From the IMG/VR virus record IMGVR_UViG_3300047160_010653, positions 9,104 to 73,103 of that record: DNA of 64,000 nucleotides. One strand, given 5' to 3'. Positions 1 through 64,000 of this stretch are shown piece by piece; within the stretch, counting starts at the first letter, position 1; each line of letters starts with the position of its first letter. The notes under the pieces are model-generated. The model was not told where the DNA came from and searched no databases. It saw only the letters and a program-made list of their open reading frames with translations. This stretch comes from a virus. Taxonomy: Duplodnaviria > Caudoviricetes. The translations under genes and the position numbers were made by a program.

Positions 1-1
1 C

Positions 2-529
2 GTGCGCGAGGCCATGCGTGAGGCTGCGCAGGAGACTGCCGATTTCATCCTGTTCCGCACCCAGGAAGACATCGAGGAGGCTGGTAACTTCGGTGACAAA
101 TGGACTGAAATGATCAATGCCGACATTTCGGAGACCCAACGTACGATACGGCTCGATGTCACAATCGACCCTGAAGGACCGCCCCAGGTCTACTGGCCTG
201 TATTCGAATATAGCGCGCATATCGAGGCAAAGAACCCTTCTGGTTATATGTGGCTGCCGTTCATCGGCGTAGACCGTGCGGCCGCCGGGATCGATGTGTG
301 GCCGCGTGTGTACTCTGGTAACTTGTTCCGCGCCACCAGCAAGAGCGGTACACCGCTGCTCGGTGACGTGGATGCAGCCAAGGCCGGTGACATGCCTTGG
401 CGTTACTTTGGGGTGGAATCCGTCGACATTCCCAAGAAATTTCACCTGCATGAGATCATCAAGGAAGAAGCTGAAAAGGCAAGGATCGCTTTTCACCGTC
501 TCGTAAGTGAGGCCATAACCAATGGCTGA
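2..529 (+). CDS. Tail-associated structural protein (5'-truncated; possible tail completion/neck protein)
   Basis: Open from the window edge; stop overlaps the tape measure start region; positional inference only. Confidence 0.4.
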   Translation: MREAMREAAQETADFILFRTQEDIEEAGNFGDKWTEMINADISETQRTIRLDVTIDPEGPPQVYWPVFEYSAHIEAKNPSGYMWLPFIGVDRAAAGIDVWPRVYSGNLFRATSKSGTPLLGDVDAAKAGDMPWRYFGVESVDIPKKFHLHEIIKEEAEKARIAFHRLVSEAITNG

Positions 530-3500
530 CGACGAAAAACTGCTAACAATCAAATGGGAGAACGATCCCGGCACCGTTGTCGAAGACAGTGGGAAGATGG
601 GGGATGCGGCTGGGAAGAGCTACAAAGAAAAGTTCGAGGCGGCGACCAAGAACCTTGTCACAGGAACGCCGCAAACCGACAAGGCGATCGGGCCGCTTTC
701 CGACCTCATGGCGAAGGTGACGAAAGAGCACATCGCCAAATTGCAGCCGCAACCACTCACTTCAGGTCCGGTAAAGCACGAAGCTACGGCTGCGCATCAA
801 GAGGTGATGAAGCGCATCGAGCCCGCGGTGGCGGTGTTCGAAGGCATTGCGGCTCTCTTTCGGCATGGTTCGATTGGGTTTGTCGCCAACCAATTGCTGA
901 AGCCGTTTTTGGAACGTGCGGAAGAACGAGCAGGCGCAGGGAAGATCGGCACGGTTACAACACCGGTCATGCTGCAGCCTGGGCAGTTGTTGGCGCCCGA
1001 GCTGGCCAAGGTGTCGAAAGCAGCGGGAGCCAGCTTAGCCGACGCATTCAAGGGCAGGATGCTCGAGACAGTAACCGGTGCCGCCCTTGGTAATGCTTTG
1101 ATCCCGGGCGGTCCTGGTTTGTTAGGCGGCGCCATACTGGGAGGTGGCGGGCCTCCGGGGCTTGCTATTGGAGCAACCCTTGGTGTTGCTGGCGTCAAGC
1201 TGGTCTATGACGCTGCGGAAGCTCTGCATGAGTTCGGAGTGGAGTCGGCTCGGACCAATATTGAACTTCACGACATGTCCAAGATCATGGGGATTACCCC
1301 AGAGAAATTCTTGGATATGTCCATTCAAGCAACTCACGCAGGGGTCAACGTCGAGGAGTTCAAGCAAAGTTTCATCCGTTTGGGAGTGACCGCCCAGCGG
1401 CAGATGCCGGAAATCCAGAAGAAGTATGAAGACGCTGGGCGAACTATTGCCGAGTCCAACCTCAAGGTAAAAGAATCTCAAGTAGGGCTGGCACAAGCCG
1501 GGATCAACCTGCAATTCGCTCCGCAGCAGCAGGTGCTGCAGGATATTCAGGGACCGTTGACTGTTCAGGGCGCCCAATTCGGAGTTCAAGGGGCAGGCTT
1601 TGCCGTTGCAGAAGCGCGCGAGCGTTATCGTCAGGTGATGTTTGGCGATATGCCCGATCCGGATGTCGTCAAGCGGCGTCAACAAGCACAGGCCAAGCTA
1701 GCGCTCGATCAAGCCAAGTACAGCGAGGAACAGGCTCAGCTTCGCAAGCAGGAAGCTGACATGGCCGAAGAAAAGCGGTTGATGATGCAGCAGGCTGGCC
1801 TCGGGCCGGAACAGCAGGCGCAGCAGCAATTCGAGATGGCGCGCCTTAACGCAGAGAAGCAACAGGTAGAAGCTCAACGGCTGCGTTACGGGTTGCCGTC
1901 CGAAGTCGAAAAGATGCTCACTGCCGGGCAGCCAATCACAGGAGTAGAAGCCGGGAAGATCGAGCCCGAAGCGCTGCGCGAAGCCGTCTTCAAGATGGGT
2001 GGCGGCGAGGCCGGTGGTATCATCGATGTTACGAAGCAACTTCTTGCAGGGCCGTTCGCGGGTTTAACGGATGCGGAGAAGGTGGGACAGCTCGGGAAGA
2101 TCATCCCTCAGATACAACGTGGACCGCAAGCCGGTGGCTGGTTGGATTTCTTCCAGTCAGGCGGGGCCAATCTCACTAAGGAAGAGAAAGACTGGCGCAC
2201 CGGCGTGTTGGAGCGACTGGACCAGGGCTTGCCGAGTTCGAGACGGACCGTAGCCGAAGAAGAGTTCCAGAAGCTCCAGGTTAAGTATGGCGGGGCGGCG
2301 GTCGGCGTCGGTGAAGGTGTGCAGTCGACCACACGAGCTTTTGGCGACGTGGCCACCGGCATTAAGACAGCCGGGTTTGGCGTAGTTAACGCCTTGAACA
2401 CAGTTGCTGGCGGTATCAGAGGGACGACAGGGGTTGAAGGTGGAGGGGGTGACAAAAGCAAAGGTGACGACGAGGATAACATGGTTGGTGGCGGCCTTGT
2501 CGGCGGATACGGCAGCGGCACCAGTGACAGCAATCTGATTCACGCCTCAAAGGGCGAGTATATGATCCGCGCAGACGGATCAAACCTCGATGACGCTGTC
2601 AGGCATTTCATCCCAGGTTATGCTGGTGGCGGCGAGATCGATCCCAACGACCCCCTGGGCTACAAACGAACTCACCTGTACCGTTCGGCGATCAAGAAGA
2701 TAAAGAGGGACAAACCTTCCTGGGCGTATCAGGCGCCGAAGGCTTTCCACCCCATGCATCCTGAGCATGAAACGGAAAAAGCACCTTTCACAGGGCCTGG
2801 GGTGGCACCGAAGACTGCGGCTGCGACGAAGGGGCCTGGGCCGTGGGGAGGGTATGCCAACGAACAGCAAATGAAGCTCGCTGCCGATTACGAGCTTCGT
2901 ATGCGGACGCGCGATTTCGATCCGAAGAACGTTCAAGAGTATTTGAAGCAACTGCAGGCAGGCAAGACAGTCGAAGAACTTCGTGAAGAGCGCAAGCAAG
3001 CTGTGCTGGCTCCGCATCCGGCAGTCTACCGTCTGCCCGACCAATTCCCCGGTCCAATGGTACGCGTCACCCAGGAAGACGCCATTAGGGCTTCCAGGCA
3101 GGAATTTCTGGACCGGCAGACATCTGCTGAACCTGTACCGTTGCCGCGCGAGGCTCCTGTACCGTTGCCGCGTGAGGCCCCTGGACCGCCAGGGCTTGTA
3201 TCCCGGTTCATGGATGCGCTGACTTCGGAATCCAAAGGATTTTCGCCGCCCGAGATCAAACCGGCAGGAGAGAAAAAAGAGAAGGAAACTGCTGAGGGTT
3301 ATGCCGAAGGCGGTGAGATCAAGAACGCCGAGGATTATCTGAAATCTCTGCAAGAAGAAAAGCAGATGACGCATGAAGGCGAAGGGGTTTCAGGTGTCGG
3401 CGAAGGCATCAACGTTCCTCCGGAAGCCATCAGCATGGCTGCTCAAAAGGCTATCGGCTGGGGAACTTCGGCAGCACGGTTTCTAGCGCCTGAACTGCCG

Positions 3501-4148
3501 ATGGCTGCTGATATGGCCTTGGGGGCGACCAGCCCTGCCATGACCCTGGGGCAGTTCGGCGCGCTGCTGTATTCGGAATCTCACAAGCATGAGCCGATGA
3601 CGTTGAATGAGGTTCTCCGGATGCACCGTGGTTCATCGGTGCGCGAGCGGGAACAGCAGCGGTTCAGAGAAGGGGTGGCTGCGGATGCCGACAGGTACGC
3701 TGAAGGCGGGCTGATCCGGGCTAGCAAAGGCGAGTATCTGGTGTCGGCCGACGGCTCGAACCTCGGTGATGCCATCAGTCACTTCACCCGCGGCTACCAA
3801 GGCGGTGGCCCTATTGATGTCAGCAACCTGATGCTGCGGAACACCCAACCGGCACAAGACACGCACCTGCAACCTGGGCCAGAAGCGCTCGGCCTGGAAG
3901 AAGGCGCAGCACGGTTGGCCAGTTCATTTGCAGCCGGTGTTGCGCAGATGGAATCAACTATGCCGGGGCCCTATGTTGCCGGAGGCGGCGGCGGAGGCGG
4001 GATGGCTGGTTATCATCAGCTCGATATCAGAACCAATCAGGGATCATTCTCCGCGATGATTGCTCCGGACACCATGACGGCGCTGCAGAGTTCGGCCTTG
4101 GGGGCGAAGATCAGCTCCACCGGACAAAGACCCTCCTGGTACAGCTAA
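522..4148 (+). CDS. Tape measure-like protein
   Basis: 1208 aa, Ala/Gly/Gln-rich with coiled-coil stretches; repeated YAxGG motifs and two copies of the S-x-GEY-x-x-x-ADGSNL block typical of tape measure C-termini; precedes tail tip genes. Confidence 0.65.
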   Translation: MADDEKLLTIKWENDPGTVVEDSGKMGDAAGKSYKEKFEAATKNLVTGTPQTDKAIGPLSDLMAKVTKEHIAKLQPQPLTSGPVKHEATAAHQEVMKRIEPAVAVFEGIAALFRHGSIGFVANQLLKPFLERAEERAGAGKIGTVTTPVMLQPGQLLAPELAKVSKAAGASLADAFKGRMLETVTGAALGNALIPGGPGLLGGAILGGGGPPGLAIGATLGVAGVKLVYDAAEALHEFGVESARTNIELHDMSKIMGITPEKFLDMSIQATHAGVNVEEFKQSFIRLGVTAQRQMPEIQKKYEDAGRTIAESNLKVKESQVGLAQAGINLQFAPQQQVLQDIQGPLTVQGAQFGVQGAGFAVAEARERYRQVMFGDMPDPDVVKRRQQAQAKLALDQAKYSEEQAQLRKQEADMAEEKRLMMQQAGLGPEQQAQQQFEMARLNAEKQQVEAQRLRYGLPSEVEKMLTAGQPITGVEAGKIEPEALREAVFKMGGGEAGGIIDVTKQLLAGPFAGLTDAEKVGQLGKIIPQIQRGPQAGGWLDFFQSGGANLTKEEKDWRTGVLERLDQGLPSSRRTVAEEEFQKLQVKYGGAAVGVGEGVQSTTRAFGDVATGIKTAGFGVVNALNTVAGGIRGTTGVEGGGGDKSKGDDEDNMVGGGLVGGYGSGTSDSNLIHASKGEYMIRADGSNLDDAVRHFIPGYAGGGEIDPNDPLGYKRTHLYRSAIKKIKRDKPSWAYQAPKAFHPMHPEHETEKAPFTGPGVAPKTAAATKGPGPWGGYANEQQMKLAADYELRMRTRDFDPKNVQEYLKQLQAGKTVEELREERKQAVLAPHPAVYRLPDQFPGPMVRVTQEDAIRASRQEFLDRQTSAEPVPLPREAPVPLPREAPGPPGLVSRFMDALTSESKGFSPPEIKPAGEKKEKETAEGYAEGGEIKNAEDYLKSLQEEKQMTHEGEGVSGVGEGINVPPEAISMAAQKAIGWGTSAARFLAPELPMAADMALGATSPAMTLGQFGALLYSESHKHEPMTLNEVLRMHRGSSVREREQQRFREGVAADADRYAEGGLIRASKGEYLVSADGSNLGDAISHFTRGYQGGGPIDVSNLMLRNTQPAQDTHLQPGPEALGLEEGAARLASSFAAGVAQMESTMPGPYVAGGGGGGGMAGYHQLDIRTNQGSFSAMIAPDTMTALQSSALGAKISSTGQRPSWYS

Positions 4149-4612
4149 TGTATCTCCCCTTCGGCACACTGCTGGTCATTACACCTCTATCAGGGACCAA
4201 CACTCCGGTGTTGACGCCATACTCCGCACGCGGGTTGACGCAGACCTACGAACCGATCAAGCCCTCCGGGCAGGGGAATGATTGGTTGCGGCGTGATGTC
4301 AACGCCGTGCTGCGATCGCTGGTTGACACCCGGTTTCAGAAACTCAAGACCACGATCACCTGCAAGGACGGCGAAACGCCGTGCTTGGATTCGGCGTGGA
4401 TCGGCACTGAGGTGATGATCGACTGCGTGTTCGAGTTGTCGTACCCATTGGGGGCCTCCCCCTCTCGTCCGGTGGTCGCGGGCTCCTCGAAGAGCTTCGG
4501 TCATATCACCTACTACCGGCCGCAACTGATTTGTCTGATCAAGGATATCCGAGCAGCGCTCGCCGAGTATCCAGCGCTGTACGACTGGCAGATCGACACT
4601 GAAGAGAAATGA
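4148..4612 (+). CDS. Distal tail (Dit-like) protein
   Basis: 154 aa beta-rich ORF coupled to the tape measure stop (TAATG); position between tape measure and hub. Confidence 0.45.
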   Translation: MYLPFGTLLVITPLSGTNTPVLTPYSARGLTQTYEPIKPSGQGNDWLRRDVNAVLRSLVDTRFQKLKTTITCKDGETPCLDSAWIGTEVMIDCVFELSYPLGASPSRPVVAGSSKSFGHITYYRPQLICLIKDIRAALAEYPALYDWQIDTEEK

Positions 4613-7587
4613 ACCGCGAGTATACGTTATATTTTGCTTGGACGCCAATTGGGACACCTTGGGATGTTTCATTAGCTCGGTTTGACGAAAATATTTTTAA
4701 CCTGCTGATCGAGCATGATGAAGGCCAGATACCGACGGCGGTTATCGAGATCAAGAACCCTCGGCGAGGTCTGATTGATCCACATCTGATGGCCTGGGCT
4801 TGGATCAGTTACTCGGTTGACGAGTGCGGGCCGTTTCCTTTGTTCTATGGGCGATTAATCGGCATCCCTGAAAAGATGCTGCTCAATACCGTTCGCATCA
4901 AGTTCATCGCGCGAGCTGACAACTACGTACAGCAGAAGCAACAGATCGCAGAAGGGCTGAAGATCGCGCCACACTACGACTACATCTGGGTGGACGATCT
5001 TAAACGGGATGATCCAGATACAATACTCGAAGGCTGGTCAGCGCTTTATCACGTAGACCGGGTTACTTTGAAAGTTTTGGCTTCCGATATTCTCTTAGGT
5101 GAGGATGGCACTGTCGACTTTGCTGACGAAGAAGTATTCTACGACAGTTTCGATATTCAGACACTACAATCGCCTCTGGTCGCCGTCAATGTCAAGGCCG
5201 AAGTGAATTGGAACCAGCAAGTCGGCGGTTCGATTGCGCTGGGGTCGTGGGCGTTTCCCACTTTGGGTGGGGAACCTTTTGTGGGCGCGTGGCCGCAGTC
5301 AGGGCAAGCGCTCGGCGGCGGTTGGTACGTCGGCATCGCCTGGGCGGGCGAACGTGATCCTGACCCAGCTTCACTGGCACTGATGACAGCAGCTCCGCAG
5401 GTGACTTCGTACACCTATCAGTGGGTCAACACCATGAAGACCCACCAGACCGGCGATACCATGTCGGTCTCGATCAACTACACGCCGCCGTGGGGGACGG
5501 AAATCGTCCTCAAGCAATCTAGCCAGATGGGGATTATCAACCCCTACAATGTCGACGCCCAAGGCAATCCTGATCCAATCAATCAACCAGCCAAAGCAAG
5601 TATCGACTGGTTTTGCTATAAAACTTTCAAGCTCGGTTTTGACGGCAAACAATCGCTGGCGGTTCTTTCGTGCGCCTATTTTGCCGACAGGAAGCGGGTC
5701 GAACGCATCGAGCTGACGGTACAGGCTGATGTGCAGCCGATGCTGGTCGATCCGACCGTCGTCGAAGACACCGAAACTATCACATTAAAAAGTGCCAATC
5801 TTTCAGAGCCACAGCTTGATCTCGACAACTGGTCAACGGTTGGCGGGGGTCATGCTGTAGGTGTCGGAGTGATCATCTTCCCAGACAACCCGCTGGTGCC
5901 CGGACAATCGTCTTCGCAAATCTGCGTCACTAGCGGCAACACTGGTGCGGAAGAACCGATCTTCTCCAACATCCCTGGCCAGACAACGCAAGACGGCACC
6001 GTGGTGTGGGCAAGTTTGGGAGACACCCCTCCACCAAGTTCGGCACAGGATTGGGTGCCTGCAGCCCGTGTCGGGATCGGTACGTTGATTGTCCCTAAAC
6101 CTATCCTCGGCGTGCCCGACTTTGACTCGGCGTTGAAGCCCGGCTCACTCACGTTTCCCAAGCAAGGTTTGCCGGTGGCGCAGTATACGGTGTTCACCCA
6201 CGGCAATGGCGGCCCGTATGCAGCGATGAGTCAATGCAATCGTGCTGGGATACTTAACGGCCCGTCGGACGATCAGGCACCCAGCTTTATCGGCTTCACC
6301 AATCCCTCGGGCGCGTTTGCTTACATCTGCATCCAAGGCGGCGAAACCAGTCTGTACTATCATTCCTGGCCTGAGGCCAAAGGCGCGCAGATTAATGACG
6401 GAGCAACGTGGTTGTGTGTCGGCACTGCCGGACCGGCACTTGGCGGCGGCCTCGGCATGATTAACGCCGCAAGCTTCTTTCCGACCACCCGCGGTAATAT
6501 GGCAATAGAAAATCTGTTCTCTCGCGCGCGGGCGAAGCTGCGCAAACGTGCCCGCGCAGCGCAGGTAAGTTTTGAAACCCGTTTTGAAACAGCAGCGATG
6601 CTCTCATGCCGTATGAACGGCAAAGTACGAAACATCAACCTGCCGGGTGGCGAAGCCTTTGGCAAAGTGATTGGCTACAAACTAATGGTCGATGGAGACA
6701 GTGGCGTCATCAAAGGATCAGTGCTGCTGGGGTGTAGTATCGGCAAGGAGCAGGTCGATCTCACTGGCACACCGCAGGCATCGCGACCGCCGTTGACTGA
6801 TTACGGGGTGCCGAGCTACGTCACTGAACACTACGTTAAACGTGGATATCAAAGATATGATCCTACGCCACCTATATTGCGTGATGTCTTTATACCTATA
6901 TCCGCATTAACTACAACCAAAGGCGTTGTTTATGCTACGCCGTATGGCGCACCTATCCTTTCTCCGGGCAGCGGAGGTAGCACAGGCGGGATAACTGGCG
7001 GCGGTGGGTGGAATGGCACATGGGGCAGCGGCAATGGCGGGATCAATCCTTTTGGACCTATGCACGGTGTTCCGCCAACAGTGCCGCCGGAAGGATGCGT
7101 AAAAAGCCAATGGTTTTTAGGTCCGTTCGACCCTGGCGGCGACGAGATGTCATACGCACCGCCTGCAAACAACCCCAACGACGATGGCATCCATTTTGAC
7201 GGCTACGGCAATGACCTTGTACTCACCAGCCAATGGCACGGCACGCCAAGCACTTTGAACCAGAACAATATCCAGTCTTATCAGCTAGAGCTGGATCAGA
7301 TCGTCCACAATGCGGTGGCACAGGCGAACCAGACCAAGGAAGTTGCCTTTCCCTCCGTCGGCGGCATCGGCACAGGCACTATCACAAGCTCGGAACCGCC
7401 ATTTTATGACATTCAGGTCGCCGTGCAGCAGGCTGTGTTGAAAGGTCAGAACCAAGGCAAGGCGCTTTGGTATGAGCTGGCACTACGGCCGATCTCCAAT
7501 GGCCCGTTTAATACCTACTATGTCATTCCAACCTCGCCGCTCAAGATCATACAGACGATTGATCTGTCGGCGCCATCGAGGTTCTGA
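4609..7587 (+). CDS. Tail hub / central tail tip protein
   Basis: 992 aa, overlaps the upstream stop; two G-x-T/Q-x-x-DG-x-x-x-W-x-x-x-G motifs seen in phage tail proteins; Gly/Pro-rich C-terminal part. Confidence 0.55.
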   Translation: MNREYTLYFAWTPIGTPWDVSLARFDENIFNLLIEHDEGQIPTAVIEIKNPRRGLIDPHLMAWAWISYSVDECGPFPLFYGRLIGIPEKMLLNTVRIKFIARADNYVQQKQQIAEGLKIAPHYDYIWVDDLKRDDPDTILEGWSALYHVDRVTLKVLASDILLGEDGTVDFADEEVFYDSFDIQTLQSPLVAVNVKAEVNWNQQVGGSIALGSWAFPTLGGEPFVGAWPQSGQALGGGWYVGIAWAGERDPDPASLALMTAAPQVTSYTYQWVNTMKTHQTGDTMSVSINYTPPWGTEIVLKQSSQMGIINPYNVDAQGNPDPINQPAKASIDWFCYKTFKLGFDGKQSLAVLSCAYFADRKRVERIELTVQADVQPMLVDPTVVEDTETITLKSANLSEPQLDLDNWSTVGGGHAVGVGVIIFPDNPLVPGQSSSQICVTSGNTGAEEPIFSNIPGQTTQDGTVVWASLGDTPPPSSAQDWVPAARVGIGTLIVPKPILGVPDFDSALKPGSLTFPKQGLPVAQYTVFTHGNGGPYAAMSQCNRAGILNGPSDDQAPSFIGFTNPSGAFAYICIQGGETSLYYHSWPEAKGAQINDGATWLCVGTAGPALGGGLGMINAASFFPTTRGNMAIENLFSRARAKLRKRARAAQVSFETRFETAAMLSCRMNGKVRNINLPGGEAFGKVIGYKLMVDGDSGVIKGSVLLGCSIGKEQVDLTGTPQASRPPLTDYGVPSYVTEHYVKRGYQRYDPTPPILRDVFIPISALTTTKGVVYATPYGAPILSPGSGGSTGGITGGGGWNGTWGSGNGGINPFGPMHGVPPTVPPEGCVKSQWFLGPFDPGGDEMSYAPPANNPNDDGIHFDGYGNDLVLTSQWHGTPSTLNQNNIQSYQLELDQIVHNAVAQANQTKEVAFPSVGGIGTGTITSSEPPFYDIQVAVQQAVLKGQNQGKALWYELALRPISNGPFNTYYVIPTSPLKIIQTIDLSAPSRF

Positions 7588-7829
7588 TGCCCGCAGGCAT
7601 TCAAGATGCAGTAAGGACCAGTCAGCTCCCCGATACCTCGGTGGGTCAGCCTTACATTGCGCCGGGGAGCATGACCAGCAACAAGCCAATCACCCTCACT
7701 CCAGGGTTTGGTGCATCGCCACCGTCGACGTTGCCGCCGATCCAGACTGGGAGTGGACACTACGACATCACCATCACTTATTACATGGATCAAGCTGCGG
7801 TTGAACAGCAGACCGCTACGGAGCAATAG
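7587..7829 (+). CDS. Small tail-cluster hypothetical protein
   Basis: 80 aa, coupled at both ends (TGATG; next ATG immediately after TAG). Confidence 0.5.
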   Translation: MPAGIQDAVRTSQLPDTSVGQPYIAPGSMTSNKPITLTPGFGASPPSTLPPIQTGSGHYDITITYYMDQAAVEQQTATEQ

Positions 7830-8813
7830 ATGGTCTACAAATTCCGCACCACTGGTCCGTGGGGTCCTGGTCTCGGGTACGACCTTAACCCCGAGGATGT
7901 CGATGGAAACTTCTGGCAGGCGATCCAGGACATTCAGGCCAAGAGTGCACAGGGTGTCGGTATCTCGAACATCACCGTACACGGCAATCAGTTCTCGGTG
8001 GTGCTGACGGATCATTCCATACTTGGTCCGTACACAATGCCGATGATGACCTTGACCTTCAAGGGTACCTGGCAACCGAATTTCAGTTACAGTGCTGGCG
8101 ACATCATTACCTATGGCGGCTCGACCTACATGGTTCGGGCGAACCATCTCTCGGCCGCGACGTTCGACCCCGGAGCCAATGACGGTCATGGCACCGATTA
8201 CTACGGTCTCCTGCTGTCGAACCCGGCTTGCACTCTCCCCTCAGGCGGGCCGGTAGGCAATTTCCTGCGCAAGGCAGGCGTCGGCGACTACGTCACACAG
8301 TGGCAGACAGCCGCGCTGCATGATCTATCGGACGTAAGCTTGCCTCAATCACCACCGCCCGCAAGCGGGAATGTCCTTACTTACGAGAGCGGGCTCTGGG
8401 TGGCAAGGAGTGGCATAACTGCCCTCGCTGACCTAAGCGATGTGAACATATCCAGCCCGGCAAACAATGATGTCCTGCAATACAATGGGTCAAACTGGTT
8501 CAATGGCCCTGCGCCTTCGAAGCGCATCAATTCGTCCGTCAGCAGTACGACGCTGGATACTTCGGCATACGACATATTCAACATAACTCCCAGCAGCGGC
8601 AATACCTGGGTGACCTCGATACTTGTGCCAGGGCAGGAGATCACGTTAATCTTCACGACTTCGGGAACATCGTCCTACAATCAAGTGTTCGGCTCCGGGC
8701 TCAAGTCTCAGGGTACTCTGGCCACTGGTACGGTTGACAGTAAGGTGTTCACCGTAACTTTCCTGGCGGATAATTCCAGTTACAACGAGATTTGCCGTAC
8801 AACGGCGATGTGA
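7830..8813 (+). CDS. Tail fibre protein with carbohydrate-binding-like motif and shaft repeats
   Basis: GTWQPNFSYSAGDIITYGGSTY (CBM5/12-like); two L-x-DLSDV repeats followed by VLxY-x-x-x-x-W fibre motifs. Confidence 0.65.
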   Translation: MVYKFRTTGPWGPGLGYDLNPEDVDGNFWQAIQDIQAKSAQGVGISNITVHGNQFSVVLTDHSILGPYTMPMMTLTFKGTWQPNFSYSAGDIITYGGSTYMVRANHLSAATFDPGANDGHGTDYYGLLLSNPACTLPSGGPVGNFLRKAGVGDYVTQWQTAALHDLSDVSLPQSPPPASGNVLTYESGLWVARSGITALADLSDVNISSPANNDVLQYNGSNWFNGPAPSKRINSSVSSTTLDTSAYDIFNITPSSGNTWVTSILVPGQEITLIFTTSGTSSYNQVFGSGLKSQGTLATGTVDSKVFTVTFLADNSSYNEICRTTAM

Positions 8814-8837
8814 TGCCAAAGCGTCCGGTCGATAATA

Positions 8838-10958
8838 ATGGTTGACGATCCCCGTCTGCGCAAGGCGCACGTCAAGCGCGTTTACCTCTCCGATCCGGTT
8901 GACACCAGTGATCAACCCTTCAATCCCAATGCCGGGCCGCCCAGTCCGGACGCTGGCAAGCCAACTGACAAATCAATCTGGGTCGACGTGTTGCGTATCG
9001 ATAACATGTTCATCGACTACAAAGCTATAGATACCGGCAAACGCACCAGCACACAGTACAAGTTTACGTGGAATGACGATCCGAAGAAAGCCGATCCGGA
9101 CAACAACACAGCCGATGTACAGCAGGAAAACGGCAATTCCGCCAGGAAGACTAAGCAGGTTCTGGTTCACAATCCGCAAGAATACGATCCCAGTAATAAG
9201 ACTGCAGGTACATCGATCCCGTTATGGCTTATCAACAAGACACCGGTGAGCAACAGAGGCGGAGGACAACCCGGCATTGAGGATGGCCAGACTCACCAAG
9301 TCATCAGTTGGAAATTCAACAACACCAATCCGGTCGACGCTCAGGATGATCCGAGCCTGCCACAGCCATCGAAGCGTGATGTTACTGCAGTACGAGTGTT
9401 GAACAATAATCTGCAGAGTAACAACCCCGGCGTGCCTTCTGTCAATTTTGATTTTGATGACAAGAATGTGGTGGCCCCCTGGGAAGACTATCTTGCAGCG
9501 CTTCAGGAAGGCAGCACGGACGACAGTCAGTTTGTCGATGTGGAATTTCCGGATGCGTTTTTTGTCGTGTTCGGTGCTGATCTCACCAAAGGAGTCAGAG
9601 GTCAGACCGTCAAGTACAAGCTGGCAAACAATAAAGCCATCGAAGAGGCAACCAGCAATATTGATGGCTCGCTGCTGTTTCAAAAAACCTCGGACATCAC
9701 TACCGACGATCCGAATGTCACTCTGCCGCCTCCGGTGCGCACCGACCCACTGCAGATGATCGTCAACGTGGGTTGGTCAAATCCCATTTTAGGGTTTACT
9801 AATTTTCCCGATTTGACATCGTCCAGTGACGGCAAGACATGGAAGAAGTTTGTAATTACTACCAAAGGGATGTCCACCGGAGCATACGGAAATGGGGTCT
9901 GGCTGGGTATTAATATTTTCAATACTCCAACCATTGTTTTTTCTTCTAAGGATGGTGCAAAGACTTGGACTCAAGTTGGCACAGTTTCCGATGCCTTCCA
10001 GGGAATGTGCTTTTTTAATGTAAAGGATGATCAAGGTAAAACAAAACCGACTTTCGTTGTCTCCGGTTCTAGGAAAATTTACACCTCCACCGATAATGGT
10101 AAAACTTGGGTTGTAACGCTTGATTTCAGCTCTAATCTAAGTAACACCGCCCCGAATATACAATTTACCTGTGAAGCTGGCGGCTTCTTCTATGCCGGAG
10201 TCGTTAATCCAGCACCACGTGATGATAGTAACAATCCTAAAAGCAATCCAACTTGCAAACTGTACATCTCTAAGGATGGGGTGGTCTGGACACCTCAAAC
10301 ATTATTCAGCAGCGTAGACTGGGGAGCCTTAAACCCATTCTACCAACAGCCTCCATTTCCGTACAACGGAAATGATATTATCATGATGACTGTGGGTTAC
10401 GACGTCTTAAAAGATGACGGAGGAGGCAAAAATAAAAAGTGGATCGTATACGCGAACCCCTTTAATTTTGCCGGTTCAGTGTACATCGCAACGTCTTCCG
10501 ATGGTCTATCTTTTGGGAGTGAGACAGTCATAGCCCAGGGCCACAGTGGTACGGTTGAAAACGTATCTATTTTACCCGGATGGTTTGCGACGTCTGGCGG
10601 CGCACAGACTGGAGCCGGTAATGGCGCAGGCACCGGCTTTGTGTGCTCGGTGACTAAGTTAACTGACGACGGCGCCGCAGAACCCAGTTTTACAGTACAG
10701 TGTGCCGTACTTTACTCAGCAGACGGAAGCAGCTGGAAACCAGAGTTGTTTGGCCCTCTGGCAACTGAACAAGGAACCACCAGCGTGGGATTTACGTCGT
10801 TTGGCATCGGTAATACCTTCGTGACTGTTGGTGGCGGCCCCAACAAAGCTGGCATTTGGATGCGCGATAAGAAGAATGGTTCCTGGAGCCTTGTCTACTC
10901 TGAGGGGGACAACCCAGTGTGGTTCGCTAGAGGACCGGTGAACTGGCCGAAACAATAA
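8838..10958 (+). CDS. Tail/receptor-binding protein with C-terminal Asp-box (BNR) beta-propeller
   Basis: Asp-box-like repeats SSSDGKTW, SSKDGAKTW, TSTDNGKTW, ISKDGVVW, TSSDGLSF, YSADGSSW in the C-terminal half. Confidence 0.6.
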   Translation: MVDDPRLRKAHVKRVYLSDPVDTSDQPFNPNAGPPSPDAGKPTDKSIWVDVLRIDNMFIDYKAIDTGKRTSTQYKFTWNDDPKKADPDNNTADVQQENGNSARKTKQVLVHNPQEYDPSNKTAGTSIPLWLINKTPVSNRGGGQPGIEDGQTHQVISWKFNNTNPVDAQDDPSLPQPSKRDVTAVRVLNNNLQSNNPGVPSVNFDFDDKNVVAPWEDYLAALQEGSTDDSQFVDVEFPDAFFVVFGADLTKGVRGQTVKYKLANNKAIEEATSNIDGSLLFQKTSDITTDDPNVTLPPPVRTDPLQMIVNVGWSNPILGFTNFPDLTSSSDGKTWKKFVITTKGMSTGAYGNGVWLGINIFNTPTIVFSSKDGAKTWTQVGTVSDAFQGMCFFNVKDDQGKTKPTFVVSGSRKIYTSTDNGKTWVVTLDFSSNLSNTAPNIQFTCEAGGFFYAGVVNPAPRDDSNNPKSNPTCKLYISKDGVVWTPQTLFSSVDWGALNPFYQQPPFPYNGNDIIMMTVGYDVLKDDGGGKNKKWIVYANPFNFAGSVYIATSSDGLSFGSETVIAQGHSGTVENVSILPGWFATSGGAQTGAGNGAGTGFVCSVTKLTDDGAAEPSFTVQCAVLYSADGSSWKPELFGPLATEQGTTSVGFTSFGIGNTFVTVGGGPNKAGIWMRDKKNGSWSLVYSEGDNPVWFARGPVNWPKQ

Positions 10959-10971
10959 TGAGACCAGAACA

Positions 10972-13900
10972 ATGATCTACTCGGTGCAGAACATCTCACC
11001 ATCGCAACGGGTCTTCTACGACACCGGCAAACGCGAGGTGAAGATCGACCCAGGCCAGATGAAGCTGATCGATCTCGACGAAGGCACCTACAACCACATC
11101 GCGATGCGAATGGACGTGATCGTGCGCCCCGCCAGTTTCGAGCGCAAACCGACGCAGGCAATAGTGCCGCCGAAGTCGGTCGAGTTCGCCTCACTGCCGC
11201 CTCCTCCGCCTCCTCCGCCTCCTCTCGCTGTAGCCCGACCGGCGATGGATATCCAGGGACACTTCGGGATCGGCGATAATCTGCATCAGCGCGCGATCCT
11301 GCGCTGTCTGTTGCCGACCCACGACGTGTGGCTGCGCACCTGCCACTATCTCCTTTATCACGATCTGGTGGCGCAGGGTCTCAAATTGGTGATGCGAGAT
11401 ACTTCGCTACATGCCCAGCGCAAGACCATCGCACGCGAGCACGAGCTATTCGATCGGGCTGCTTTTCCACCGCCTCCCTCAAATGCTGCCCGAAAAAACA
11501 TCGGTTACCCGAAGGTTCTCATCGACCAGCACGGCTCAATCCTCGAAGCGCAGTTCTCCTGCGTCGGTCTCAAGATGCCGGAGCGGCCAGATTTCAGTCT
11601 TCCTGTGAGGGAAGAGTGGATGAAGGCGGTGCGGGAACGGATCGCCAGTTGGGATATGAAGGGAAAGCCGCTGATGATCCACCGTCCGGTGGTGATCCGG
11701 CAGGAATGGGACGGCCGGTCGCGCAATCCGGATGTGAAAGCCTACGATGAAATCTACCGCGCGATCCGCGATCAGTTCTTCGTGGTGTCCGTCGCCGATC
11801 TGGAGGTGAGCCGGGAGTGGATCGACGGGCCGGAGCAAGAGGTCGACGTCAAGCTCCACAAGGGTGAACTCGAGTTCCCCGAGCTGGCAGCCCTCTTCCG
11901 CGCCGCGCGCCTGATCTACTGCAATGCGGGCTTCGCGCCCGTACTCGCCCAGGCGGTCGGCACACCTCAAATCTGCGTCTACGGCGGCCGGGAGAGCTTT
12001 CGGACCACGCAGCGGATCGGGGTTCACCTCGCTCCAACGTGCCCGATTGACGTGATCAACCCCTGCGACTGTCACAGCGCGGCTCACCGGTGCGACAAAC
12101 GCATCGATGTGCATGCTGCCCTGGGGAAGGCCATCGGCTTCGCCAGCGGGCTGGACAAAGAGCGAACAAATTCAACCCTGGTGTTCGGAACGTTTTACGT
12201 CGATAGCCCCGACAGGGACCAACTCACCGATCTCTGGCGCAAACTCCACGTCGAGCTGAACGGCGACGGCTGCGACTTCCTGGCGGTGGACTCAGCTTCG
12301 CCAATCAAGAAGTTCGATGACTGGCCACGCTACGACGGCCAGCGGCACCATTTCAGCTACTACAATTTCCCGTACAACATCGGCCACCTGTCGCGGCGCC
12401 GGGTGACAGCGGGCCGCGACGGCTGGGGCCGGGCATTTTGCCAGGGGCTGCAGATCGCGTGCGATCTCGGCTACGAGCACGTCGTCCACATTGAGGGCGA
12501 CAGCCTGCTGCGGCTGCGGGTCAAGGACATCGTCGACGAGATGAAACGCGACGGCGTCGACTGCATGTCCACCAGCGTGAGGGGGATGCGGCATGCCGAT
12601 CTGGAAAAGCAATGGGTCGAAACCGGCCTGATGTTTTTCACCACCGACTACATCCGGCGCTCGCAGTTCATCAAGCGCTATGACTGGCCGAACCGGCGCG
12701 TGGCGCCGACGCCGGAGCGGTGGGTGCGATTGGCTATTCTCGAAAAAGACCTCAACGACAAACAGTTCAAGATCATGCCCTGGCGCGCGTTCCGCGCCGA
12801 CAAGAACCAGATTACCGTCGATAACATCGCCTCGCTGGATTTGGACTGGGTCACTCACCAGCACGACAGCTCGCAGCAGGGCGTCTACCAGAAATTCGTC
12901 GATATGGCTCTGGGGCGTGCGGCGATCATCCCGGCAGTCGCCAGCGCCTCATCTGCGGCCGCGGTTCCTCCCATTGCTGCGGCCCAGACACAGCCGGGGT
13001 TGGGCCTGCAGAGGTACAATCTCGGCTGTGGCACTAACAAGCTGGCGGGTTGGCAGAACCACGACGCCGACGTTGACGTCACCAAAAAGCTCCCCTGGCC
13101 GGATCAGTCGGCCTCGCATATCGTGATCGAGCACTGCATCGAGCACGTGCCCTACAAGGCGGCCATCGGCTTCTTCCAGGAGGCTTGGCGCGTGCTTGCG
13201 CCAGGCGGCGTGCTGCGGGTAACGGTGCCGAGCCTGGAGCAGATCGCGCGGTGCGACGATGACAGCTACTTCAAATTCACCACCAAATGGCAGCCACTCG
13301 GGGCTACCCGACGCGGAGCCATGCACGCGATTATCTACGCACACGGACACGAATGCGCTTGGAACTCACGGCTCCTGCAAGACACCCTCTACTTCGCCGG
13401 GTTCGATGATGTACAGCCTGTTGAACCCGGAAAGAGCAACGATCCTGCTCTGGTGGGTGTCGAGGGACATGGCCGCGTCATTGGAGATAAGTTCAACCTG
13501 ATTGAGAGCTGCACCTGCGAGGCGCGCAAAGCCGGGCGGCTGCAGGATGCGATCTCGGGCGATGCCGTTGCGATTATCGTAGGGGGAGGGGATCGCTGGA
13601 AAGAAGAACTGGACGAAGTGCTGCGGCTCGTCGGCGATCGGCCGGTGACCTATTTCTATATCAATGATCAGATCAAATCGTTCGACCAGCCGGGCTACGC
13701 CTGCACGCTGCACCCGGACAAGCTCAATGGCCATTTCAACTGGCTGGCTGTGCGCAAAAAAGCCGGACTGTCCCCGCCGTTGGAGGTCTGGTCGCACCGC
13801 AAGCACGGCGCCGTCACTCACGACACGGCGTCGGCGGAATGGAAGGGGTCGAGCGGATTGTTCGCGGTTCAGGTCGCACGGCGCAAAGGCTTCCGGAAGG

Positions 13901-14091
13901 TGATCGGCTGCGGGGTGCCGATGACGGTGGAAGGCGGTCACTTTGAGCGGCGGCAGAAGTGGCAGTCGGCGATTGCGTTCCGCCAGGGTTGGCTGACATG
14001 CCGCAACGAGATCACACCTGATTTCCGGTCGATGAGCGGGTGGACGGCAGACATCTTCGGCCGTCCGACCCAGGAGTGGTTAGGACAGTGA
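10972..14091 (+). CDS. Multidomain glycosyltransferase/methyltransferase polyprotein
   Basis: Small N-terminal domain plus poly-Pro linker; GT9-like region (GHFGIGDNLHQR ... GFAPVLAQAVGTPQICVYGG); GT-A-like region (VHIEGDSLL); class I SAM MTase (YNLGCG ... LPWPDQSASHIVIEHCIEHV); C-terminal MptE/DUF115/GT29-like region (IIVGGG ... SSGLFAVQVA ... VIGCGVPM). Confidence 0.75.
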   Translation: MIYSVQNISPSQRVFYDTGKREVKIDPGQMKLIDLDEGTYNHIAMRMDVIVRPASFERKPTQAIVPPKSVEFASLPPPPPPPPPLAVARPAMDIQGHFGIGDNLHQRAILRCLLPTHDVWLRTCHYLLYHDLVAQGLKLVMRDTSLHAQRKTIAREHELFDRAAFPPPPSNAARKNIGYPKVLIDQHGSILEAQFSCVGLKMPERPDFSLPVREEWMKAVRERIASWDMKGKPLMIHRPVVIRQEWDGRSRNPDVKAYDEIYRAIRDQFFVVSVADLEVSREWIDGPEQEVDVKLHKGELEFPELAALFRAARLIYCNAGFAPVLAQAVGTPQICVYGGRESFRTTQRIGVHLAPTCPIDVINPCDCHSAAHRCDKRIDVHAALGKAIGFASGLDKERTNSTLVFGTFYVDSPDRDQLTDLWRKLHVELNGDGCDFLAVDSASPIKKFDDWPRYDGQRHHFSYYNFPYNIGHLSRRRVTAGRDGWGRAFCQGLQIACDLGYEHVVHIEGDSLLRLRVKDIVDEMKRDGVDCMSTSVRGMRHADLEKQWVETGLMFFTTDYIRRSQFIKRYDWPNRRVAPTPERWVRLAILEKDLNDKQFKIMPWRAFRADKNQITVDNIASLDLDWVTHQHDSSQQGVYQKFVDMALGRAAIIPAVASASSAAAVPPIAAAQTQPGLGLQRYNLGCGTNKLAGWQNHDADVDVTKKLPWPDQSASHIVIEHCIEHVPYKAAIGFFQEAWRVLAPGGVLRVTVPSLEQIARCDDDSYFKFTTKWQPLGATRRGAMHAIIYAHGHECAWNSRLLQDTLYFAGFDDVQPVEPGKSNDPALVGVEGHGRVIGDKFNLIESCTCEARKAGRLQDAISGDAVAIIVGGGDRWKEELDEVLRLVGDRPVTYFYINDQIKSFDQPGYACTLHPDKLNGHFNWLAVRKKAGLSPPLEVWSHRKHGAVTHDTASAEWKGSSGLFAVQVARRKGFRKVIGCGVPMTVEGGHFERRQKWQSAIAFRQGWLTCRNEITPDFRSMSGWTADIFGRPTQEWLGQ

Positions 14092-14290
14092 TTTCTGTCG
14101 TTCCTCGCGTCCGCAGCGATAGCCGATGATCCAACCAAACAGTCTCGTGGTAGTTAGGCGAGAGATCAGCATCACCGTGAAGCGCCGCCTTATACCCCCT
14201 TCGGATCGCCGCAAGCAGCTTGGGGTCGCCTTCGGCGCGGTTGATGACGTTTTGCGTTGTCACTTCGACACCATCGATACGTAAGCCCAT
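14012..14290 (-). CDS. Hypothetical protein
   Basis: Last ORF of the leftward block; 3' end overlaps the convergent GT gene. Confidence 0.4.
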   Translation of the reverse strand: MGLRIDGVEVTTQNVINRAEGDPKLLAAIRRGYKAALHGDADLSPNYHETVWLDHRLSLRTRGTTEITVLTTPGSDGRRCLPSTRSSTGNQV

Positions 14291-14294
14291 TCTC

Positions 14295-14561
14295 TCAATC
14301 CTTCAGTTTGGGGCTGATCGACACTTTGGTCTCCGGCCCGATCAGATCAATAAAATCGCGCTGCATCGTGCGTTCACTCTCGCCCGCGAAGATCAGGAAC
14401 TCGATATCATCACCTAGTCCGCAGGTCGAGCCGTTGAACTTGATCGGAGCGCCATCCTTGAGCCGTCCGAGGTTCGCATGAGACAGTCCGAACACTACCA
14501 GTTTAACCGGACGTCCGTCGTCACGTATACCGTTTCCCATCATTTTTAGCATTTCTGACAT
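14295..14561 (-). CDS. Conserved phage hypothetical protein
   Basis: 88 aa; VVFGLSHANLGRLKDGAPIKF ... IFAGESE pattern; tightly packed in the operon. Confidence 0.6.
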   Translation of the reverse strand: MSEMLKMMGNGIRDDGRPVKLVVFGLSHANLGRLKDGAPIKFNGSTCGLGDDIEFLIFAGESERTMQRDFIDLIGPETKVSISPKLKD

Positions 14562-14793
14562 CCTTCAATACGAGGTCTATTCCGGTACGGATTTGTTCGT
14601 CGGTCATGCCGCAAGCAACTGCGCCGACGACAGCCTCGTACCACAACAGGCCAACGATGACAGAAGCGGCCTCTCTGTAATCTGTACTGACCCGTCTGTA
14701 CGTGTCGTAGGTGTTGCGCTCCCATCGCTTAAGCTCGTCACTGGCATGTTTTTTCAAGTCTTCATTTAGCTGACGTTCCATTGATTTCTCCAA
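14521..14793 (-). CDS. Small helical protein, paralogue family A
   Basis: Shares the L-x-x-W-x-x-x/D-T-x-x-x-Y/F pattern with 15995-16303 and 16300-16560. Confidence 0.55.
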   Translation of the reverse strand: MEKSMERQLNEDLKKHASDELKRWERNTYDTYRRVSTDYREAASVIVGLLWYEAVVGAVACGMTDEQIRTGIDLVLKDVRNAKNDGKRYT

Positions 14794-14919
14794 AACGGGC
14801 GGTAGAGGGTTGCATCACCGCTGCCGCCCGGGTGCGTCGATGATTCCTGAAAGCCCGCGGGTTCCTCATAACCGTTAGCGTTTTTTGCGAATAAGCGGCG
14901 CACCAACACAAGAGCGGAA

Positions 14920-14946
14920 GGGGCCCACGGCCCCCTTTTTCTTTTT
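14920..14946 (+). terminator. Candidate intrinsic terminator
   Basis: GGGGCC-CAC-GGCCCC stem followed by C-TTTTTCTTTTT, near the convergence of late and leftward transcription. Confidence 0.5.
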
Positions 14947-15662
14947 CACGGCCGCAATGCTTTCTGGATAGTCTGCAGCCGTTTCTCCAGGTCCTCGGCC
15001 ATGACCGATAGCTTCTGTGCCATGGCCTTCTCCTCATCGGCAGTGGCCAGCAGCTTGGCGGCCATGGTGCGGCACTCCTCGATCTTTCTGGTTGCCGCGA
15101 TGATGTCGTGATCGATGGCGACGTTCGAGCCGTGCGGGCCGAAGTTGACTTCCCGGAGTTGCGTCACCCAGGCTAACGGACAGCCGAGGTCATCGGCTAC
15201 TTTCCGATCCGTCCAGTCTGCGGAGTAGCCCTCCTTTTCGTTGAGGTAGACATCGTTGAGCTTATCAAGGATCAGCCGTTTGTACTCGTAGGTCAGGGGC
15301 TTTAATTCCGGCGTGGTTTCCAATGCCCGCTGGGATACTTCGTAGAGGTGATCGGATTTTTTCATCAAATTTCCTCCGTTGTCGGGCTGGGATTTATTAC
15401 ATGCCGGACAGCGGTGACGGCCAGCGGTGTCACCGACACTCCAACCCATCCGGGTGAACTTCCGCGTGGCAATGCGGTTCTCGGTGTGGGTGGTGTCGCC
15501 ACTGCCGTGCATGGTGTTCATTTTTGTCATTTCGACTTTGCGACACCGGCCGCAGCGGATCGCAAAGCCACGACTGGGCTGTCCGTTGACGATCATCTTT
15601 GTCAATTCGAACAGCCCGATGATATGGGCCGGGATGCCATGCTCCCATTTTCTGTCATTCAT
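14946..15662 (-). CDS. Hypothetical protein with N-terminal Zn-ribbon and C-terminal coiled coil
   Basis: CGRC ... CPAC pairs; helical C-terminal half. Confidence 0.55.
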   Translation of the reverse strand: MNDRKWEHGIPAHIIGLFELTKMIVNGQPSRGFAIRCGRCRKVEMTKMNTMHGSGDTTHTENRIATRKFTRMGWSVGDTAGRHRCPACNKSQPDNGGNLMKKSDHLYEVSQRALETTPELKPLTYEYKRLILDKLNDVYLNEKEGYSADWTDRKVADDLGCPLAWVTQLREVNFGPHGSNVAIDHDIIAATRKIEECRTMAAKLLATADEEKAMAQKLSVMAEDLEKRLQTIQKALRP

Positions 15663-16002
15663 GCTTTTTCGCCAGTTGCTCGATGGCCCATCCGCTCAAC
15701 CCTGTGGCCAGATCGAAGGGCTGGATCGAGGCGAGCTTATCCGAGTTGCCAATGGCTTTCTGGCACAGCTCGATCAGGTCGTGAAAGCGCAGGTCGAAGA
15801 TGCACTGCGCCGTCGTACGCAGTGCCTCCGGTTGTGCCAGCGTATGGTTGAGAGCATCGAGGTGAGGGGCGTTGCGCATGGCCTGCAGAATATGGTCTGG
15901 GGGGCGAGCACGCTTGGCATAGTCGGATTCGGGCGCACGCGCAGGCACCTCGGTGGGCAGCGTTGGGACGCGCTTGTCGATAGGCCAGTTATTGTCAGCC
16001 AT
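15655..16002 (-). CDS. Hypothetical protein carrying the duplicated 21-aa segment
   Basis: Start refined to MADNNW; contains MRNAPHLDALNHTLAQPEALR. Confidence 0.55.
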   Translation of the reverse strand: MADNNWPIDKRVPTLPTEVPARAPESDYAKRARPPDHILQAMRNAPHLDALNHTLAQPEALRTTAQCIFDLRFHDLIELCQKAIGNSDKLASIQPFDLATGLSGWAIEQLAKKHE

Positions 16003-16131
16003 TTGTTTCTTCCCTTTCTCGCGTTTCAAGTGCGTGGTTCAACATGTCATGAAGGTGATGTATCTGACGCAGTGCCTCCGGTTGTGCCAGCGTATGGTTG
16101 AGAGCATCGAGGTGAGGGGCGTTGCGCATGG
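15817..16131. repeat. Exact 65-bp direct repeat (15817-15881 and 16067-16131)
   Basis: acgcagtgcctccggttgtgccagcgtatggttgagagcatcgaggtgaggggcgttgcgcatgg occurs twice, 250 bp apart, with no mismatch. Confidence 0.95.
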
Positions 16132-16303
16132 TAGTCCGGATGACACGGGACAATTCCCAGACCAGCAGTGTGATCAGCGTCATGAAAATTTCGACGGCGC
16201 CGAAATCAGCCATGCGGTACAGCTCGACGGTGTCGTTTACCCATTGCAGTAGTTTGTTGTGGCACTGCGTACGCAGGTCGTCCTCCAGGGTTTCCCGGCT
16301 CAT
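15995..16303 (-). CDS. Small helical protein, paralogue family A, with duplicated 21-aa segment
   Basis: Start refined to MSRETLEDD, overlapping the upstream stop; LLQWVNDTVELY motif. Confidence 0.55.
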   Translation of the reverse strand: MSRETLEDDLRTQCHNKLLQWVNDTVELYRMADFGAVEIFMTLITLLVWELSRVIRTTMRNAPHLDALNHTLAQPEALRQIHHLHDMLNHALETREREETNG

Positions 16304-16560
16304 TGGATTCTCCCTGCTGCGTTCCGGTAGGCCACTGTCATTACTTTGTTGATAAAGTTCTCTTCCGATATTCCGCTGACGACAGCCCATTTGGCGGCGC
16401 GAGCCGATACAAGCGCCGTGAGAGCCTGGAGCGCCTCACTGAGCTTGATACCAGCTTCCTCGAACCGGTTGAGCGTATCGCTTTCCCATTGCATGAGTTC
16501 TGTGTTGGCGTTGTCGCCGAGGTTATGCACCAACTGACTTAGAATGATATCTGTGCTCAT
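16300..16560 (-). CDS. Small helical protein, paralogue family A
   Basis: RBS-like GAGGAG upstream; LMQWESDTLNRF motif. Confidence 0.6.
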   Translation of the reverse strand: MSTDIILSQLVHNLGDNANTELMQWESDTLNRFEEAGIKLSEALQALTALVSARAAKWAVVSGISEENFINKVMTVAYRNAAGRIQ

Positions 16561-16751
16561 ATTTCACTTGCTCCTCTCCGGTTTCCTTAAGTTCTTGAAT
16601 CAGTCCATTGAGCGTCACGAAGAAATTACATAGACTGATGTCGATAAACTCACTTTGACAGTTTGGGACATCGCAGTTGTTCCAGATACGGACAGTCAAC
16701 TGATCATCGTAAATCCAAAGCTCTGCGTTGCCTTTTCTGCCAGTAGTTTAT

Positions 16752-18197
16752 TCATATCAACCACTCCTGATAAGTGTCGCGGGTCAGTTTGGTGCTGAGG
16801 TCGATTTTGTTGCGCAGGGCTCCGATGATTTTCTCATCGACGGTGCCCTTGGCAATGAGGTCGACGTAGAGTACGGATTGAGATTTGCCGACGCCTTGGG
16901 CGCGCTCCTCGCTTTGCAGTCTGTATTCGAGATTGTAGGTGTTCGAGAAATAAACGACCAAGCTCGCATTGGTCCAGGTACGCCCGCGCCCGCCTGCCTG
17001 GGGAGTGGCAACCATCCACCGGCAACGGGGATCGGTCAGAAACCGCTGCTCCTCATCATTGCGGATTTTTCTGTTCATGCCCCAGAACCGGGCGACGGAA
17101 TGGATACCGTACTCCTCCGCCAGCACCGCACCCACGTTGTGGATGTCCTTGCCGTACGACACCCAGATGATCCCCTTGCCTTCGTACTCGGCGAGCAGCT
17201 CCAGGAGAGCCTTGGTGCGGTTCTCCGGGATCGTGACGGGGTTGCCTTCGGCGTCTTCGCAGTGCCCCATCAGTATCTGGTGCATGCGCAGGAGCTGCGT
17301 GAGCACGACGGTGGAGGTGATGTGCTGGTCCTCCTCGATCATAGTCGTGGCATACCTTTTCATCTCGCTGTACGCCTTACGCTGTTCTGGCGTCAGCTCG
17401 ACCTCACGCATCGAATACATTTTCGGCGGCAGATCATAGCAGTCTTCGAGCTTGATCTTGTACGAAAAGGGCGCGAGCTTTTCCGCCAGCTCATCGAGGT
17501 TCTGATAGCCGGTGACGACCTCGACCGGAACCGGTGAGGTGTTGAACTTCTTCAGCTCCGTGATAGCATATCGGCGCTGGAAGCTGGAGAAATTTCTGAA
17601 CCCGATAATCGCAGGGTCCAGAAAATTGAACTGCATGAAAGCGTCCAAAGGGCTTTGTGGATACGCCAGTCCCGATAGGATGCGCCGGTACTGAGCCGTC
17701 GGGCCAAGCACGTTGCAGCAGAACTTGGCGCGGGCGGCGGACGGTCCCTTGATGCTAGTCGACTCGTCAACCACCATCATGCTGGCGCGCTGCGCCAGGA
17801 ACTTGTGGGCGAGGGTCTGGGCGCGAACAACAGTGCTCAGCGCCTCGATGTTGATCAGCAAAACACGTGGCCGCCCCTCGGCATTGCGTAGGAAATTGTG
17901 CGGCTTGTCGTGAGCATCTTCCGCCTTCCAACAGTAGACCGCAAGGCGCTTTTGGAGCGACGGGCTGACATGATCCACGATGGCCTGGAGCCACGTCGTG
18001 TATACGCCTGCGGGCGCGACCACCAGCAGGTCCTGACAAGCTCCCGCGGATTCCAGCCTGCCAAAGTCGTCGAGAATAACTTTGGTTTTGCCGGTGCGCA
18101 TCGCCATCAGCAAGGCAAAGGCGCGCTGGGTTCGTAGTCTTTTGAGAGCTTCTTCCTGGTGCGCCCAAGGTTTAACGGCGGGAATATAGGTCATCAT
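16752..18197 (-). CDS. SNF2-family (SF2) DNA helicase
   Basis: Motif I AMRTGKT, motif II MVVDES, motif III LSG, motif V/VI AGGRGRTWT and QSEERAQGVG. Confidence 0.9.
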   Translation of the reverse strand: MMTYIPAVKPWAHQEEALKRLRTQRAFALLMAMRTGKTKVILDDFGRLESAGACQDLLVVAPAGVYTTWLQAIVDHVSPSLQKRLAVYCWKAEDAHDKPHNFLRNAEGRPRVLLINIEALSTVVRAQTLAHKFLAQRASMMVVDESTSIKGPSAARAKFCCNVLGPTAQYRRILSGLAYPQSPLDAFMQFNFLDPAIIGFRNFSSFQRRYAITELKKFNTSPVPVEVVTGYQNLDELAEKLAPFSYKIKLEDCYDLPPKMYSMREVELTPEQRKAYSEMKRYATTMIEEDQHITSTVVLTQLLRMHQILMGHCEDAEGNPVTIPENRTKALLELLAEYEGKGIIWVSYGKDIHNVGAVLAEEYGIHSVARFWGMNRKIRNDEEQRFLTDPRCRWMVATPQAGGRGRTWTNASLVVYFSNTYNLEYRLQSEERAQGVGKSQSVLYVDLIAKGTVDEKIIGALRNKIDLSTKLTRDTYQEWLI

Positions 18198-18236
18198 CTC
18201 TCCTCATATGAAAAAGGCCACCGAAGTGGCCCTGAG

Positions 18237-18500
18237 TTACCGCGCTCGCTGAATCCAAATCTGCATCGGCTTCGGGCCGCCGTATCCAGTGAGCACCAGT
18301 ATCTTGCCGGTCGCTGCCAGTTTGCGCTCCAGAATGCGCAGCCGCGCCAACATAGCGGACCGAGCGTAGAACGGCTGATCTTTCTTCCCCCAAAATTTGT
18401 TGATCAGTTCGGTGCTCGTGATTGCGTTTCTTTTGCCATTGGGGATCAGGCTTTTCAAACGCTTGTCGTCATTGTTCAGTTCGTTATTGATCCTTCTCAT
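18237..18500 (-). CDS. Basic hypothetical protein (possible winged helix)
   Basis: 87 aa, Lys/Arg-rich, helix-helix-hairpin-like pattern. Confidence 0.45.
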   Translation of the reverse strand: MRRINNELNNDDKRLKSLIPNGKRNAITSTELINKFWGKKDQPFYARSAMLARLRILERKLAATGKILVLTGYGGPKPMQIWIQRAR

Positions 18501-18526
18501 CTACACCTCCTCAACACGCCGGTGTT

Positions 18527-18805
18527 TTACACGTACCTCTTGCCAATATCAAACGCCCGGATCGGCCGGTTCGGTCTGCCATCAGCTCGCAGCGGGCGCT
18601 CTGCTGGCACCTGCATGAGGAAATCCCGAGCTTCACTGTCGTCTTGGAACACGAGAGCTTCGTTGATGTCCTGGGTAAACTCCACATCACCGAGGCCACC
18701 GAAGGCCGCAGGATTATACGATTTGATGTACGCACCCTGGTGCATCTTTTCAGTCGGGGCGATCACGACACCCCGCGGTCCGTAGGCTCTGAGAACTAGC
18801 GGCAT
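18527..18805 (-). CDS. Conserved phage hypothetical protein
   Basis: Start refined to MPLVLRAY; PLRADGRPNRP motif. Confidence 0.55.
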   Translation of the reverse strand: MPLVLRAYGPRGVVIAPTEKMHQGAYIKSYNPAAFGGLGDVEFTQDINEALVFQDDSEARDFLMQVPAERPLRADGRPNRPIRAFDIGKRYV

Positions 18806-19029
18806 CGATTTGCTTCCGCTTGCAACACGCGCTCTTGCGCGTAAAGCCTGATCGGCGCGCCGCCCTTGGGCTTTACGCCCATGCGATCGGGCTCGCCGAG
18901 CACCGTTAAAATGTCTGCGCGGGTCCAACCGCGCAGGATCAGATTGTGGTAGGTGAGCATAGGACCAAGTTCGGTGTCATACCACGATTTGTGGATCGTT
19001 TTAACCATGGCTACAGATGTGGTGAGCAT
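18796..19029 (-). CDS. Hypothetical protein
   Basis: RGWT-x-x-x-I-x-x-x-LGEPD ... LY-x-x-ERV pattern. Confidence 0.5.
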   Translation of the reverse strand: MLTTSVAMVKTIHKSWYDTELGPMLTYHNLILRGWTRADILTVLGEPDRMGVKPKGGAPIRLYAQERVLQAEANRCR

Positions 19030-19030
19030 G

Positions 19031-19342
19031 TCAATCCATCCTGCATACTTCGAAGGTTCGGTCGAGTTGAATGATTGCTACCCAGGCGTAGTCGTAGACC
19101 ACGATAAGCTCGTCGCGGAGCTTGGTCTGGGCGAGGGGGGCGAGGACGGGATCGCCAGGATACTGGAGAGCGTCGCCGGGCAAGAGCTTGAACCCTTTGA
19201 AAGGGTTCCAGCCGCCACCGTGACCGTAACCCTCATGCAGTTGAACCCGCGCTGGGCGCGGGTCCATTTCTGAGAGCATCATGGGAATAGTGCCGAGCAT
19301 ATCGGGGTTGAAATGAGAGTCGAGCAGGGTCCAGATCATCAT
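19031..19342 (-). CDS. Conserved phage hypothetical protein
   Basis: YPGDP-x-L-x-PLA ... AWVAIIQ-x-D ... FEVCRMD pattern; coupled to its neighbours. Confidence 0.6.
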   Translation of the reverse strand: MMIWTLLDSHFNPDMLGTIPMMLSEMDPRPARVQLHEGYGHGGGWNPFKGFKLLPGDALQYPGDPVLAPLAQTKLRDELIVVYDYAWVAIIQLDRTFEVCRMD

Positions 19343-19469
19343 GGCTTGCTCCGTTGCAATAGGCCGATGGCGACGACGATCAGGGCGATGATAACCATCG
19401 CCGCCGCGTCGGTATTGCTGACGCCGAACGCTCGCGCGGTGATAGCGTCGATGATGGCTGTGGAGACAA

Positions 19470-19745
19470 TCATTCGAAGTCCTCCGCCTCGAACACGACG
19501 ACCTTCTCGGTTATTTCTTTCAGGAACGTGGTAACGACTTCCGGCCTTTCCTTCGGATCGGTTATCGCCGGATGGATTTTCGCCTGCCTGCACAGACTCG
19601 CGTACCACGCGCGAGCGAGCGTATAGTAGCGGCGATCATGGATGGCGGCACGTCGCGCTTCCCAATAGGCGGTGTCGATCAGCGCGGCCATATCGAGCGG
19701 TAGGACGACGATGTCGTCCAATCGATTGACGGGGATGAACTTCAT
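19470..19745 (-). CDS. Hypothetical protein
   Basis: Start refined to MKFIPVN, overlapping the upstream stop. Confidence 0.5.
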   Translation of the reverse strand: MKFIPVNRLDDIVVLPLDMAALIDTAYWEARRAAIHDRRYYTLARAWYASLCRQAKIHPAITDPKERPEVVTTFLKEITEKVVVFEAEDFE

Positions 19746-19960
19746 TTTTGGGTTTCCTTGTTTGGACGAATAATTATCCGAGGCTGTTGCTGTTGCTGTT
19801 GCAGCAGCCATTGTTCGCTCTGCAGGCGCTGTATCTGCTGTTGCTGACGTTCCAGCTCCATGCAGGCGCGCCATGCCGCTTCGTTGCGCCCTGGCCAGAG
19901 AGTGCAAGCCGCAGATGCTTGCTGTACGGCGAGAAAGAGAACGGCTAATAGCAACTTCAT
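19742..19960 (-). CDS. Small putative exported protein with poly-Gln tract
   Basis: MKLLLAVLFLAVQQASA-AC signal-peptide-like start; two Cys; QQQQ runs. Confidence 0.5.
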   Translation of the reverse strand: MKLLLAVLFLAVQQASAACTLWPGRNEAAWRACMELERQQQQIQRLQSEQWLLQQQQQQPRIIIRPNKETQK

Positions 19961-20169
19961 TCTGATCACCCCAACATGATGTAAACGATCAGAAATGATG
20001 CCTTCTCGTGTGAACATTTTGGGTATCTCCTATTTTAGAGGTTGAGGTGACTTGCGAAGCTTGGCGGATAACATGCCGGTGAGGGGCTGCACTTCAGCTT
20101 CGCCTTGTTCGGGACTCACACCCGACGCGCGCTGTCACCGCGCCTGCGTGGCGTACTCCCCTCGTGCTG

Positions 20170-20406
20170 TTACGACGACGTTACCGCATGCAGTTGGCGG
20201 CCTTCGCCTTCGGCGCGCTCCTTGCCGCGCTCCGCCGCCTGAGCCAGGGCAATGTTTTTCTGGATCGAGCGCAGCCGGTCGAGAGCGCGAATGGTGCCCT
20301 GCATGGCCGCGGCGAGGTTCTCCTCTTTGACAGAGCGCGCCACGTCCTCTAATTCGGTGGCGATCTCCTCGATGCGGTTGCATACGACTTTGATCAGCTT
20401 TTTCAT
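20170..20406 (-). CDS. Coiled-coil hypothetical protein
   Basis: RBS GGAGG upstream of MKKLIKV. Confidence 0.5.
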   Translation of the reverse strand: MKKLIKVVCNRIEEIATELEDVARSVKEENLAAAMQGTIRALDRLRSIQKNIALAQAAERGKERAEGEGRQLHAVTSS

Positions 20407-20621
20407 TTGGTGTCCTCCTTGATTGGTTCCGCCCCGCGCGCAGCGTTCCAGCGGTAGTTGACTGGCTCGTCTGAGGCGACGACGCGAGTGTCTCTCACCA
20501 GCGTCCAGCGCCAGGACAGGTCCTGGACGTACTTTTGAGCCTCGTCCTCGGTGGCGAAACGCAGCATGTTGCCGCACCACTTACCGCTGCTGTCGGCGAT
20601 CACTTCAGCCTTGAATGACAT
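20403..20621 (-). CDS. Conserved phage hypothetical protein
   Basis: RBS AGGAGG; SGKWCGNMLRFATEDEA ... PVNYRW motif. Confidence 0.6.
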   Translation of the reverse strand: MSFKAEVIADSSGKWCGNMLRFATEDEAQKYVQDLSWRWTLVRDTRVVASDEPVNYRWNAARGAEPIKEDTK

Positions 20622-20640
20622 TGGTTTCCTCCTGGGTTTC

Positions 20641-20994
20641 TCAGAACGGGACTGTTTCTCGCTCCGACTGTTTCGGCTTTGTCGTTTCAGCAAGGATGAA
20701 CTCCACGTCCACGACATCGCCATCCTTGAGCGAGTGCCAGTTCTCGTAGATGTAGTTGTGAGCGACTTTGAAAGTGCGATCCCTCCAGCCGTAGGGATCG
20801 TTCCAGCAAGGACGGCCACCAGCATCGAGCGGCGTCATCGCTATGTTGGGATTCCCATCGCATGGATATCCGCACCGTCGCAGGAGGTAGCGCTGGGCTT
20901 CCCAGGCTGAAGCAACCCCTACAGGGTTCATGTCGATGCACAGCATCGGAATGAACGTATTGGAGTCTCTGATCTCAAGTATCTTGACGTTCAT
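20641..20994 (-). CDS. Conserved phage hypothetical protein
   Basis: 117 aa, LEIRDSNTFIP ... GDVVDVEFILAE; coupled to the upstream stop. Confidence 0.6.
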   Translation of the reverse strand: MNVKILEIRDSNTFIPMLCIDMNPVGVASAWEAQRYLLRRCGYPCDGNPNIAMTPLDAGGRPCWNDPYGWRDRTFKVAHNYIYENWHSLKDGDVVDVEFILAETTKPKQSERETVPF

Positions 20995-21269
20995 GGTGGT
21001 CGTTGTCCTCCGCAGACGATGCCTGCTGCGGCATCGCGGTTGTGAACGAAACGGTCCTGGTCCCTGATGGTTTGCAGCAGGGTCTTGGCGTCCCGGGCTT
21101 TCTCGGGACGATTGGCCTTGCGCTTGCGCAAGGCGCGCAGGATTTGCGTGCCCGACCAGTTGTGATCGGCCTCCCGCAGGGCGGCACGAACCGCCCTGGG
21201 CAGCTTGTCGAAATCGGCCATGCGGCTCGCCGTCATGGGGCCGAGATTGTTGCTGTTGACTTGGTGCAT
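20991..21269 (-). CDS. DUF6525-like small protein
   Basis: M-A-D-FDKLP-x-x-VR-x-AL-x-x-A-x-x-NWS pattern. Confidence 0.5.
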   Translation of the reverse strand: MHQVNSNNLGPMTASRMADFDKLPRAVRAALREADHNWSGTQILRALRKRKANRPEKARDAKTLLQTIRDQDRFVHNRDAAAGIVCGGQRPP

Positions 21270-21279
21270 GGTGGGTGGC

Positions 21280-21486
21280 TCAGTTGTTGCGGTGCCGCGC
21301 ATACGCCTTGCGGGCGTAGGCGAAGGCGCATCGCAGGGTGCAGAAAGGATTGTACTGGTGCACCCAGGTGGTGCCGTCCCACGGAGACGGCCTCATTTGA
21401 CCAGCAGGCCAGTGATTGTACTTGCGGCCGCATTTGCGGCCGCAGTGAACGCAGACGGGGCGCGTTTTAACGGTGAACGAGTACAT
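21280..21486 (-). CDS. Small Cys-containing (Zn-binding) protein
   Basis: CVHC ... FCTLRCA. Confidence 0.5.
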   Translation of the reverse strand: MYSFTVKTRPVCVHCGRKCGRKYNHWPAGQMRPSPWDGTTWVHQYNPFCTLRCAFAYARKAYARHRNN

Positions 21487-21794
21487 CAGAACACAAGCTC
21501 CGGTATCTTCACCGCAGCGCCACCAGGGCGCGGGGTGCGGGGCGGCGGGGTTGGGGTAGGCACCTTGGCGAACGGCTCACCGGTGGCCTCCGTAGGAGCA
21601 GGGCGGGGCGGTTCAGGAGGGGTAAGGCGCCGGACCGGCGTCCAGGTCACCTCGCGGAGCCGCTCGCCGTTGCTCATGCGGTCCAGGATCGCGATCGACG
21701 CGGCGACGATGCCACGCTGCGTGGTGATGTCGTCCTCCGGCATGAGCCAAGGCGACCGGGACAGTTCGGTTTGCAGATTTTTCCAGGAGAACAT
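21486..21794 (-). CDS. Hypothetical protein with Pro-rich tail
   Basis: 102 aa; its stop abuts the start of the downstream gene. Confidence 0.45.
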   Translation of the reverse strand: MFSWKNLQTELSRSPWLMPEDDITTQRGIVAASIAILDRMSNGERLREVTWTPVRRLTPPEPPRPAPTEATGEPFAKVPTPTPPPRTPRPGGAAVKIPELVF

Positions 21795-21848
21795 GTAAAA
21801 GTACCTTTGGTTGGGGAGGGGAGGGGGAGCCGTAGCTCCCCCGGGTTG

Positions 21849-22958
21849 TCAGGCCGCAACACGCTCCTTGAAGCGCGGCAACAGCAGACCGGCGGTGCGC
21901 TCGAAGTCGACCCGCTCGTCCTGCCACGGGATGGTCTTCGCGTAGGCCGTCGCGGCGGTCACTACGTCCCACACGGTCTCGATCGGCCGGTTCTCTTCGG
22001 CCATGTGCGTGGCTTTCAGGCTCTCGACCTTGCCCTTGCCGAAGCGAGTGGCCAAGAACTCGTCGAGCTTGTCGGCGACGTTCTGCTGGCGTGCCTCCGC
22101 AATGGCCTCGATGATGTTTTTCGAAGAACCCTGGGCAAACCGGTTGATCGCAGGCATGATTTCATCAAGCCAGCGGGTGGGCGCGCCCGAGGTGTGCCGG
22201 ACTTTGATCTCCTGGAAGTCGACGCCGCCCCAGATGATGCGGTTCATGCACAGAAAGTCGAAGTAGACCGTGCCGACCCGCAAAGACTGCTTGCCGACCT
22301 CCGACTGCGAGACCATCAAGCCGCGGCCGAGCGTGCCGGTTTTGCCGTCACGACGGTTCGGGATGTCGATACGGTTCTGCTCGTCGCAAAGGAACACAAA
22401 CATGTCCCGGTCGCTGGCATAGAGCGTGGTGTTCTCCTTGGTGACAGGGACTTTCTTGCCGAACTCACCAGGGATTTGCCAATTCTCCGGAAGATCGAAA
22501 AGGGCCTGGGTTATCTCGTCGTTCCAAATCCGGCCATACCCAGCCGAGGTCACCGCGTTGAGGTGGTTGCCGCTGTTGCGGTGCAGGAGCAGCTTGCAGT
22601 CTTCCTGCAGCCCGAGCTGGCGCCTGCGAATCTGCAGGCCGTAGTTCAGGCAATCCGCCGCGAGGGGCGAAGGCAATAGGCGCAGCCCGTTGGGCTGCAA
22701 ACCTGGGATTTGGGCGGTGCGCACCAGCTGATTGAACGCCCAGTTGGTAGGTGCATAACCAACCTTTGACGGACCTTCGACGGTCAGGCCGCGATTGTCT
22801 TTGGCCGGAACGACGGTGAGGCTCTTGGGGTCGATCGTGACCTCCCGGCTGTTCTCGTGCACGTTCTTGAAGTGGGCGTGCATCTCGGTAAGTGAGGTGT
22901 AACGCTCGTCGGCAGGACGGGCGGCCCACTGGTTAGAAACGGTCATCGCGTCAAACAT
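21849..22958 (-). CDS. DUF932/DUF945-family protein
   Basis: QWAARPADERYTSL start; YASDRDMFVFL; SEVG-x-x-SL ... CMNRII; IKVRHT. Confidence 0.75.
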   Translation of the reverse strand: MFDAMTVSNQWAARPADERYTSLTEMHAHFKNVHENSREVTIDPKSLTVVPAKDNRGLTVEGPSKVGYAPTNWAFNQLVRTAQIPGLQPNGLRLLPSPLAADCLNYGLQIRRRQLGLQEDCKLLLHRNSGNHLNAVTSAGYGRIWNDEITQALFDLPENWQIPGEFGKKVPVTKENTTLYASDRDMFVFLCDEQNRIDIPNRRDGKTGTLGRGLMVSQSEVGKQSLRVGTVYFDFLCMNRIIWGGVDFQEIKVRHTSGAPTRWLDEIMPAINRFAQGSSKNIIEAIAEARQQNVADKLDEFLATRFGKGKVESLKATHMAEENRPIETVWDVVTAATAYAKTIPWQDERVDFERTAGLLLPRFKERVAA

Positions 22959-23140
22959 GACTTGGTCCTTTCACTTCAGTTCACACGACGGCCTATGCCG
23001 CCGTGTCCGCATGATGCGGCTGGAGAGGCAGCCATGGCTGTCCCTCGGGTCGCGTCACTTCATCATCGGTGCCGAGAGAGCCGGAAGGCCGACTGGACTG
23101 ACATCCGAGACTGATCAGCTACTGCACGATCAACCTGGTC

Positions 23141-23172
23141 TGTAATATGCCACTGCCGCTAGGTAATGTCAA
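23141..23172 (-). promoter_or_regulatory. Candidate sigma70 promoter for DUF932 and the leftward block
   Basis: Minus-strand TTGACA (plus tgtcaa 23167-23172) with a CATATT/TATTAC-like -10 element 17-19 bp downstream. Confidence 0.55.
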
Positions 23173-23193
23173 TGTTTTCGAAAAAGCGTGTGT

Positions 23194-23622
23194 TTACAAT
23201 GGTTTACCGAACAGCATTTGCTCAATCGTGTTCCAGTGCCACTTCGCCGGACCCCCGGCGCACTGGATCAGCGGCTTGATCTCGCCGAGCCAAGCGCCGT
23301 CGTGAAACTGACGCAGCGCGCTGGCAGGATAGAGCAGCAATTCATCGATGGTTTTGTCGTGGCGGCGAATTGCCAGGAACACGCGACCGAAATGGCGCAC
23401 GCGGCGCTCGGCCCAGGCGATCTGCGTGGGGCGTATCTCAGAGCAACGGGTAAGGGTCTTGCCGGTGGCGCGCTTGCATTCGATCCAGACTTCGACCCCA
23501 GCGAAGCAACCGTTGAGGTCGGGGATACCGCCGCCTGTTGCTCCTGATTCGATACTTTGCCAATGAACGTACGGCAAATATTTTGGAAATAACGAACGAA
23601 GGCCTTGGTCCGCTCTACTCAT
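23194..23622 (-). CDS. VRR-NUC / PD-(D/E)xK nuclease (Holliday junction resolvase-like)
   Basis: GGIPDL ... VWIECK ... IRPTQIAWAERR catalytic pattern. Confidence 0.8.
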   Translation of the reverse strand: MSRADQGLRSLFPKYLPYVHWQSIESGATGGGIPDLNGCFAGVEVWIECKRATGKTLTRCSEIRPTQIAWAERRVRHFGRVFLAIRRHDKTIDELLLYPASALRQFHDGAWLGEIKPLIQCAGGPAKWHWNTIEQMLFGKPL

Positions 23623-23790
23623 ACGGCATATCCCGGGGCACCAGGACGGGGTCACGGTCGGTCGGCTGATGAGTTCGCTGCTCGATCTGGCGCTCGGGCT
23701 TCGCGCATCAGGCGGCGCTGATCGGCGCGAGCAAACTCGATGATTGTCTTGGCTGCGCCGAGGTCCATGGATGGAGTAGCGATACGCTCG

Positions 23791-24033
23791 TTATAAATCG
23801 CCATCGTCCCAGCTCCAGTAATTGTGGGCCAGCAGCCACTGTTTTGATCCACGACGGTACTCAATAGGGAGGTTTTTCACTGCAGTGATGCATTGGTGAA
23901 AGCAGATTTCCATCACGTGGGGATCGCTAGGCGTGGGCTGGCCATACTTGCGGCCGACCTCCATCAGAGCTTGGGGGTCCTTGAGGAGCGCGGCGTCGCG
24001 TTCCTTGTTGTAGGCTTTGATCGCTTCAGACAT
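23791..24033 (-). CDS. Conserved phage hypothetical protein
   Basis: Start refined to MSEAIKAYNKERDAALL behind an AAGGA RBS. Confidence 0.55.
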   Translation of the reverse strand: MSEAIKAYNKERDAALLKDPQALMEVGRKYGQPTPSDPHVMEICFHQCITAVKNLPIEYRRGSKQWLLAHNYWSWDDGDL

Positions 24034-24173
24034 TCGTTTTCCTTTCAAACGCTGGGCAACGGTAACGGCTGTCGGTTTTCTCGCCAAACGACATGCTGTC
24101 GTGCTTGGTGCAGGTGCCGACGTAAAGGCGTTCCTCGACGAAGCAATCAAAGAGTTTGAGGAGAAAAAGTGAT

Positions 24174-24202
24174 CTTGACAATAGGCAAGTAGTGCCTATA
24201 TA
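24174..24202 (+). promoter_or_regulatory. Strong sigma70-type promoter with overlapping operator palindrome
   Basis: CTTGACA (24174-24180) ... CTATAT (24196-24201); ATAGGCA/TGCCTAT perfect inverted repeat at 24181-24187 and 24193-24199. Confidence 0.7.
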
Positions 24203-24286
24203 CGTGATGGCGGAGCCGCCTCCCCGCCCTCGGAGGGACCGGCGAGACTAGGGGCCTCCCACTTCCCTCCAACGAAAGGAAACCAA

Positions 24287-24418
24287 ATGACCTAGCCCGG
24301 CCTTGGCACGGTGCCAGAAAACGGCACCGTCTACTTGGAAGGCCCGCACTACCCTGAGCCTCATAAATGGTACGCCCAGGGCACCATGGTGAACGGCAAG
24401 CTCACCAAAGTCAAATAA
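24287..24418 (+). pseudogene. Small gene with an amber codon at position 3
   Basis: RBS AAAGGA, then ATG ACC TAG, then an open frame PGLGTVPENGTVYLEGPHYPEPHKWYAQGTMVNGKLTKVK to TAA. Confidence 0.55.
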
Positions 24419-24422
24419 TCCC

Positions 24423-24444
24423 GGGGGCTTCGACCCCCTCTTTT
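24423..24444 (+). terminator. Candidate intrinsic terminator/attenuator
   Basis: GGGGG-CTTCGA-CCCCC followed by TCTTTT. Confidence 0.5.
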
Positions 24445-24518
24445 CAGGAGAGATCAATGAGCTTCAAGAAAATCAAAACCATTACCAGCCACGTGGACTG
24501 GCCCGCTGGCTGGCCACC

Positions 24519-24776
24519 GTGAGCGAGGAGCCGGTGGCTTACCTCGCCCGTCTTCAGGTCAACGACATCCCATCGCCCTATGCCTACAGCCCGACCAAGG
24601 ATGTGTACTCCTGGAAGACCGCGCGGCATCCTGAAGGGCAAATGGTGATGTGGTTCGAGACGCGGCACAAGTACTTCGAGATATTCGAAGTACCCAAAAG
24701 CTTCTCGCCGATCTTCAACACCGAAGAGGCTGCTTCGAATTGGAACTTCCACCATGACACCGAGATGCGCACATGA
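24519..24776 (+). CDS. Hypothetical protein
   Basis: 85 aa, GTG start; stop overlaps the next ATG. Confidence 0.5.
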   Translation: MSEEPVAYLARLQVNDIPSPYAYSPTKDVYSWKTARHPEGQMVMWFETRHKYFEIFEVPKSFSPIFNTEEAASNWNFHHDTEMRT

Positions 24777-24946
24777 CACAAAGCTGGATCATCATCTCAC
24801 GTGAAACCGGGAAGCCGGTATTCGAAACTTTCACACGCAAGATTGCTGCCCGTGTCAACCTGGAAAAGTACGAAGTCCTGACCGCTAAGGAATGGCTCGT
24901 ACGTTTCAATAAGCAGGTCAAAGCAAATGACGTCGCGCGAGCTTGA
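24773..24946 (+). CDS. Small conserved phage protein (57 aa, below the ORF-track cutoff)
   Basis: MTQSWIIISRETGKPVFETFTRKIAARVNLEKYEVLTAKEWLVRFNKQVKANDVARA; ATGA coupling. Confidence 0.55.
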   Translation: MTQSWIIISRETGKPVFETFTRKIAARVNLEKYEVLTAKEWLVRFNKQVKANDVARA

Positions 24947-25145
24947 GCTGCACCTCATCAAGCTCGACATGACGCAAACGCGGTTTGCCGAGCTGATGGG
25001 CTACAAACCCCGCGAAGTCCGCTACTGGATAGCCGGTGGCCACCCGATCCCCGTGCCCGTCGCCATCCTGGCCCGGCTGCTCATGCTGGGCCGGATCACC
25101 GTCACTGAAATTGACAACGTACGAGAAAGGAAACCCTTGAAATGA
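24927..25145 (+). CDS. XRE-family helix-turn-helix regulator
   Basis: MTQTRFAELMGYKPREVRYWIAGGHPIP. Confidence 0.8.
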   Translation: MTSRELELHLIKLDMTQTRFAELMGYKPREVRYWIAGGHPIPVPVAILARLLMLGRITVTEIDNVRERKPLK

Positions 25146-25336
25146 GATACCTAGTCAAATGCGGCTACCGCACCGCCACCGGCTTCCCATCGATGACAGA
25201 CTATCCCACGCACTTCGACACCGTCGAAGTCGAAGCCGATGATGTTCCGGCTGCGCGCACCGAAGCGATCGACGTCATGTACAGCAAGCACACCAACATC
25301 GAGCACGTCAAACCTATGACCGTGAAGGAAGCCTGA
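25142..25336 (+). CDS. Hypothetical protein
   Basis: 64 aa, coupled to the upstream stop. Confidence 0.5.
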   Translation: MRYLVKCGYRTATGFPSMTDYPTHFDTVEVEADDVPAARTEAIDVMYSKHTNIEHVKPMTVKEA

Positions 25337-25374
25337 CTAACGCGCTCGCACAAACGCACAACGACAGTAAATTC

Positions 25375-25891
25375 TCATCCTCGCTCTTCCACCAGCCCAC
25401 GCAGGTCTCGCAACAGATCGAGCGCTTCGACTTCAGCCTTCGCAGCGCGCTTGGCCGCCGCACAACGAGCGGCCGAGACAGGGGGAAGGGCGGGGGCAAA
25501 CCCGGCTCGGGCTTCATATCGCATGTGGCCCCCGCCCAAGGCGGCACCGCCGACCTGGGCATCAAGCGTTTTTTGGCCGCCTTTTGTATTGGACGCGGCA
25601 GAGTGAATCTGGGGCTCAACCGCCTTGTGGCCGCGTCCGCGCTCGGCATGCGCGCTCTGGGTTTCACCTCTGTCATGGCCGAGCTTGTTCGTCATATCGT
25701 TCTGCACGTCCTGCAGGAACGGCAATGCCAGCGCGTCGAGCAGCGGTGGCTTGTCCTTGATGCGCTTGACGAACTCGCGGAGCGCCTCGGGCAAAGACCG
25801 GTCACGCAGCGCCTGCCGCAATATAGAGCGCCGAGGTTGCGACGTTGAGGCCCGCGCGTTTCATGGCTGACGAGATTGCAGTTTCTGTCAT
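25375..25891 (-). pseudogene. Hypothetical gene apparently frameshifted near 25822
   Basis: RBS AAGGAG plus ATG at 25891 gives MTETAISSAMKRAGLNVATSALY then a stop; the long frame 25375-25821 begins at that point without its own RBS. Confidence 0.4.
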
Positions 25892-25904
25892 GGTTCATCT
25901 CCTT

Positions 25905-26130
25905 TGAGAAAGTGACGGGCCAGCAGTGCAGGATTGGTTTGCACAAAGACCCTGGCTGGCCCGAGACGGTGGCAGTTGAGGGCTGGGTTTCACACTGCGG
26001 CTGGCCTCCGTCATTTGTCTCGGGCGGGAAGGGGACTAGCGAGGTTAACCTTCCCGCCCGCCGTGGTCCCGGCGGGGCACCAGGGTGTCCGGTCTGAGTT
26101 CGGACCTAGGTTTGTGCCGGGCACGGGAAC
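25905..26130 (-). ncRNA. Candidate structured intercistronic RNA
   Basis: Perfect 12-bp stem 26021-26032/26049-26060; 8-bp stem 25917-25924/25955-25962 enclosing GTGCA/TGCAC; several further hairpins. Confidence 0.4.
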
Positions 26131-26131
26131 C

Positions 26132-26491
26132 TCATGAAAATTTCACCATCAGTTCGAGCACGCGGCGCGCACAAGCTTCGGGGTCGATCGAAGCAAATGC
26201 CGCTGCGCTGGCCCGGTTGTCTTTGTGATGACCCTTGGTCGGATCGCGGCCGGTATTGATGCGCCAACCAAATCGAATGGTGTTCTTGCCGTCTGCGGTG
26301 GCCACTTCGACAAACGCCCCCCTCCCACTGGTGGTGCGGCGGCGAACAGGGTTGCCGTTTTCATCGTAGACATAGTCCGTCAGCCGAAGAGCGCGCAGCT
26401 CGGTGCGCCGCGCCGAACAGGTCTGATGCGACATTCCGAGGCGATGTTCGCATTCTTCGCAAGTGGTTCCCTGTGGCATAGGAGACCTCAC
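26132..26491 (-). CDS. Hypothetical protein with CxxC
   Basis: CEECEH ... C pattern; start overlaps the MazG-like stop. Confidence 0.45.
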   Translation of the reverse strand: MRSPMPQGTTCEECEHRLGMSHQTCSARRTELRALRLTDYVYDENGNPVRRRTTSGRGAFVEVATADGKNTIRFGWRINTGRDPTKGHHKDNRASAAAFASIDPEACARRVLELMVKFS

Positions 26492-26769
26492 AGTCTTTCA
26501 TCGAGTTCGAGCCTTGCTGAAGATTCATTGAACTTGGCGCGCACCGCAGCACCGAGGTCAATGTCGAATTTCCACGCCAAGAGGTCGGCGATAATAATCA
26601 CATCAGCCAGTTCCATGGCGAGGTCGCCCACATCGGCGCGGCTGCCACGCATGCCCCAGGCTTCGCGCGCGAGGTCGGCGAGGCGCTCAACAACGTCCGG
26701 GTCCCACTGGCGCTGACGTGCAACGTTGCCGAGCCGCAGCTCGGCGAATGTCAGAGGATCGATTTGCAT
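26488..26769 (-). CDS. MazG-like nucleotide pyrophosphohydrolase, internally shortened
   Basis: ELADVIIIADLLA ... IDLGAAVRAKFN C-terminal MazG signature; the first acidic helix appears to be missing. Confidence 0.6.
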   Translation of the reverse strand: MQIDPLTFAELRLGNVARQRQWDPDVVERLADLAREAWGMRGSRADVGDLAMELADVIIIADLLAWKFDIDLGAAVRAKFNESSARLELDERL

Positions 26770-26807
26770 GGTTGCTTGCTCCCTTTGATTCGTGATATCA
26801 AAATCAC

Positions 26808-27017
26808 ATGAACAGATCAAGATCGCAAAAATCCAAGAGCGGACGGCCGAAAACAACCGGCCCGGGGGTTCCGGTGGTGGTGCGCATGCACAAAGCGCAG
26901 TTGCGGGCGATTGACCGTTTCCGCGGCCCTGAGCTTTCACGTCCTGAAGCCGTTCGTCGACTTGTCAGACTGGCGCTAAACAGGAGCAAGACCATCAATG
27001 ACAGACACACCACGTAA
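26808..27017 (+). CDS. Ribbon-helix-helix (CopG/Arc-like) regulator
   Basis: GRPKTTG ... VVVRM-x-x-x-QL-x-AID ... SRPEAVRRLV. Confidence 0.75.
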   Translation: MNRSRSQKSKSGRPKTTGPGVPVVVRMHKAQLRAIDRFRGPELSRPEAVRRLVRLALNRSKTINDRHTT

Positions 27018-27261
27018 AATCATCCAAGTCGCCACCAGTGATAACTGTATCGTCGTACTTTGCGATGACGGCAGCGTGTGGACGCTACCTGAAGAAAGCA
27101 CCAAACCTGGATGGTGGCGAATGCCACCGATCCCACAAGAAAAAGACTATGAAACGACAAAACGACAAGACCGTGAGACAAGTAAAGCCAACAAAGAAAT
27201 CATGAAGATAGCTGCCGAGGCCGGGTACTTCGACATACTAAACCGTGTCAAGGAGAAATAA
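26998..27261 (+). CDS. Hypothetical protein
   Basis: KIIQVA ... VLCDDGSVW motif. Confidence 0.55.
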   Translation: MTDTPRKIIQVATSDNCIVVLCDDGSVWTLPEESTKPGWWRMPPIPQEKDYETTKRQDRETSKANKEIMKIAAEAGYFDILNRVKEK

Positions 27262-27264
27262 AAA

Positions 27265-28485
27265 ATGCCGTCAAGACACTCCGCAGTAGCCGGGGGCAGC
27301 AGCGCCGCCCGTCTCGTCAACTGCCCAGGCTCGACCGCCATGCTGGCACGCTTGCCGCCGGTGGTCGACCGCGATTCGTCCTACGCGATCGAAGGCACCG
27401 CCATGCATACCGTGGTGGAGCAAGTCATCACTGGCAAGATGAAACTCAGCAAATTGCCGCCGACTGTCGACACTCACGCCGGGCCGGTCGAGATCACGTC
27501 GGAGCTTGTCCACGACGCCCTGGAACCGGCGATGGACTACTGGCGCGATTTCAAATCCAAAGTTGATAGTTGGCAAACCGAGGTTCAGGTCGAGTTCCCA
27601 GGGATCGCAGATGCCTTTGGCACGCTGGACCTTCTCGGCCGCACCGAGAAAACCAACACCACCTATGTGACTGACTGGAAATTCGGCGCCGGAGAAGGCG
27701 TTCAGGCAGTCTATCCGGACCCGGATAACCCGAACTACGAAATCGTTAATGAGCAGCTCATGTTCTATGCTGCCGCCGCCCGGCACACGCTCCCCAAGCT
27801 GTTCCCGCCGGGCTGCCGTATTATCCTGACCATCGTGCAGCCGCGCGCCCGCGACCATGACCCCGTCACCAGCGCCGAGGTCAGCCTCGCCAATCTCGAT
27901 GGTTTTGCGCATGAATTGCGCAATGCCCTCACGATAGCCGAGTACAAGGATGCGCCAATCAAAAAGGGACGCTGGTGCCGGTTCCAGCCGTGCCAGACCA
28001 TCTGTCCGCTGCATACCGGCCCTTTGTTCGACCTGGAGATCATCAAACCAAGGGAGATCACGGACAAGACCGAGGCTCTTCCAACTTACCAAGCTATCCT
28101 GCTCGACATTCTCGACGCCGCACCCGCCGTTGAAAAGTTGATCAGCGAGGCGCGCACCCAGGCGCATCTGATCCTCGCCAATGGCGGCGAGGTGCCGGGC
28201 TGGAAGCTGGTGCAAAAGCGCGCCACCCGGCAATGGGTAGTCGAGCCCGAGACACTGGCCAGACGGCTCAAGCTGCCGAAGTCGAAGCTGTACGACAAGG
28301 AACTGAAGTCACCGGCCGGTGTCGAACGCATGCTGAAAAAAGGACAGAAGCTGCCGGATGGGCTGGCAGTGCCAGTTTCCTCCGGAACAACGATTGCGCC
28401 GGTGACCGACAAGCGTCCGGCGGTAACGGCAAGCCCGAGCGCACTTGCCGACATTCTGCTTGAGGCGGCCAGCAAAAGCGAATAG
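27265..28485 (+). CDS. DUF2800 / Cas4-like PD-(D/E)xK exonuclease
   Basis: GGSSAARLVNCPGS; AIEGTAMH; FGTLD ... VTDWKFG; NEQLMFYA; GRWCRFQPCQTICP. Confidence 0.85.
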   Translation: MPSRHSAVAGGSSAARLVNCPGSTAMLARLPPVVDRDSSYAIEGTAMHTVVEQVITGKMKLSKLPPTVDTHAGPVEITSELVHDALEPAMDYWRDFKSKVDSWQTEVQVEFPGIADAFGTLDLLGRTEKTNTTYVTDWKFGAGEGVQAVYPDPDNPNYEIVNEQLMFYAAAARHTLPKLFPPGCRIILTIVQPRARDHDPVTSAEVSLANLDGFAHELRNALTIAEYKDAPIKKGRWCRFQPCQTICPLHTGPLFDLEIIKPREITDKTEALPTYQAILLDILDAAPAVEKLISEARTQAHLILANGGEVPGWKLVQKRATRQWVVEPETLARRLKLPKSKLYDKELKSPAGVERMLKKGQKLPDGLAVPVSSGTTIAPVTDKRPAVTASPSALADILLEAASKSE

Positions 28486-28530
28486 CCTCGGCCATACGGC
28501 GATTCTGCCGTTTACCTGGAGCTTTTTACC

Positions 28531-29301
28531 ATGAACGACAACCTTGTACCTACCAACAGCAACGGCAACCTGCCTGACCATATCGGCCGCATGCAAAACC
28601 TGCTCGGCGGTCTCGCCAACATATCACAGTCCATCGACGAAGCTGGTGGCGTCGCATCCGGACTGCCGTTCATCGGCATTAACGGCGACGGCGTCTGGGC
28701 CTACGGCCAGGATCGCACCGAGGTCGAGCCGGATTCGCGCTGGGCAATCGACATCCGCTCCTGCAAGCACGGCTACATCGCGTGGCCGCCGAACAACACG
28801 AAAGAGCGCAAGCCGCTCGGCGAGCGCATGGTCCCGGCCAGCATGCCGTTGCCGCCGGTCACCGACCTGCCGAACGTGGGCGCGCCCTACACTTTGCAGT
28901 TTTCTTTCGAAGTGCTGTGCCTGACCGGCGAGGACACGGGCACGATGGCGCTCTACAAGAACGGGTCCTACGGCGCCAAGGTGATCATGCAAAATCTGGT
29001 CGATGCCGTGCGCAAGCAGGCGCGGCTCGACCAGTCAAACCTGTGCCCGGTGGTCAAGCTCGGCATCCGCGACTATTTCCACAGCGAGTGGAAAAAGACG
29101 ATCTACAATCCGGTGCTGGACATCCAGAAGTGGATGACCTTCGAAGAGTTCGATGGTCTCGCAGACGGTGAAGACCCGCCGCAGCAACGCGTCGAGCAGA
29201 AACCGCAACCGCAGCCGCAGCGGACCGCGCCGCAGTCTGAGCCGCAGCCGCAGGTGACGCCGACAGGACGGCGGCGGCCGCGTACACAGCCGACGGCGTA
29301 A
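28531..29301 (+). CDS. Single-stranded DNA-binding / annealing-type protein
   Basis: Lies between exonuclease and polymerase; beta-rich core, PVVKL ... YFHSEW ... YNPVL; disordered Pro/Gln C-tail. Confidence 0.6.
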   Translation: MNDNLVPTNSNGNLPDHIGRMQNLLGGLANISQSIDEAGGVASGLPFIGINGDGVWAYGQDRTEVEPDSRWAIDIRSCKHGYIAWPPNNTKERKPLGERMVPASMPLPPVTDLPNVGAPYTLQFSFEVLCLTGEDTGTMALYKNGSYGAKVIMQNLVDAVRKQARLDQSNLCPVVKLGIRDYFHSEWKKTIYNPVLDIQKWMTFEEFDGLADGEDPPQQRVEQKPQPQPQRTAPQSEPQPQVTPTGRRRPRTQPTA

Positions 29302-31458
29302 TTGCGCTACGCCCCGGAAAATCTGGTTTTCTTTGACTTCGAGACGCGTTCGCCAGTACCGATCAGCCACGGCTCCTACCGCTATGCGGTCGAAGCCGAG
29401 GCGGTTCTGCTGGCGTACGCCATCGGGCTCGGACCCGTGCAACTGGTCGACCGCCGCGGCAGCGCGCTTGCCTACGGCGATCTGCCGGGCGATCTGCGGG
29501 AAGCCTTCGAGGCCGGACAGGTGTTCTGCGCCTGGAACACCGGTTTCGACCGCTGCGTGTGGAATTACGCGCTCACCGATAGCCCGTTCCTGGCCCCTGG
29601 GCAGGTCATAGACGCGCGTGCGACCGCGCTCGCCCATAACCTGCCCGACGACCTCGAAACCGCATCCACGAGGCTGGGAGGCCCGGGAAAGCGCAAGGAC
29701 GGCAAAGCTCTGATCGCCCGCTTCTGCGGCAGCAAGGCGGTCACCGCCGATGACGACCCGGAAGCCTGGGAACGGTTCGGCCGCTACGCCAAGCAAGACG
29801 TCGAGGAGTTGCGACGGGTGTTCCGGCTCATGCTGCCCGCGCTCACCGACTACGACTGGGCCACCTATCAGGCCAACGAAGCCGTCAACGACAACGGCGC
29901 GGCGGTTGACCTGCGGTTCTGCCAGGAGGCGGCGCGGCTCGCCAGGGAAGATACGGTGCGCACCAACGACCGGCTCGCGGTTCTGACCGGCGGCGCCATC
30001 ACATCGATCCACCAGCATCTGCGCATCGCGCAATTCATCCATGACCGGCTGCCGAGCGCCGAAGCCCGGCTGGTCATGTCGACGGTCTACAAGGAAGAGG
30101 CCGACAGCGAGGACGACGAGGATTTGGTCGAGAAGGTCAAGTTGACGATTGCCCGCGGGGTGGTCGAACGGCTCTTGGATATGCTGCGGTCGCAAGGCTG
30201 CGACGACAAGGTGCTGATGGAGGTGCTGGAGCTGCGCGAGTTCGGCGCCTCGGCGGCGCCGAAGAAGTTCAAAGCCATCCTTGAGCAGCACGTTGATGGA
30301 CGATTACACGGGCAATTCGTATTCAATGGCGGCGGTCAAACTGGTAGATTCGCAGGTCGCGGAACGCAGCTCCAGAATCTCACAAGAACAGTCCTGGGTA
30401 AGGATGCCTCCGATGATTACGGATATTGGGAGGATTCGACTGTCGCCCTGATCAGCGACGGCTGCTCGCTGGAGGAGCTGGCGGCGCATGGCAATGGTGA
30501 GGTGCCCGCGCGCAAGCTGGCGCTGACGATCAGACCTGCCTTCATCGCCACCGGCAGCAGAACATTGATCAAGGCCGACTACGCGCAGATCGAGGCACGG
30601 GTGCTGCCGTGGCTGTCAAAGTCGAAAGGCGGCAATGAACTGCTAGACGCATTCCGGCGCGCCGACGCCGATCCGGCGGAGCCGGACCTCTACATCGTGA
30701 CCGCAGCCGGAATGACCGGCAAGAGACCAAAGGAAATCAGCAAAGAGGAGCGTCAACGCGGCAAGGTAGCAACCTTAGCCTGTGGCTTCGGCGGCGGCAG
30801 GAACGCTTTGCATTCGATGGCGGCAAACTACCGGATGCACTTTACCGATGAGCAGGCGCAGACGGTGGTCGATGCGTGGAGGGCAGCCAATCCGTGGGCA
30901 CCGGCATTCTGGGGCAAACACAGCCGCGAAGGCAGTTATGGCCTGTTCGGCGCCGCGCGGCAAGCCATCATGCAGCCGGAAACACCAATCACAGTCGGCC
31001 GCGTCACCTTCGTTTACGTGCCGTTGCGCCGCGACGGCATGCTGTTGTGCATCCTGCCGTCGGGGCGGCCGTTGATTTACCCCTCCTGCAAGATGCGCGA
31101 CTACGACATCATCGACAAGACAACAAAACGCGTGCTCGATACACGGCACGGGCTGACGTTTCGCCGCGCGCATGGGATCGTTGCGCTGTATGGCGGCCGG
31201 TTTGCAGAAAACATCACCCAGGCGGCTGCCGCAGATTTGCTGCGTGAGGCCATCGTGCGGCTGGTCGATGAAGGCTTCGCAGTCATTTCGCATTCGCACG
31301 ACGAGATTGTGGTCGAATGCGAGCGGCGCGATATCGAGCGGACAATGACGGCCATGAAGGAGGCAATGGTATTCGACAGACCATGGGCGGCAGGTTTGCC
31401 GCTGGCCGTCGATATGACGGAACGCTGGTTCTACTCAGCTAAGAAAGAACCACAATAA
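29302..31458 (+). CDS. polA: Family A DNA polymerase with 3'-5' exonuclease
   Basis: ExoI DFETRS, ExoII WNTGFDR, ExoIII YAKQDV; motif A ADYAQIEARV, motif B RQRGKVATLACGFG, motif C HSHDEIV. Confidence 0.95.
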   Translation: MRYAPENLVFFDFETRSPVPISHGSYRYAVEAEAVLLAYAIGLGPVQLVDRRGSALAYGDLPGDLREAFEAGQVFCAWNTGFDRCVWNYALTDSPFLAPGQVIDARATALAHNLPDDLETASTRLGGPGKRKDGKALIARFCGSKAVTADDDPEAWERFGRYAKQDVEELRRVFRLMLPALTDYDWATYQANEAVNDNGAAVDLRFCQEAARLAREDTVRTNDRLAVLTGGAITSIHQHLRIAQFIHDRLPSAEARLVMSTVYKEEADSEDDEDLVEKVKLTIARGVVERLLDMLRSQGCDDKVLMEVLELREFGASAAPKKFKAILEQHVDGRLHGQFVFNGGGQTGRFAGRGTQLQNLTRTVLGKDASDDYGYWEDSTVALISDGCSLEELAAHGNGEVPARKLALTIRPAFIATGSRTLIKADYAQIEARVLPWLSKSKGGNELLDAFRRADADPAEPDLYIVTAAGMTGKRPKEISKEERQRGKVATLACGFGGGRNALHSMAANYRMHFTDEQAQTVVDAWRAANPWAPAFWGKHSREGSYGLFGAARQAIMQPETPITVGRVTFVYVPLRRDGMLLCILPSGRPLIYPSCKMRDYDIIDKTTKRVLDTRHGLTFRRAHGIVALYGGRFAENITQAAAADLLREAIVRLVDEGFAVISHSHDEIVVECERRDIERTMTAMKEAMVFDRPWAAGLPLAVDMTERWFYSAKKEPQ

Positions 31459-31466
31459 CAGTTTAC

Positions 31467-31653
31467 AAACGCAGGAAAAATTTTTCCGTGCGTTTTCACC
31501 TGTCGTGCTTGATTCACAATCGTCACCGAGCTTAGGCTTGCAATCGCGTCACAATCAAGAGCGCGCTGCAGCATTCGCTAACCCACTACATCAGGTAGGT
31601 CAAACCGCAACGGAGCACAATCCAATGCGGTCGCGGCCTTCTGTAGGCCGCGA
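31467..31653. other. Palindromes in the polymerase-primase intergenic region
   Basis: Perfect GGAAAAATTTTTCC (31474-31487) extended by AAACGCA/TGCGTTT; 9-bp stem TCGCGGCCT/AGGCCGCGA (31631-31653) just upstream of the primase RBS. Confidence 0.55.
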
Positions 31654-31672
31654 ATCACCGGGGAGAAGTTCC

Positions 31673-32620
31673 ATGGACAGTGTGCGCCATCTGTTTCCGC
31701 AGTTGCTGAAAAACGGCTACGTTCCGATCCCGAACAGGGACAAGGCGTGTTACCTGCCGAAATGGCCGACAATAGAGGTCGACGAGTATCAATGTCAGCG
31801 CTGGGCGCGGCAGCATAAATGGCCAGCGATAGGATTGCGGGTCGAGCCGCCGCTTCTGGTGCTGGATTACGATATACCTGATATTAATATTTTAGCGGCA
31901 CTTGAAGATATTACACCTACCATTGTATTCGACGGTTTGGAACGGCACGGAAACCCACCCAAAACGGCATTTTTCCTGCGGCTGGCTGATGGTGAAGAAG
32001 CGTTCCACGAGGCTCATACGCGCCGCTTCACGTTTACCGGAACACCGAAACCTGCTTTTGCCGTGCAGGCTTTTGCCGGAGGCGGCGGCGGTCAGCAGTT
32101 CGGCGCATTCGGTCCACACTCCCATGATGCGCAAGGGCAGGTGCTGCGGACCTACTCATGGGTCGATGGACGCTCACCGGCCACGGTGCATATCGACGAA
32201 TTGCCGGAGCTGACACGGGCGCAGGTGTTCGCGTTGCTGGATGCAGCCGACAAAGTGCTGGCAAACTGGCCTGGGTTGACCCTTGACCCGAAGTCGAGAC
32301 CGCTCGGCGAAGGGCACCAGGAACAAGCTTACGATCTCACCGAAGACATGTTGTTCCGCGATGTCGAAGGCGTGGAATACACCTATGCGGAGCTGACCGA
32401 AGAGGCCAAGGCGCGCAAGGAGCTGGGGCAACCGGTGATGCGGGTCACTGGCTCGTTCACCAGCGATCCGGTGTCATCAGGGTCACCGCGGGCCAAAGTG
32501 TACTGGGGCCACAACGGAATTTCGATTCACGATTTCAAAACCGGCATCACGCATCGGCCACTGCTCAACATGCATGACCCGGAGGTACAGCGAATAATCA
32601 ATAAGTATATCATTGACTAG
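31673..32620 (+). CDS. Prim-pol (AEP-type bifunctional primase/polymerase)
   Basis: GYVPIP ... IGLR ... LVLDYD catalytic DxD; start refined to MDSVRHLF behind GGAGA. Confidence 0.8.
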   Translation: MDSVRHLFPQLLKNGYVPIPNRDKACYLPKWPTIEVDEYQCQRWARQHKWPAIGLRVEPPLLVLDYDIPDINILAALEDITPTIVFDGLERHGNPPKTAFFLRLADGEEAFHEAHTRRFTFTGTPKPAFAVQAFAGGGGGQQFGAFGPHSHDAQGQVLRTYSWVDGRSPATVHIDELPELTRAQVFALLDAADKVLANWPGLTLDPKSRPLGEGHQEQAYDLTEDMLFRDVEGVEYTYAELTEEAKARKELGQPVMRVTGSFTSDPVSSGSPRAKVYWGHNGISIHDFKTGITHRPLLNMHDPEVQRIINKYIID

Positions 32621-32631
32621 AGAAACGCGCC

Positions 32632-34029
32632 ATGAAAACCAGCGCCAACAAGCTGCATGCGTGGCTGCGCAGACATCAACAGGTTTCCGAGGCATCGCTG
32701 GCAGCGACAATCGCCGAGCACGCAGGCGACAAATGGAAATACGATACCGACAATCAGGTATGGCTGCGGTGGGTCGACACCCACTGGGCGAGACGGCAGA
32801 CGCCGGAAATGCTCGATAAGACAAGGCTCTTCGCAATAGAGTTCACCGGCGCATTGAAGAAAAACGAAATCATCACCAATGCCGAAGCCGTCAAGTTTCA
32901 AACCCAGCGGGCAATCGGGGCAATCGAACGCATCTGCCGCTCGCTGCCGTCATTCCTGGCGCGCACAGCGCTATTCGACGCCGACCCGCATGCACTCGGC
33001 ACACCGGCAGGCACGATTGATTTGCGCAACGGTGAGATAAGGGCGGCCGACCCAGGGGACCATATCACGATACTGGCGACCGTCGTGCCCGCGCCGCCGG
33101 GCACGCCGTGCCCGCGCTGGCAGGCTTTTCTCGACGAGGTCACCGGCGGCGACCGCGACCTGCAGCGCACCCTGCAGCAGTGGGCCGGGATATCGGCGTC
33201 CGGGACCACGCGTGACCAGCGGCTGATGTTCATCTACGGGCCCGGCCGCAACGGCAAGGGCGTGTTCATACGCACCATTGCCGGGCTGCTCGGGGAGCAT
33301 GCCGTCAACGCGCCGCGGGATTTGTTCATGGCCCACGCCGCGGGGGCACAGCACCCAACCGCGCTGGTCGACGTGGTGGCCGCCCGCATGGTGATGGCCA
33401 CCGAGATACCGGAGGGCGCGACATGGGATGCGGCGCTGATCAAGGACATCACCGGCGGCGACCTCATGCCGGTCCGGCGCATGCGGCAGGATTTCTACCG
33501 GGCCGCCCCGCGCTGCACGGTGACGATCTCGGGCAACGCCAAGCCGGAACTGAAGACGGTTGACGAGGCCGTGCGCGGCCGGTTCCTGGTGGTGACGTTC
33601 CCGGTGGTCATTCCGGCCGAGCGGCGGGTGGCCGATCTCGACAAGGTGCTCATCGAGGAGGAGGGGCCAGCGATCCTGCGGTGGGTCATCGACGGCGCTG
33701 TCGACCGCGAGCGCTCGGGGCGTCTCCACGTGGCCAAAACCATCATCACCGACACCGAAGACTACTTCGCCGAGGAGAACATTCTGGAGGACTTCATCAC
33801 CACCTATTTCGAGCGGGCGGATGACGCGGTCGACGAATACAACCGAAATTTCTGGGTCCAAACCAGCGATGCTTTTGTGCTCTGGAGGGGCTTTTGTGGC
33901 CAGTTTGGGCGGGTCCCGGGAGCCAGAAACCCGTTCACAACGGCAATGAAAAATGCACGCATAGGTTACAAGAGAACCGAGGACGGACGCTATTTCACAA
34001 GGATTCGCCGCAAGTTAGACAAGTATTGA
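32632..34029 (+). CDS. D5/P4-type superfamily 3 helicase
   Basis: D5_N-like region (W-x-x-FL-x-EV-x-GGD); Walker A GPGRNGKG; Walker B MATE; IKDITGGD; GNAKP; RFLVVTF. Confidence 0.9.
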   Translation: MKTSANKLHAWLRRHQQVSEASLAATIAEHAGDKWKYDTDNQVWLRWVDTHWARRQTPEMLDKTRLFAIEFTGALKKNEIITNAEAVKFQTQRAIGAIERICRSLPSFLARTALFDADPHALGTPAGTIDLRNGEIRAADPGDHITILATVVPAPPGTPCPRWQAFLDEVTGGDRDLQRTLQQWAGISASGTTRDQRLMFIYGPGRNGKGVFIRTIAGLLGEHAVNAPRDLFMAHAAGAQHPTALVDVVAARMVMATEIPEGATWDAALIKDITGGDLMPVRRMRQDFYRAAPRCTVTISGNAKPELKTVDEAVRGRFLVVTFPVVIPAERRVADLDKVLIEEEGPAILRWVIDGAVDRERSGRLHVAKTIITDTEDYFAEENILEDFITTYFERADDAVDEYNRNFWVQTSDAFVLWRGFCGQFGRVPGARNPFTTAMKNARIGYKRTEDGRYFTRIRRKLDKY

Positions 34030-34032
34030 GAA

Positions 34033-34150
34033 CCATGACACAGAATGACGCAATGTCGCAAATGACGCAGTTTCCCTTCTTATGATGTTCATGCGCGCAT
34101 TACCGTCATAAGAAGGGAAAGTGCGTCATGTGCGTCATGCTGTGTCATGG
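34033..34150. repeat. Iteron-rich long inverted repeat; candidate replication origin
   Basis: 24-bp arms 34062-34085 and 34106-34129 (1 mismatch) around ATGCGCGCAT; further ATGAC(G/A)CA units on both flanks in mirrored orientation. Confidence 0.7.
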
Positions 34151-34242
34151 GTAAAATTGTACCGACCGGGCCAGAAACGGCCCGGCCAGGAATGGCCCGG
34201 CGTGTAGAGGTTCAACGGCTCAACCAGACCCCGCCCGGCATT

Positions 34243-34803
34243 TCAGCGATCACGATGGAGCCAGTGGAGCGCTGGGGAGCCTTTGTGGAGGGGGTCCAGG
34301 ATCAGCCAGCAGAAGTCCTGGGTGCCTCCGCTAGCCTTCCCACCGGCCTTTAGAAAGCTTCCTGGGGGCATGCTGGGGCGCGGGGTGAGCAGGTAGACCT
34401 TGGCGAGCGGGAGCGCTCGCAGCCAATGCGCGGCGTTGAGGCGGCGTACGAGGCAGATGGCGGCAACTTTGCGGGCGCCGCGGTCGAGGGAGAGCCGGAC
34501 GAAGTCCTCGACGTGATCGAATGGCGGGTTGGTGACGACGCTGCCGTGGATCGGTTGGGTCCAGGTCAGGAAATCACGCTTCCAGAACGCGAAGCGTGAG
34601 GTGCGACGATCCTCGATGTCGGCACCGAGGGATCGGTAGCCCGCCTTGCGGGCTTCCTGGACGATGGTGCCAAAGCCGCAAGCGGGATCGAGGATCGGTT
34701 CGGGGAAGCGCTCGACCTCGAACAGGCGCTGGGAGCACCAGGACGGCTCTACGTAAAATCCGTCTTTGTTTTTCGGCCAGATATGGGAATCGCGGGGCTT
34801 CAT
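34243..34803 (-). CDS. Compact amino (N6-A/N4-C) DNA methyltransferase
   Basis: Motif I LDPACGFG, then motif IV VTNPPF. Confidence 0.8.
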   Translation of the reverse strand: MKPRDSHIWPKNKDGFYVEPSWCSQRLFEVERFPEPILDPACGFGTIVQEARKAGYRSLGADIEDRRTSRFAFWKRDFLTWTQPIHGSVVTNPPFDHVEDFVRLSLDRGARKVAAICLVRRLNAAHWLRALPLAKVYLLTPRPSMPPGSFLKAGGKASGGTQDFCWLILDPLHKGSPALHWLHRDR

Positions 34804-35042
34804 GCTTTTTGTTTTTTCCTGGCTTCTTCGATTCGTTTGGCGAGCCCGGGGTAGCGTTGGCGCATGAGCCGAAGAATGTCAGGAGAGATTGTGTTGGTGA
34901 AACGTTCCCAATGAGCGCAGCGCACATGCTCGCGTAGATAGTTATCACTCCATTTCCAGTTTTCGTTTTCTACGTGTCTAAGGAGGAAGAGTGCGGCTTG
35001 GCGAAACTCCTCGATCAGTTTGCTTTTGTAATCTTCGTCCAT
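34800..35042 (-). CDS. Hypothetical protein
   Basis: 80 aa, coupled to the methyltransferase start. Confidence 0.55.
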   Translation of the reverse strand: MDEDYKSKLIEEFRQAALFLLRHVENENWKWSDNYLREHVRCAHWERFTNTISPDILRLMRQRYPGLAKRIEEARKKQKA

Positions 35043-35048
35043 GGTTGG

Positions 35049-36170
35049 TTACTTTATGCTAACCTTGGTCTTGCCTGCAGCTCGTGCCTTGGCGGCGGCC
35101 GAGCGCTCGGCTTTGAACTTGGCGGCCTGCTCTTGCAGATCGGCAAATGTTTTTGGCAATGGCTGGAATCCTGACGGGCTGTCTTTCTCTGACAACAAGA
35201 GCTTTTCGAGATCGTTGAAGATGGTGAAAGCTTCATCGTAGCGACGTTTGAGCGCAGGGTCCTGGACGTGATCGGAATGCAGACACCAGCGGATTTTGTT
35301 GTAGGTCGTTTTGTCCATGACGCCTTTGCGCGCGGTTATCAGGCGTTCTAGACGTTCCAGCTTTTTGAGGTAGTGTGGAAGACCGACCGATTCGAGATAT
35401 TGATGGCATTCGGCTTGAACGCGTTGTTCGTACTCGGCGTCGAGTTTGCGTGTGTGCTGGCGGATTGCTGTATCAAGTTTCTCTTGCGCGGTCATGGAGA
35501 GAAGCTTGGCATCGATTTCGGGTTGGGCGTCGCGACGAGCTTTGTCTTTGGCTTCGGCGATCTTGATCGGTTGTACTGAATCGAGGTTGAGTTCTTTACG
35601 GACCTCTTCCTGTGTCTTGCCTTGTTGGCGCAGTGTGAGGATTTGAATTTCGGTTTCTTCAGTGGTTTTGCTGGGGCGATTGCCTTTGCGGCGGCCCGAG
35701 CCTCTGGGATTGGTCGGAGTTTTTGGTTGCTTTTTTGATTTGGCGGAATCCGCCAAATCAAGAAGATCGTCTCTGATCGTCTCTCGACTTACATTCATAG
35801 CATCAGCGATGGCTTGTTGAGTCCAGTTGTCTTGCTCGTAGAGCTGCACGGCAATGCGCTTGCGGTCGTGCTTGGTTAGGTCTTTGCCTCCAGTGTTGGA
35901 AGCAATGGCGAACTGCAAACGTTTGGTGTCGGCGTCTTGACCTTTACCGAATTTAACTTTGTGGATGATCGGTTTGATTTTGAGTTCTTCGGCAATTTTC
36001 ATGCGGCGGTGGCCTACAATGACCACATCATTTTCGTCGATGAAGGCGGGCAGGTGCTCGATCCAGCCGCTGTGCTTCATTGACTCGCGTAATTCGCTAT
36101 CGTCCTTTGGGAGTTTGCGGATGTTCTCGGCGAACCTGCCGTCTTTTGGGTCGAATAATCCTGCGTTCAT
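35049..36170 (-). CDS. ParB-like N-terminal domain protein with HTH
   Basis: SMKHSGW ... IVGHRRMKIA ParB core; WTQQAIADAMNVSRETIRDDL HTH. Confidence 0.8.
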   Translation of the reverse strand: MNAGLFDPKDGRFAENIRKLPKDDSELRESMKHSGWIEHLPAFIDENDVVIVGHRRMKIAEELKIKPIIHKVKFGKGQDADTKRLQFAIASNTGGKDLTKHDRKRIAVQLYEQDNWTQQAIADAMNVSRETIRDDLLDLADSAKSKKQPKTPTNPRGSGRRKGNRPSKTTEETEIQILTLRQQGKTQEEVRKELNLDSVQPIKIAEAKDKARRDAQPEIDAKLLSMTAQEKLDTAIRQHTRKLDAEYEQRVQAECHQYLESVGLPHYLKKLERLERLITARKGVMDKTTYNKIRWCLHSDHVQDPALKRRYDEAFTIFNDLEKLLLSEKDSPSGFQPLPKTFADLQEQAAKFKAERSAAAKARAAGKTKVSIK

Positions 36171-36212
36171 TCTGGTCTCCTATTGATTACGGGGGCCGTA
36201 GCCCCCGTAGTT

Positions 36213-36731
36213 TTACTCTTCGGTTTCTTGCTGCTCGTTCTGTGCAGGTTCTGCCTCGGCGGTTTTCTTGGGTTTCTTATAGCTGGGGTCGTTGGTCGGC
36301 GTGTCCGGTTCCCGTTCACGCTGAGCGATGCTGTTATGGTGCCGCCATAACACTCTCTTGAAGGCAGTGCGGATGGCTTTGAGGTTATGCTTGGCTACGA
36401 TTGCGATCTTGTGTTCGATGGCATAATCGCGGATCATTTCGGCCGCTTTGACGTAGTCGATGTCGATGTCACCTTCGACCGCTTCCTCGTCATTCATGGG
36501 GTCTACATATTTGATGAACTCGGGGTTCTCCCACAGTTCACCGACGATGGGTTCGATGTAGTCGACCAGGATGAGACGACGCTTGAGGATGCGAGAGGCA
36601 TGCCAGCCTTCGCGTGTTTTTGGGAGTGCTTGGAATTTTGTAACAGCCATGCCGTTCTCCTTTAGGGCACGAGATCGCCGCTGTCGTTCAGCGCCGGTCA
36701 TTGGACGGTTGAAGATGGAATGTCGGCCCAT
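36213..36731 (-). CDS. Hypothetical protein
   Basis: MGRHSIFNRPMTGAERQRRSR basic start, often seen on phage DNA-binding proteins. Confidence 0.6.
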   Translation of the reverse strand: MGRHSIFNRPMTGAERQRRSRALKENGMAVTKFQALPKTREGWHASRILKRRLILVDYIEPIVGELWENPEFIKYVDPMNDEEAVEGDIDIDYVKAAEMIRDYAIEHKIAIVAKHNLKAIRTAFKRVLWRHHNSIAQREREPDTPTNDPSYKKPKKTAEAEPAQNEQQETEE

Positions 36732-36739
36732 GGGGGAGA

Positions 36740-36781
36740 TGTAACAGAATTTTGTTGTGTGATAAGAAAAATTTTGTTACA
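36740..36781. promoter_or_regulatory. Inverted repeat (operator-like) in the AT-rich divergent junction
   Basis: TGTAACAGAATTTT (36740-36753) and AAAATTTTGTTACA (36768-36781), 1 mismatch. Confidence 0.55.
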
Positions 36782-36789
36782 GGGAAGGA

Positions 36790-37548
36790 ATGAACACAAC
36801 CGAAGATTTGTTGAACTTCGTGGGCGGGCGCAGGTTTGCGACTGTGCTTGCCGATCCACCGTGGCAATTCGAGAACCGAAGTGGAAAGGTTGCGCCAGAG
36901 CACAAGCGTTTGGCGCGCTACAAGACGTTGCCGTTGGAAGAGATTTGTGCTTTGCCGGTGAAGAGTTTTGTACTGCCCACTGCGCATCTGTGGTTGTGGG
37001 TGCCGAATGCGTTGTTGATCTCGCATGGAGCGCGGGTGATGGAGGCATGGGGGTTTGAGTACAAGACCAACATTGTCTGGCACAAGATCAGGAAGGATGG
37101 TGGATCGGATGGCAGGGGCGTTGGATTTTATCTTCGTAATGTGACTGAGCTTTTGCTGTTGGGGGTCAGAGGGAAGGGGGCGCGGACATTGGAGCTGGGG
37201 CGCAGGCAAGTTAATTACATCGGGACGATGAAGCGTGAGCATTCACGTAAGCCTGATGAGCAGTATCCGATTATCGAGGGATGTTCACCAGGGCCGTTTA
37301 TCGAGTTGTTTGTCAGGGAGGCTTGGTGGGAGGCTTCATGGGGCGATGAAGTGGTGCCGCCTTCTTCGGGGAGTGGAATAATTAAACCTAAACGGTCTCG
37401 TTCGTGGGCAATGCATAAATGGGGAAGTGCGCGAGATGATGGAACCCTGGCTGTTGCAGGAAGTGGTTTCGCCTGGAAGAGCGCATCCGACCGATCGATG
37501 GAGGGCGCAGGAATTGCCGCGTGGTGCCGCTGCGCTCACGGCTCCTAA
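36790..37548 (+). CDS. MT-A70 family adenine methyltransferase
   Basis: VLADPPW; LWLWVPN; WGFEYKTNIVWHK; RNVTELLLLGVRG; REHSRKP; IELF. Confidence 0.9.
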   Translation: MNTTEDLLNFVGGRRFATVLADPPWQFENRSGKVAPEHKRLARYKTLPLEEICALPVKSFVLPTAHLWLWVPNALLISHGARVMEAWGFEYKTNIVWHKIRKDGGSDGRGVGFYLRNVTELLLLGVRGKGARTLELGRRQVNYIGTMKREHSRKPDEQYPIIEGCSPGPFIELFVREAWWEASWGDEVVPPSSGSGIIKPKRSRSWAMHKWGSARDDGTLAVAGSGFAWKSASDRSMEGAGIAAWCRCAHGS

Positions 37549-37628
37549 AAGGGCGTGGTGGAGGCTAGACAGGGGGGATGGAATGCTGTAAGGGGGAAGG
37601 CTCCTGCCGATTCGCGGGAGGGAGATGC

Positions 37629-38144
37629 ATGGAATGGCTGGTCTGTAGGACCAATCCTATTCTCGAAAACCGGGTTCAGCGCCAGATGTCACGCGCTGGG
37701 CATACGACGTTTTCGCCCTCCTATGTCGAGGCCAACAGCGGCCGTTTGCGCCGCTTTTTTCCGTCATATCTGTTCGTGCACTCACCGACGCGCTGGTATC
37801 ACCTGCTGCGCATGGATGGGGTGATCGGGGTGCTGGCTGGCCGGACCTCGCGGGTGCCGTTCCGTTCGCAGGCTCTTGATGCGGCGGTTGAGGGGATGAT
37901 CGAGAAGGGGGATTGCCTGGGGCATGCGCCAGCGCCGCCGCGGGTGCTCAAGAGCCGGTTTCGGCGTGGCGATCGGGTGCGGATTTGTTCGGGGGTGATG
38001 CGGGATTGTTACGGGCAGTTCGAGGAATTTCGTGGCGGGCGGTCGTGTATTTCATTGGACGGAATGGGTGCGACCGTGACAGTGTCGGATTCTGATCTCG
38101 CTCTCCTGGAAGAGCGGCACAACACGAGCCCCTATAAAAACTAA
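37629..38144 (+). CDS. NusG/RfaH-like transcription antiterminator (probable late regulator)
   Basis: WLVCRT ... FFPSYLFV ... GVIGVL NGN domain; FRRGDRVRICSG KOW motif. Confidence 0.8.
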   Translation: MEWLVCRTNPILENRVQRQMSRAGHTTFSPSYVEANSGRLRRFFPSYLFVHSPTRWYHLLRMDGVIGVLAGRTSRVPFRSQALDAAVEGMIEKGDCLGHAPAPPRVLKSRFRRGDRVRICSGVMRDCYGQFEEFRGGRSCISLDGMGATVTVSDSDLALLEERHNTSPYKN

Positions 38145-38150
38145 GAACTA

Positions 38151-38468
38151 ATGGGCAGTGGCTGTGCGTGGCCCGGTTCGAGGGAAGTGCGCAGCATGAA
38201 ACCACGCGGCGAGCAGCTCGGGCCGAAGACGCGGCATGTGTTGAACTATCAGTTCATACCGATCTCGGCTGTGAATGTGCTGACGATGATCCGGCGTCGC
38301 GGGCTCGATCCGATCAAGGACGATGCATGGGTGGCGCGAGATTTGAAAGCGAGAGTGCAGCAGGTGACGCGGGTGTCGTTCGCGCACTGTGAAAAGCTGG
38401 TACATGCGGGCGGGAAAGCAGAAGCAAGAAAAACAAAACGAGTGGACGCGACGGTTTCGGGAAAGTGA
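38151..38468 (+). CDS. Hypothetical protein
   Basis: Operon packing between NusG and terS. Confidence 0.4.
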   Translation: MGSGCAWPGSREVRSMKPRGEQLGPKTRHVLNYQFIPISAVNVLTMIRRRGLDPIKDDAWVARDLKARVQQVTRVSFAHCEKLVHAGGKAEARKTKRVDATVSGK

Positions 38469-38595
38469 CTGGCGCAAGCTGCCTTTGAAGCTGCGGCTCA
38501 GGTGGTGGGACGAGACCAATTATTCGAAGAAGCCTCCTCCGCCTGCTCTGTTGGCGGCGGTAGAGCAGGCAATGCTTGAAAACGACGTAAGATGA
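38389..38595 (+). CDS. Small hypothetical protein
   Basis: W-x-x-LPL-x-LR-x-RWW-x-ETNY motif; true start is probably internal. Confidence 0.45.
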   Translation: MKSWYMRAGKQKQEKQNEWTRRFRESDWRKLPLKLRLRWWDETNYSKKPPPPALLAAVEQAMLENDVR

Positions 38596-38598
38596 TGC

Positions 38599-39009
38599 AT
38601 GGCACCGCGTGTTGGACAACCGCATTCAGGATCGTTTAAGAAGGGGCATGTGAAGCCTCCTGGTGCTGGTCGTGCGCCCGGGCAAGCCAATCACCGGACT
38701 CTTGAATGCAAAACGATATTCGAAGCAGCTACCAAGATGATGGGTGGCGCCAAGGGTTTGATGGAATGGGCGCAGCGCAATAACGAGAATGAAACCATTT
38801 TCTGGTCGATTATGTTCATGAAATTGATACCGGTGCAGGTGCAGGGGGAGATACAGACGACGAATGAGCTGGTGGTGTCTGTCACCAAGGATGATTTGGC
38901 GAAGAAGCTCGAAGAGCACGGACTGCCGCCGTTGATGTATGAGCGCGATGTGCCGCTGCTCGAAGGTGAGGTTGTTGATGACCAAAAGTCCTGCAAACAA
39001 AGTGGATGA
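38599..39009 (+). CDS. terS: Terminase small subunit
   Basis: SFKKG ... GRAPG-x-x-N basic N-terminal motif; F-x-x-x-x-MKLIP; upstream of terL. Confidence 0.7.
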   Translation: MAPRVGQPHSGSFKKGHVKPPGAGRAPGQANHRTLECKTIFEAATKMMGGAKGLMEWAQRNNENETIFWSIMFMKLIPVQVQGEIQTTNELVVSVTKDDLAKKLEEHGLPPLMYERDVPLLEGEVVDDQKSCKQSG

Positions 39010-39255
39010 TGATTCTGATTGGGTTCATGATGACGCAATCAAGAACTATGAGTTTTGGATTTCTTGGAAGCGATCTCAGTTGATGTGTGAGCGCGACGCC
39101 GAGGGTGTGAAGAATGAAGCCGGGTATCGGATCAATCGCTGAGCGGATGATCGAAGCGCTCAATTGCGGTGATATTAAAGAGTTTGAACGACTCAAGGAC
39201 GGTTCACCGCCGCCGAAAGACGAGCCGCGGCAATTGACTTCGTGCGTGTTTCATT

Positions 39256-41829
39256 TTGCGCCAGAGCGGCATGTTGAACCTCAAAAGTGACGCCGATCTG
39301 CTGTGGTTGAAAGAAAAGCGCAAGAGGGAGTCGACCGAGAGCTTCTGGCGTTACCGGCAATATGCCAATCCTCGTATGCTGGTCGACTGGTGGCCGCGTG
39401 CGGTCGCGTTCGAGCTGCACCGGTTCTGGCTGCAGTATAAGGCGGGGCTTCGTCCTAAGCTATTGCTGCAGGCTCCTCCTCAACACGGAAAGGCCGAGTT
39501 AAATCAAACACTTACGCTTACATCTGAGGGTTGGAGCACTCACGGTGATCTGAAGGTTGGAAGTCGGGTTTGGGGGCCGAACGGCAAGCTACGGCGGGTG
39601 ACGGCGGTTTCTGCTGATACGCCGATGCACATGCGTGTTGAGCTGTCGAATGGGCAAGTGATCTATTGCCACGAACGTCATGAGTGGACCGTTAACGACA
39701 AGAAATATCGTCGTCGAGGAGATCACTGGCGCACGTTCGAAACGCAGGAGTTACTACAGCAGGGGTTGCTGATTGGTGGTGTGCGAGGCAAGCGAGGCTC
39801 GCGATTTCGTTGGCACCTGCCTGCAGTGATGCCTCTACAGGGTTCGCAGCAATTTTTGCCTGTGGCGCCTTATGCGCTCGGTGTCTGGCTTGGTAACGGA
39901 ACGTGGCACGCACCTGTTATTACGCAGGCTGTGAAGGATGAAGCGCCGATTGAGTATATGCGTAAGCTTGGTTACACGACTTCGCATGTTGGCGTTCATC
40001 CGACGATTGCCATTAGACAGTTTTACTTTAGCGCCAAGGCTGGTGGGCGAGATTTGCGGGGGGAGCTGCGCAATCTCGGTTTTGCAATGCCTACTAACGA
40101 GGATATCGGTGAGCGTCAGCAGAAGTTTATCCCTGATTGTTATTTCGTTGCGCCGCTTGCGGATCGCTTAGAGTTGCTTGCTGGACTGATCGACACCGAC
40201 GGCTATGTGTATCACCGAAATGGTCGCGTCGTTTTTGTCACTGCTGATCCGTTGATGCGAGATGCGTTTGTCGCATTGCTGGCGACGTTTGGTTGGCACG
40301 GTGCCGTTGACAGGACGCCGCCGCGACGTTCATCGAGCACCCGTTTTGCTATTGAGGGGCGGCGTGATTGTTTCTATATCGGATTTAGCCCGACGCTCGA
40401 TATTCCCTGCAAGCTGTTGCGTAAGCGTTTGCAACGTGTCTTCGAACGATCAAAGCCGGTAGCGATCGTCTCGGTTACTCGTTCGAAGAAAAGCTATGGC
40501 ATGGGTCGCTGCATTACTGTTGATGCGCCTGATGGGTTGTATTTGACTGGTGAAACATTGCAGCCGACACACAATTCGCTTTCACTGATTGATTTCATTG
40601 CCTGGATCGTTGGACTCGACCCGAACTTGCGTGTGATCTATTCGAGTTTCTCGGATCGCCTGGGAGTTCGAGCAAATCTTCGTTTGCAGCGGGCTCTTGG
40701 TTCTGAAGCATATAAAAGCATTTTTGATACTCGTATCTCTAATGGCAGTGTAGTTACCGATGCTTCGCGGTTTCTTCGTAACCATGAGATACTGGAGTTT
40801 GTCGGAAATGAAGGGTATTTCAGGAATACAACTGTCGGCGGACCTATAACCGGCGAAGCGCTGGATATCGGCGTAATTGACGACCCAATCAAGGGCCGCG
40901 CCGAAGCGCAGTCGGAGACGATCCGCGACAAGACATGGGCGTGGCTGACCGATGATTTTTTGTCGCGGTTCGCGGACAAAGGTGCGATGGTGTCTATTCT
41001 CACACGGTGGCATTTGGATGACCCTGCTGGAAGGCTTATTGAGCATTATCCTGGTGTACGTGTGCTTCGCTATCCCGCTATTGCCGAGGTCGACGAGCGG
41101 CACCAAGTCGGACAGCGAGAATGGTACACGCGACGAGCCGGAGAACCGCTGTTCCCTCGACTGAAATCGCGTGAGTTTCTCGACAAGCAGAAAAGTGTGA
41201 TGACGCTGTCGGGGTGGGAGAGCGTTTACCAGCAGTCACCGATCATCGCTGGCGGCGACATGTTCCCGGTTGAGAAGGTTGAGATACTGCCGGAGCGACC
41301 GGCACGGGCAAATGTCTTGTCTTCGGTGCGTTATTTTGATAAAGCGGGCACCGCTGATGGTGGGGCCTATACGGCGGGTGTCCTCATGCTGAAGATGAAA
41401 GATGGTACGTTCTGTGTCGCTGATATTCGTCGTGGGCAGTGGAGCGCACTGGATCGCGAGAGAGTTATTCTGCAGACAGCGCATCTCGATCAGCAGATGT
41501 ATCCAGAGACCAGAATTTATTTAGAGCAGGAACCTGGCAGTGGGGGCAAAGAATCTGCGGAAGCATCGATTAGGATGCTGTCCGGTTTTGTGGCGGAAGC
41601 CGACAAGGTGACAGGGGCGAAGGAATTGCGCGCCGAACCATTTGCCGCACAGTGGCAGTCGGGCAATATCAAGTTGGTCAACGGAAGCTTTGCGAAAGCG
41701 TTTCTGGACGAAGCAGAGGTTTTCCCTGTCGGCAAGTACAAGGATCAAATCGATGCGTCGAGTGGCGCGTTCAATAAGCTCGCGGGTCGCTACAATGGAT
41801 ATCCCGATTCTGTGGCTTGGATTGGGTGA
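39256..41829 (+). CDS. terL: Terminase large subunit (intein-containing)
   Basis: APPQHGK/S Walker A split by the intein; GGPITG; IGVIDDP Walker B; TRWHLDDPAGR; nuclease YFDKAG ... KDQIDA. Confidence 0.95.
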   Translation: MRQSGMLNLKSDADLLWLKEKRKRESTESFWRYRQYANPRMLVDWWPRAVAFELHRFWLQYKAGLRPKLLLQAPPQHGKAELNQTLTLTSEGWSTHGDLKVGSRVWGPNGKLRRVTAVSADTPMHMRVELSNGQVIYCHERHEWTVNDKKYRRRGDHWRTFETQELLQQGLLIGGVRGKRGSRFRWHLPAVMPLQGSQQFLPVAPYALGVWLGNGTWHAPVITQAVKDEAPIEYMRKLGYTTSHVGVHPTIAIRQFYFSAKAGGRDLRGELRNLGFAMPTNEDIGERQQKFIPDCYFVAPLADRLELLAGLIDTDGYVYHRNGRVVFVTADPLMRDAFVALLATFGWHGAVDRTPPRRSSSTRFAIEGRRDCFYIGFSPTLDIPCKLLRKRLQRVFERSKPVAIVSVTRSKKSYGMGRCITVDAPDGLYLTGETLQPTHNSLSLIDFIAWIVGLDPNLRVIYSSFSDRLGVRANLRLQRALGSEAYKSIFDTRISNGSVVTDASRFLRNHEILEFVGNEGYFRNTTVGGPITGEALDIGVIDDPIKGRAEAQSETIRDKTWAWLTDDFLSRFADKGAMVSILTRWHLDDPAGRLIEHYPGVRVLRYPAIAEVDERHQVGQREWYTRRAGEPLFPRLKSREFLDKQKSVMTLSGWESVYQQSPIIAGGDMFPVEKVEILPERPARANVLSSVRYFDKAGTADGGAYTAGVLMLKMKDGTFCVADIRRGQWSALDRERVILQTAHLDQQMYPETRIYLEQEPGSGGKESAEASIRMLSGFVAEADKVTGAKELRAEPFAAQWQSGNIKLVNGSFAKAFLDEAEVFPVGKYKDQIDASSGAFNKLAGRYNGYPDSVAWIG
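39493..40575 (+). mobile_element. Class 3 (Ala1, WCT) intein with LAGLIDADG homing endonuclease, 361 aa
   Basis: Starts AELNQTLTLTSEGW; block B HERHEW; blocks C/E YALGVWLGNG and LLAGLIDTDG; block F RCITVD; ends PTHN followed by Ser+1. Confidence 0.92.
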
Positions 41830-42027
41830 GTGGGGGCCTGCATGAAGGTTCTTGTTGAGATCGTAAGGTTTCAGATTGACGACGACGGTTGGATGGTTGG
41901 GATCAGATCAGACGGCCACACGGTGGCGGTGCAGGGACCATTTCAGCTCGATGTGGCGGAGATGGTGTGCGCTGAGCTGGAGCGTCGCGCTTATGCTGCG
42001 CAGGACGACAAGGCGATGAAGTCATGA
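41830..42027 (+). CDS. Hypothetical protein
   Basis: Immediately after terL; stop overlaps the next ATG. Confidence 0.45.
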   Translation: MGACMKVLVEIVRFQIDDDGWMVGIRSDGHTVAVQGPFQLDVAEMVCAELERRAYAAQDDKAMKS

Positions 42028-42197
42028 GAATCTGCTTTGGCTGCAAGCAGCCATTCGAGACGATCCCGCCCGGCGAGGATGACACGCCGCGGATCGCCAA
42101 GGACTGGTTTGGACGCGAGTGGCATCAGGCGTGCTACGACACGGCTGCCGATGATTTTCTTTCGACCGTGCCAACGCGGCCGGAGCGGCATCGGTAA
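42024..42197 (+). CDS. Small Zn-binding protein (57 aa, below the ORF-track cutoff)
   Basis: MRICFGCKQPF ... WHQAC; coupled at both ends. Confidence 0.5.
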   Translation: MRICFGCKQPFETIPPGEDDTPRIAKDWFGREWHQACYDTAADDFLSTVPTRPERHR

Positions 42198-42463
42198 TGA
42201 CGTGGACGACGCACCGTTTACGTAACCTGAAGCCGGGCGAGCGTATGACCTATTACCGCGGCGATTTCGGTTATGACACCGTGCACGGGCCGTCGGACTA
42301 CTGCTCGATCCTCGCTGATGTCATGCGTGTGGCAGCGCATCTGGAAGACTGTGGACGGATTCGATTGGAGAAGTTTGAGCACCACGGCGATTACGATCGC
42401 AGAACACAGAACGCCAAGAAGTGGTTTGAATACGTTGCGGTGGGCTGTGAAGAGACCGTTTGA
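42197..42463 (+). CDS. Hypothetical protein
   Basis: PGERMTYYRG ... FEYVAV pattern. Confidence 0.55.
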   Translation: MTWTTHRLRNLKPGERMTYYRGDFGYDTVHGPSDYCSILADVMRVAAHLEDCGRIRLEKFEHHGDYDRRTQNAKKWFEYVAVGCEETV

Positions 42464-42547
42464 GGAAGCGTTCTGGGTTGCCGGAATGGTTTTCTTTTTT
42501 GCGGTGATGTTTTTTGCGTTCTTCGAAATGTTGAACCGGGTAGCGCA

Positions 42548-42961
42548 ATGAAACTGAACTCGTTCGTCGACCGGAATCCGACGCGAGCGAACGTACCTTG
42601 CGGCACCTGCACACTCTGTTGTCGCACCATGCTCGTGCCGCTCGCCGAGGAAGAGACCGATTATCTGTGGGCGTGGGTGGAGCACCCGAAGACGGGAGAG
42701 CGATTAGGGCGTGCGTTGCAACGGCGGCCGGATGGCGCATGTGTTTACCTCGGGGAAAAGGGCTGCACGATCTGGGATCGCGCGCCACATGTATGCCAGG
42801 TTTTTAGTTGCGCGGATGTTGTGACGCGATGGAATCGAAATGAAAGGCGTCATATGGTTAACAGTGGGAAGCTTCCCAAGTCTCTGTTCATACGCGGACG
42901 TGAAATACTTGAACTTTATGAAAAAGAAAACCAGCGGCCAGTCTTAGGACGACGCTCGTGA
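42548..42961 (+). CDS. YkgJ/CxxCxxCC-family metal (Fe-S/Zn) binding protein
   Basis: CGTCTLCC ... CVYL ... CTIW-x-x-x-PHVC-x-x-FSC. Confidence 0.8.
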   Translation: MKLNSFVDRNPTRANVPCGTCTLCCRTMLVPLAEEETDYLWAWVEHPKTGERLGRALQRRPDGACVYLGEKGCTIWDRAPHVCQVFSCADVVTRWNRNERRHMVNSGKLPKSLFIRGREILELYEKENQRPVLGRRS

Positions 42962-43025
42962 AGTACGAGTACAGTCAGACGGCCGAAGCGTTGTCCAGTG
43001 AGGTCTTCAAGAGCGGGCATGCAGC

Positions 43026-43346
43026 ATGCTCGCAGTCAGCGGTTTGACTGTCAAAGAGGCTGGCATGGACGAGCCACGTAATCAACTCAGGCCAGTTGCC
43101 GAAGAGCCTGTTCGTGCGCGCACGCGAGATGACGAAGAGGACCTGAAGTTGCTCAAGCAGGAATATGCCAATGCGATGGCTGAGTGTCGGCGTTTTGAGC
43201 AGCTCGCAGCCAGCAATCGCTTGAGAGCGTATGGATATGCGAAAGAGATCGAAGACCGGTTCGGCATTCCGGTGGGGATTGGTGTCGGTGATCTCGTGAC
43301 GATGGACGAGCTGCAGAGGTTGATGGGAACTGTCACACGGTCTTGA
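43026..43346 (+). CDS. Coiled-coil hypothetical protein
   Basis: 106 aa; start uncertain. Confidence 0.45.
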   Translation: MLAVSGLTVKEAGMDEPRNQLRPVAEEPVRARTRDDEEDLKLLKQEYANAMAECRRFEQLAASNRLRAYGYAKEIEDRFGIPVGIGVGDLVTMDELQRLMGTVTRS

Positions 43347-43448
43347 TATCAGTGATGTAACACACCTCGATCGTATCGGAATTGAGGAAGAGCGTTAATG
43401 GCTAGTGTTGCTGGTTGTCGTGAGATCGAACAACAAGAGGAGTAATCT

Positions 43449-43772
43449 ATGAGCGCGGTTCCTGTAATTCTTAACGGCGTGTTCATGCCGTCGGGCAAGA
43501 CGGCGGATGACGTGCCGATCAAAGGTACGATGATCGGCTACCTCAGCATCCAGGGTCTTGAAATTGGTGGCGGTCCGATCATCCCTCCGGATGTCGATCC
43601 GCCTCCGATCGACCCTCCTCCGGTCGATCCTCCGGTCAACCCTCCTCCTAGTGTTGCCATTGTCGTCAAACCCGCACCGGTGACCGGCGGTTGGGGTATC
43701 GCGACAGACTCCAGCCAGAAGTTTCAGTGGTTCTACACTCCTGGCGCGATGAGCGCGGGACCGAAGCGTTAG
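43449..43772 (+). CDS. Pro-rich small protein (DPPP repeats)
   Basis: Strong RBS AAGAGGAG; DPPPIDPPPVDPPVNPPP; double stop. Confidence 0.65.
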   Translation: MSAVPVILNGVFMPSGKTADDVPIKGTMIGYLSIQGLEIGGGPIIPPDVDPPPIDPPPVDPPVNPPPSVAIVVKPAPVTGGWGIATDSSQKFQWFYTPGAMSAGPKR

Positions 43773-43808
43773 TAAGGCGTGTTGTGATTTCCTCCCTGTC
43801 TCTAACTT

Positions 43809-43836
43809 CCCTCCCCGTTCTGCGGGGAGGGTCCTT
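43809..43836 (+). terminator. GC hairpin, possible terminator
   Basis: CCCTCCCCG-TTCTG-CGGGGAGGG 9-bp stem with a short T-poor tail. Confidence 0.45.
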
Positions 43837-44213
43837 TGATGGCCGGGCCTGCTGAAGAGGCAGGCAAAGTAGCTGGTAGCGCGGTCGACGCGCTGAAAGG
43901 CAACCCGGCAATTCTTGCGCTGGTGATCTTGCAGTTCTTCATTCTCGGCGCGGTGCTGTACAATTCGATCGATCGTCAGCGGGCCAACACGGCCAACGTC
44001 GCCGAGCTGCATGCGTTGATCGACAGATGTATTGCGCGGTTTGAGCCCACCAAGGATTTTCGCAAGGTGAGGAGAATCAACATGAGCGATGAAAAGAAAC
44101 CTGAAGAGAAGAAGCCTGCGCCTGCACCGGAGCCGAAGCCCGATCAGGCACACGAGAACAAAGCACCTCCAGGGCAGCCTGCGACTGTAGTGCTACCGCC
44201 GGATCAGAGATAA
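43836..44213 (+). CDS. Single-pass membrane protein (holin/spanin-like candidate)
   Basis: ILALVILQFFILGAVLY transmembrane segment, then coiled coil and a Pro/charged tail. Confidence 0.45.
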   Translation: MMAGPAEEAGKVAGSAVDALKGNPAILALVILQFFILGAVLYNSIDRQRANTANVAELHALIDRCIARFEPTKDFRKVRRINMSDEKKPEEKKPAPAPEPKPDQAHENKAPPGQPATVVLPPDQR

Positions 44214-44444
44214 ATGTCCGAGGATCAAGTTCTGCGTCCTGCGCTGCATGTCGACCGTGACAGGTTTCTATCGGAAGGTATGTCACAAAGGGACGTCGAA
44301 GAAGCCGAGTTCAATGCCGAGTGCGATCATCTGGCTGCCGCGCTCGATTATTTGATTAGCAGGTATCGCGATCGCATGCCGCTCGAATACGCCTCTATGC
44401 TTACGAAGGCCGTCGATCTAATCAAGTGTTCGCGTCTGAGATAG
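44214..44444 (+). CDS. Hypothetical protein
   Basis: Starts directly after the upstream stop. Confidence 0.45.
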   Translation: MSEDQVLRPALHVDRDRFLSEGMSQRDVEEAEFNAECDHLAAALDYLISRYRDRMPLEYASMLTKAVDLIKCSRLR

Positions 44445-44614
44445 CCTACGCACCTCCCCAGGTGCGTCGAGGCAGCCCCTGGCTTACCCCATCCCCCCAA
44501 GCTCGTGGCGGCTGCCTCCATTCGATACGCGCTTTGTCACCAACAAACGGCGCGTAAAAGGCCGCTCCTGGTCTCAAGGGAGCGGCCTTCCTTTCCAAAA
44601 ATGGGAGCTGAAAC

Positions 44615-44839
44615 ATGCCGTCGATTGGCGAGCAGCGCGTGCGTATTACGTTCAATCCCTCGGCCAGCGAAATGGTCGAGGTGCTCAAACAGAAGTCTGC
44701 CGAGTTGATCGATCTGTGTGAGCAGCTCAAGGTCAAGGACGCGCGGTTGGCATCCTTGGCGCAGACTTCATATGAGGAAGCCTGTGGTTGGGCCGTCAAA
44801 GCGTCCACGACGCCGGAAAAGCCAAATGCATTGGGATAA
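44615..44839 (+). CDS. Acb2/Tad1-like helical hairpin (candidate immune-signal sponge)
   Basis: RLASLAQTSYEEACGWAVKA matches the R-x-x-x-x-A-x-T-x-x-EEA-x-x-W hairpin of the Tad1/Acb2 group; RBS GGGAG. Confidence 0.55.
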   Translation: MPSIGEQRVRITFNPSASEMVEVLKQKSAELIDLCEQLKVKDARLASLAQTSYEEACGWAVKASTTPEKPNALG

Positions 44840-45131
44840 CCTGTGGCCTGACATACCGCCGCGCGCCAAGCTGATGATGCATCGGTTGGTTATGTCGGAG
44901 GCGCGCGAGAAAGAGCAGCGCGAAGAAGTGCGCAGGCTCGAACTGGAGCGCTGCACATTCAAAGAGAAAATCTTGCGGCTTGAAGCCAAGATCGCGAGCA
45001 TCGAAGAGATCACCAAAACCGAGGGTTATTGGGAGCGTCAATGGCGTAGTGAAGCCAAGGCGCGCGAATGGGCGGAGGCCAAACTTTATGAACGTAAGTT
45101 GGCTCCACAGAGCGCTGGCCAACGGACCTGA
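44826..45131 (+). CDS. Coiled-coil hypothetical protein
   Basis: Start refined to MHWDNL, overlapping the upstream stop. Confidence 0.5.
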   Translation: MHWDNLWPDIPPRAKLMMHRLVMSEAREKEQREEVRRLELERCTFKEKILRLEAKIASIEEITKTEGYWERQWRSEAKAREWAEAKLYERKLAPQSAGQRT

Positions 45132-45272
45132 GCTTCGTCAGGTCATGTCTGTTTGGCATTCGGTCATCGACAGTTTCGTGCCGACTGCGGCGCTGGTCGG
45201 CCCCGACGGCTTTACGCCGGTCGGCATCGATATCCTGGTGCCGCGCAAGAAACCCGCCAACGACAATTGAGA

Positions 45273-46121
45273 ATGAATTATTACAACGACAATGATCCAT
45301 ATGTGGCACAATGGCTGCGCAATCTGATTCAAGCTGGTCATATTCCGCGTGGCGATGTGGACGAGCGCGACATCGCTGATGTGAAATCACGCGATCTGAG
45401 GGGATACGTGCAATGTCATTTCTTTGCCGGGATCGCCGGATGGCCGTTGGCGCTGCGAATGGCAGGGTGGCCGAGTGAGCGCTCTTTATGGACCGGATCG
45501 TGTCCGTGCCAGCCATTCTCGTATGTTGGTAGCCGGAGCGGTGAAGACGATCCGCGCCATCTCTGGCCGGAGTGGTTCCGGCTCATCCGCCAGTGTCGGC
45601 CTGCAACGATCTTTGGAGAGCAGGTTGCAGCGGCAATTGGGCAAGGTTGGCTCGACACTGTTTTCGCTGACCTGGAAAAGCAGGGTTACGCCTGCGGGGC
45701 GGCCGTACTGCCAGCTTGCAGCGTCGGCGCGCCGCATATCAGACAGCGATTATGGTTCGTGGCCGACGCCGCAGGCATACGGTGTAACGAGTCCGCGCGA
45801 TCTGGGGAAACGAGTCAAGGGCGACAGGCAGACACGCAATCCAAGGTTTCTCGGAAACACACGCAAGGATTTGGCAGATGTAGTAGGGCTGGCAAGCTGG
45901 ACGACGCCGCGGGCCAACAAGTGGGGCGAGCCGGACAGCCATGGAAAAACTGTTCTTGGCTCCCTTGCGCAGACGGAAAGGCGCGGCCAGTTGAACCCGA
46001 CGTTTTCCCTTTGGCTCATGGGGTTTCCGCCCGAATGGGAAAGCTGCGCGCCGCAGGCAATGCGATCGTCCCGCAAGTTGCGGCGCAATTCGTAAGAGCG
46101 GCGATGGAGATTGCGTCGTGA
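45273..46121 (+). CDS. C5-cytosine DNA methyltransferase, large (alpha) polypeptide
   Basis: Motif I HFFAGIAG, IV GSCPCQPFS, VI IFGEQV, VIII HIRQRLWFV, X GNAIVPQVA; no motif IX in this frame. Confidence 0.9.
   Translation: MNYYNDNDPYVAQWLRNLIQAGHIPRGDVDERDIADVKSRDLRGYVQCHFFAGIAGWPLALRMAGWPSERSLWTGSCPCQPFSYVGSRSGEDDPRHLWPEWFRLIRQCRPATIFGEQVAAAIGQGWLDTVFADLEKQGYACGAAVLPACSVGAPHIRQRLWFVADAAGIRCNESARSGETSQGRQADTQSKVSRKHTQGFGRCSRAGKLDDAAGQQVGRAGQPWKNCSWLPCADGKARPVEPDVFPLAHGVSARMGKLRAAGNAIVPQVAAQFVRAAMEIAS
45424..46095 (+). CDS. Nested alternative-frame ORF; probable small (beta) subunit of the C5 methyltransferase (start uncertain)
   Basis: Stop-free over about 670 nt in the +1 frame; WPTP/WTTP segments and LNPTFSLWLMGFPPEW, which resembles motif IX. 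Confidence 0.7.
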   Translation: MPGSPDGRWRCEWQGGRVSALYGPDRVRASHSRMLVAGAVKTIRAISGRSGSGSSASVGLQRSLESRLQRQLGKVGSTLFSLTWKSRVTPAGRPYCQLAASARRISDSDYGSWPTPQAYGVTSPRDLGKRVKGDRQTRNPRFLGNTRKDLADVVGLASWTTPRANKWGEPDSHGKTVLGSLAQTERRGQLNPTFSLWLMGFPPEWESCAPQAMRSSRKLRRNS

Positions 46122-46198
46122 GTGACGACGAACAGGGGGCAATCTGAAACGGGACATCGGTTTCACGGACATTTTCAACCTTCGGTGAGGAGCATGGC

Positions 46199-47737
46199 AT
46201 GGTTCGCAGAATTGCGATATCGTCGGGACATGGCTTGCATATCAGAGGCGCGCGGGGCAATCCGGTGCCGCCACAGTGCGATGAGGTCGACGAGGCCCGC
46301 AAGATCGTTGACAAGGTAGCCTCGTTGTTGAGCTGCCCCAAATTTCATGACAACATTTCATACGATCAGTCGACCAATCTTCACACGATCGTCGCGTGGC
46401 ATGATAAACAGCAGCGTGACCTCGACGTGTCGGTCCACCTGAACGCGACGGCAGGCGCGCACGGCACCGAGGTGCTGTATGTCTCGGACGGAACGAAATC
46501 GCTAGCGAAGGAAGTTTGCGATGCGATTTGCAAAGCCGGTGGCTTTACAAACCGCGGACCGAAGAAGCGCACCGATCTTTATTTCCTGAACAACACCGAC
46601 GAGCCTGCGATCCTGCTCGAAATGTTCTTTTGTGATACCACCAGCGACTGCGACCTCTACCGCAAGAATTTCGAGGCTATATGCTCGGCGATAGCTTCGT
46701 CAATCTCTGGGCAACCTGTCAAAGACGACGCTCCCGGCAAGTGGCCCGAGAACCCACGCGATGTGCCGGTCGAACAACGCTCGACCGTCGCGCGGGGCGA
46801 CTACGGCCAGGATGTCACCGATCTGCAGAAGATGCTGCCGCGGTTCATTGGTGAAATTGACGGCGACTTCGGGTCAGTGACCGAGGCCGAGGTACTCGAC
46901 TATCAGCGTTCGCGCGGGCTCGTCGCCGACGGCGTTGTCGGGCCGAACACGTGGCACGCACTGTACGATCGGAAACCTCCTCTTCCGCCGCCAGCGGCGT
47001 TCACACAGGCGCAGCAAGATGAAATTTGCCGGATCGCGATCAACTCGCACATCGCCGAGTACGCCTGGAAAAACAGAGGACGTGCGCCTGCTGGATACAC
47101 CAAAGGCATGGCGCTCGCGTTCGCTTCCACTTATCGCAAGCTTCAGCATAACCATCCCGCTGCGATCGACATGGCGAAAGCGCGGGTGAACAGCGACAAG
47201 GATGCACTAAACCTCTACAAGTCGAAGTTCGATCAACTGGGAATGAACAATGAGCATTCCGGGCCGGATACTCTACGACACCTCTACGCCCTTATGCTGG
47301 GTCATGGAATGCGCGAAAGTAGCGGACGGCACTGCGAAGGACGAGACCAGAGTGCGAGCAACACTAGCAGCGACACTGCGGAGGCTGGGCTTTTTCAACA
47401 TTCTTGGAATTCGCATTCCGCAAGCGATCCCGAGTTCAGCGATCTCATGACTGAATTTTCGACGGGGCAGAGTCCCAGTTACCTTGACCAATTCGCTGAA
47501 GACGTATCATGCAGCACCAGCGACTGGGCTTGTTATGGTTCAGGAAACGGTTACGAGTTCCAGGACCTCTGCAAGACCGCGCCTGCGTTTGCGGTCGAGA
47601 CTTGCGCGCTTACATTGCGCAATCTCGCGAACCATTACGGTCCGATTATCCGCGGCGAAACCGAGCTGCGTGAAGATAGCGATGAGATGTTCCGCGACGT
47701 ACAGGCGTATGTCGACCGCCTGGAGGGTGAGGTATGA
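46199..47737 (+). CDS. Endolysin: Amidase_3 + peptidoglycan-binding + lysozyme-like domain
   Basis: SSGHG, E, SVHLNA, ILLEMFF amidase residues; DGDFG ... YQRSRGLVADGVVGPNTW PG-binding motif; MRESSG ... AGLFQ lysozyme-like motifs. Confidence 0.9.
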   Translation: MVRRIAISSGHGLHIRGARGNPVPPQCDEVDEARKIVDKVASLLSCPKFHDNISYDQSTNLHTIVAWHDKQQRDLDVSVHLNATAGAHGTEVLYVSDGTKSLAKEVCDAICKAGGFTNRGPKKRTDLYFLNNTDEPAILLEMFFCDTTSDCDLYRKNFEAICSAIASSISGQPVKDDAPGKWPENPRDVPVEQRSTVARGDYGQDVTDLQKMLPRFIGEIDGDFGSVTEAEVLDYQRSRGLVADGVVGPNTWHALYDRKPPLPPPAAFTQAQQDEICRIAINSHIAEYAWKNRGRAPAGYTKGMALAFASTYRKLQHNHPAAIDMAKARVNSDKDALNLYKSKFDQLGMNNEHSGPDTLRHLYALMLGHGMRESSGRHCEGRDQSASNTSSDTAEAGLFQHSWNSHSASDPEFSDLMTEFSTGQSPSYLDQFAEDVSCSTSDWACYGSGNGYEFQDLCKTAPAFAVETCALTLRNLANHYGPIIRGETELREDSDEMFRDVQAYVDRLEGEV

Positions 47738-47952
47738 ACGGCATCGGTTGGGCAGTAAAGCAACTTCAGAACGGCAGTCGTGTCAGTCGTTCAGGATGGA
47801 ATGGTAAAGGCATGTGGCTGGAGCTGCAGGTGCCTGACGAAAATTCTAAAATGACATTGCCCTATGTTTACATGAAAACGGCTGATAATCAGTTGGTGCC
47901 GTGGTTGTGTTCACAGACAGACCTGCTCGCTATTGATTGGGGCGAAGCCTGA
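47734..47952 (+). CDS. tad2: Tad2-like (DUF2829) Thoeris anti-defence sponge
   Basis: RSGWNGKGMWL ... MKTADNQLVPW-x-x-SQTDLLA-x-DW signature. Confidence 0.85.
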   Translation: MNGIGWAVKQLQNGSRVSRSGWNGKGMWLELQVPDENSKMTLPYVYMKTADNQLVPWLCSQTDLLAIDWGEA

Positions 47953-48028
47953 TCTTTGTCTAGTGGCGGGCAAACTTTCAGAAAATCGGCTGGCGATACG
48001 GACCGTGCGCGTGCGCGCATAACCTCTA

Positions 48029-48322
48029 TTGGGGAATACCGTGGTTGGAGTGATGAACATCAAGCGTTGCGGTGGGTGCCACTTCGCCAAGATCATCAAT
48101 CAAGACCTCACGAAACGCCTCTGTCATGGCGCGCCACCGAGCGCTATTCAAATCCCTACGCCCAACGGGCAGATGCGTTTACAGATGGCGCGGCCTGTCG
48201 TGCAGGTCACCGACGAAGCCTGCAGCATGTATCAGGCCAAAACCGGCGCGGATGAAGTGCGCGACAACGAAGCGGTGAAAGCCGCTTACGAGATGGCGCA
48301 GGCACAGGTGATCAAGCAGTGA
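48029..48322 (+). CDS. Small Cys4 protein
   Basis: CGGC ... CHGAPP ... PVV ... EACSMY. Confidence 0.55.
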
Positions 48323-49836
48323 GCATCTTTAACACTTCATCGGTGCTCGACCCCAGCCTGATCCTCCGGCAAGTGCAGGAAGAGTTCAACCGCGTCTGGG
48401 CCGCGATGGGCGTGGGCGGCAGCGGTGGAGCGCAGGGGCCTCAAGGCGAACCCGGACCGCAGGGCACGCAGGGACCGCAGGGACCGGCCGGTGCAGACGG
48501 TGCGGTTGGTCCTGCCGGTCCGCAGGGGCTCCAGGGGCCGCGCGGTGTACCAGGGCCATTGGGACCGTCAACGCCTGGGGTTCAGGGACCGGCAGGACCG
48601 GCAGGGCCACAAGGGCCGCAGGGGGATGCAGGAACTCCCGGGGTTTCTGGCACGGATGGCGCACAAGGTCCAGCAGGGCCGCAGGGCCCGGCCGGGCCGC
48701 AAGGCGATCCCGGGCCCGCGGGCGTGCAGGGCGACCCCGGTCCGCCCGGCAAGACCTGTGCGATTATCGGTTCGTTTTCGAACCGGCAGATTTGGGAGTT
48801 GCCTCCCTCGGGATACATCCCCGCGGATTGGGACAGCCCGGGCAATCCCCCCGCGGGCAATCAGCTCGCCAACGGCCAGGGATTGCTCCACAGCCCGACG
48901 CAAGAGGTGTGCCTGTGGGTTGGCCCGATGTTGACCTCGGGCTGGGTTGTCCTGGGAGAGGTGCAGGGTCCCGCGGGCTCGCCGGGACCTGCCGGACCGG
49001 AAGGTCAGGCGGGGCCGTCGGGCGGCCAGGGACCGCCCGGGCCGCAAGGCGTGCAAGGTAATCCCGGCGCTGTCGGTCCAACGGGCAAGGACGGAGCGCA
49101 GGGACCGGCAGGTGCCGCTGGTCCACAAGGGCCTGCCGGGCCTGCCGGTGCCATTGGACCGCAGGGCGGCCAGGGTGTGCAGGGGCCGATGGGCGCAGTC
49201 GGTCCGCAAGGACCGCAAGGCGTGCCCGGTCCGACTGCGGTGTCGAGCGACCCCTCGAACACCGCGACGCTGGGTAGTGACGGCAAGGTGTTCGTGCCGC
49301 TGGCGCCTGCAGGCGGCAACGCCATCCCTCAGATGGACGGCACCGGAGCGGCTGGGTCTAACACGACATGGTCGCGCTCGGACCACGTCCATCCCACCGA
49401 CATCAGTCGACAGCCTGTGAAAGGCACGATTTCGGCTGACAATGCGGCCGCCGGTAACCTCGGCGAGGTGCTGTCGACGTCGGTCACGACAGCGGTGAAC
49501 TTGACTGCCAACACCGCGGCGAACATAGGCAGTCTGGTTCTGACTGCAGGCGACTGGGATGTTTCGGGCGTCGTCAACTTCGTCTCGCCCGGCGCGGCGG
49601 CGACCCGCATGGCGGCAGGAATTTCATCGGCATCTGCGACGCTGCCGACACCGGCGCAGATCGCAGCGGGGACGGGGACGCTCAACGACCTGTCGCTGGT
49701 TTTCTCGAAGGCGGCGATGACGATGGCGACCGGCATCTGCCGTTTCAATGTTTCCGCATCGACGACGATCTATCTGATTGGTCTGGGACCGGCCACGACT
49801 GCGACGGGATACATATGGGCAAGGCGCGCCCGCTGA
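48319..49836 (+). CDS. Collagen-like fibre protein (probable head/whisker fibre)
   Basis: Two long Gly-X-Y blocks separated by a globular insert; C-terminal beta domain ending YIWARRAR. Confidence 0.85.
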
Positions 49837-50024
49837 CCTACGAACCGATAGAGTTTCCCAGAGATTTGCAGCGTTGCGACAACTGCGCCTGTTTCAAACG
49901 CGATCAGGAAACGCCGGATCGCGGCTGGTGCCGCGCATTTCCGCCGACGGTGCTGGGACCGAACCAGAGCTTCTGGCCATCCGTGTTTGCGATGGACTGG
50001 TGTGCGAGGTGGACAGCTCGATGA
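49815..50024 (+). CDS. Small Cys4 protein, paralogue of 48029-48322
   Basis: CDNC ... CRAFPP ... WPSV ... DWCARW. Confidence 0.6.
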
Positions 50025-51610
50025 GCTACGTCAAGATTAAAGACACCCTCCGCAATCTGATCACAGGCCTGGGGCAGATGGGTATCGACCCTTCTGCGTC
50101 AACGCAGTATGTGCTTTATCTACTGCAGCGCGACCAGCTCGAAAATATGTACCGTGGCGATTGGCTAGCGCGGAAAATCTGCGATGCGCCCGCCGAGGAT
50201 ATGACCCGCGAGTGGCGCGCGTGGCAAGCCAACCAGAACCAGATCGAAGCGATTGAAGCTGTCGAGAAAACGCTCGACATCAAGCGCAAGACCAAGCAGT
50301 GGCTGATCAAGGCGCGGCTGTACGGCGGTTCGGCTTTTGTGGTTGGTGTCGATGACGGGCAGGACCCCAGTCAACCCATCGATCTCGACAAGTGCAAGAA
50401 GGGCTGTCTGAAATACGTCGTGGTGCTGCACCGGTGGGAATTGAACGCCGGGCCGCGCATCTACAATGTAATGGACCCCTATTATACCCGCCCTGCATAC
50501 TATACGGTGGCGACGCCGATGTTTGGTTTCATGGGCGAGAGCGGTGCGACGATGCCGACGCCGTCGGGCACGCCCGAGCCGATCCCTGGCTCGATCAACA
50601 ATTTCATGAGCAAGGTGATTCCGTTTCAGAACCGGCCCGGTAAGCAGCAATCTCAATATCCCAGCACGACGCCAACCAACCTCGGGCTCACGCAGATACA
50701 CCCGTCTCGCGTGCTGGAAATGCCCGGCAATGAATTGCCGGACTGGCGGCTCGCGCCGCTGGGCGGTGGATGGGGCGATAGCATTCTGCAGACCGTTGTC
50801 GATACCATGACCAGTTTCACGCAGGTGACGCAGTCGATCACTGCGATGGTCAATGACGGCAAGATGGATGTGGTCAAAATTCCCAACATGGCCTCGCGGC
50901 TCACCAATGAAGAGTACAAGAACACGCTGCTGTCGCGGTTCGCCATGTCGGCGCAAAGCAAGAGCGTCATTTCCGCGCTCCTGCTCGATCGTGAAGAAGA
51001 GTGGGAGCGGGTATCGACGCAGTATGGCGGTTTGCCCATGATACTGCACGAGTTCATCACCCTGGTTTCCGGTGCGGCCGGGATACCGGTGTCCCGTCTG
51101 TTCGGTCAGGCGACCGGGCGCGGGCTGGCTGGCGGCTCGACCGGCGGCGGCGCGTCGGGAGGGGAATCCGATCTGAGAAACTATTACGACGACTGTGCGC
51201 AGAAACAGAAAAACGAGATGGCGCCGCGCATGGGTATGCTCGATCAGTTATTGATGCGTTCGGCGCTCGGGACTGATGATCCGAATATACATTATGATTG
51301 GAACTCATTATGGCAGATGGACCAGGACGAAAAGTCCAAGATCGCGCTTGCCAAGGCGCAGGCCACGCAGATTTATGTTTCACTTGGCATCGTCAATGAG
51401 GACGCGTTCCGCGAAGGTGTTGTCAACCAGCTGGTGGAGGATGGAACTTATCCTGGTCTCGACGACGCCATCGAGCAGTTCGGGGCCGAGCCTGAAATGC
51501 CTGACGATGATGGCGGCTTCATGCCGGGGCGTGGCACGCAGGGACCGTCGCCGCCGGAGCCTGATCCGGAACCGGAGGACATCGGTCATTCCGGACCAGT
51601 CGGTGGTTAA
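50021..51610 (+). CDS. Portal protein (DUF1073-type)
   Basis: Start refined to MSYVKIKD; YRGDWLARKICDAPAEDMTREW; ARLYGGS; IHPSRVL; GAAGIPVSRLFGQ; DLRNYYD. Confidence 0.9.
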   Translation: MSYVKIKDTLRNLITGLGQMGIDPSASTQYVLYLLQRDQLENMYRGDWLARKICDAPAEDMTREWRAWQANQNQIEAIEAVEKTLDIKRKTKQWLIKARLYGGSAFVVGVDDGQDPSQPIDLDKCKKGCLKYVVVLHRWELNAGPRIYNVMDPYYTRPAYYTVATPMFGFMGESGATMPTPSGTPEPIPGSINNFMSKVIPFQNRPGKQQSQYPSTTPTNLGLTQIHPSRVLEMPGNELPDWRLAPLGGGWGDSILQTVVDTMTSFTQVTQSITAMVNDGKMDVVKIPNMASRLTNEEYKNTLLSRFAMSAQSKSVISALLLDREEEWERVSTQYGGLPMILHEFITLVSGAAGIPVSRLFGQATGRGLAGGSTGGGASGGESDLRNYYDDCAQKQKNEMAPRMGMLDQLLMRSALGTDDPNIHYDWNSLWQMDQDEKSKIALAKAQATQIYVSLGIVNEDAFREGVVNQLVEDGTYPGLDDAIEQFGAEPEMPDDDGGFMPGRGTQGPSPPEPDPEPEDIGHSGPVGG

Positions 51611-51682
51611 CCTCGCCGATGTGATATTGTTCGTCGCGCTGGCGGCGCTCGCGATCATGGCCGCGATCGCTGTTTCCAAGTT

Positions 51683-51955
51683 GTGGAAGAGAGATTGATG
51701 TTCACTGTCATCGGCACACTGTGCGCATTCGTGTTCTCGCATCCCGGTGATATGGCTTTCATCGCCGTCGGATTTTCGATCGAGAACCAGTGCAACGTGT
51801 CGTTGCTGCTGTATCCCGACGGGCCGATCGGGCCATTGGAAATCAGGCCGGGCTCGGGCGAGATGCACACCTTCCGTGCTATCATTGGCCGCCAGCAAGC
51901 CGTGCTTTACGTCGACGGCATGCCGCATCCGATCCCGTTCGGGGTGCCGTTGTGA
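51683..51955 (+). CDS. Hypothetical protein
   Basis: 90 aa; stop overlaps the GTG start of the MuF gene. Confidence 0.45.
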   Translation: MEERLMFTVIGTLCAFVFSHPGDMAFIAVGFSIENQCNVSLLLYPDGPIGPLEIRPGSGEMHTFRAIIGRQQAVLYVDGMPHPIPFGVPL

Positions 51956-54900
51956 GTTTGATGTGCATGTGCGGCCCGCGCACGCGTGTGCGGGATGCGT
52001 ATGACCCCGACGAGCCGCGGGACGAACGTGGGCGTTGGACAACATCGGACGAACCTAAGTTGGAAGGCGGACGTTCGCTCAAGGAAGCCGAGGATCGCGG
52101 CATCTTTGAAGGAAGGTTGGGCGAAAAGAAAGAGGTGTCAGGTGGCGAGCGGCAGTTAGTACTGCTCAAACCGACGGACATTCCCAAGGATTGGCAGACG
52201 ATTGAACATCCTAATGGGAAGCGCCTCTACTTCGATCCGAAGCTTGCTGAAGCTTATGAGCTGATCCCGGGCTACGGCAAAGAGTACGCCAAGCCAAAAG
52301 ACAAAACGATTGGCGACTTCGATGTGAAGCCTGAGCCCGACAAGATTTATCGTGGCATGAGCTTCGAGGAGTACCAACGAGCGCTGGATCAAGGGTACTT
52401 TGCCTCCCGTGGCGACTACAATATCGGCGGCGCACAGGAGGGGCTTACCTACTATTCGACCGATCCGCGGCAAGCACAGAGTTACGCGCATGGGTTTGCG
52501 CCTTGGATGTACAAGGCGACGCCGTCGCGCCCTGCGGTGATCGTCGAGGTGAAAGACCCTGGTGAACATGTCGACGTCCCTGGGATCGGGCAGACTTCGA
52601 CCGAGGTGGGACTTCGCAAACATGTGCCAATCAGCGACATCACGCGTGTCTGGTTTGGCAAGCCGTATATCGTGCAGGAGCATCAAGTCGATATCCATCG
52701 GAATTGGAGCGGTAGTCGCGTCGGCGGTGGCACGAGCTATGATGCGTCGGTGCGATGGGAGCAGCAGCATCTAAAGGATGCTGTGACGATTCACATCGTC
52801 TATGACCGCGCGCGGCGAGACCCGCGCGGGCAGGCGGTGCACTACCTCGAAGCCCGGTTCCGGGCCGAGGCTGACCGGCGCTGGCGGCTACTGGCCCAGA
52901 CCATTCGCGAGGCGCTGATCACCCACGACCTCCTGGGCCTGAAGGGCCTCAGCCGACTGCCGCATGAGAACAAGGTCGAGGGGTGGGGCTCTTGGTTGCG
53001 GGGCGAGGTCACCCAGAAGATTTTGGGGTTCAACGGGTACTGGACTGCCCCCTACGTGGAAAACGCATCCATGGAGGCTCTAAAGGGCGCCTCGGGCGTT
53101 GCATTTGGGCAACAGTCTACCGATGGGGAGGGGCCAGGGCACCCGTTCCGGGGCAACCAGTACACCAGCGGGGAAGGTGGACTTCCAGAAGAGCCGGGAA
53201 CAACGCCGATCCCGGAAGGCCATGTCCGCTTGTATCACCAGACTGGCGCAGAGAACATTGAATCGATCAAGAAGAACGGCTTGACGCTGTCGAGCGCTAA
53301 GGGCATCGAAGGGCCGAAAGCAATTTATGCTGGGGAGACTGGATTTTATCATAAGGTGGGGGAAGAACAGCCGGGACAGATAACAGTCGAGTTTCATGTT
53401 CCCAAGGAACGCTGGAGTCCGCCGTTCGTGCGTGTCGACAGTCAAGGTCGCGTTGCTCCGGAAAACATCATCGCTGTCCACGAAGCTTGGCACGGATCGG
53501 CGCGCTATATTGAAAATGACCCAGAAGTCTTACGGGCCACTCTCGCCGGGGAGAATGATTCACTACTTGATTTGCCACGTGAAGGTCCGGCAATTCGTTA
53601 CATCAAGGCGAAGCACGCGCGTGACGCCGCGCCCGGCCCTGCCGAGCGTCTCGCCAGCATGAAGGCGCTGGCGGTGTCGGAGCTGAAGGGCATCGCTGCG
53701 GCGTTCGAGCAGCAGGCCACCAGGGTGGTAGCCCATCACCTTTCGTGCAGTTCGCCCCCGTACTGCACGGCCAATGCCCTGGTGCCGATCATCACGCAAT
53801 TCCGCAATCGCACCAGGGCGATGGCAGCGTATGTTGTGGCGAAAGCTCACGCCGGGGCGACGTTGGCGGCGCTGCGCAGCCAGGGCGCGACGCACGTCGA
53901 CCTGATCCCCGAGCGGGTCGGCCAATGGGGAAAAGTCGGTGATGGCCGAGGGATTTTCCCCATTAACGATGTCGGACCTCCCGACGAGCCGCGTGATCTC
54001 AGGGGAAGGTGGACGGAAGGTGGCGGAGGTGGGGAGACTCCAGTGAACCGGTTCGTCGAAACCGGGATTGGTTTGATCATCACGCCACCATTGGGGCTAG
54101 GTGACGCGCCGCGCAAGGTCGGGCCGGGAGCGCGTGGCGGGACGTCGGCGCGAACGGTGCGGCGGATCAAGGCGGTGTCGCGCAAGCTGCGCCGAGCATT
54201 GCCGCAGCGTGTCGACGTGCTCACGGCCGGTGATGACGATGTCTGCCCCAAATGCCAGGACATTGCCGATAGCGGGCCGTACACTATCTCTGAGGCGGAG
54301 GGGCTGATCCCAGCCCATAATTACTGCCGCTGTAGCTTTGTAAAGGCCGGATATGCCAAGGATTTTGACCCCAACGAACCCCGAGCCAAGGATTTCAACC
54401 CCTATCATCTGCCGTCAGGTCCTGGCGGCGGACAGTTCACGTCGGGGCCTGGAGGAGAGGGTGCGGGCGCGCCCGAATATGTGCGCGAGCTGGCGAAGCT
54501 CAGCGAGCGCGTGCAGGGGCTCGATCCCCGCGTCCTTGCGGTGGGCGGCGATGACTGGAACAAGGACACCGCGATCAGGCTGGAGCGGCAATACCAGGAC
54601 GCCAAGCCCGAGCTGGACAAGGTTGTCGACAGGCTGGTGGAGGGGGCCGCTGCCGGTACACAGCATCCGTACATCCCCGAAGAGTGGGACATGATGTCTC
54701 CTGAGGATCAAGAGTCGGTCAAGAGCGCGTGGATGGATTCCACCAAAGACGATTTCAATAGCAGCGAAGTGGACAGCTGGATCGAGAACGGCAACCAGCT
54801 CGACGAGAGCAAGGCGAAGACGGCTCAGGATTACGGTGACAAAGAGCTGCCGAATTGGGCCAAGGACGTATTCGACGAGGTGCGCGAAGAGTACCGCATT

Positions 54901-56088
54901 CCGTATACCGATGATCAGCTCTACAAGGCGATCACTTTCAATTACCAACAGGATTACGAAGGCCAGAACGATCCCGAAGTCTACTTCGACAACAAGGAGC
55001 TTCAGGAGCCGAAAGGGTTTGATCCTTCGGCAGAATTGCCGTTGGGGATCGAGCCGATTGATCCGGCGTCGAAGCTGACTCAGGACATGCGCGATGCGCT
55101 GGAGACGGGATTGATCAAAGCGTTCAATAAGGAAGCCAAAGACAATGCTGATCAGATCGATCCGCCGGATTTGAGCGATCAGGTTGCCGAGTTCCAGGAT
55201 CAGATGTGGGATGAAAAAGAGGATAGCGACAAGTTTGACTGGGCCAAGTACAACTGGTCGGAATTTCCCACCGATGAAGGCGGAAGCAAAGAGCCTACGG
55301 TGATAGCACTGCCCCACCGGTGGGACCCGCTGCAGGAAGGCCATTCGGATCAGGATTACCGTCGCACCCAGGCTGTCGGCACGCAGATGTCGCGCGAGCG
55401 CGCGGCCGATTTGATGATGAAACGCGGCGTGTTCGAGGATCGTAGCCAAGCATTGCGGGCAGCGACACGGCTGGATAATTCGATATGGGCGGCATGGAAA
55501 AGCGCGTCGACTTCCAAGGAGGGCTCGCTGCTGCAGTCGGCGACTGCAGCCGAGCTGGGCGGACGTGCGCGAGGCGAATGGAGGCCGACGCAGGACGTGA
55601 TTAACCGCGCTAACGCCACCTATGATCTTTCCGGCGGCTGGGAGGGTCTGAAGGCTTACGTTCGCGCCAAGTGGGAAACCACTCAGTACATGCTCGACAA
55701 GGCCGATAAGCCGATGCTCAACGTGTATCGTGGGATATCAAAGGAAGAGCGCGGTAAGGAGGTTTCTGTCCGTTCGCCGACGGAATTTTCAAAGGAATAC
55801 ATTCAACTCCCGGATATCGAGATGGAGCGTAATGGAGCGCAGTCGACATCAACGGATGCCAGCGTTTCCAATGGTTGGGGAAGCCCTTCGACGCGGGTGG
55901 TGATGCGCATCCAGGCGCCGCGTACTGCAGCGATCTCGGTGCCGTCCTACGGCCAGAACATTCACAGCGAGCATGAGGTCGTGCTTGCGGGCACGGCATG
56001 GAAGAAGTGGGATGCGTGGCACGAGAAAGCGCCTGCATTCAATGCGGTAGAGATGCATGATCAAAATCGACCTCTCCGAGATCGATAA
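51952..56088 (+). CDS. Giant MuF (SPP1 gp7-like) minor head protein with three ART-fold domains
   Basis: MuF core end TAGDDDVCPKC ... PAHNYCRC (about 54205-54345); ART-like modules IYRGMS/YYSTDP/TEV (about 52340-52700), LYHQT/SIKKNGL/IYA (about 53220-53490) and VYRG/STST/EHEVVL (about 55710-56000). Confidence 0.8.
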   Translation: MSLMCMCGPRTRVRDAYDPDEPRDERGRWTTSDEPKLEGGRSLKEAEDRGIFEGRLGEKKEVSGGERQLVLLKPTDIPKDWQTIEHPNGKRLYFDPKLAEAYELIPGYGKEYAKPKDKTIGDFDVKPEPDKIYRGMSFEEYQRALDQGYFASRGDYNIGGAQEGLTYYSTDPRQAQSYAHGFAPWMYKATPSRPAVIVEVKDPGEHVDVPGIGQTSTEVGLRKHVPISDITRVWFGKPYIVQEHQVDIHRNWSGSRVGGGTSYDASVRWEQQHLKDAVTIHIVYDRARRDPRGQAVHYLEARFRAEADRRWRLLAQTIREALITHDLLGLKGLSRLPHENKVEGWGSWLRGEVTQKILGFNGYWTAPYVENASMEALKGASGVAFGQQSTDGEGPGHPFRGNQYTSGEGGLPEEPGTTPIPEGHVRLYHQTGAENIESIKKNGLTLSSAKGIEGPKAIYAGETGFYHKVGEEQPGQITVEFHVPKERWSPPFVRVDSQGRVAPENIIAVHEAWHGSARYIENDPEVLRATLAGENDSLLDLPREGPAIRYIKAKHARDAAPGPAERLASMKALAVSELKGIAAAFEQQATRVVAHHLSCSSPPYCTANALVPIITQFRNRTRAMAAYVVAKAHAGATLAALRSQGATHVDLIPERVGQWGKVGDGRGIFPINDVGPPDEPRDLRGRWTEGGGGGETPVNRFVETGIGLIITPPLGLGDAPRKVGPGARGGTSARTVRRIKAVSRKLRRALPQRVDVLTAGDDDVCPKCQDIADSGPYTISEAEGLIPAHNYCRCSFVKAGYAKDFDPNEPRAKDFNPYHLPSGPGGGQFTSGPGGEGAGAPEYVRELAKLSERVQGLDPRVLAVGGDDWNKDTAIRLERQYQDAKPELDKVVDRLVEGAAAGTQHPYIPEEWDMMSPEDQESVKSAWMDSTKDDFNSSEVDSWIENGNQLDESKAKTAQDYGDKELPNWAKDVFDEVREEYRIPYTDDQLYKAITFNYQQDYEGQNDPEVYFDNKELQEPKGFDPSAELPLGIEPIDPASKLTQDMRDALETGLIKAFNKEAKDNADQIDPPDLSDQVAEFQDQMWDEKEDSDKFDWAKYNWSEFPTDEGGSKEPTVIALPHRWDPLQEGHSDQDYRRTQAVGTQMSRERAADLMMKRGVFEDRSQALRAATRLDNSIWAAWKSASTSKEGSLLQSATAAELGGRARGEWRPTQDVINRANATYDLSGGWEGLKAYVRAKWETTQYMLDKADKPMLNVYRGISKEERGKEVSVRSPTEFSKEYIQLPDIEMERNGAQSTSTDASVSNGWGSPSTRVVMRIQAPRTAAISVPSYGQNIHSEHEVVLAGTAWKKWDAWHEKAPAFNAVEMHDQNRPLRDR

Positions 56089-56800
56089 GGCGGCTGGCAA
56101 GAGCTGGTTTCGCATGGACCCCAGCGCACGCCTGGGCGATATCAGGCGCGATGCGATCCGGCGGCGTTACTGGGAACAGCGGCATGGGGTCAGGGATTTC
56201 AATCCCTACCACAAGCCCAAGGGACCTGAAGGCGGCCAGTTTACGTCGGAGGGCAGGTTCTCGGACGAAGAGCACCTGAAGGCGATCCGGGGCGTGGTCG
56301 GCAAGGACTTCGAGCACGATGAGGACATTCCGAAATTTTCCGGGCTGTCGTTGGGCGAACGTAACACCATCGCGGAATATTCGGACTCGAAGGCGTTCCT
56401 CGGCGTCAACGCGGCACTCCGATCGGGCAAGCCGACGCCGGAGGTGCGGGACTTCGCCGACAAGCTCGACAGCGCGCTTGACCGCATCGAGGATTTTGGG
56501 GCGACGTCGTACCGTGTCGGCAGCAACAAGCCCGAGGTTCTGCAGGCTTACCAGAAGGCGGTCGGGAAGGTTATTCGCGAAGAGAGTTTTATGAGCACGG
56601 CGCGCTCGGGGAGCACCTATCTCGAAAACCGCCGTTTGGTGAATTTTACCATCGAGGGCAAGCATGGTAAGGATATTTCGCGCATCGCCAGAGAACGCGG
56701 AGAGCGTGAGGTGCTGTTCAAGAGCGGTTCGCAGTTCCGGGTGAAGGCCGTCAAGGAAGCGCCTGATGGCAAGTACGATGTGACGCTGGAGGAAGCATGA
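56057..56800 (+). CDS. VIP2/Alt-like mono-ADP-ribosyltransferase
   Basis: Y-S ... VNAALRSG; R (SYRV), S (SFMSTA), ExE (GEREVLF) triad. Confidence 0.85.
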   Translation: MIKIDLSEIDKAAGKSWFRMDPSARLGDIRRDAIRRRYWEQRHGVRDFNPYHKPKGPEGGQFTSEGRFSDEEHLKAIRGVVGKDFEHDEDIPKFSGLSLGERNTIAEYSDSKAFLGVNAALRSGKPTPEVRDFADKLDSALDRIEDFGATSYRVGSNKPEVLQAYQKAVGKVIREESFMSTARSGSTYLENRRLVNFTIEGKHGKDISRIARERGEREVLFKSGSQFRVKAVKEAPDGKYDVTLEEA

Positions 56801-58266
56801 GCGGGGTGCCGGACATTCTGGACGAGACCCCGCCAGGGATGTTGGAGGACGGCACCCTCAACATTGTCGAAGAACTTGACGATTTTGATCCCGATCAGCC
56901 GCGCGATCCGCACGGACGGTGGACCAAGCTCGAAGGCTCGGAGGGTCATGAGAAGTTGATCTCGTCGCGCAACATTACAGCCAAGGGGGTTGGCGAAGAG
57001 GGAAAAGGGGAGCTTGAGAAGGCACGGCGCCAGTACAAGCGCATTGACATTAAGGCGTCTGAAGAGGACTCCGAGCTGCACGCGTTTAACGTCGGCCTGT
57101 TTAAGGACAAGCGGTTTTATCCGGGTATGCAGCCAGCAGAATTGCGCGGCAAATCGACATCAGAGATGGCTGATGCCTTGCGCGATCGCATGGCGGACAA
57201 TCTGGTGTATCTGGCCAGGAAGGTAAAAGAAGGCTACTTCGGTTCGAAAGAAGATTTCGAGAACTGGCGCCACTGGTACGAGGGCGCGCATTCGATTGCC
57301 GATAGTGAAGGCAAGAAGGCGGGCATCGATGTGGCCTCGGCATCTGGCGTGGTCGCTGCGTTGTCGCCGCAGAGTGAATGGTTCGCCAACGTCTACCAAG
57401 CCCGCACTGTCATGGATACGCTGACTAATAAGCGCGACATGAAGTGGGACGATAAGATGACCAAAGTCGGCAATAGGATTTGGTCAAAAGGCGCGATGGT
57501 CGACGAATACCCCGAGATCAAAGGCAAGTCGCTGCGCGAGTTAGAGGGTGATACTCCAGAGGCTCAGCAGCGCATGGCGATGTGGATCAGGACCGAGAAC
57601 GAAGCGCATTCGGACCGACACTTTCCGATGATCAATCCGGATGGTACGTCCGGGGAGATCGCGAAAACTGATAAAGGCAAGCCGAAGATAGCAGCATGGA
57701 AAAACACGACTGTCATCACCAACGCAGTAGCTGCATATCGATCGAAGGGTGATCTGAAGACGCTTTTTGATGCAATGGGCAAGAAGCACAAGGTTCGATC
57801 GTTCTACAACAACATCCTTGACCCCAACTCTGCGAACCACGATGTGACCATTGACACGCATGCGGTCGGCGCCGCGTGGTTGACGCCATCGACACAAAAC
57901 GATGTCTCGGTGGTGCATAACCTGAAATCGACAATGGTCAAGAAAGACCAGCCGGAAGGCTATGTCGGCGCGTCTGGCAGCGCGGTCACCGGCGTGCAGG
58001 GTACTTATCCGATCTACGCCGATGCTTACCGGCAGGCGGCAAAGGCAATGAACGTGCAGCCGCGTGAGTTGCAGTCGATTGTATGGGAAGCCAAGCAGCG
58101 TCTGTTCGGCGATACGCAAACCGGCAAGCGAGTAAAGACGGCAGTCGGCGAGGTCTGGAAAAAGTTCAATCGAGGCAAGCTCACGATCGATGAAGCGCGC
58201 GAGCAAGTATTCACGACCGCGCGCAAGACACTGATGGATATGTTTTGGCAATGGATGAGAGCCTAA
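56797..58266 (+). CDS. Head-associated protein with HhH-GPD glycosylase-like fold (DUF7178-like)
   Basis: WY ... VVAALSPQSEWFAN; KVRSFYNNIL; VTIDTHA; AYRQAAK ... LQSIVWE. Confidence 0.6.
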   Translation: MSGVPDILDETPPGMLEDGTLNIVEELDDFDPDQPRDPHGRWTKLEGSEGHEKLISSRNITAKGVGEEGKGELEKARRQYKRIDIKASEEDSELHAFNVGLFKDKRFYPGMQPAELRGKSTSEMADALRDRMADNLVYLARKVKEGYFGSKEDFENWRHWYEGAHSIADSEGKKAGIDVASASGVVAALSPQSEWFANVYQARTVMDTLTNKRDMKWDDKMTKVGNRIWSKGAMVDEYPEIKGKSLRELEGDTPEAQQRMAMWIRTENEAHSDRHFPMINPDGTSGEIAKTDKGKPKIAAWKNTTVITNAVAAYRSKGDLKTLFDAMGKKHKVRSFYNNILDPNSANHDVTIDTHAVGAAWLTPSTQNDVSVVHNLKSTMVKKDQPEGYVGASGSAVTGVQGTYPIYADAYRQAAKAMNVQPRELQSIVWEAKQRLFGDTQTGKRVKTAVGEVWKKFNRGKLTIDEAREQVFTTARKTLMDMFWQWMRA

Positions 58267-58421
58267 CACCAGGACAGGAGGCAATCCTGTCGATCATGCG
58301 CAAGCATGGCGTGCCGATCACGCGCGCGAATTATATTGCGACCAACTGGCCCGATTACGATCCAGAGACCTGGACAGCCGAAGATGAGGCCGAGTTACCC
58401 GAGTTCTTGCAGCAGAAATAG
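58251..58421 (+). CDS. Small acidic protein (56 aa, below the ORF-track cutoff)
   Basis: MDESLTPGQEAILSIMRKHGVPITRANYIATNWPDYDPETWTAEDEAELPEFLQQK; overlaps the upstream stop. Confidence 0.6.
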   Translation: MDESLTPGQEAILSIMRKHGVPITRANYIATNWPDYDPETWTAEDEAELPEFLQQK

Positions 58422-58530
58422 CCCCGAAGGGCCGCTGATGTTTTAGCCAGCACCCAAGTACTGATTAACCAAACATTTTGAAGCCCACCCAACTCGCTCA
58501 GGTCTCCTGAGCGAGTGATGGAGCACGTCT

Positions 58531-61320
58531 ATGCCATACGGTAGCAAAGACATCCCCAGCGGAACTGAAAAGGTGCCTGCTCACGGACAGGCTATCTACC
58601 GGGCTGCCTTCAATGCCGCCTACAAAAAATACGGTGAGGCCAAGGCTCACGCCATCGCCTGGGCCGCTGTCAAAACCAAGTTCAAAAAGAAGGGCGACAA
58701 GTGGGGAACAAAAGATGGTGATCTCCTGGGGCACCCGTTCAGAGGCAACCAGTACACTTCTGGTCAAGGAGGTGGTGAAGAGAGTGGCGCAGAAGCTCGG
58801 GGTGCGGCTTCCGAAAACTGGCAGCATGGCAACAACCATAACCACCCCGGCGAAGGCTACTCGGCGGAAGCCAAGGTCGACGAACACGGAGTGATTCACA
58901 CCACGAATGTCGACGATGCGGCATTGGCGCTATCAGAGAATCGCAAGGTCGAATTGAACCAGCCGAATGAAGTGTCGACATTGCTTGATCGTTTGGGGGA
59001 TATCTCCAAGGATATGATTGCCAAGGGCGAGAAGGCCCCTGATTTTAATTTGTGCAATGTATCGGTCCACGGAACAAACCTATTCTGTTCGGAGAACCTG
59101 AATATTGAACGTGATTTCATGCCGCAGCTTGCTCCGGATGGGCAGCCGGGCGATGCCGAACATTTCGTCCAATGGATGAAGGACCGAGGCTATAGTGTTT
59201 CGAATGATACCGAATACGCCGCGCATTTGCGTGCGACGCAGAACCAGTTGAACGGCGGCAAGGTCGCCGGTGTCGCCAAGTACATGGAAACTGAAAAAGG
59301 ACGGTCGTTGCAAGACCGTCCAATCGTAGTCTCACGCGACAATTACATTCTCGACGGGCATCATTCCTGGGCCGCTAAAATTGGTTTAGACGCGCGAGAT
59401 AATATTTTAGCGGACGATAAGAAAATGAGTGTCCGCCGGGTCGACACCAACATTGTCAACCTGCTGTACGCCGCCGAGGATTTCACTGGCGGCAAGGGCC
59501 ATAAGTCGGCAAAGGACCGGAAGTGGTGGGATATCTGGTCTGAAGAGGCTCGTGAAGCCTCTGCAGAAGCGCGTCGCCGCAACAAGAAAGAAAAAGAAAA
59601 AGAAAAGCGCGGCAAGGCCAGCGAGTGGGTTGGCGGCTACCGCGTGAAAACCAAGGGCTGGGGCAGTGCGCACACGCACGCCTATGGGCACACCTCGCAG
59701 TGGGGCTCGCACGGAGATGAAGCCATGATCGACAAGGAGTTTTCTGGCGAGCGCCGCAAGGAGCTGGCCAAGAAGGGCGAAGCTATGCCCGGTGGCGGCG
59801 GGTATCCCATCGAGAACAAGGGCGATCTGAAGAATGCCATTCAGGCGTTCGGCCGCGCCAAGAACAAGGGTGCGACCAAAGCCTGGATCAAGAAGCGGGC
59901 TAAGGCGCTAGGAGCGGAGGAAATGCTCCCCGAGAACTGGGATGCGCTACCGTCGATGCTGGAGGCTATCAAGGAAGCCTGGGACGCTGTGGGTGACCGC
60001 GATTGCCCCGACTGTGGTGGCACCGGCAAGGATGACGACGGCGACACCTGTCCGACTTGCGGAGGGGACGGTTATATCGAAGACGCCGATCCGGATGATG
60101 ACGATGACGATGAGGACGAAGACGATTGCCTGAAATGCGGTGATCGCCGCAATTTCAATGATGGCGTTCTCATACTCGACGGCAAACCTCGCAAAACCAA
60201 AGACGGGTATTTAGTCGCCACCGCGCGAATAGCACGCACCGGAATCCAACTCTATCACGGCGAGGAAGTAGGCCGTCCTGACTTGCCGGTGGTGCGGGTT
60301 TATCGGCCGCCTGAAGAGGTGTTTTCCAGGCGCGCGATGCAGAGTTTGGCGCATCGCCCCATTACTTTGGAGCATCCGCCGGAGATGGTGGACGCCAAGA
60401 ACTGGAAAACTTACGCCATTGGCCACATCGGTGAAGACGTAACTCGCGACGGCGATTGCATCCGCGTGCCGATGGTGATGATGGATTCTCGCGCCATCGA
60501 TGCGTTTGACGCGGGGGTGAAAGAGCTGAGCGTAGGTTATTCCACCGATATCAAATGGGAAGACGGCGTCACTCCCGCCGGGGAAAAATACGACGCGATC
60601 CAAACTCGTATCCGAGGAAACCATTTGGCGGTTGTCCCAGCCGCCAGAGGGGGATCGCTGTTGACCATCGGGGACGACAAGAATGGAGGTTTGAATATGT
60701 CTACACGCATTGTCATCGACGGTCAGCCCATCGAGTTTGCGAGCGAGCTGGCCGCTAAGCATGTGCAGGACGCCATTGCCTTGCTATCGAAACAGTTGGC
60801 CGACGCCAAGAAAAAGGCCGGTGAAGAGGCCGAGGAGGAGCAGGAGGAAGAGAAGAAGACCCGCGGCGAGATGGATGCGCTCAAGGGCGAGATCGTCGTT
60901 CTCAAAAAGCAGCTCGAAGACGCGAAGAAAGAGCTGTCAGGCCCCGCCATGGATGCGCGCGTCAAGGAGCGCACTGAAGTGCGCATGAAGGCCGACGCTC
61001 TTATGCAGGGCAAGGTCAACTTCGACGGCAAGGAACCGGCAGAGATCAAGCGTGCGGTCGCCACCGCTCAGCTTGGTGATGTGTCGGCGATGTCGGACGG
61101 CGAAGTCGCCGGTGCGTTCCTCGCGCTCACGCGCGATGTGAAGATCGGCGGCATGAGCGGCCACGGCGTCAGCCGGATGGCCGATGCGCTTTCCGGTCTG
61201 AACTTCGGCGGCGGGTCGTTGGTCGACGCCAAGGCTCTCCGTGATGCCGCGTGGCTTGAGCGTCAGAAGGCCCAGCAGAATGCCTGGAAGGGTCCGCAGC
61301 ACACGCTGGCCAAGCAGTAA
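58531..61320 (+). CDS. Prohead protease/scaffold polyprotein (ChaB + ParB-like + Zn finger + DUF2213)
   Basis: ChaB-like MPY ... AFNAAY ... AWAAVK; IVVSRDNYILDGHHSWAA; CPDCGGTG/CPTCGGDG; DUF2213 DGYLVATARIARTG ... ELSVGY ... NHLAVV ... ARGG; acidic coiled-coil scaffold. Confidence 0.85.
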   Translation: MPYGSKDIPSGTEKVPAHGQAIYRAAFNAAYKKYGEAKAHAIAWAAVKTKFKKKGDKWGTKDGDLLGHPFRGNQYTSGQGGGEESGAEARGAASENWQHGNNHNHPGEGYSAEAKVDEHGVIHTTNVDDAALALSENRKVELNQPNEVSTLLDRLGDISKDMIAKGEKAPDFNLCNVSVHGTNLFCSENLNIERDFMPQLAPDGQPGDAEHFVQWMKDRGYSVSNDTEYAAHLRATQNQLNGGKVAGVAKYMETEKGRSLQDRPIVVSRDNYILDGHHSWAAKIGLDARDNILADDKKMSVRRVDTNIVNLLYAAEDFTGGKGHKSAKDRKWWDIWSEEAREASAEARRRNKKEKEKEKRGKASEWVGGYRVKTKGWGSAHTHAYGHTSQWGSHGDEAMIDKEFSGERRKELAKKGEAMPGGGGYPIENKGDLKNAIQAFGRAKNKGATKAWIKKRAKALGAEEMLPENWDALPSMLEAIKEAWDAVGDRDCPDCGGTGKDDDGDTCPTCGGDGYIEDADPDDDDDDEDEDDCLKCGDRRNFNDGVLILDGKPRKTKDGYLVATARIARTGIQLYHGEEVGRPDLPVVRVYRPPEEVFSRRAMQSLAHRPITLEHPPEMVDAKNWKTYAIGHIGEDVTRDGDCIRVPMVMMDSRAIDAFDAGVKELSVGYSTDIKWEDGVTPAGEKYDAIQTRIRGNHLAVVPAARGGSLLTIGDDKNGGLNMSTRIVIDGQPIEFASELAAKHVQDAIALLSKQLADAKKKAGEEAEEEQEEEKKTRGEMDALKGEIVVLKKQLEDAKKELSGPAMDARVKERTEVRMKADALMQGKVNFDGKEPAEIKRAVATAQLGDVSAMSDGEVAGAFLALTRDVKIGGMSGHGVSRMADALSGLNFGGGSLVDAKALRDAAWLERQKAQQNAWKGPQHTLAKQ

Positions 61321-61378
61321 CCGACCTCGGCTCGGGGAAAAGAGCATCCCGCAAATCAAACTGAAAGGAGTGGGCGCC

Positions 61379-61858
61379 ATGTTGCAACCGGCCCCTGTTC
61401 AAAGCACGTATGTCAGATATCAGCCTATCGCTCAGAACGGCATGCTCGCCGACGAGACCAACTCGGTCACCGACAGCAAGACTGTCGAGACCGCGGCGGG
61501 CATCGGCTTCGGGCTCGCCGTCTCTCAGGGCACCAACGACCGTGGCGTCATCCTCGGTGGCACCGCGTTTGTCGGCATCACTCGTGCCGATCCCACTATC
61601 GGCCGCGCCGATGTGTCTCCTGCGCTCACCCTTGACAGCTATCCGCAAAACGACAACGCGGCTGTGCTGGCGATGGGCGACATCTGGGTAATCCCGGACA
61701 ATGCGGTCACTGCAGGCGAAGCGGTCTACTACTCCACCACGACAGGAAAGCTCGGCCATTCCGGCGGCACGGTCATTGAGGACGCCCGTTGGATGACCGG
61801 CGCTGCCGCAGGCGCGCTCGCTCTGCTTCGGCTCGGCAATATCGCTGGCAACCGGTAA
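61379..61858 (+). CDS. Head decoration (cement) protein
   Basis: RBS AAGGAG; IGFGLAVSQG ... GDIWV ... AGEAVYY; lies between protease and capsid. Confidence 0.75.
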   Translation: MLQPAPVQSTYVRYQPIAQNGMLADETNSVTDSKTVETAAGIGFGLAVSQGTNDRGVILGGTAFVGITRADPTIGRADVSPALTLDSYPQNDNAAVLAMGDIWVIPDNAVTAGEAVYYSTTTGKLGHSGGTVIEDARWMTGAAAGALALLRLGNIAGNR

Positions 61859-61923
61859 CCCCCAACACAGCAGTTTTGGCTGTCGATAGATGCAATCGAC
61901 ATCAAACAGAAAGGATTAGTTCG

Positions 61924-62886
61924 ATGAGATTCGACATCTATGACAACCCTCAACAGGCGCTTGGTTTTCTGTTGAGCCAAACTTCCTATCTGGAGGCGGA
62001 AGTTTATAGGACGCAATACCCAGAAATTATTTACACGCAGCTGATACCTATTGATTCATCTGCGGGTGAATGGGCGAAGACCGTTACCTATTTCAGTCTG
62101 GATAAGGTCGGTCAGGCGCAATGGGTATCAAACTTCGGTACCGATATTCCGTTTGCTGATATCAATCGGAATAAGTTCGAGCAAGGTATCGAAATGGCGG
62201 GCATTGGGTATACATACTCCCTCGAGGAGTTAGGCCAAGCCATGATGATACCCGGCCTTAATCTCACGGCGGAACGCGCCGAGGCTGCAGTATTTGCGTA
62301 TGAGATGTTCATGGATAATCACGCTTATCGTGGTTCCACCGCAAAGAACATCACGGGTTTGTTTAACTCAATATACCCCACCGTGGTGACCGCGAAAACC
62401 GGCGCCGGAGGTTCGACGCACTGGTCGCTCAAGACCGCCGACGAGATCATCACCGACGTGCAGGACGCGCTTACCGGCGTGTACGAGGGATCGTTGACCG
62501 TCGAGATGGCAGATACCGTGCTGCTGCCGATTGGTGAAATGCAGAAGCTTGCCAACATTCGCATTCCCAACACCTATGGGAACGCGCTGGACTATCTGCA
62601 AAAGTACAACCTTTACACGGCCACGACCGGCGCGCCGCTTACTATCCGCGGAGTTCTCGGTCTGGATACTGCAGGCGCAGACGGCGGCGGCCGGATGATC
62701 GCCTATCGTCGCGATCCGCGCGTGCTGAAAATGCACGTCCCGATGCCGCATCGGTTCTTGCCGGTGTTTCAGCGTTCAGCGATCCAGTTCGACATTCCTG
62801 GCATCTTCCGCGTCGGCTCGGTCGAAATCCGTCGTCCCGGCGCAGTGCGCTATGTCGACGGCGTCAGCGGCGTCGGTTCGCCGTAA
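61924..62886 (+). CDS. Major capsid protein (DUF2184 family)
   Basis: QTSYLEAEVY ... YTQLIPI ... GIGYTYSLEEL ... GLFN ... DTVLLP ... MIAYRRDP ... GSVEIRRPGAVRYVDG. Confidence 0.92.
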   Translation: MRFDIYDNPQQALGFLLSQTSYLEAEVYRTQYPEIIYTQLIPIDSSAGEWAKTVTYFSLDKVGQAQWVSNFGTDIPFADINRNKFEQGIEMAGIGYTYSLEELGQAMMIPGLNLTAERAEAAVFAYEMFMDNHAYRGSTAKNITGLFNSIYPTVVTAKTGAGGSTHWSLKTADEIITDVQDALTGVYEGSLTVEMADTVLLPIGEMQKLANIRIPNTYGNALDYLQKYNLYTATTGAPLTIRGVLGLDTAGADGGGRMIAYRRDPRVLKMHVPMPHRFLPVFQRSAIQFDIPGIFRVGSVEIRRPGAVRYVDGVSGVGSP

Positions 62887-62922
62887 CCTGCCGGGCGACA
62901 GCCCGGCTACTCAGGAGTGATT

Positions 62923-63216
62923 ATGTCAGATCACGGTAAACAACCGTTTGTGCGGCCTGCGGAGCCTGATCCGGTCATGCAGCCGACGCCGCGGGAAACC
63001 AAATTGGCAGAGCTGGCCGAGGAGAACAAAGCGGTCGGACCGGTGTTCTACAATATCACCTCACCGGATACCGCGAAGGCGCTGCGCGTCGTTCATAACT
63101 TCTACGGCCGCGCCGTCGCCATCGCGCCGGGCAAGACTAAGGAGAAGGTGCCGCTGCACCCGAACTTGGCGGAGTATTTGAAGAAGGGCGATCTAAGGCT
63201 TGCGCGCTGTCCGTGA
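62923..63216 (+). CDS. Capsid-adjacent small structural protein
   Basis: RBS CAGGAG; directly after the capsid gene; RVVHNFYGRAVAIAPGKTK core. Confidence 0.6.
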   Translation: MSDHGKQPFVRPAEPDPVMQPTPRETKLAELAEENKAVGPVFYNITSPDTAKALRVVHNFYGRAVAIAPGKTKEKVPLHPNLAEYLKKGDLRLARCP

Positions 63217-63848
63217 TCAAAGGCTACGACCCCAAGCGGTACGTTGTCGAGACGGTCACCGACGCCATCGATCTTATCGTGAGTCCGACCGAAGGCATGA
63301 CGGCCGAACGACGGTGGATCGACGAGACCGTGGCGCTGATGAAGCTGTTTGAGCGCTTCATCGAGCGCACCGCGACGGTCCTCGACTACGGCTGCGGCAT
63401 TGGCCGGTTGGCCAAGCCGTTGATCGAGGAGCGTCAATGCCGTGTGGTCGGGATCGATATCAGCCCCAGCATGCGCGGGATGGCCTGTCATCTCGTCGAC
63501 AGTCCTGATTTTTGCACGATGTCGCCTGACATGTTTGATCATCTTGTGCTGGGCGAGATGTTCGACGCGGCGATTTCGGTATGGGCGCTGCAGCACTGCG
63601 CCGACGTCGATCGCGCCGTCGCACGTCTCTACGAGTCCGTATTCATCAAGGGCAAGCTGATCATCGTCAACAATCGGGACAGATGCGTTCCCGTGCGCAA
63701 GGACGAATGGGCAGACGACGGGCTCGATGTCAATCGCATGATCCTGGATGCCGGATTTCACCGAATTGAGGACGGTGTGCTCGACGAGAGCGTTGCTCCC
63801 GGGTGGATGCAGAAGGGGACGTTCTGGGCTGCGTACGAGAAGCGATGA
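63213..63848 (+). CDS. Class I SAM-dependent methyltransferase (small-molecule/glycan type)
   Basis: VLDYGCGIGRL; VVGIDISPSM; FDAAISVWALQHC. Confidence 0.85.
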   Translation: MIKGYDPKRYVVETVTDAIDLIVSPTEGMTAERRWIDETVALMKLFERFIERTATVLDYGCGIGRLAKPLIEERQCRVVGIDISPSMRGMACHLVDSPDFCTMSPDMFDHLVLGEMFDAAISVWALQHCADVDRAVARLYESVFIKGKLIIVNNRDRCVPVRKDEWADDGLDVNRMILDAGFHRIEDGVLDESVAPGWMQKGTFWAAYEKR

Positions 63849-63849
63849 G

Positions 63850-64000
63850 TTAGCGGTGTTTCCGCAAGTACGCGGCTGCAGCTTCGAGCAATTCGGGATC
63901 ATCGTTGAATTTGCCAAGGCCATGGTTGCAATGAGCACACAGCAATTCGCGGGTCTTGCCGGTTCGATGATCATGATCAACGCAAAGCCGTCGCGTTGTG
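63850..64000 (-). CDS. Endonuclease VII-type (His-Me finger) nuclease, C-terminal part, cut by the window edge
   Basis: Minus-strand frame reads ...[47 protein letters not shown]-stop; absent from the ORF track. Confidence 0.85.

Follow-up and report, generated by a model that had tools for sequence, protein, structure and literature searches.

The window, the 64,000-nucleotide stretch of DNA analysed here, covers the block of head genes in a phage genome that is complete at 73 kb. Four genes stand between portal and capsid, encoding a giant MuF-like polyvalent protein, an ADP-ribosyltransferase, a DUF7178 protein and a protease/scaffold protein that also carries passenger domains; together they contain about eight cargo modules. 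Short peptide motifs of four types (tags A to D) recur in these genes and were located by regular-expression (regex) searches of the six-frame translation. The features are listed below by window position.

49778-51610, + strand, portal protein without a tag (PF06381 Phage_portal_3, E 4e-86)
51961-56088, + strand, P0001, giant polyvalent MuF-like head protein (translation)
52000-52041, + strand, tag A copy 1 (YDPDEPRDERGRWT), heading module 1 (regex)
52042-52773, + strand, module 1 of P0001 (tblastn)
52780-53103, + strand, MuF-like core piece 1 (P0001 331-438; aligns with residues 20-127 of L267, where the core is contiguous)
53122-53172, + strand, tag C copy 1 (DGEGP-GHPFRGNQYTSG; core tag 53137-53172; AlphaFold2 pLDDT <50)
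53173-53643, + strand, body of insert 1, an ADP-ribosyltransferase-fold-like module (pLDDT >90; Foldseek)
53644-53970, + strand, MuF-like core piece 2 (P0001 619-727; aligns with L267 residues 130-238)
53974-54015, + strand, tag A copy 2 (GPPDEPRDLRGRWT), opening insert 2 (P0001 728-770)
54100-54363, + strand, MuF-like core piece 3 (P0001 771-858; aligns with L267 residues 237-324)
54364-54384, + strand, truncated tag A (FDPNEPR), linked by AKD to tag B (regex)
54394-54447, + strand, tag B copy 1 (FNPYHLPSGPGGGQFTSG; regex)
54514-56085, + strand, C-terminal cargo module of P0001, about 520 aa (homologues in other phage contigs)
56057-56800, + strand, P0002, stand-alone ADP-ribosyltransferase (PF03496, E 2.2e-9)
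56198-56248, + strand, tag B copy 2 (FNPYHKPKGPEGGQFTS), P0002 residues 48-64 (regex)
56797-58266, + strand, P0003, DUF7178 protein (PF23802, E 2.1e-24)
56884-56925, + strand, tag A copy 3 (FDPDQPRDPHGRWT), P0003 residues 30-43 (regex)
58531-61320, + strand, P0004, multidomain protease/scaffold protein (Pfam, AlphaFold2 model, Foldseek)
58714-58764, + strand, tag C copy 2 (DGDLL-GHPFRGNQYTSG; core tag 58729-58764; pLDDT ~30)
59536-59580, + strand, tag D (WSEEAREASAEARRR), opening a predicted helix
60142-60675, + strand, DUF2213 domain with a prohead-protease fold (PF09979, E 3.9e-51)
61924-62886, + strand, major capsid protein without a long propeptide (PF09950, E 5.6e-77; translation)

The P0001 reading frame is open from 51790, with the ATG at 51961 as the likely start. 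Its position between the portal gene (PF06381) and the DUF2213/capsid genes ties the protein to head genes; it also gives weak matches to a PHROG minor head protein (E 1e-3), and the representative P0215 (1052 aa) is 77% identical to it. We refer to P0001 as MuF-like rather than MuF because the Pfam MuF model is unmatched: PF04233 had no match in P0001 at E 0.01 and none genome-wide at E 10. The link to the family is weak and transitive, as residues 789-853 of P0001 resemble L212 (E 2e-10), which in turn resembles positions 56-111 of PF04233 (E 0.0016, 13 bits). The initial annotation had proposed that the core is cut into three pieces by inserted modules. Comparison with the relative L267, which is about 85% identical and has a contiguous core, bears this out and indicates that the MuF-like core is truly split by tagged inserts.

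P0001 is polyvalent in that it joins module 1, an ADP-ribosyltransferase-fold-like insert, the 520-aa module and the MuF-like core, each of which has independent homologues in other architectures. Module 1 has tblastn matches in three cyanophages, annotated as RelA/SpoT or 'large polyvalent protein'; its homology with a module of L258 begins 3-5 residues ahead of tag A, and the L258 counterpart is located within the MuF loop. The body of insert 1 shows a weak KptA/Tpt1, PARP-like match (Foldseek E 0.04, probability 0.89) and is missing from L267 and L059. Insert 2 comprises just about 25 residues beyond tag A and is followed by core piece 3, which bears a CxxC...HxxCRC signature.

P0004 is arranged as ChaB, tag C, a ParB/sulfiredoxin-like domain, tag D, a helical/Zn-ribbon region, the DUF2213 protease and scaffold-like helices. 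The DUF2213 domain is modelled with high confidence (AlphaFold2 pLDDT ~95) and adopts the prohead-protease fold of T4 gp21 (Foldseek against 5jbl: E 1.4e-4, probability 1.0, TM 0.54 on target). His615, Ser667 and His698 of P0004 are invariant in 92 homologues.

All nine tag copies reported in the initial annotation are present at their sites, and a regex search of the complete 73,103-bp genome found no further copies; the four head-block genes are its only tag-bearing genes. The consensus of tag A is [FYW][DN]P[DN][EQ]PRDxxG[RKQ]W[TS] followed by a Gly run, that of tag B is FNPYHxPxG...G[QRK]F[TS], that of tag C is KGDxxGHPF[RH]GNQY and that of tag D is W[ST][DE][AE]AREAAxxAR. The dipeptide [DN]-P is absent from tag C and from HPRD variants. 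Each motif precedes a Gly-rich linker modelled as disordered. Tags A, B and C are themselves modelled by AlphaFold2 as disordered (pLDDT 30-50) between confident domains, and tag D starts a predicted helix. Within the window, the tags are internal or lie 30-70 residues from the N-terminus. As first noticed, the two tag C copies are alike in protein (12 of 12 residues) and differ in codons: over a 17-residue comparison, 13 residues are identical, and 5 of these 13 are encoded by different codons, which points to selection on the protein level.

The tags replace one another at equivalent junctions. The orthologues of P0004 designated P0124, P0125, P0126, P0131 and P0180 carry tag A at the junction where tag C copy 2 stands here, so that C and A are swapped at the same site of DUF2213 proteins. 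Similarly, the ~520-aa C-terminal module of P0001 is headed by tag B in this phage and by tag A in six other phage contigs, and among DUF7178 homologues tag A precedes the domain in about 12 of 120 and tag B in one. We read tags A to D as differing forms of a single functional kind of module-head tag. The broken tag A described at ~54361 is indeed fused to tag B (FDPNEPR-AKD-tag B); at the same site L267 has a complete tag A, which is followed by about 200 residues and a tag B. Relatives with about 85% core identity differ in the tagged modules they carry, and these comparisons indicate that modules travel between close relatives together with their tags.

We ran degenerate DNA patterns for tags A and C on IMG/VR, and each matched at least 119 viral contigs. 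Recurrence is far above chance, and residues are conserved even where the patterns left positions free: the free position of tag C is F or Y in 151 of the 157 matches listed, and position -1 of tag A is aromatic in all 123 contexts listed. The four motifs are genuine and are found in hundreds of further phage head proteins. Tag carriers include portals of several families, MuF proteins (8 tagged viral open reading frames in the tag C set and 11 in the tag A set), four prohead-protease families (S78, S78_2, Mu-like_Pro and DUF2213) and small stand-alone proteins. Three portal families are represented in the viral tag sets, and portals of the lambda and P23-45 types come in from the genome set. 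The cargo domains comprise ADP-ribosyltransferases, Zeta toxin, Acb1, NUDIX, nucleases, topoisomerase IB and others. The order carrier-tag-effector is explicit in proteins examined singly, one of them with Portal_Mu at 105-449, the tag at 536 and an ADP-ribosyltransferase at 557-713. Portal, large terminase, protease and capsid are the top families among 132 sampled neighbours in the viral loci.

Tags almost always stand ahead of a module. Some 90% are followed by 100 or more residues of the same protein, and C-terminal tags amount to 2-4 copies per tag set (~2-7%). Tags within 60 codons of an upstream stop make up 28-40% of the A and C sets and 6 of 28 in the B set, and 13 proteins start M-x(0-5)-tag. 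Sequence comparison supports the initial annotation in viewing the tags as a widespread modular system heading effector modules in head-internal proteins. Untagged homologues of the same cargo domains are numerous and include giant polyvalent proteins. A contrast between phage-type and conjugative-type proteins was considered and dropped, as the three giant tagless homologues are polyvalent proteins without conjugation markers.

The tags probably mark proteins carried inside the capsid. We propose, with a probability of about 0.5, that they serve as a shared handle through which some part of the assembling head identifies internal cargo. A head component would bind the tag and the cargo would be loaded or held inside, in a manner likened to the capsid-targeting sequence of T4 internal proteins; the tag might also help to release cargo, ahead of ejection, from the portal, MuF or protease that carries it. 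What the sequences show is the motifs with their spread, placement, interchange and gene company, including the confinement of the tags to four head-block genes of this genome and the gp21-fold protease encoded within the cluster; packaging of the tagged proteins, a binding partner and any cleavage are inferred. AlphaFold2 models of P0004 and of P0001 331-900 showed no docking of the tags in cis on the MuF-like core or the protease. An all-against-all BLAST of 2318 open reading frames from 273 viral loci found no universal co-encoded partner; no single neighbour family accompanies the tags, so a dedicated receptor is not evident. The largest apparently untagged family in this comparison (46 of 273 loci) has an example member with the tag C variant GHDFHGNQW, and the tag counts are therefore lower bounds. 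One phage can carry several tag types, and these are swapped between close relatives with the same head genes, which is awkward for a specific lock-and-key partner.

A broader version of the proposal is that A-D form an interchangeable address code, in which a ~20-residue tag would suffice, across unrelated portal and protease families, for the loading of any protein into the capsids of tailed phages and perhaps the particles of gene-transfer agents. We consider this possible but doubtful; if true, it could explain, through gene-transfer-agent particles, the tag A toxins found on chromosomes of Alphaproteobacteria.

These chromosomal toxins count in part against the initial annotation, which took an equal occurrence of the tags outside head clusters as a refutation: the alphaproteobacterial toxins headed by tag A have no phage gene within ~4 kb, and none was found among 131 neighbours of 29 such loci. 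The alphaproteobacterial lean of the genome scan refers to the matches listed and was not used as evidence. An alternative that we regard as unlikely is that the tags belong to the effector and not to the capsid, acting after delivery or in toxin handling (release or activation, cell entry, host-factor binding). Besides the lack of phage genes around the chromosomal loci, it draws on the domains that tag A heads in bacterial genomes (CDI_toxin_EC869-like, Tox-REase-5, RNase A-like and M23), on tag types that do not follow head-gene families, and on L332, an array with a toxin/immunity-like look in which small conserved genes separate four cassettes, each made up of a leader, tag A and a C-terminus that varies. 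The tags of viral contigs, however, sit on portal, MuF and protease fusions among head genes, and many of the modules are not toxins (ChaB/ParB junctions, DUF7178, NUDIX, pentapeptide repeats); the chromosomal toxins might also enter particles of phages or gene-transfer agents by loading in trans.

The initial annotation had each tag stand just after an Asp and proposed that the DUF2213 protease cuts after this residue and at D-A module ends, freeing a cocktail of effectors. The positional claim stands for tag C, which has a conserved G-[D/E] two residues upstream (D in 89 and E in 12 of 114), and fails for tag A in general, which has D at -2 or -3 in 25 of 127 viral copies and 10 of 122 genomic ones; an Asp before the tags was thus rejected as a general rule. 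Of the three D-A ends, two or more are part of the MuF-like core, as 'LGLGD-A' and 'KHARD-A' are core residues conserved in uninterrupted homologues. T4-type prohead proteases cut after an acidic residue, and cleavage at Asp would agree with the gp21 fold of DUF2213, with the residues upstream of tag C, with the nearly invariant I-G-D-D that ends the protease domain ahead of a disordered stretch, and with the Asp that is common 1-2 residues ahead of the aromatic residue in the lineage of this phage; moreover, effectors fused to portals would have to be freed to leave the capsid. We nevertheless find the mechanism unsupported and quite improbable, because Asp ahead of tag A is generally at background level, the D-A ends are mostly core residues, tags occur with four different protease families, the M-x(0-5)-tag proteins need no cut, and the scaffold part of P0004, the expected protease substrate, is untagged. 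In addition, cutting both ends of the inserts would leave the MuF-like core in three pieces, and the 14-25 conserved residues far exceed known prohead-protease sites.

A reading that we rate as very unlikely takes the tags as passive joints, a favoured linker punctuation that tolerates insertion and survives shuffling with no partner. Their Gly-rich, disordered-modelled surroundings, their presence at recombination joints (the broken tag A fused to tag B; the flux of modules in relatives) and the outcome of the partner search would fit, but it accounts neither for the near-invariance of 8-10 residues over hundreds of unrelated proteins despite synonymous change nor for the strict N-terminal polarity of tags to modules. 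Self-cleavage of tags A and B at [DN]-Pro, like that of FlhB/YscU at N|PTH or of vWD at GD|PH, is suggested by the F-[DN]-P that opens both tags and by the FNPYH of tag B, which we take to resemble NPTH, but is highly improbable given that neither tag C nor the HPRD variants contain [DN]-P, that D/N was set by the search pattern and its conservation is not evidence, and that known autocleaving motifs occupy folded domains.

The proposed cargo handle has partial counterparts. The T4 capsid-targeting sequence is a strictly N-terminal leader of ~10 residues that is cut at (L/I)xE by the gp21 prohead protease. As in T4, a short shared peptide heads unrelated proteins and a gp21-fold protease lies in the cluster; the tags differ in being 14-25 residues long and mostly internal, and in comprising four types across differing head-gene families. 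Encapsulin cargo-loading peptides are usually C-terminal, with a different consensus and a solved binding site on the shell, but like the tags they are short and conserved and sit on a flexible Gly-rich linker, and they bring diverse cargo to the interior of an HK97-fold shell, as the tags are proposed to do. VENN of CdiA and DPxGL of Rhs are demarcation motifs of polymorphic toxins and likewise stand where a constant carrier gives way to a variable toxin, as tag A does in the L332 cassette array, whereas here the sequences are others, the motifs are carried by phage head proteins and one protein may contain several of them. DxxGR[WF] presumably resembles the core of the YD repeat; RHS_repeat had no match in the Pfam tallies.

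Phages disarm or poison their hosts with injected proteins, and to our knowledge a loading signal for such proteins is known solely for T4 and a few other models. If the tags are a portable shared signal, injected cargo such as anti-defence enzymes and toxins would become predictable from sequence in uncultured phages, the building and reshuffling of giant polyvalent proteins would be explained, and engineers would gain a handle to load chosen proteins into capsids. Even under another mechanism, the four motifs would serve as practical markers of module borders where Pfam is mostly blank.

Polyvalent proteins and MuF toxins are already known, and tags heading effector modules are not described in the literature searched. 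Papers on MuF, packaging, polyvalent proteins and DUF2213 held no description of them, and literature matches to motif strings such as GNQY and GRWT were all unrelated. According to the study of phage-type polyvalent proteins (Iyer, Burroughs, Anand, de Souza, Aravind 2017, PMC5512222), effector domains are brought together with MuF as a hub and are predicted to be packaged and injected with the DNA. The likeness extends to unrelated effector domains in one giant polypeptide beside head genes and to the repertoire (ART-PolyVal, ParB, InPase, LPD domains and PBECR nucleases); processing is proposed there to involve zincin-like metallopeptidase domains, of which none was found in this cluster. 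Searches of the paper's text for motif, linker, short, repeat and GNQ returned no description of inter-module tags. The papers on MuF polymorphic toxins (Zhang et al. 2012, PMC3482391; Jamet et al. 2017, PMC5576092) describe variable C-terminal toxins with predicted head packaging and, in the text searched, make no mention of a junction motif. In contrast to the toxins as presented there, the protein described here has N-terminal modules too, plus inserts in two core loops; the same tags also occur on portals, proteases and stand-alone proteins, and the Pfam MuF model is unmatched by this protein. A 31-residue tag C query in tblastn gave no match in plasmids, for which so short a query is too insensitive to be informative, and its sole phage match was the 'internal head protein' of Xanthomonas phage Rb1.

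The window spans positions 9104-73103 of a virus record of 73,103 bp that is rated 100% complete and classified by IMG/VR as a complete genome, with a 98-bp direct terminal repeat at the ends of the whole phage genome (G000 1-98 and 73006-73103). The head-gene block is organized as follows (window coordinates, with the basis of each assignment in parentheses).

49778-51610: portal (PF06381)
51790-56088: P0001, giant ORF, likely start at 51961 (translation, weak PHROG matches)
56057-56800: P0002, ADP-ribosyltransferase (PF03496)
56797-58266: P0003, DUF7178 protein (PF23802)
58531-61320: P0004, ChaB ... DUF2213 ... helical tail (Pfam, AlphaFold2)
about 61380-61858: small gene (ORF only)
61924-62886: major capsid protein (PF09950)

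P0001 gives no match to the Pfam MuF model, and we therefore refer to it as MuF-like. Immediately 5' of the portal, an unusual location for such genes (window 46199-49836), are an endolysin gene (Amidase_3 and PG_binding_1, 46199-47737) and a collagen-repeat gene resembling those of tail fibres (48319-49836).

Four short peptide motifs, tags A to D, head enzyme or effector modules in P0001-P0004. Every tag listed in the initial annotation was found at its place, and no further copy occurs in any frame of the whole genome. The two copies of tag C have 12/12 residues in common. Within the compared stretches, different codons encode 5/13 identical residues of tag C, 7/10 of tag A (copies 1 and 3) and 7/15 of tag B; these synonymous differences, present in every tag compared, therefore indicate selection on the peptide and not on the DNA. 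The tags are a real, well-defined feature of this phage.

We scanned IMG/VR with degenerate DNA patterns, using the positions left free by each pattern as a control. Tag C matched at least 119 stretches, with F/Y at the free position in 151/157 among the matches listed, and tag A at least 120, residue -1 being F/Y/W in 123/123 contexts among the matches listed. Tag B matched 36 stretches, about 32 of them carrying the full motif, and tag D, a single copy in the window, is present in 12/92 DUF2213 homologues. The extended consensus sequences are [FYW][DN]P[DN][EQ]PRD-x-x-G-[RKQ]-W-[TS]-x-GGGG for tag A, [IVL]-x-K-G-D-x-x-GHPF-[RH]-GNQY-x-x-G-x-G-G for tag C (114 unique contexts among the matches listed) and W-[ST]-[DE]-[AE]-AREA-[AS]-A-x-AR for tag D. 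Common to tags A, B and C is a skeleton in which an aromatic residue or His with Pro comes first, followed by a basic residue and then by G-x-aromatic-T/S with a Gly run. The largest neighbour family scored as untagged by the strict pattern (87 ORFs in 46 viral loci) includes a member, L035:7568-8713:+, that starts with KGDVPGHDFHGNQW, a variant of tag C; the tag counts therefore understate the breadth of the motif family. Judged from these sequence patterns, the tags are widespread protein motifs.

Two IMG/VR contigs carry many tag copies. One (L106) encodes a giant polyprotein punctuated almost solely by tag D. Its three giant ORFs, which are neighbours and measure 298, 925 and 1915 aa, contain at least 17 tag D copies (K-x-W-S-D-AAREAAAAAR) at intervals of 100-250 residues, and one tag C. 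The other, of 69 kb, has eight tag C copies over four ORFs: two neighbouring ORFs of 1957 and 793 aa (L029) have three copies apiece, and two more (L003) have a single copy apiece.

Among the matches listed, at least 100 residues follow the tag in about 90% of cases, C-terminal location is limited to 2-4 copies in each tag set, and 13 proteins start M-x(0-5)-tag. Tags lie within 60 codons of an upstream stop in 28-40% of the A and C sets (among the matches listed) and in 6/28 of the B set. The near-start positions and the residues that follow therefore assign each tag to the module downstream. Pfam domains counted in tagged viral ORFs (sets of 106, 98 and 28) comprise, as carriers, MuF and three portal families; prohead proteases of four families (S78, S78_2, Mu-like_Pro and DUF2213); and a broad array of effectors, among them ADP-ribosyltransferases, Zeta toxin, Acb1, NUDIX, nucleases, topoisomerase IB, InPase and pentapeptide repeats. 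Worked examples have the order carrier, tag, effector; in one, Portal_Mu covers residues 105-449, tag A is at 536 and the ADP-ribosyltransferase covers 557-713. The neighbours sampled in viral loci (132) are led by the portal, large terminase, protease and capsid families. Tagged viral ORFs in alignments A2 and A3 also contain anti-CBASS Acb1, 2'-5' RNA ligase-like, topoisomerase IB and PI3/PI4-kinase-like domains, a repertoire that suggests anti-defence enzymes delivered from the virion.

Comparison with a related locus, L267, confirms that modules cut the MuF-like core into three. The L267 core is contiguous, about 85% identical, and aligns with P0001 residues 331-438, 619-727 and 771-858, so P0001 carries two inserts.

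439-618: insert 1, tag C and a module that weakly matches a KptA/Tpt1/PARP-like fold
728-770: insert 2, tag A and about 25 residues

In a second relative, L258, module 1 of P0001, with its own tag A, occupies the loop of insert 2. Where P0001 has a broken tag A joined to tag B (54364), L267 has an intact tag A separated from tag B by about 200 residues. Gain, loss and relocation among close relatives have thus affected each module and its tag as a unit.

Tag types also replace one another. The ChaB/ParB-like junction of DUF2213 proteins carries tag C in P0004 and P0140 and tag A in P0124, P0125, P0126, P0131 and P0180. DUF7178 homologues have tag A ahead of the domain in some cases, tag B in one and no tag in most. 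Ahead of the 520-aa module at the C-terminus of P0001 stands tag B in this phage and in L267, but tag A in six further contigs, at a distance of 18-30 residues in every case. Given these swaps at three junctions, the tag types behave as equivalents. Head packaging has already been predicted for known polyvalent proteins and MuF toxins (PMC5512222, PMC3482391, PMC5576092); the searchable text of these papers does not describe the junction motifs. Of the modular capsid-cargo system initially proposed, comparison supports modular cargo, with a mechanism that is putative, but not the Asp-protease rule.

Occurrence of tags outside head clusters bears on this reading. In bacterial genomes the tag A pattern matched at least 120 stretches, with an aromatic residue at -1 in 124/128 among the matches listed; the tagged ORFs listed include portals, MuF and many toxins (CDI_toxin_EC869-like 8, Tox-REase-5 4, RNase A-like 3). 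One alphaproteobacterial chromosomal toxin family (L305, L337, L371, L380, L392 and about 20 further genome loci) comprises a conserved N-domain of ~110 residues, tag A, a Pro/Ala-rich linker, a middle domain and either a CDI_toxin_EC869-like nuclease or an M23 peptidase. Housekeeping genes surround this family, and at 29 loci the 131 neighbour ORFs within about 4 kb contain no phage gene. The initial annotation had named equal occurrence outside head clusters as evidence against its proposal, and these results go part of the way towards that; the tag may have an effector-intrinsic role, or the toxins may be loaded in trans.

A Hyphomicrobiales MAG contig (JAXDNY010000261.1; L332:1-6200) carries an array of four cassettes, each made up of a coiled-coil leader (about 75 aa), tag A and its own distinct C-terminus. 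Small conserved genes of 126-130 aa, possibly immunity genes, separate the cassettes; judged by eye, an NlpC/P60-like gene and a gene resembling gene-transfer-agent host-specificity proteins adjoin the array.

AlphaFold2 confidently modeled the ChaB domain, the ParB/sulfiredoxin-like domain, DUF2213 and the ADP-ribosyltransferase-like insert. In these models pLDDT is 30-50 for tags A, B and C, tag D lies at the start of a helix, and neither the MuF-like core nor the protease has a tag docked to it. The passenger domain of P0004 (window 58834-59490) has a ParB-N/sulfiredoxin fold (5k5d, probability 0.99; 1xw3, probability 0.93) with a DGHH motif, and recalls DdrB-like ParB domains of polyvalent proteins. 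DUF2213, listed as uncharacterised by Pfam, matches the T4 gp21 prohead protease (window 60142-60675; E 1.4e-4, probability 1.0); His615, Ser667 and His698 are invariant across 92 homologues. Several homologues have precomputed PF04586 (S78) matches.

The initial annotation had this protease cutting after an Asp at each tag and at module ends. An acidic residue two positions upstream is indeed part of tag C, and Asp is frequent ahead of tag A in this phage's own lineage, but overall Asp at -2/-3 of tag A is about background (25/127 viral and 10/122 genomic copies among the matches listed). The supposed module ends 'LGLGD-A' and 'KHARD-A' align with residues inside MuF-like cores that are uninterrupted (...ISD-APRK...), and so do not mark the ends of modules. 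Four protease families accompany tags, some tags head proteins at residue 2-6, and P0004 is untagged in its scaffold region, which would be the substrate of the protease. The Asp-protease rule is not supported; portal-fused effectors would need freeing for ejection, so some processing near tags is still plausible.
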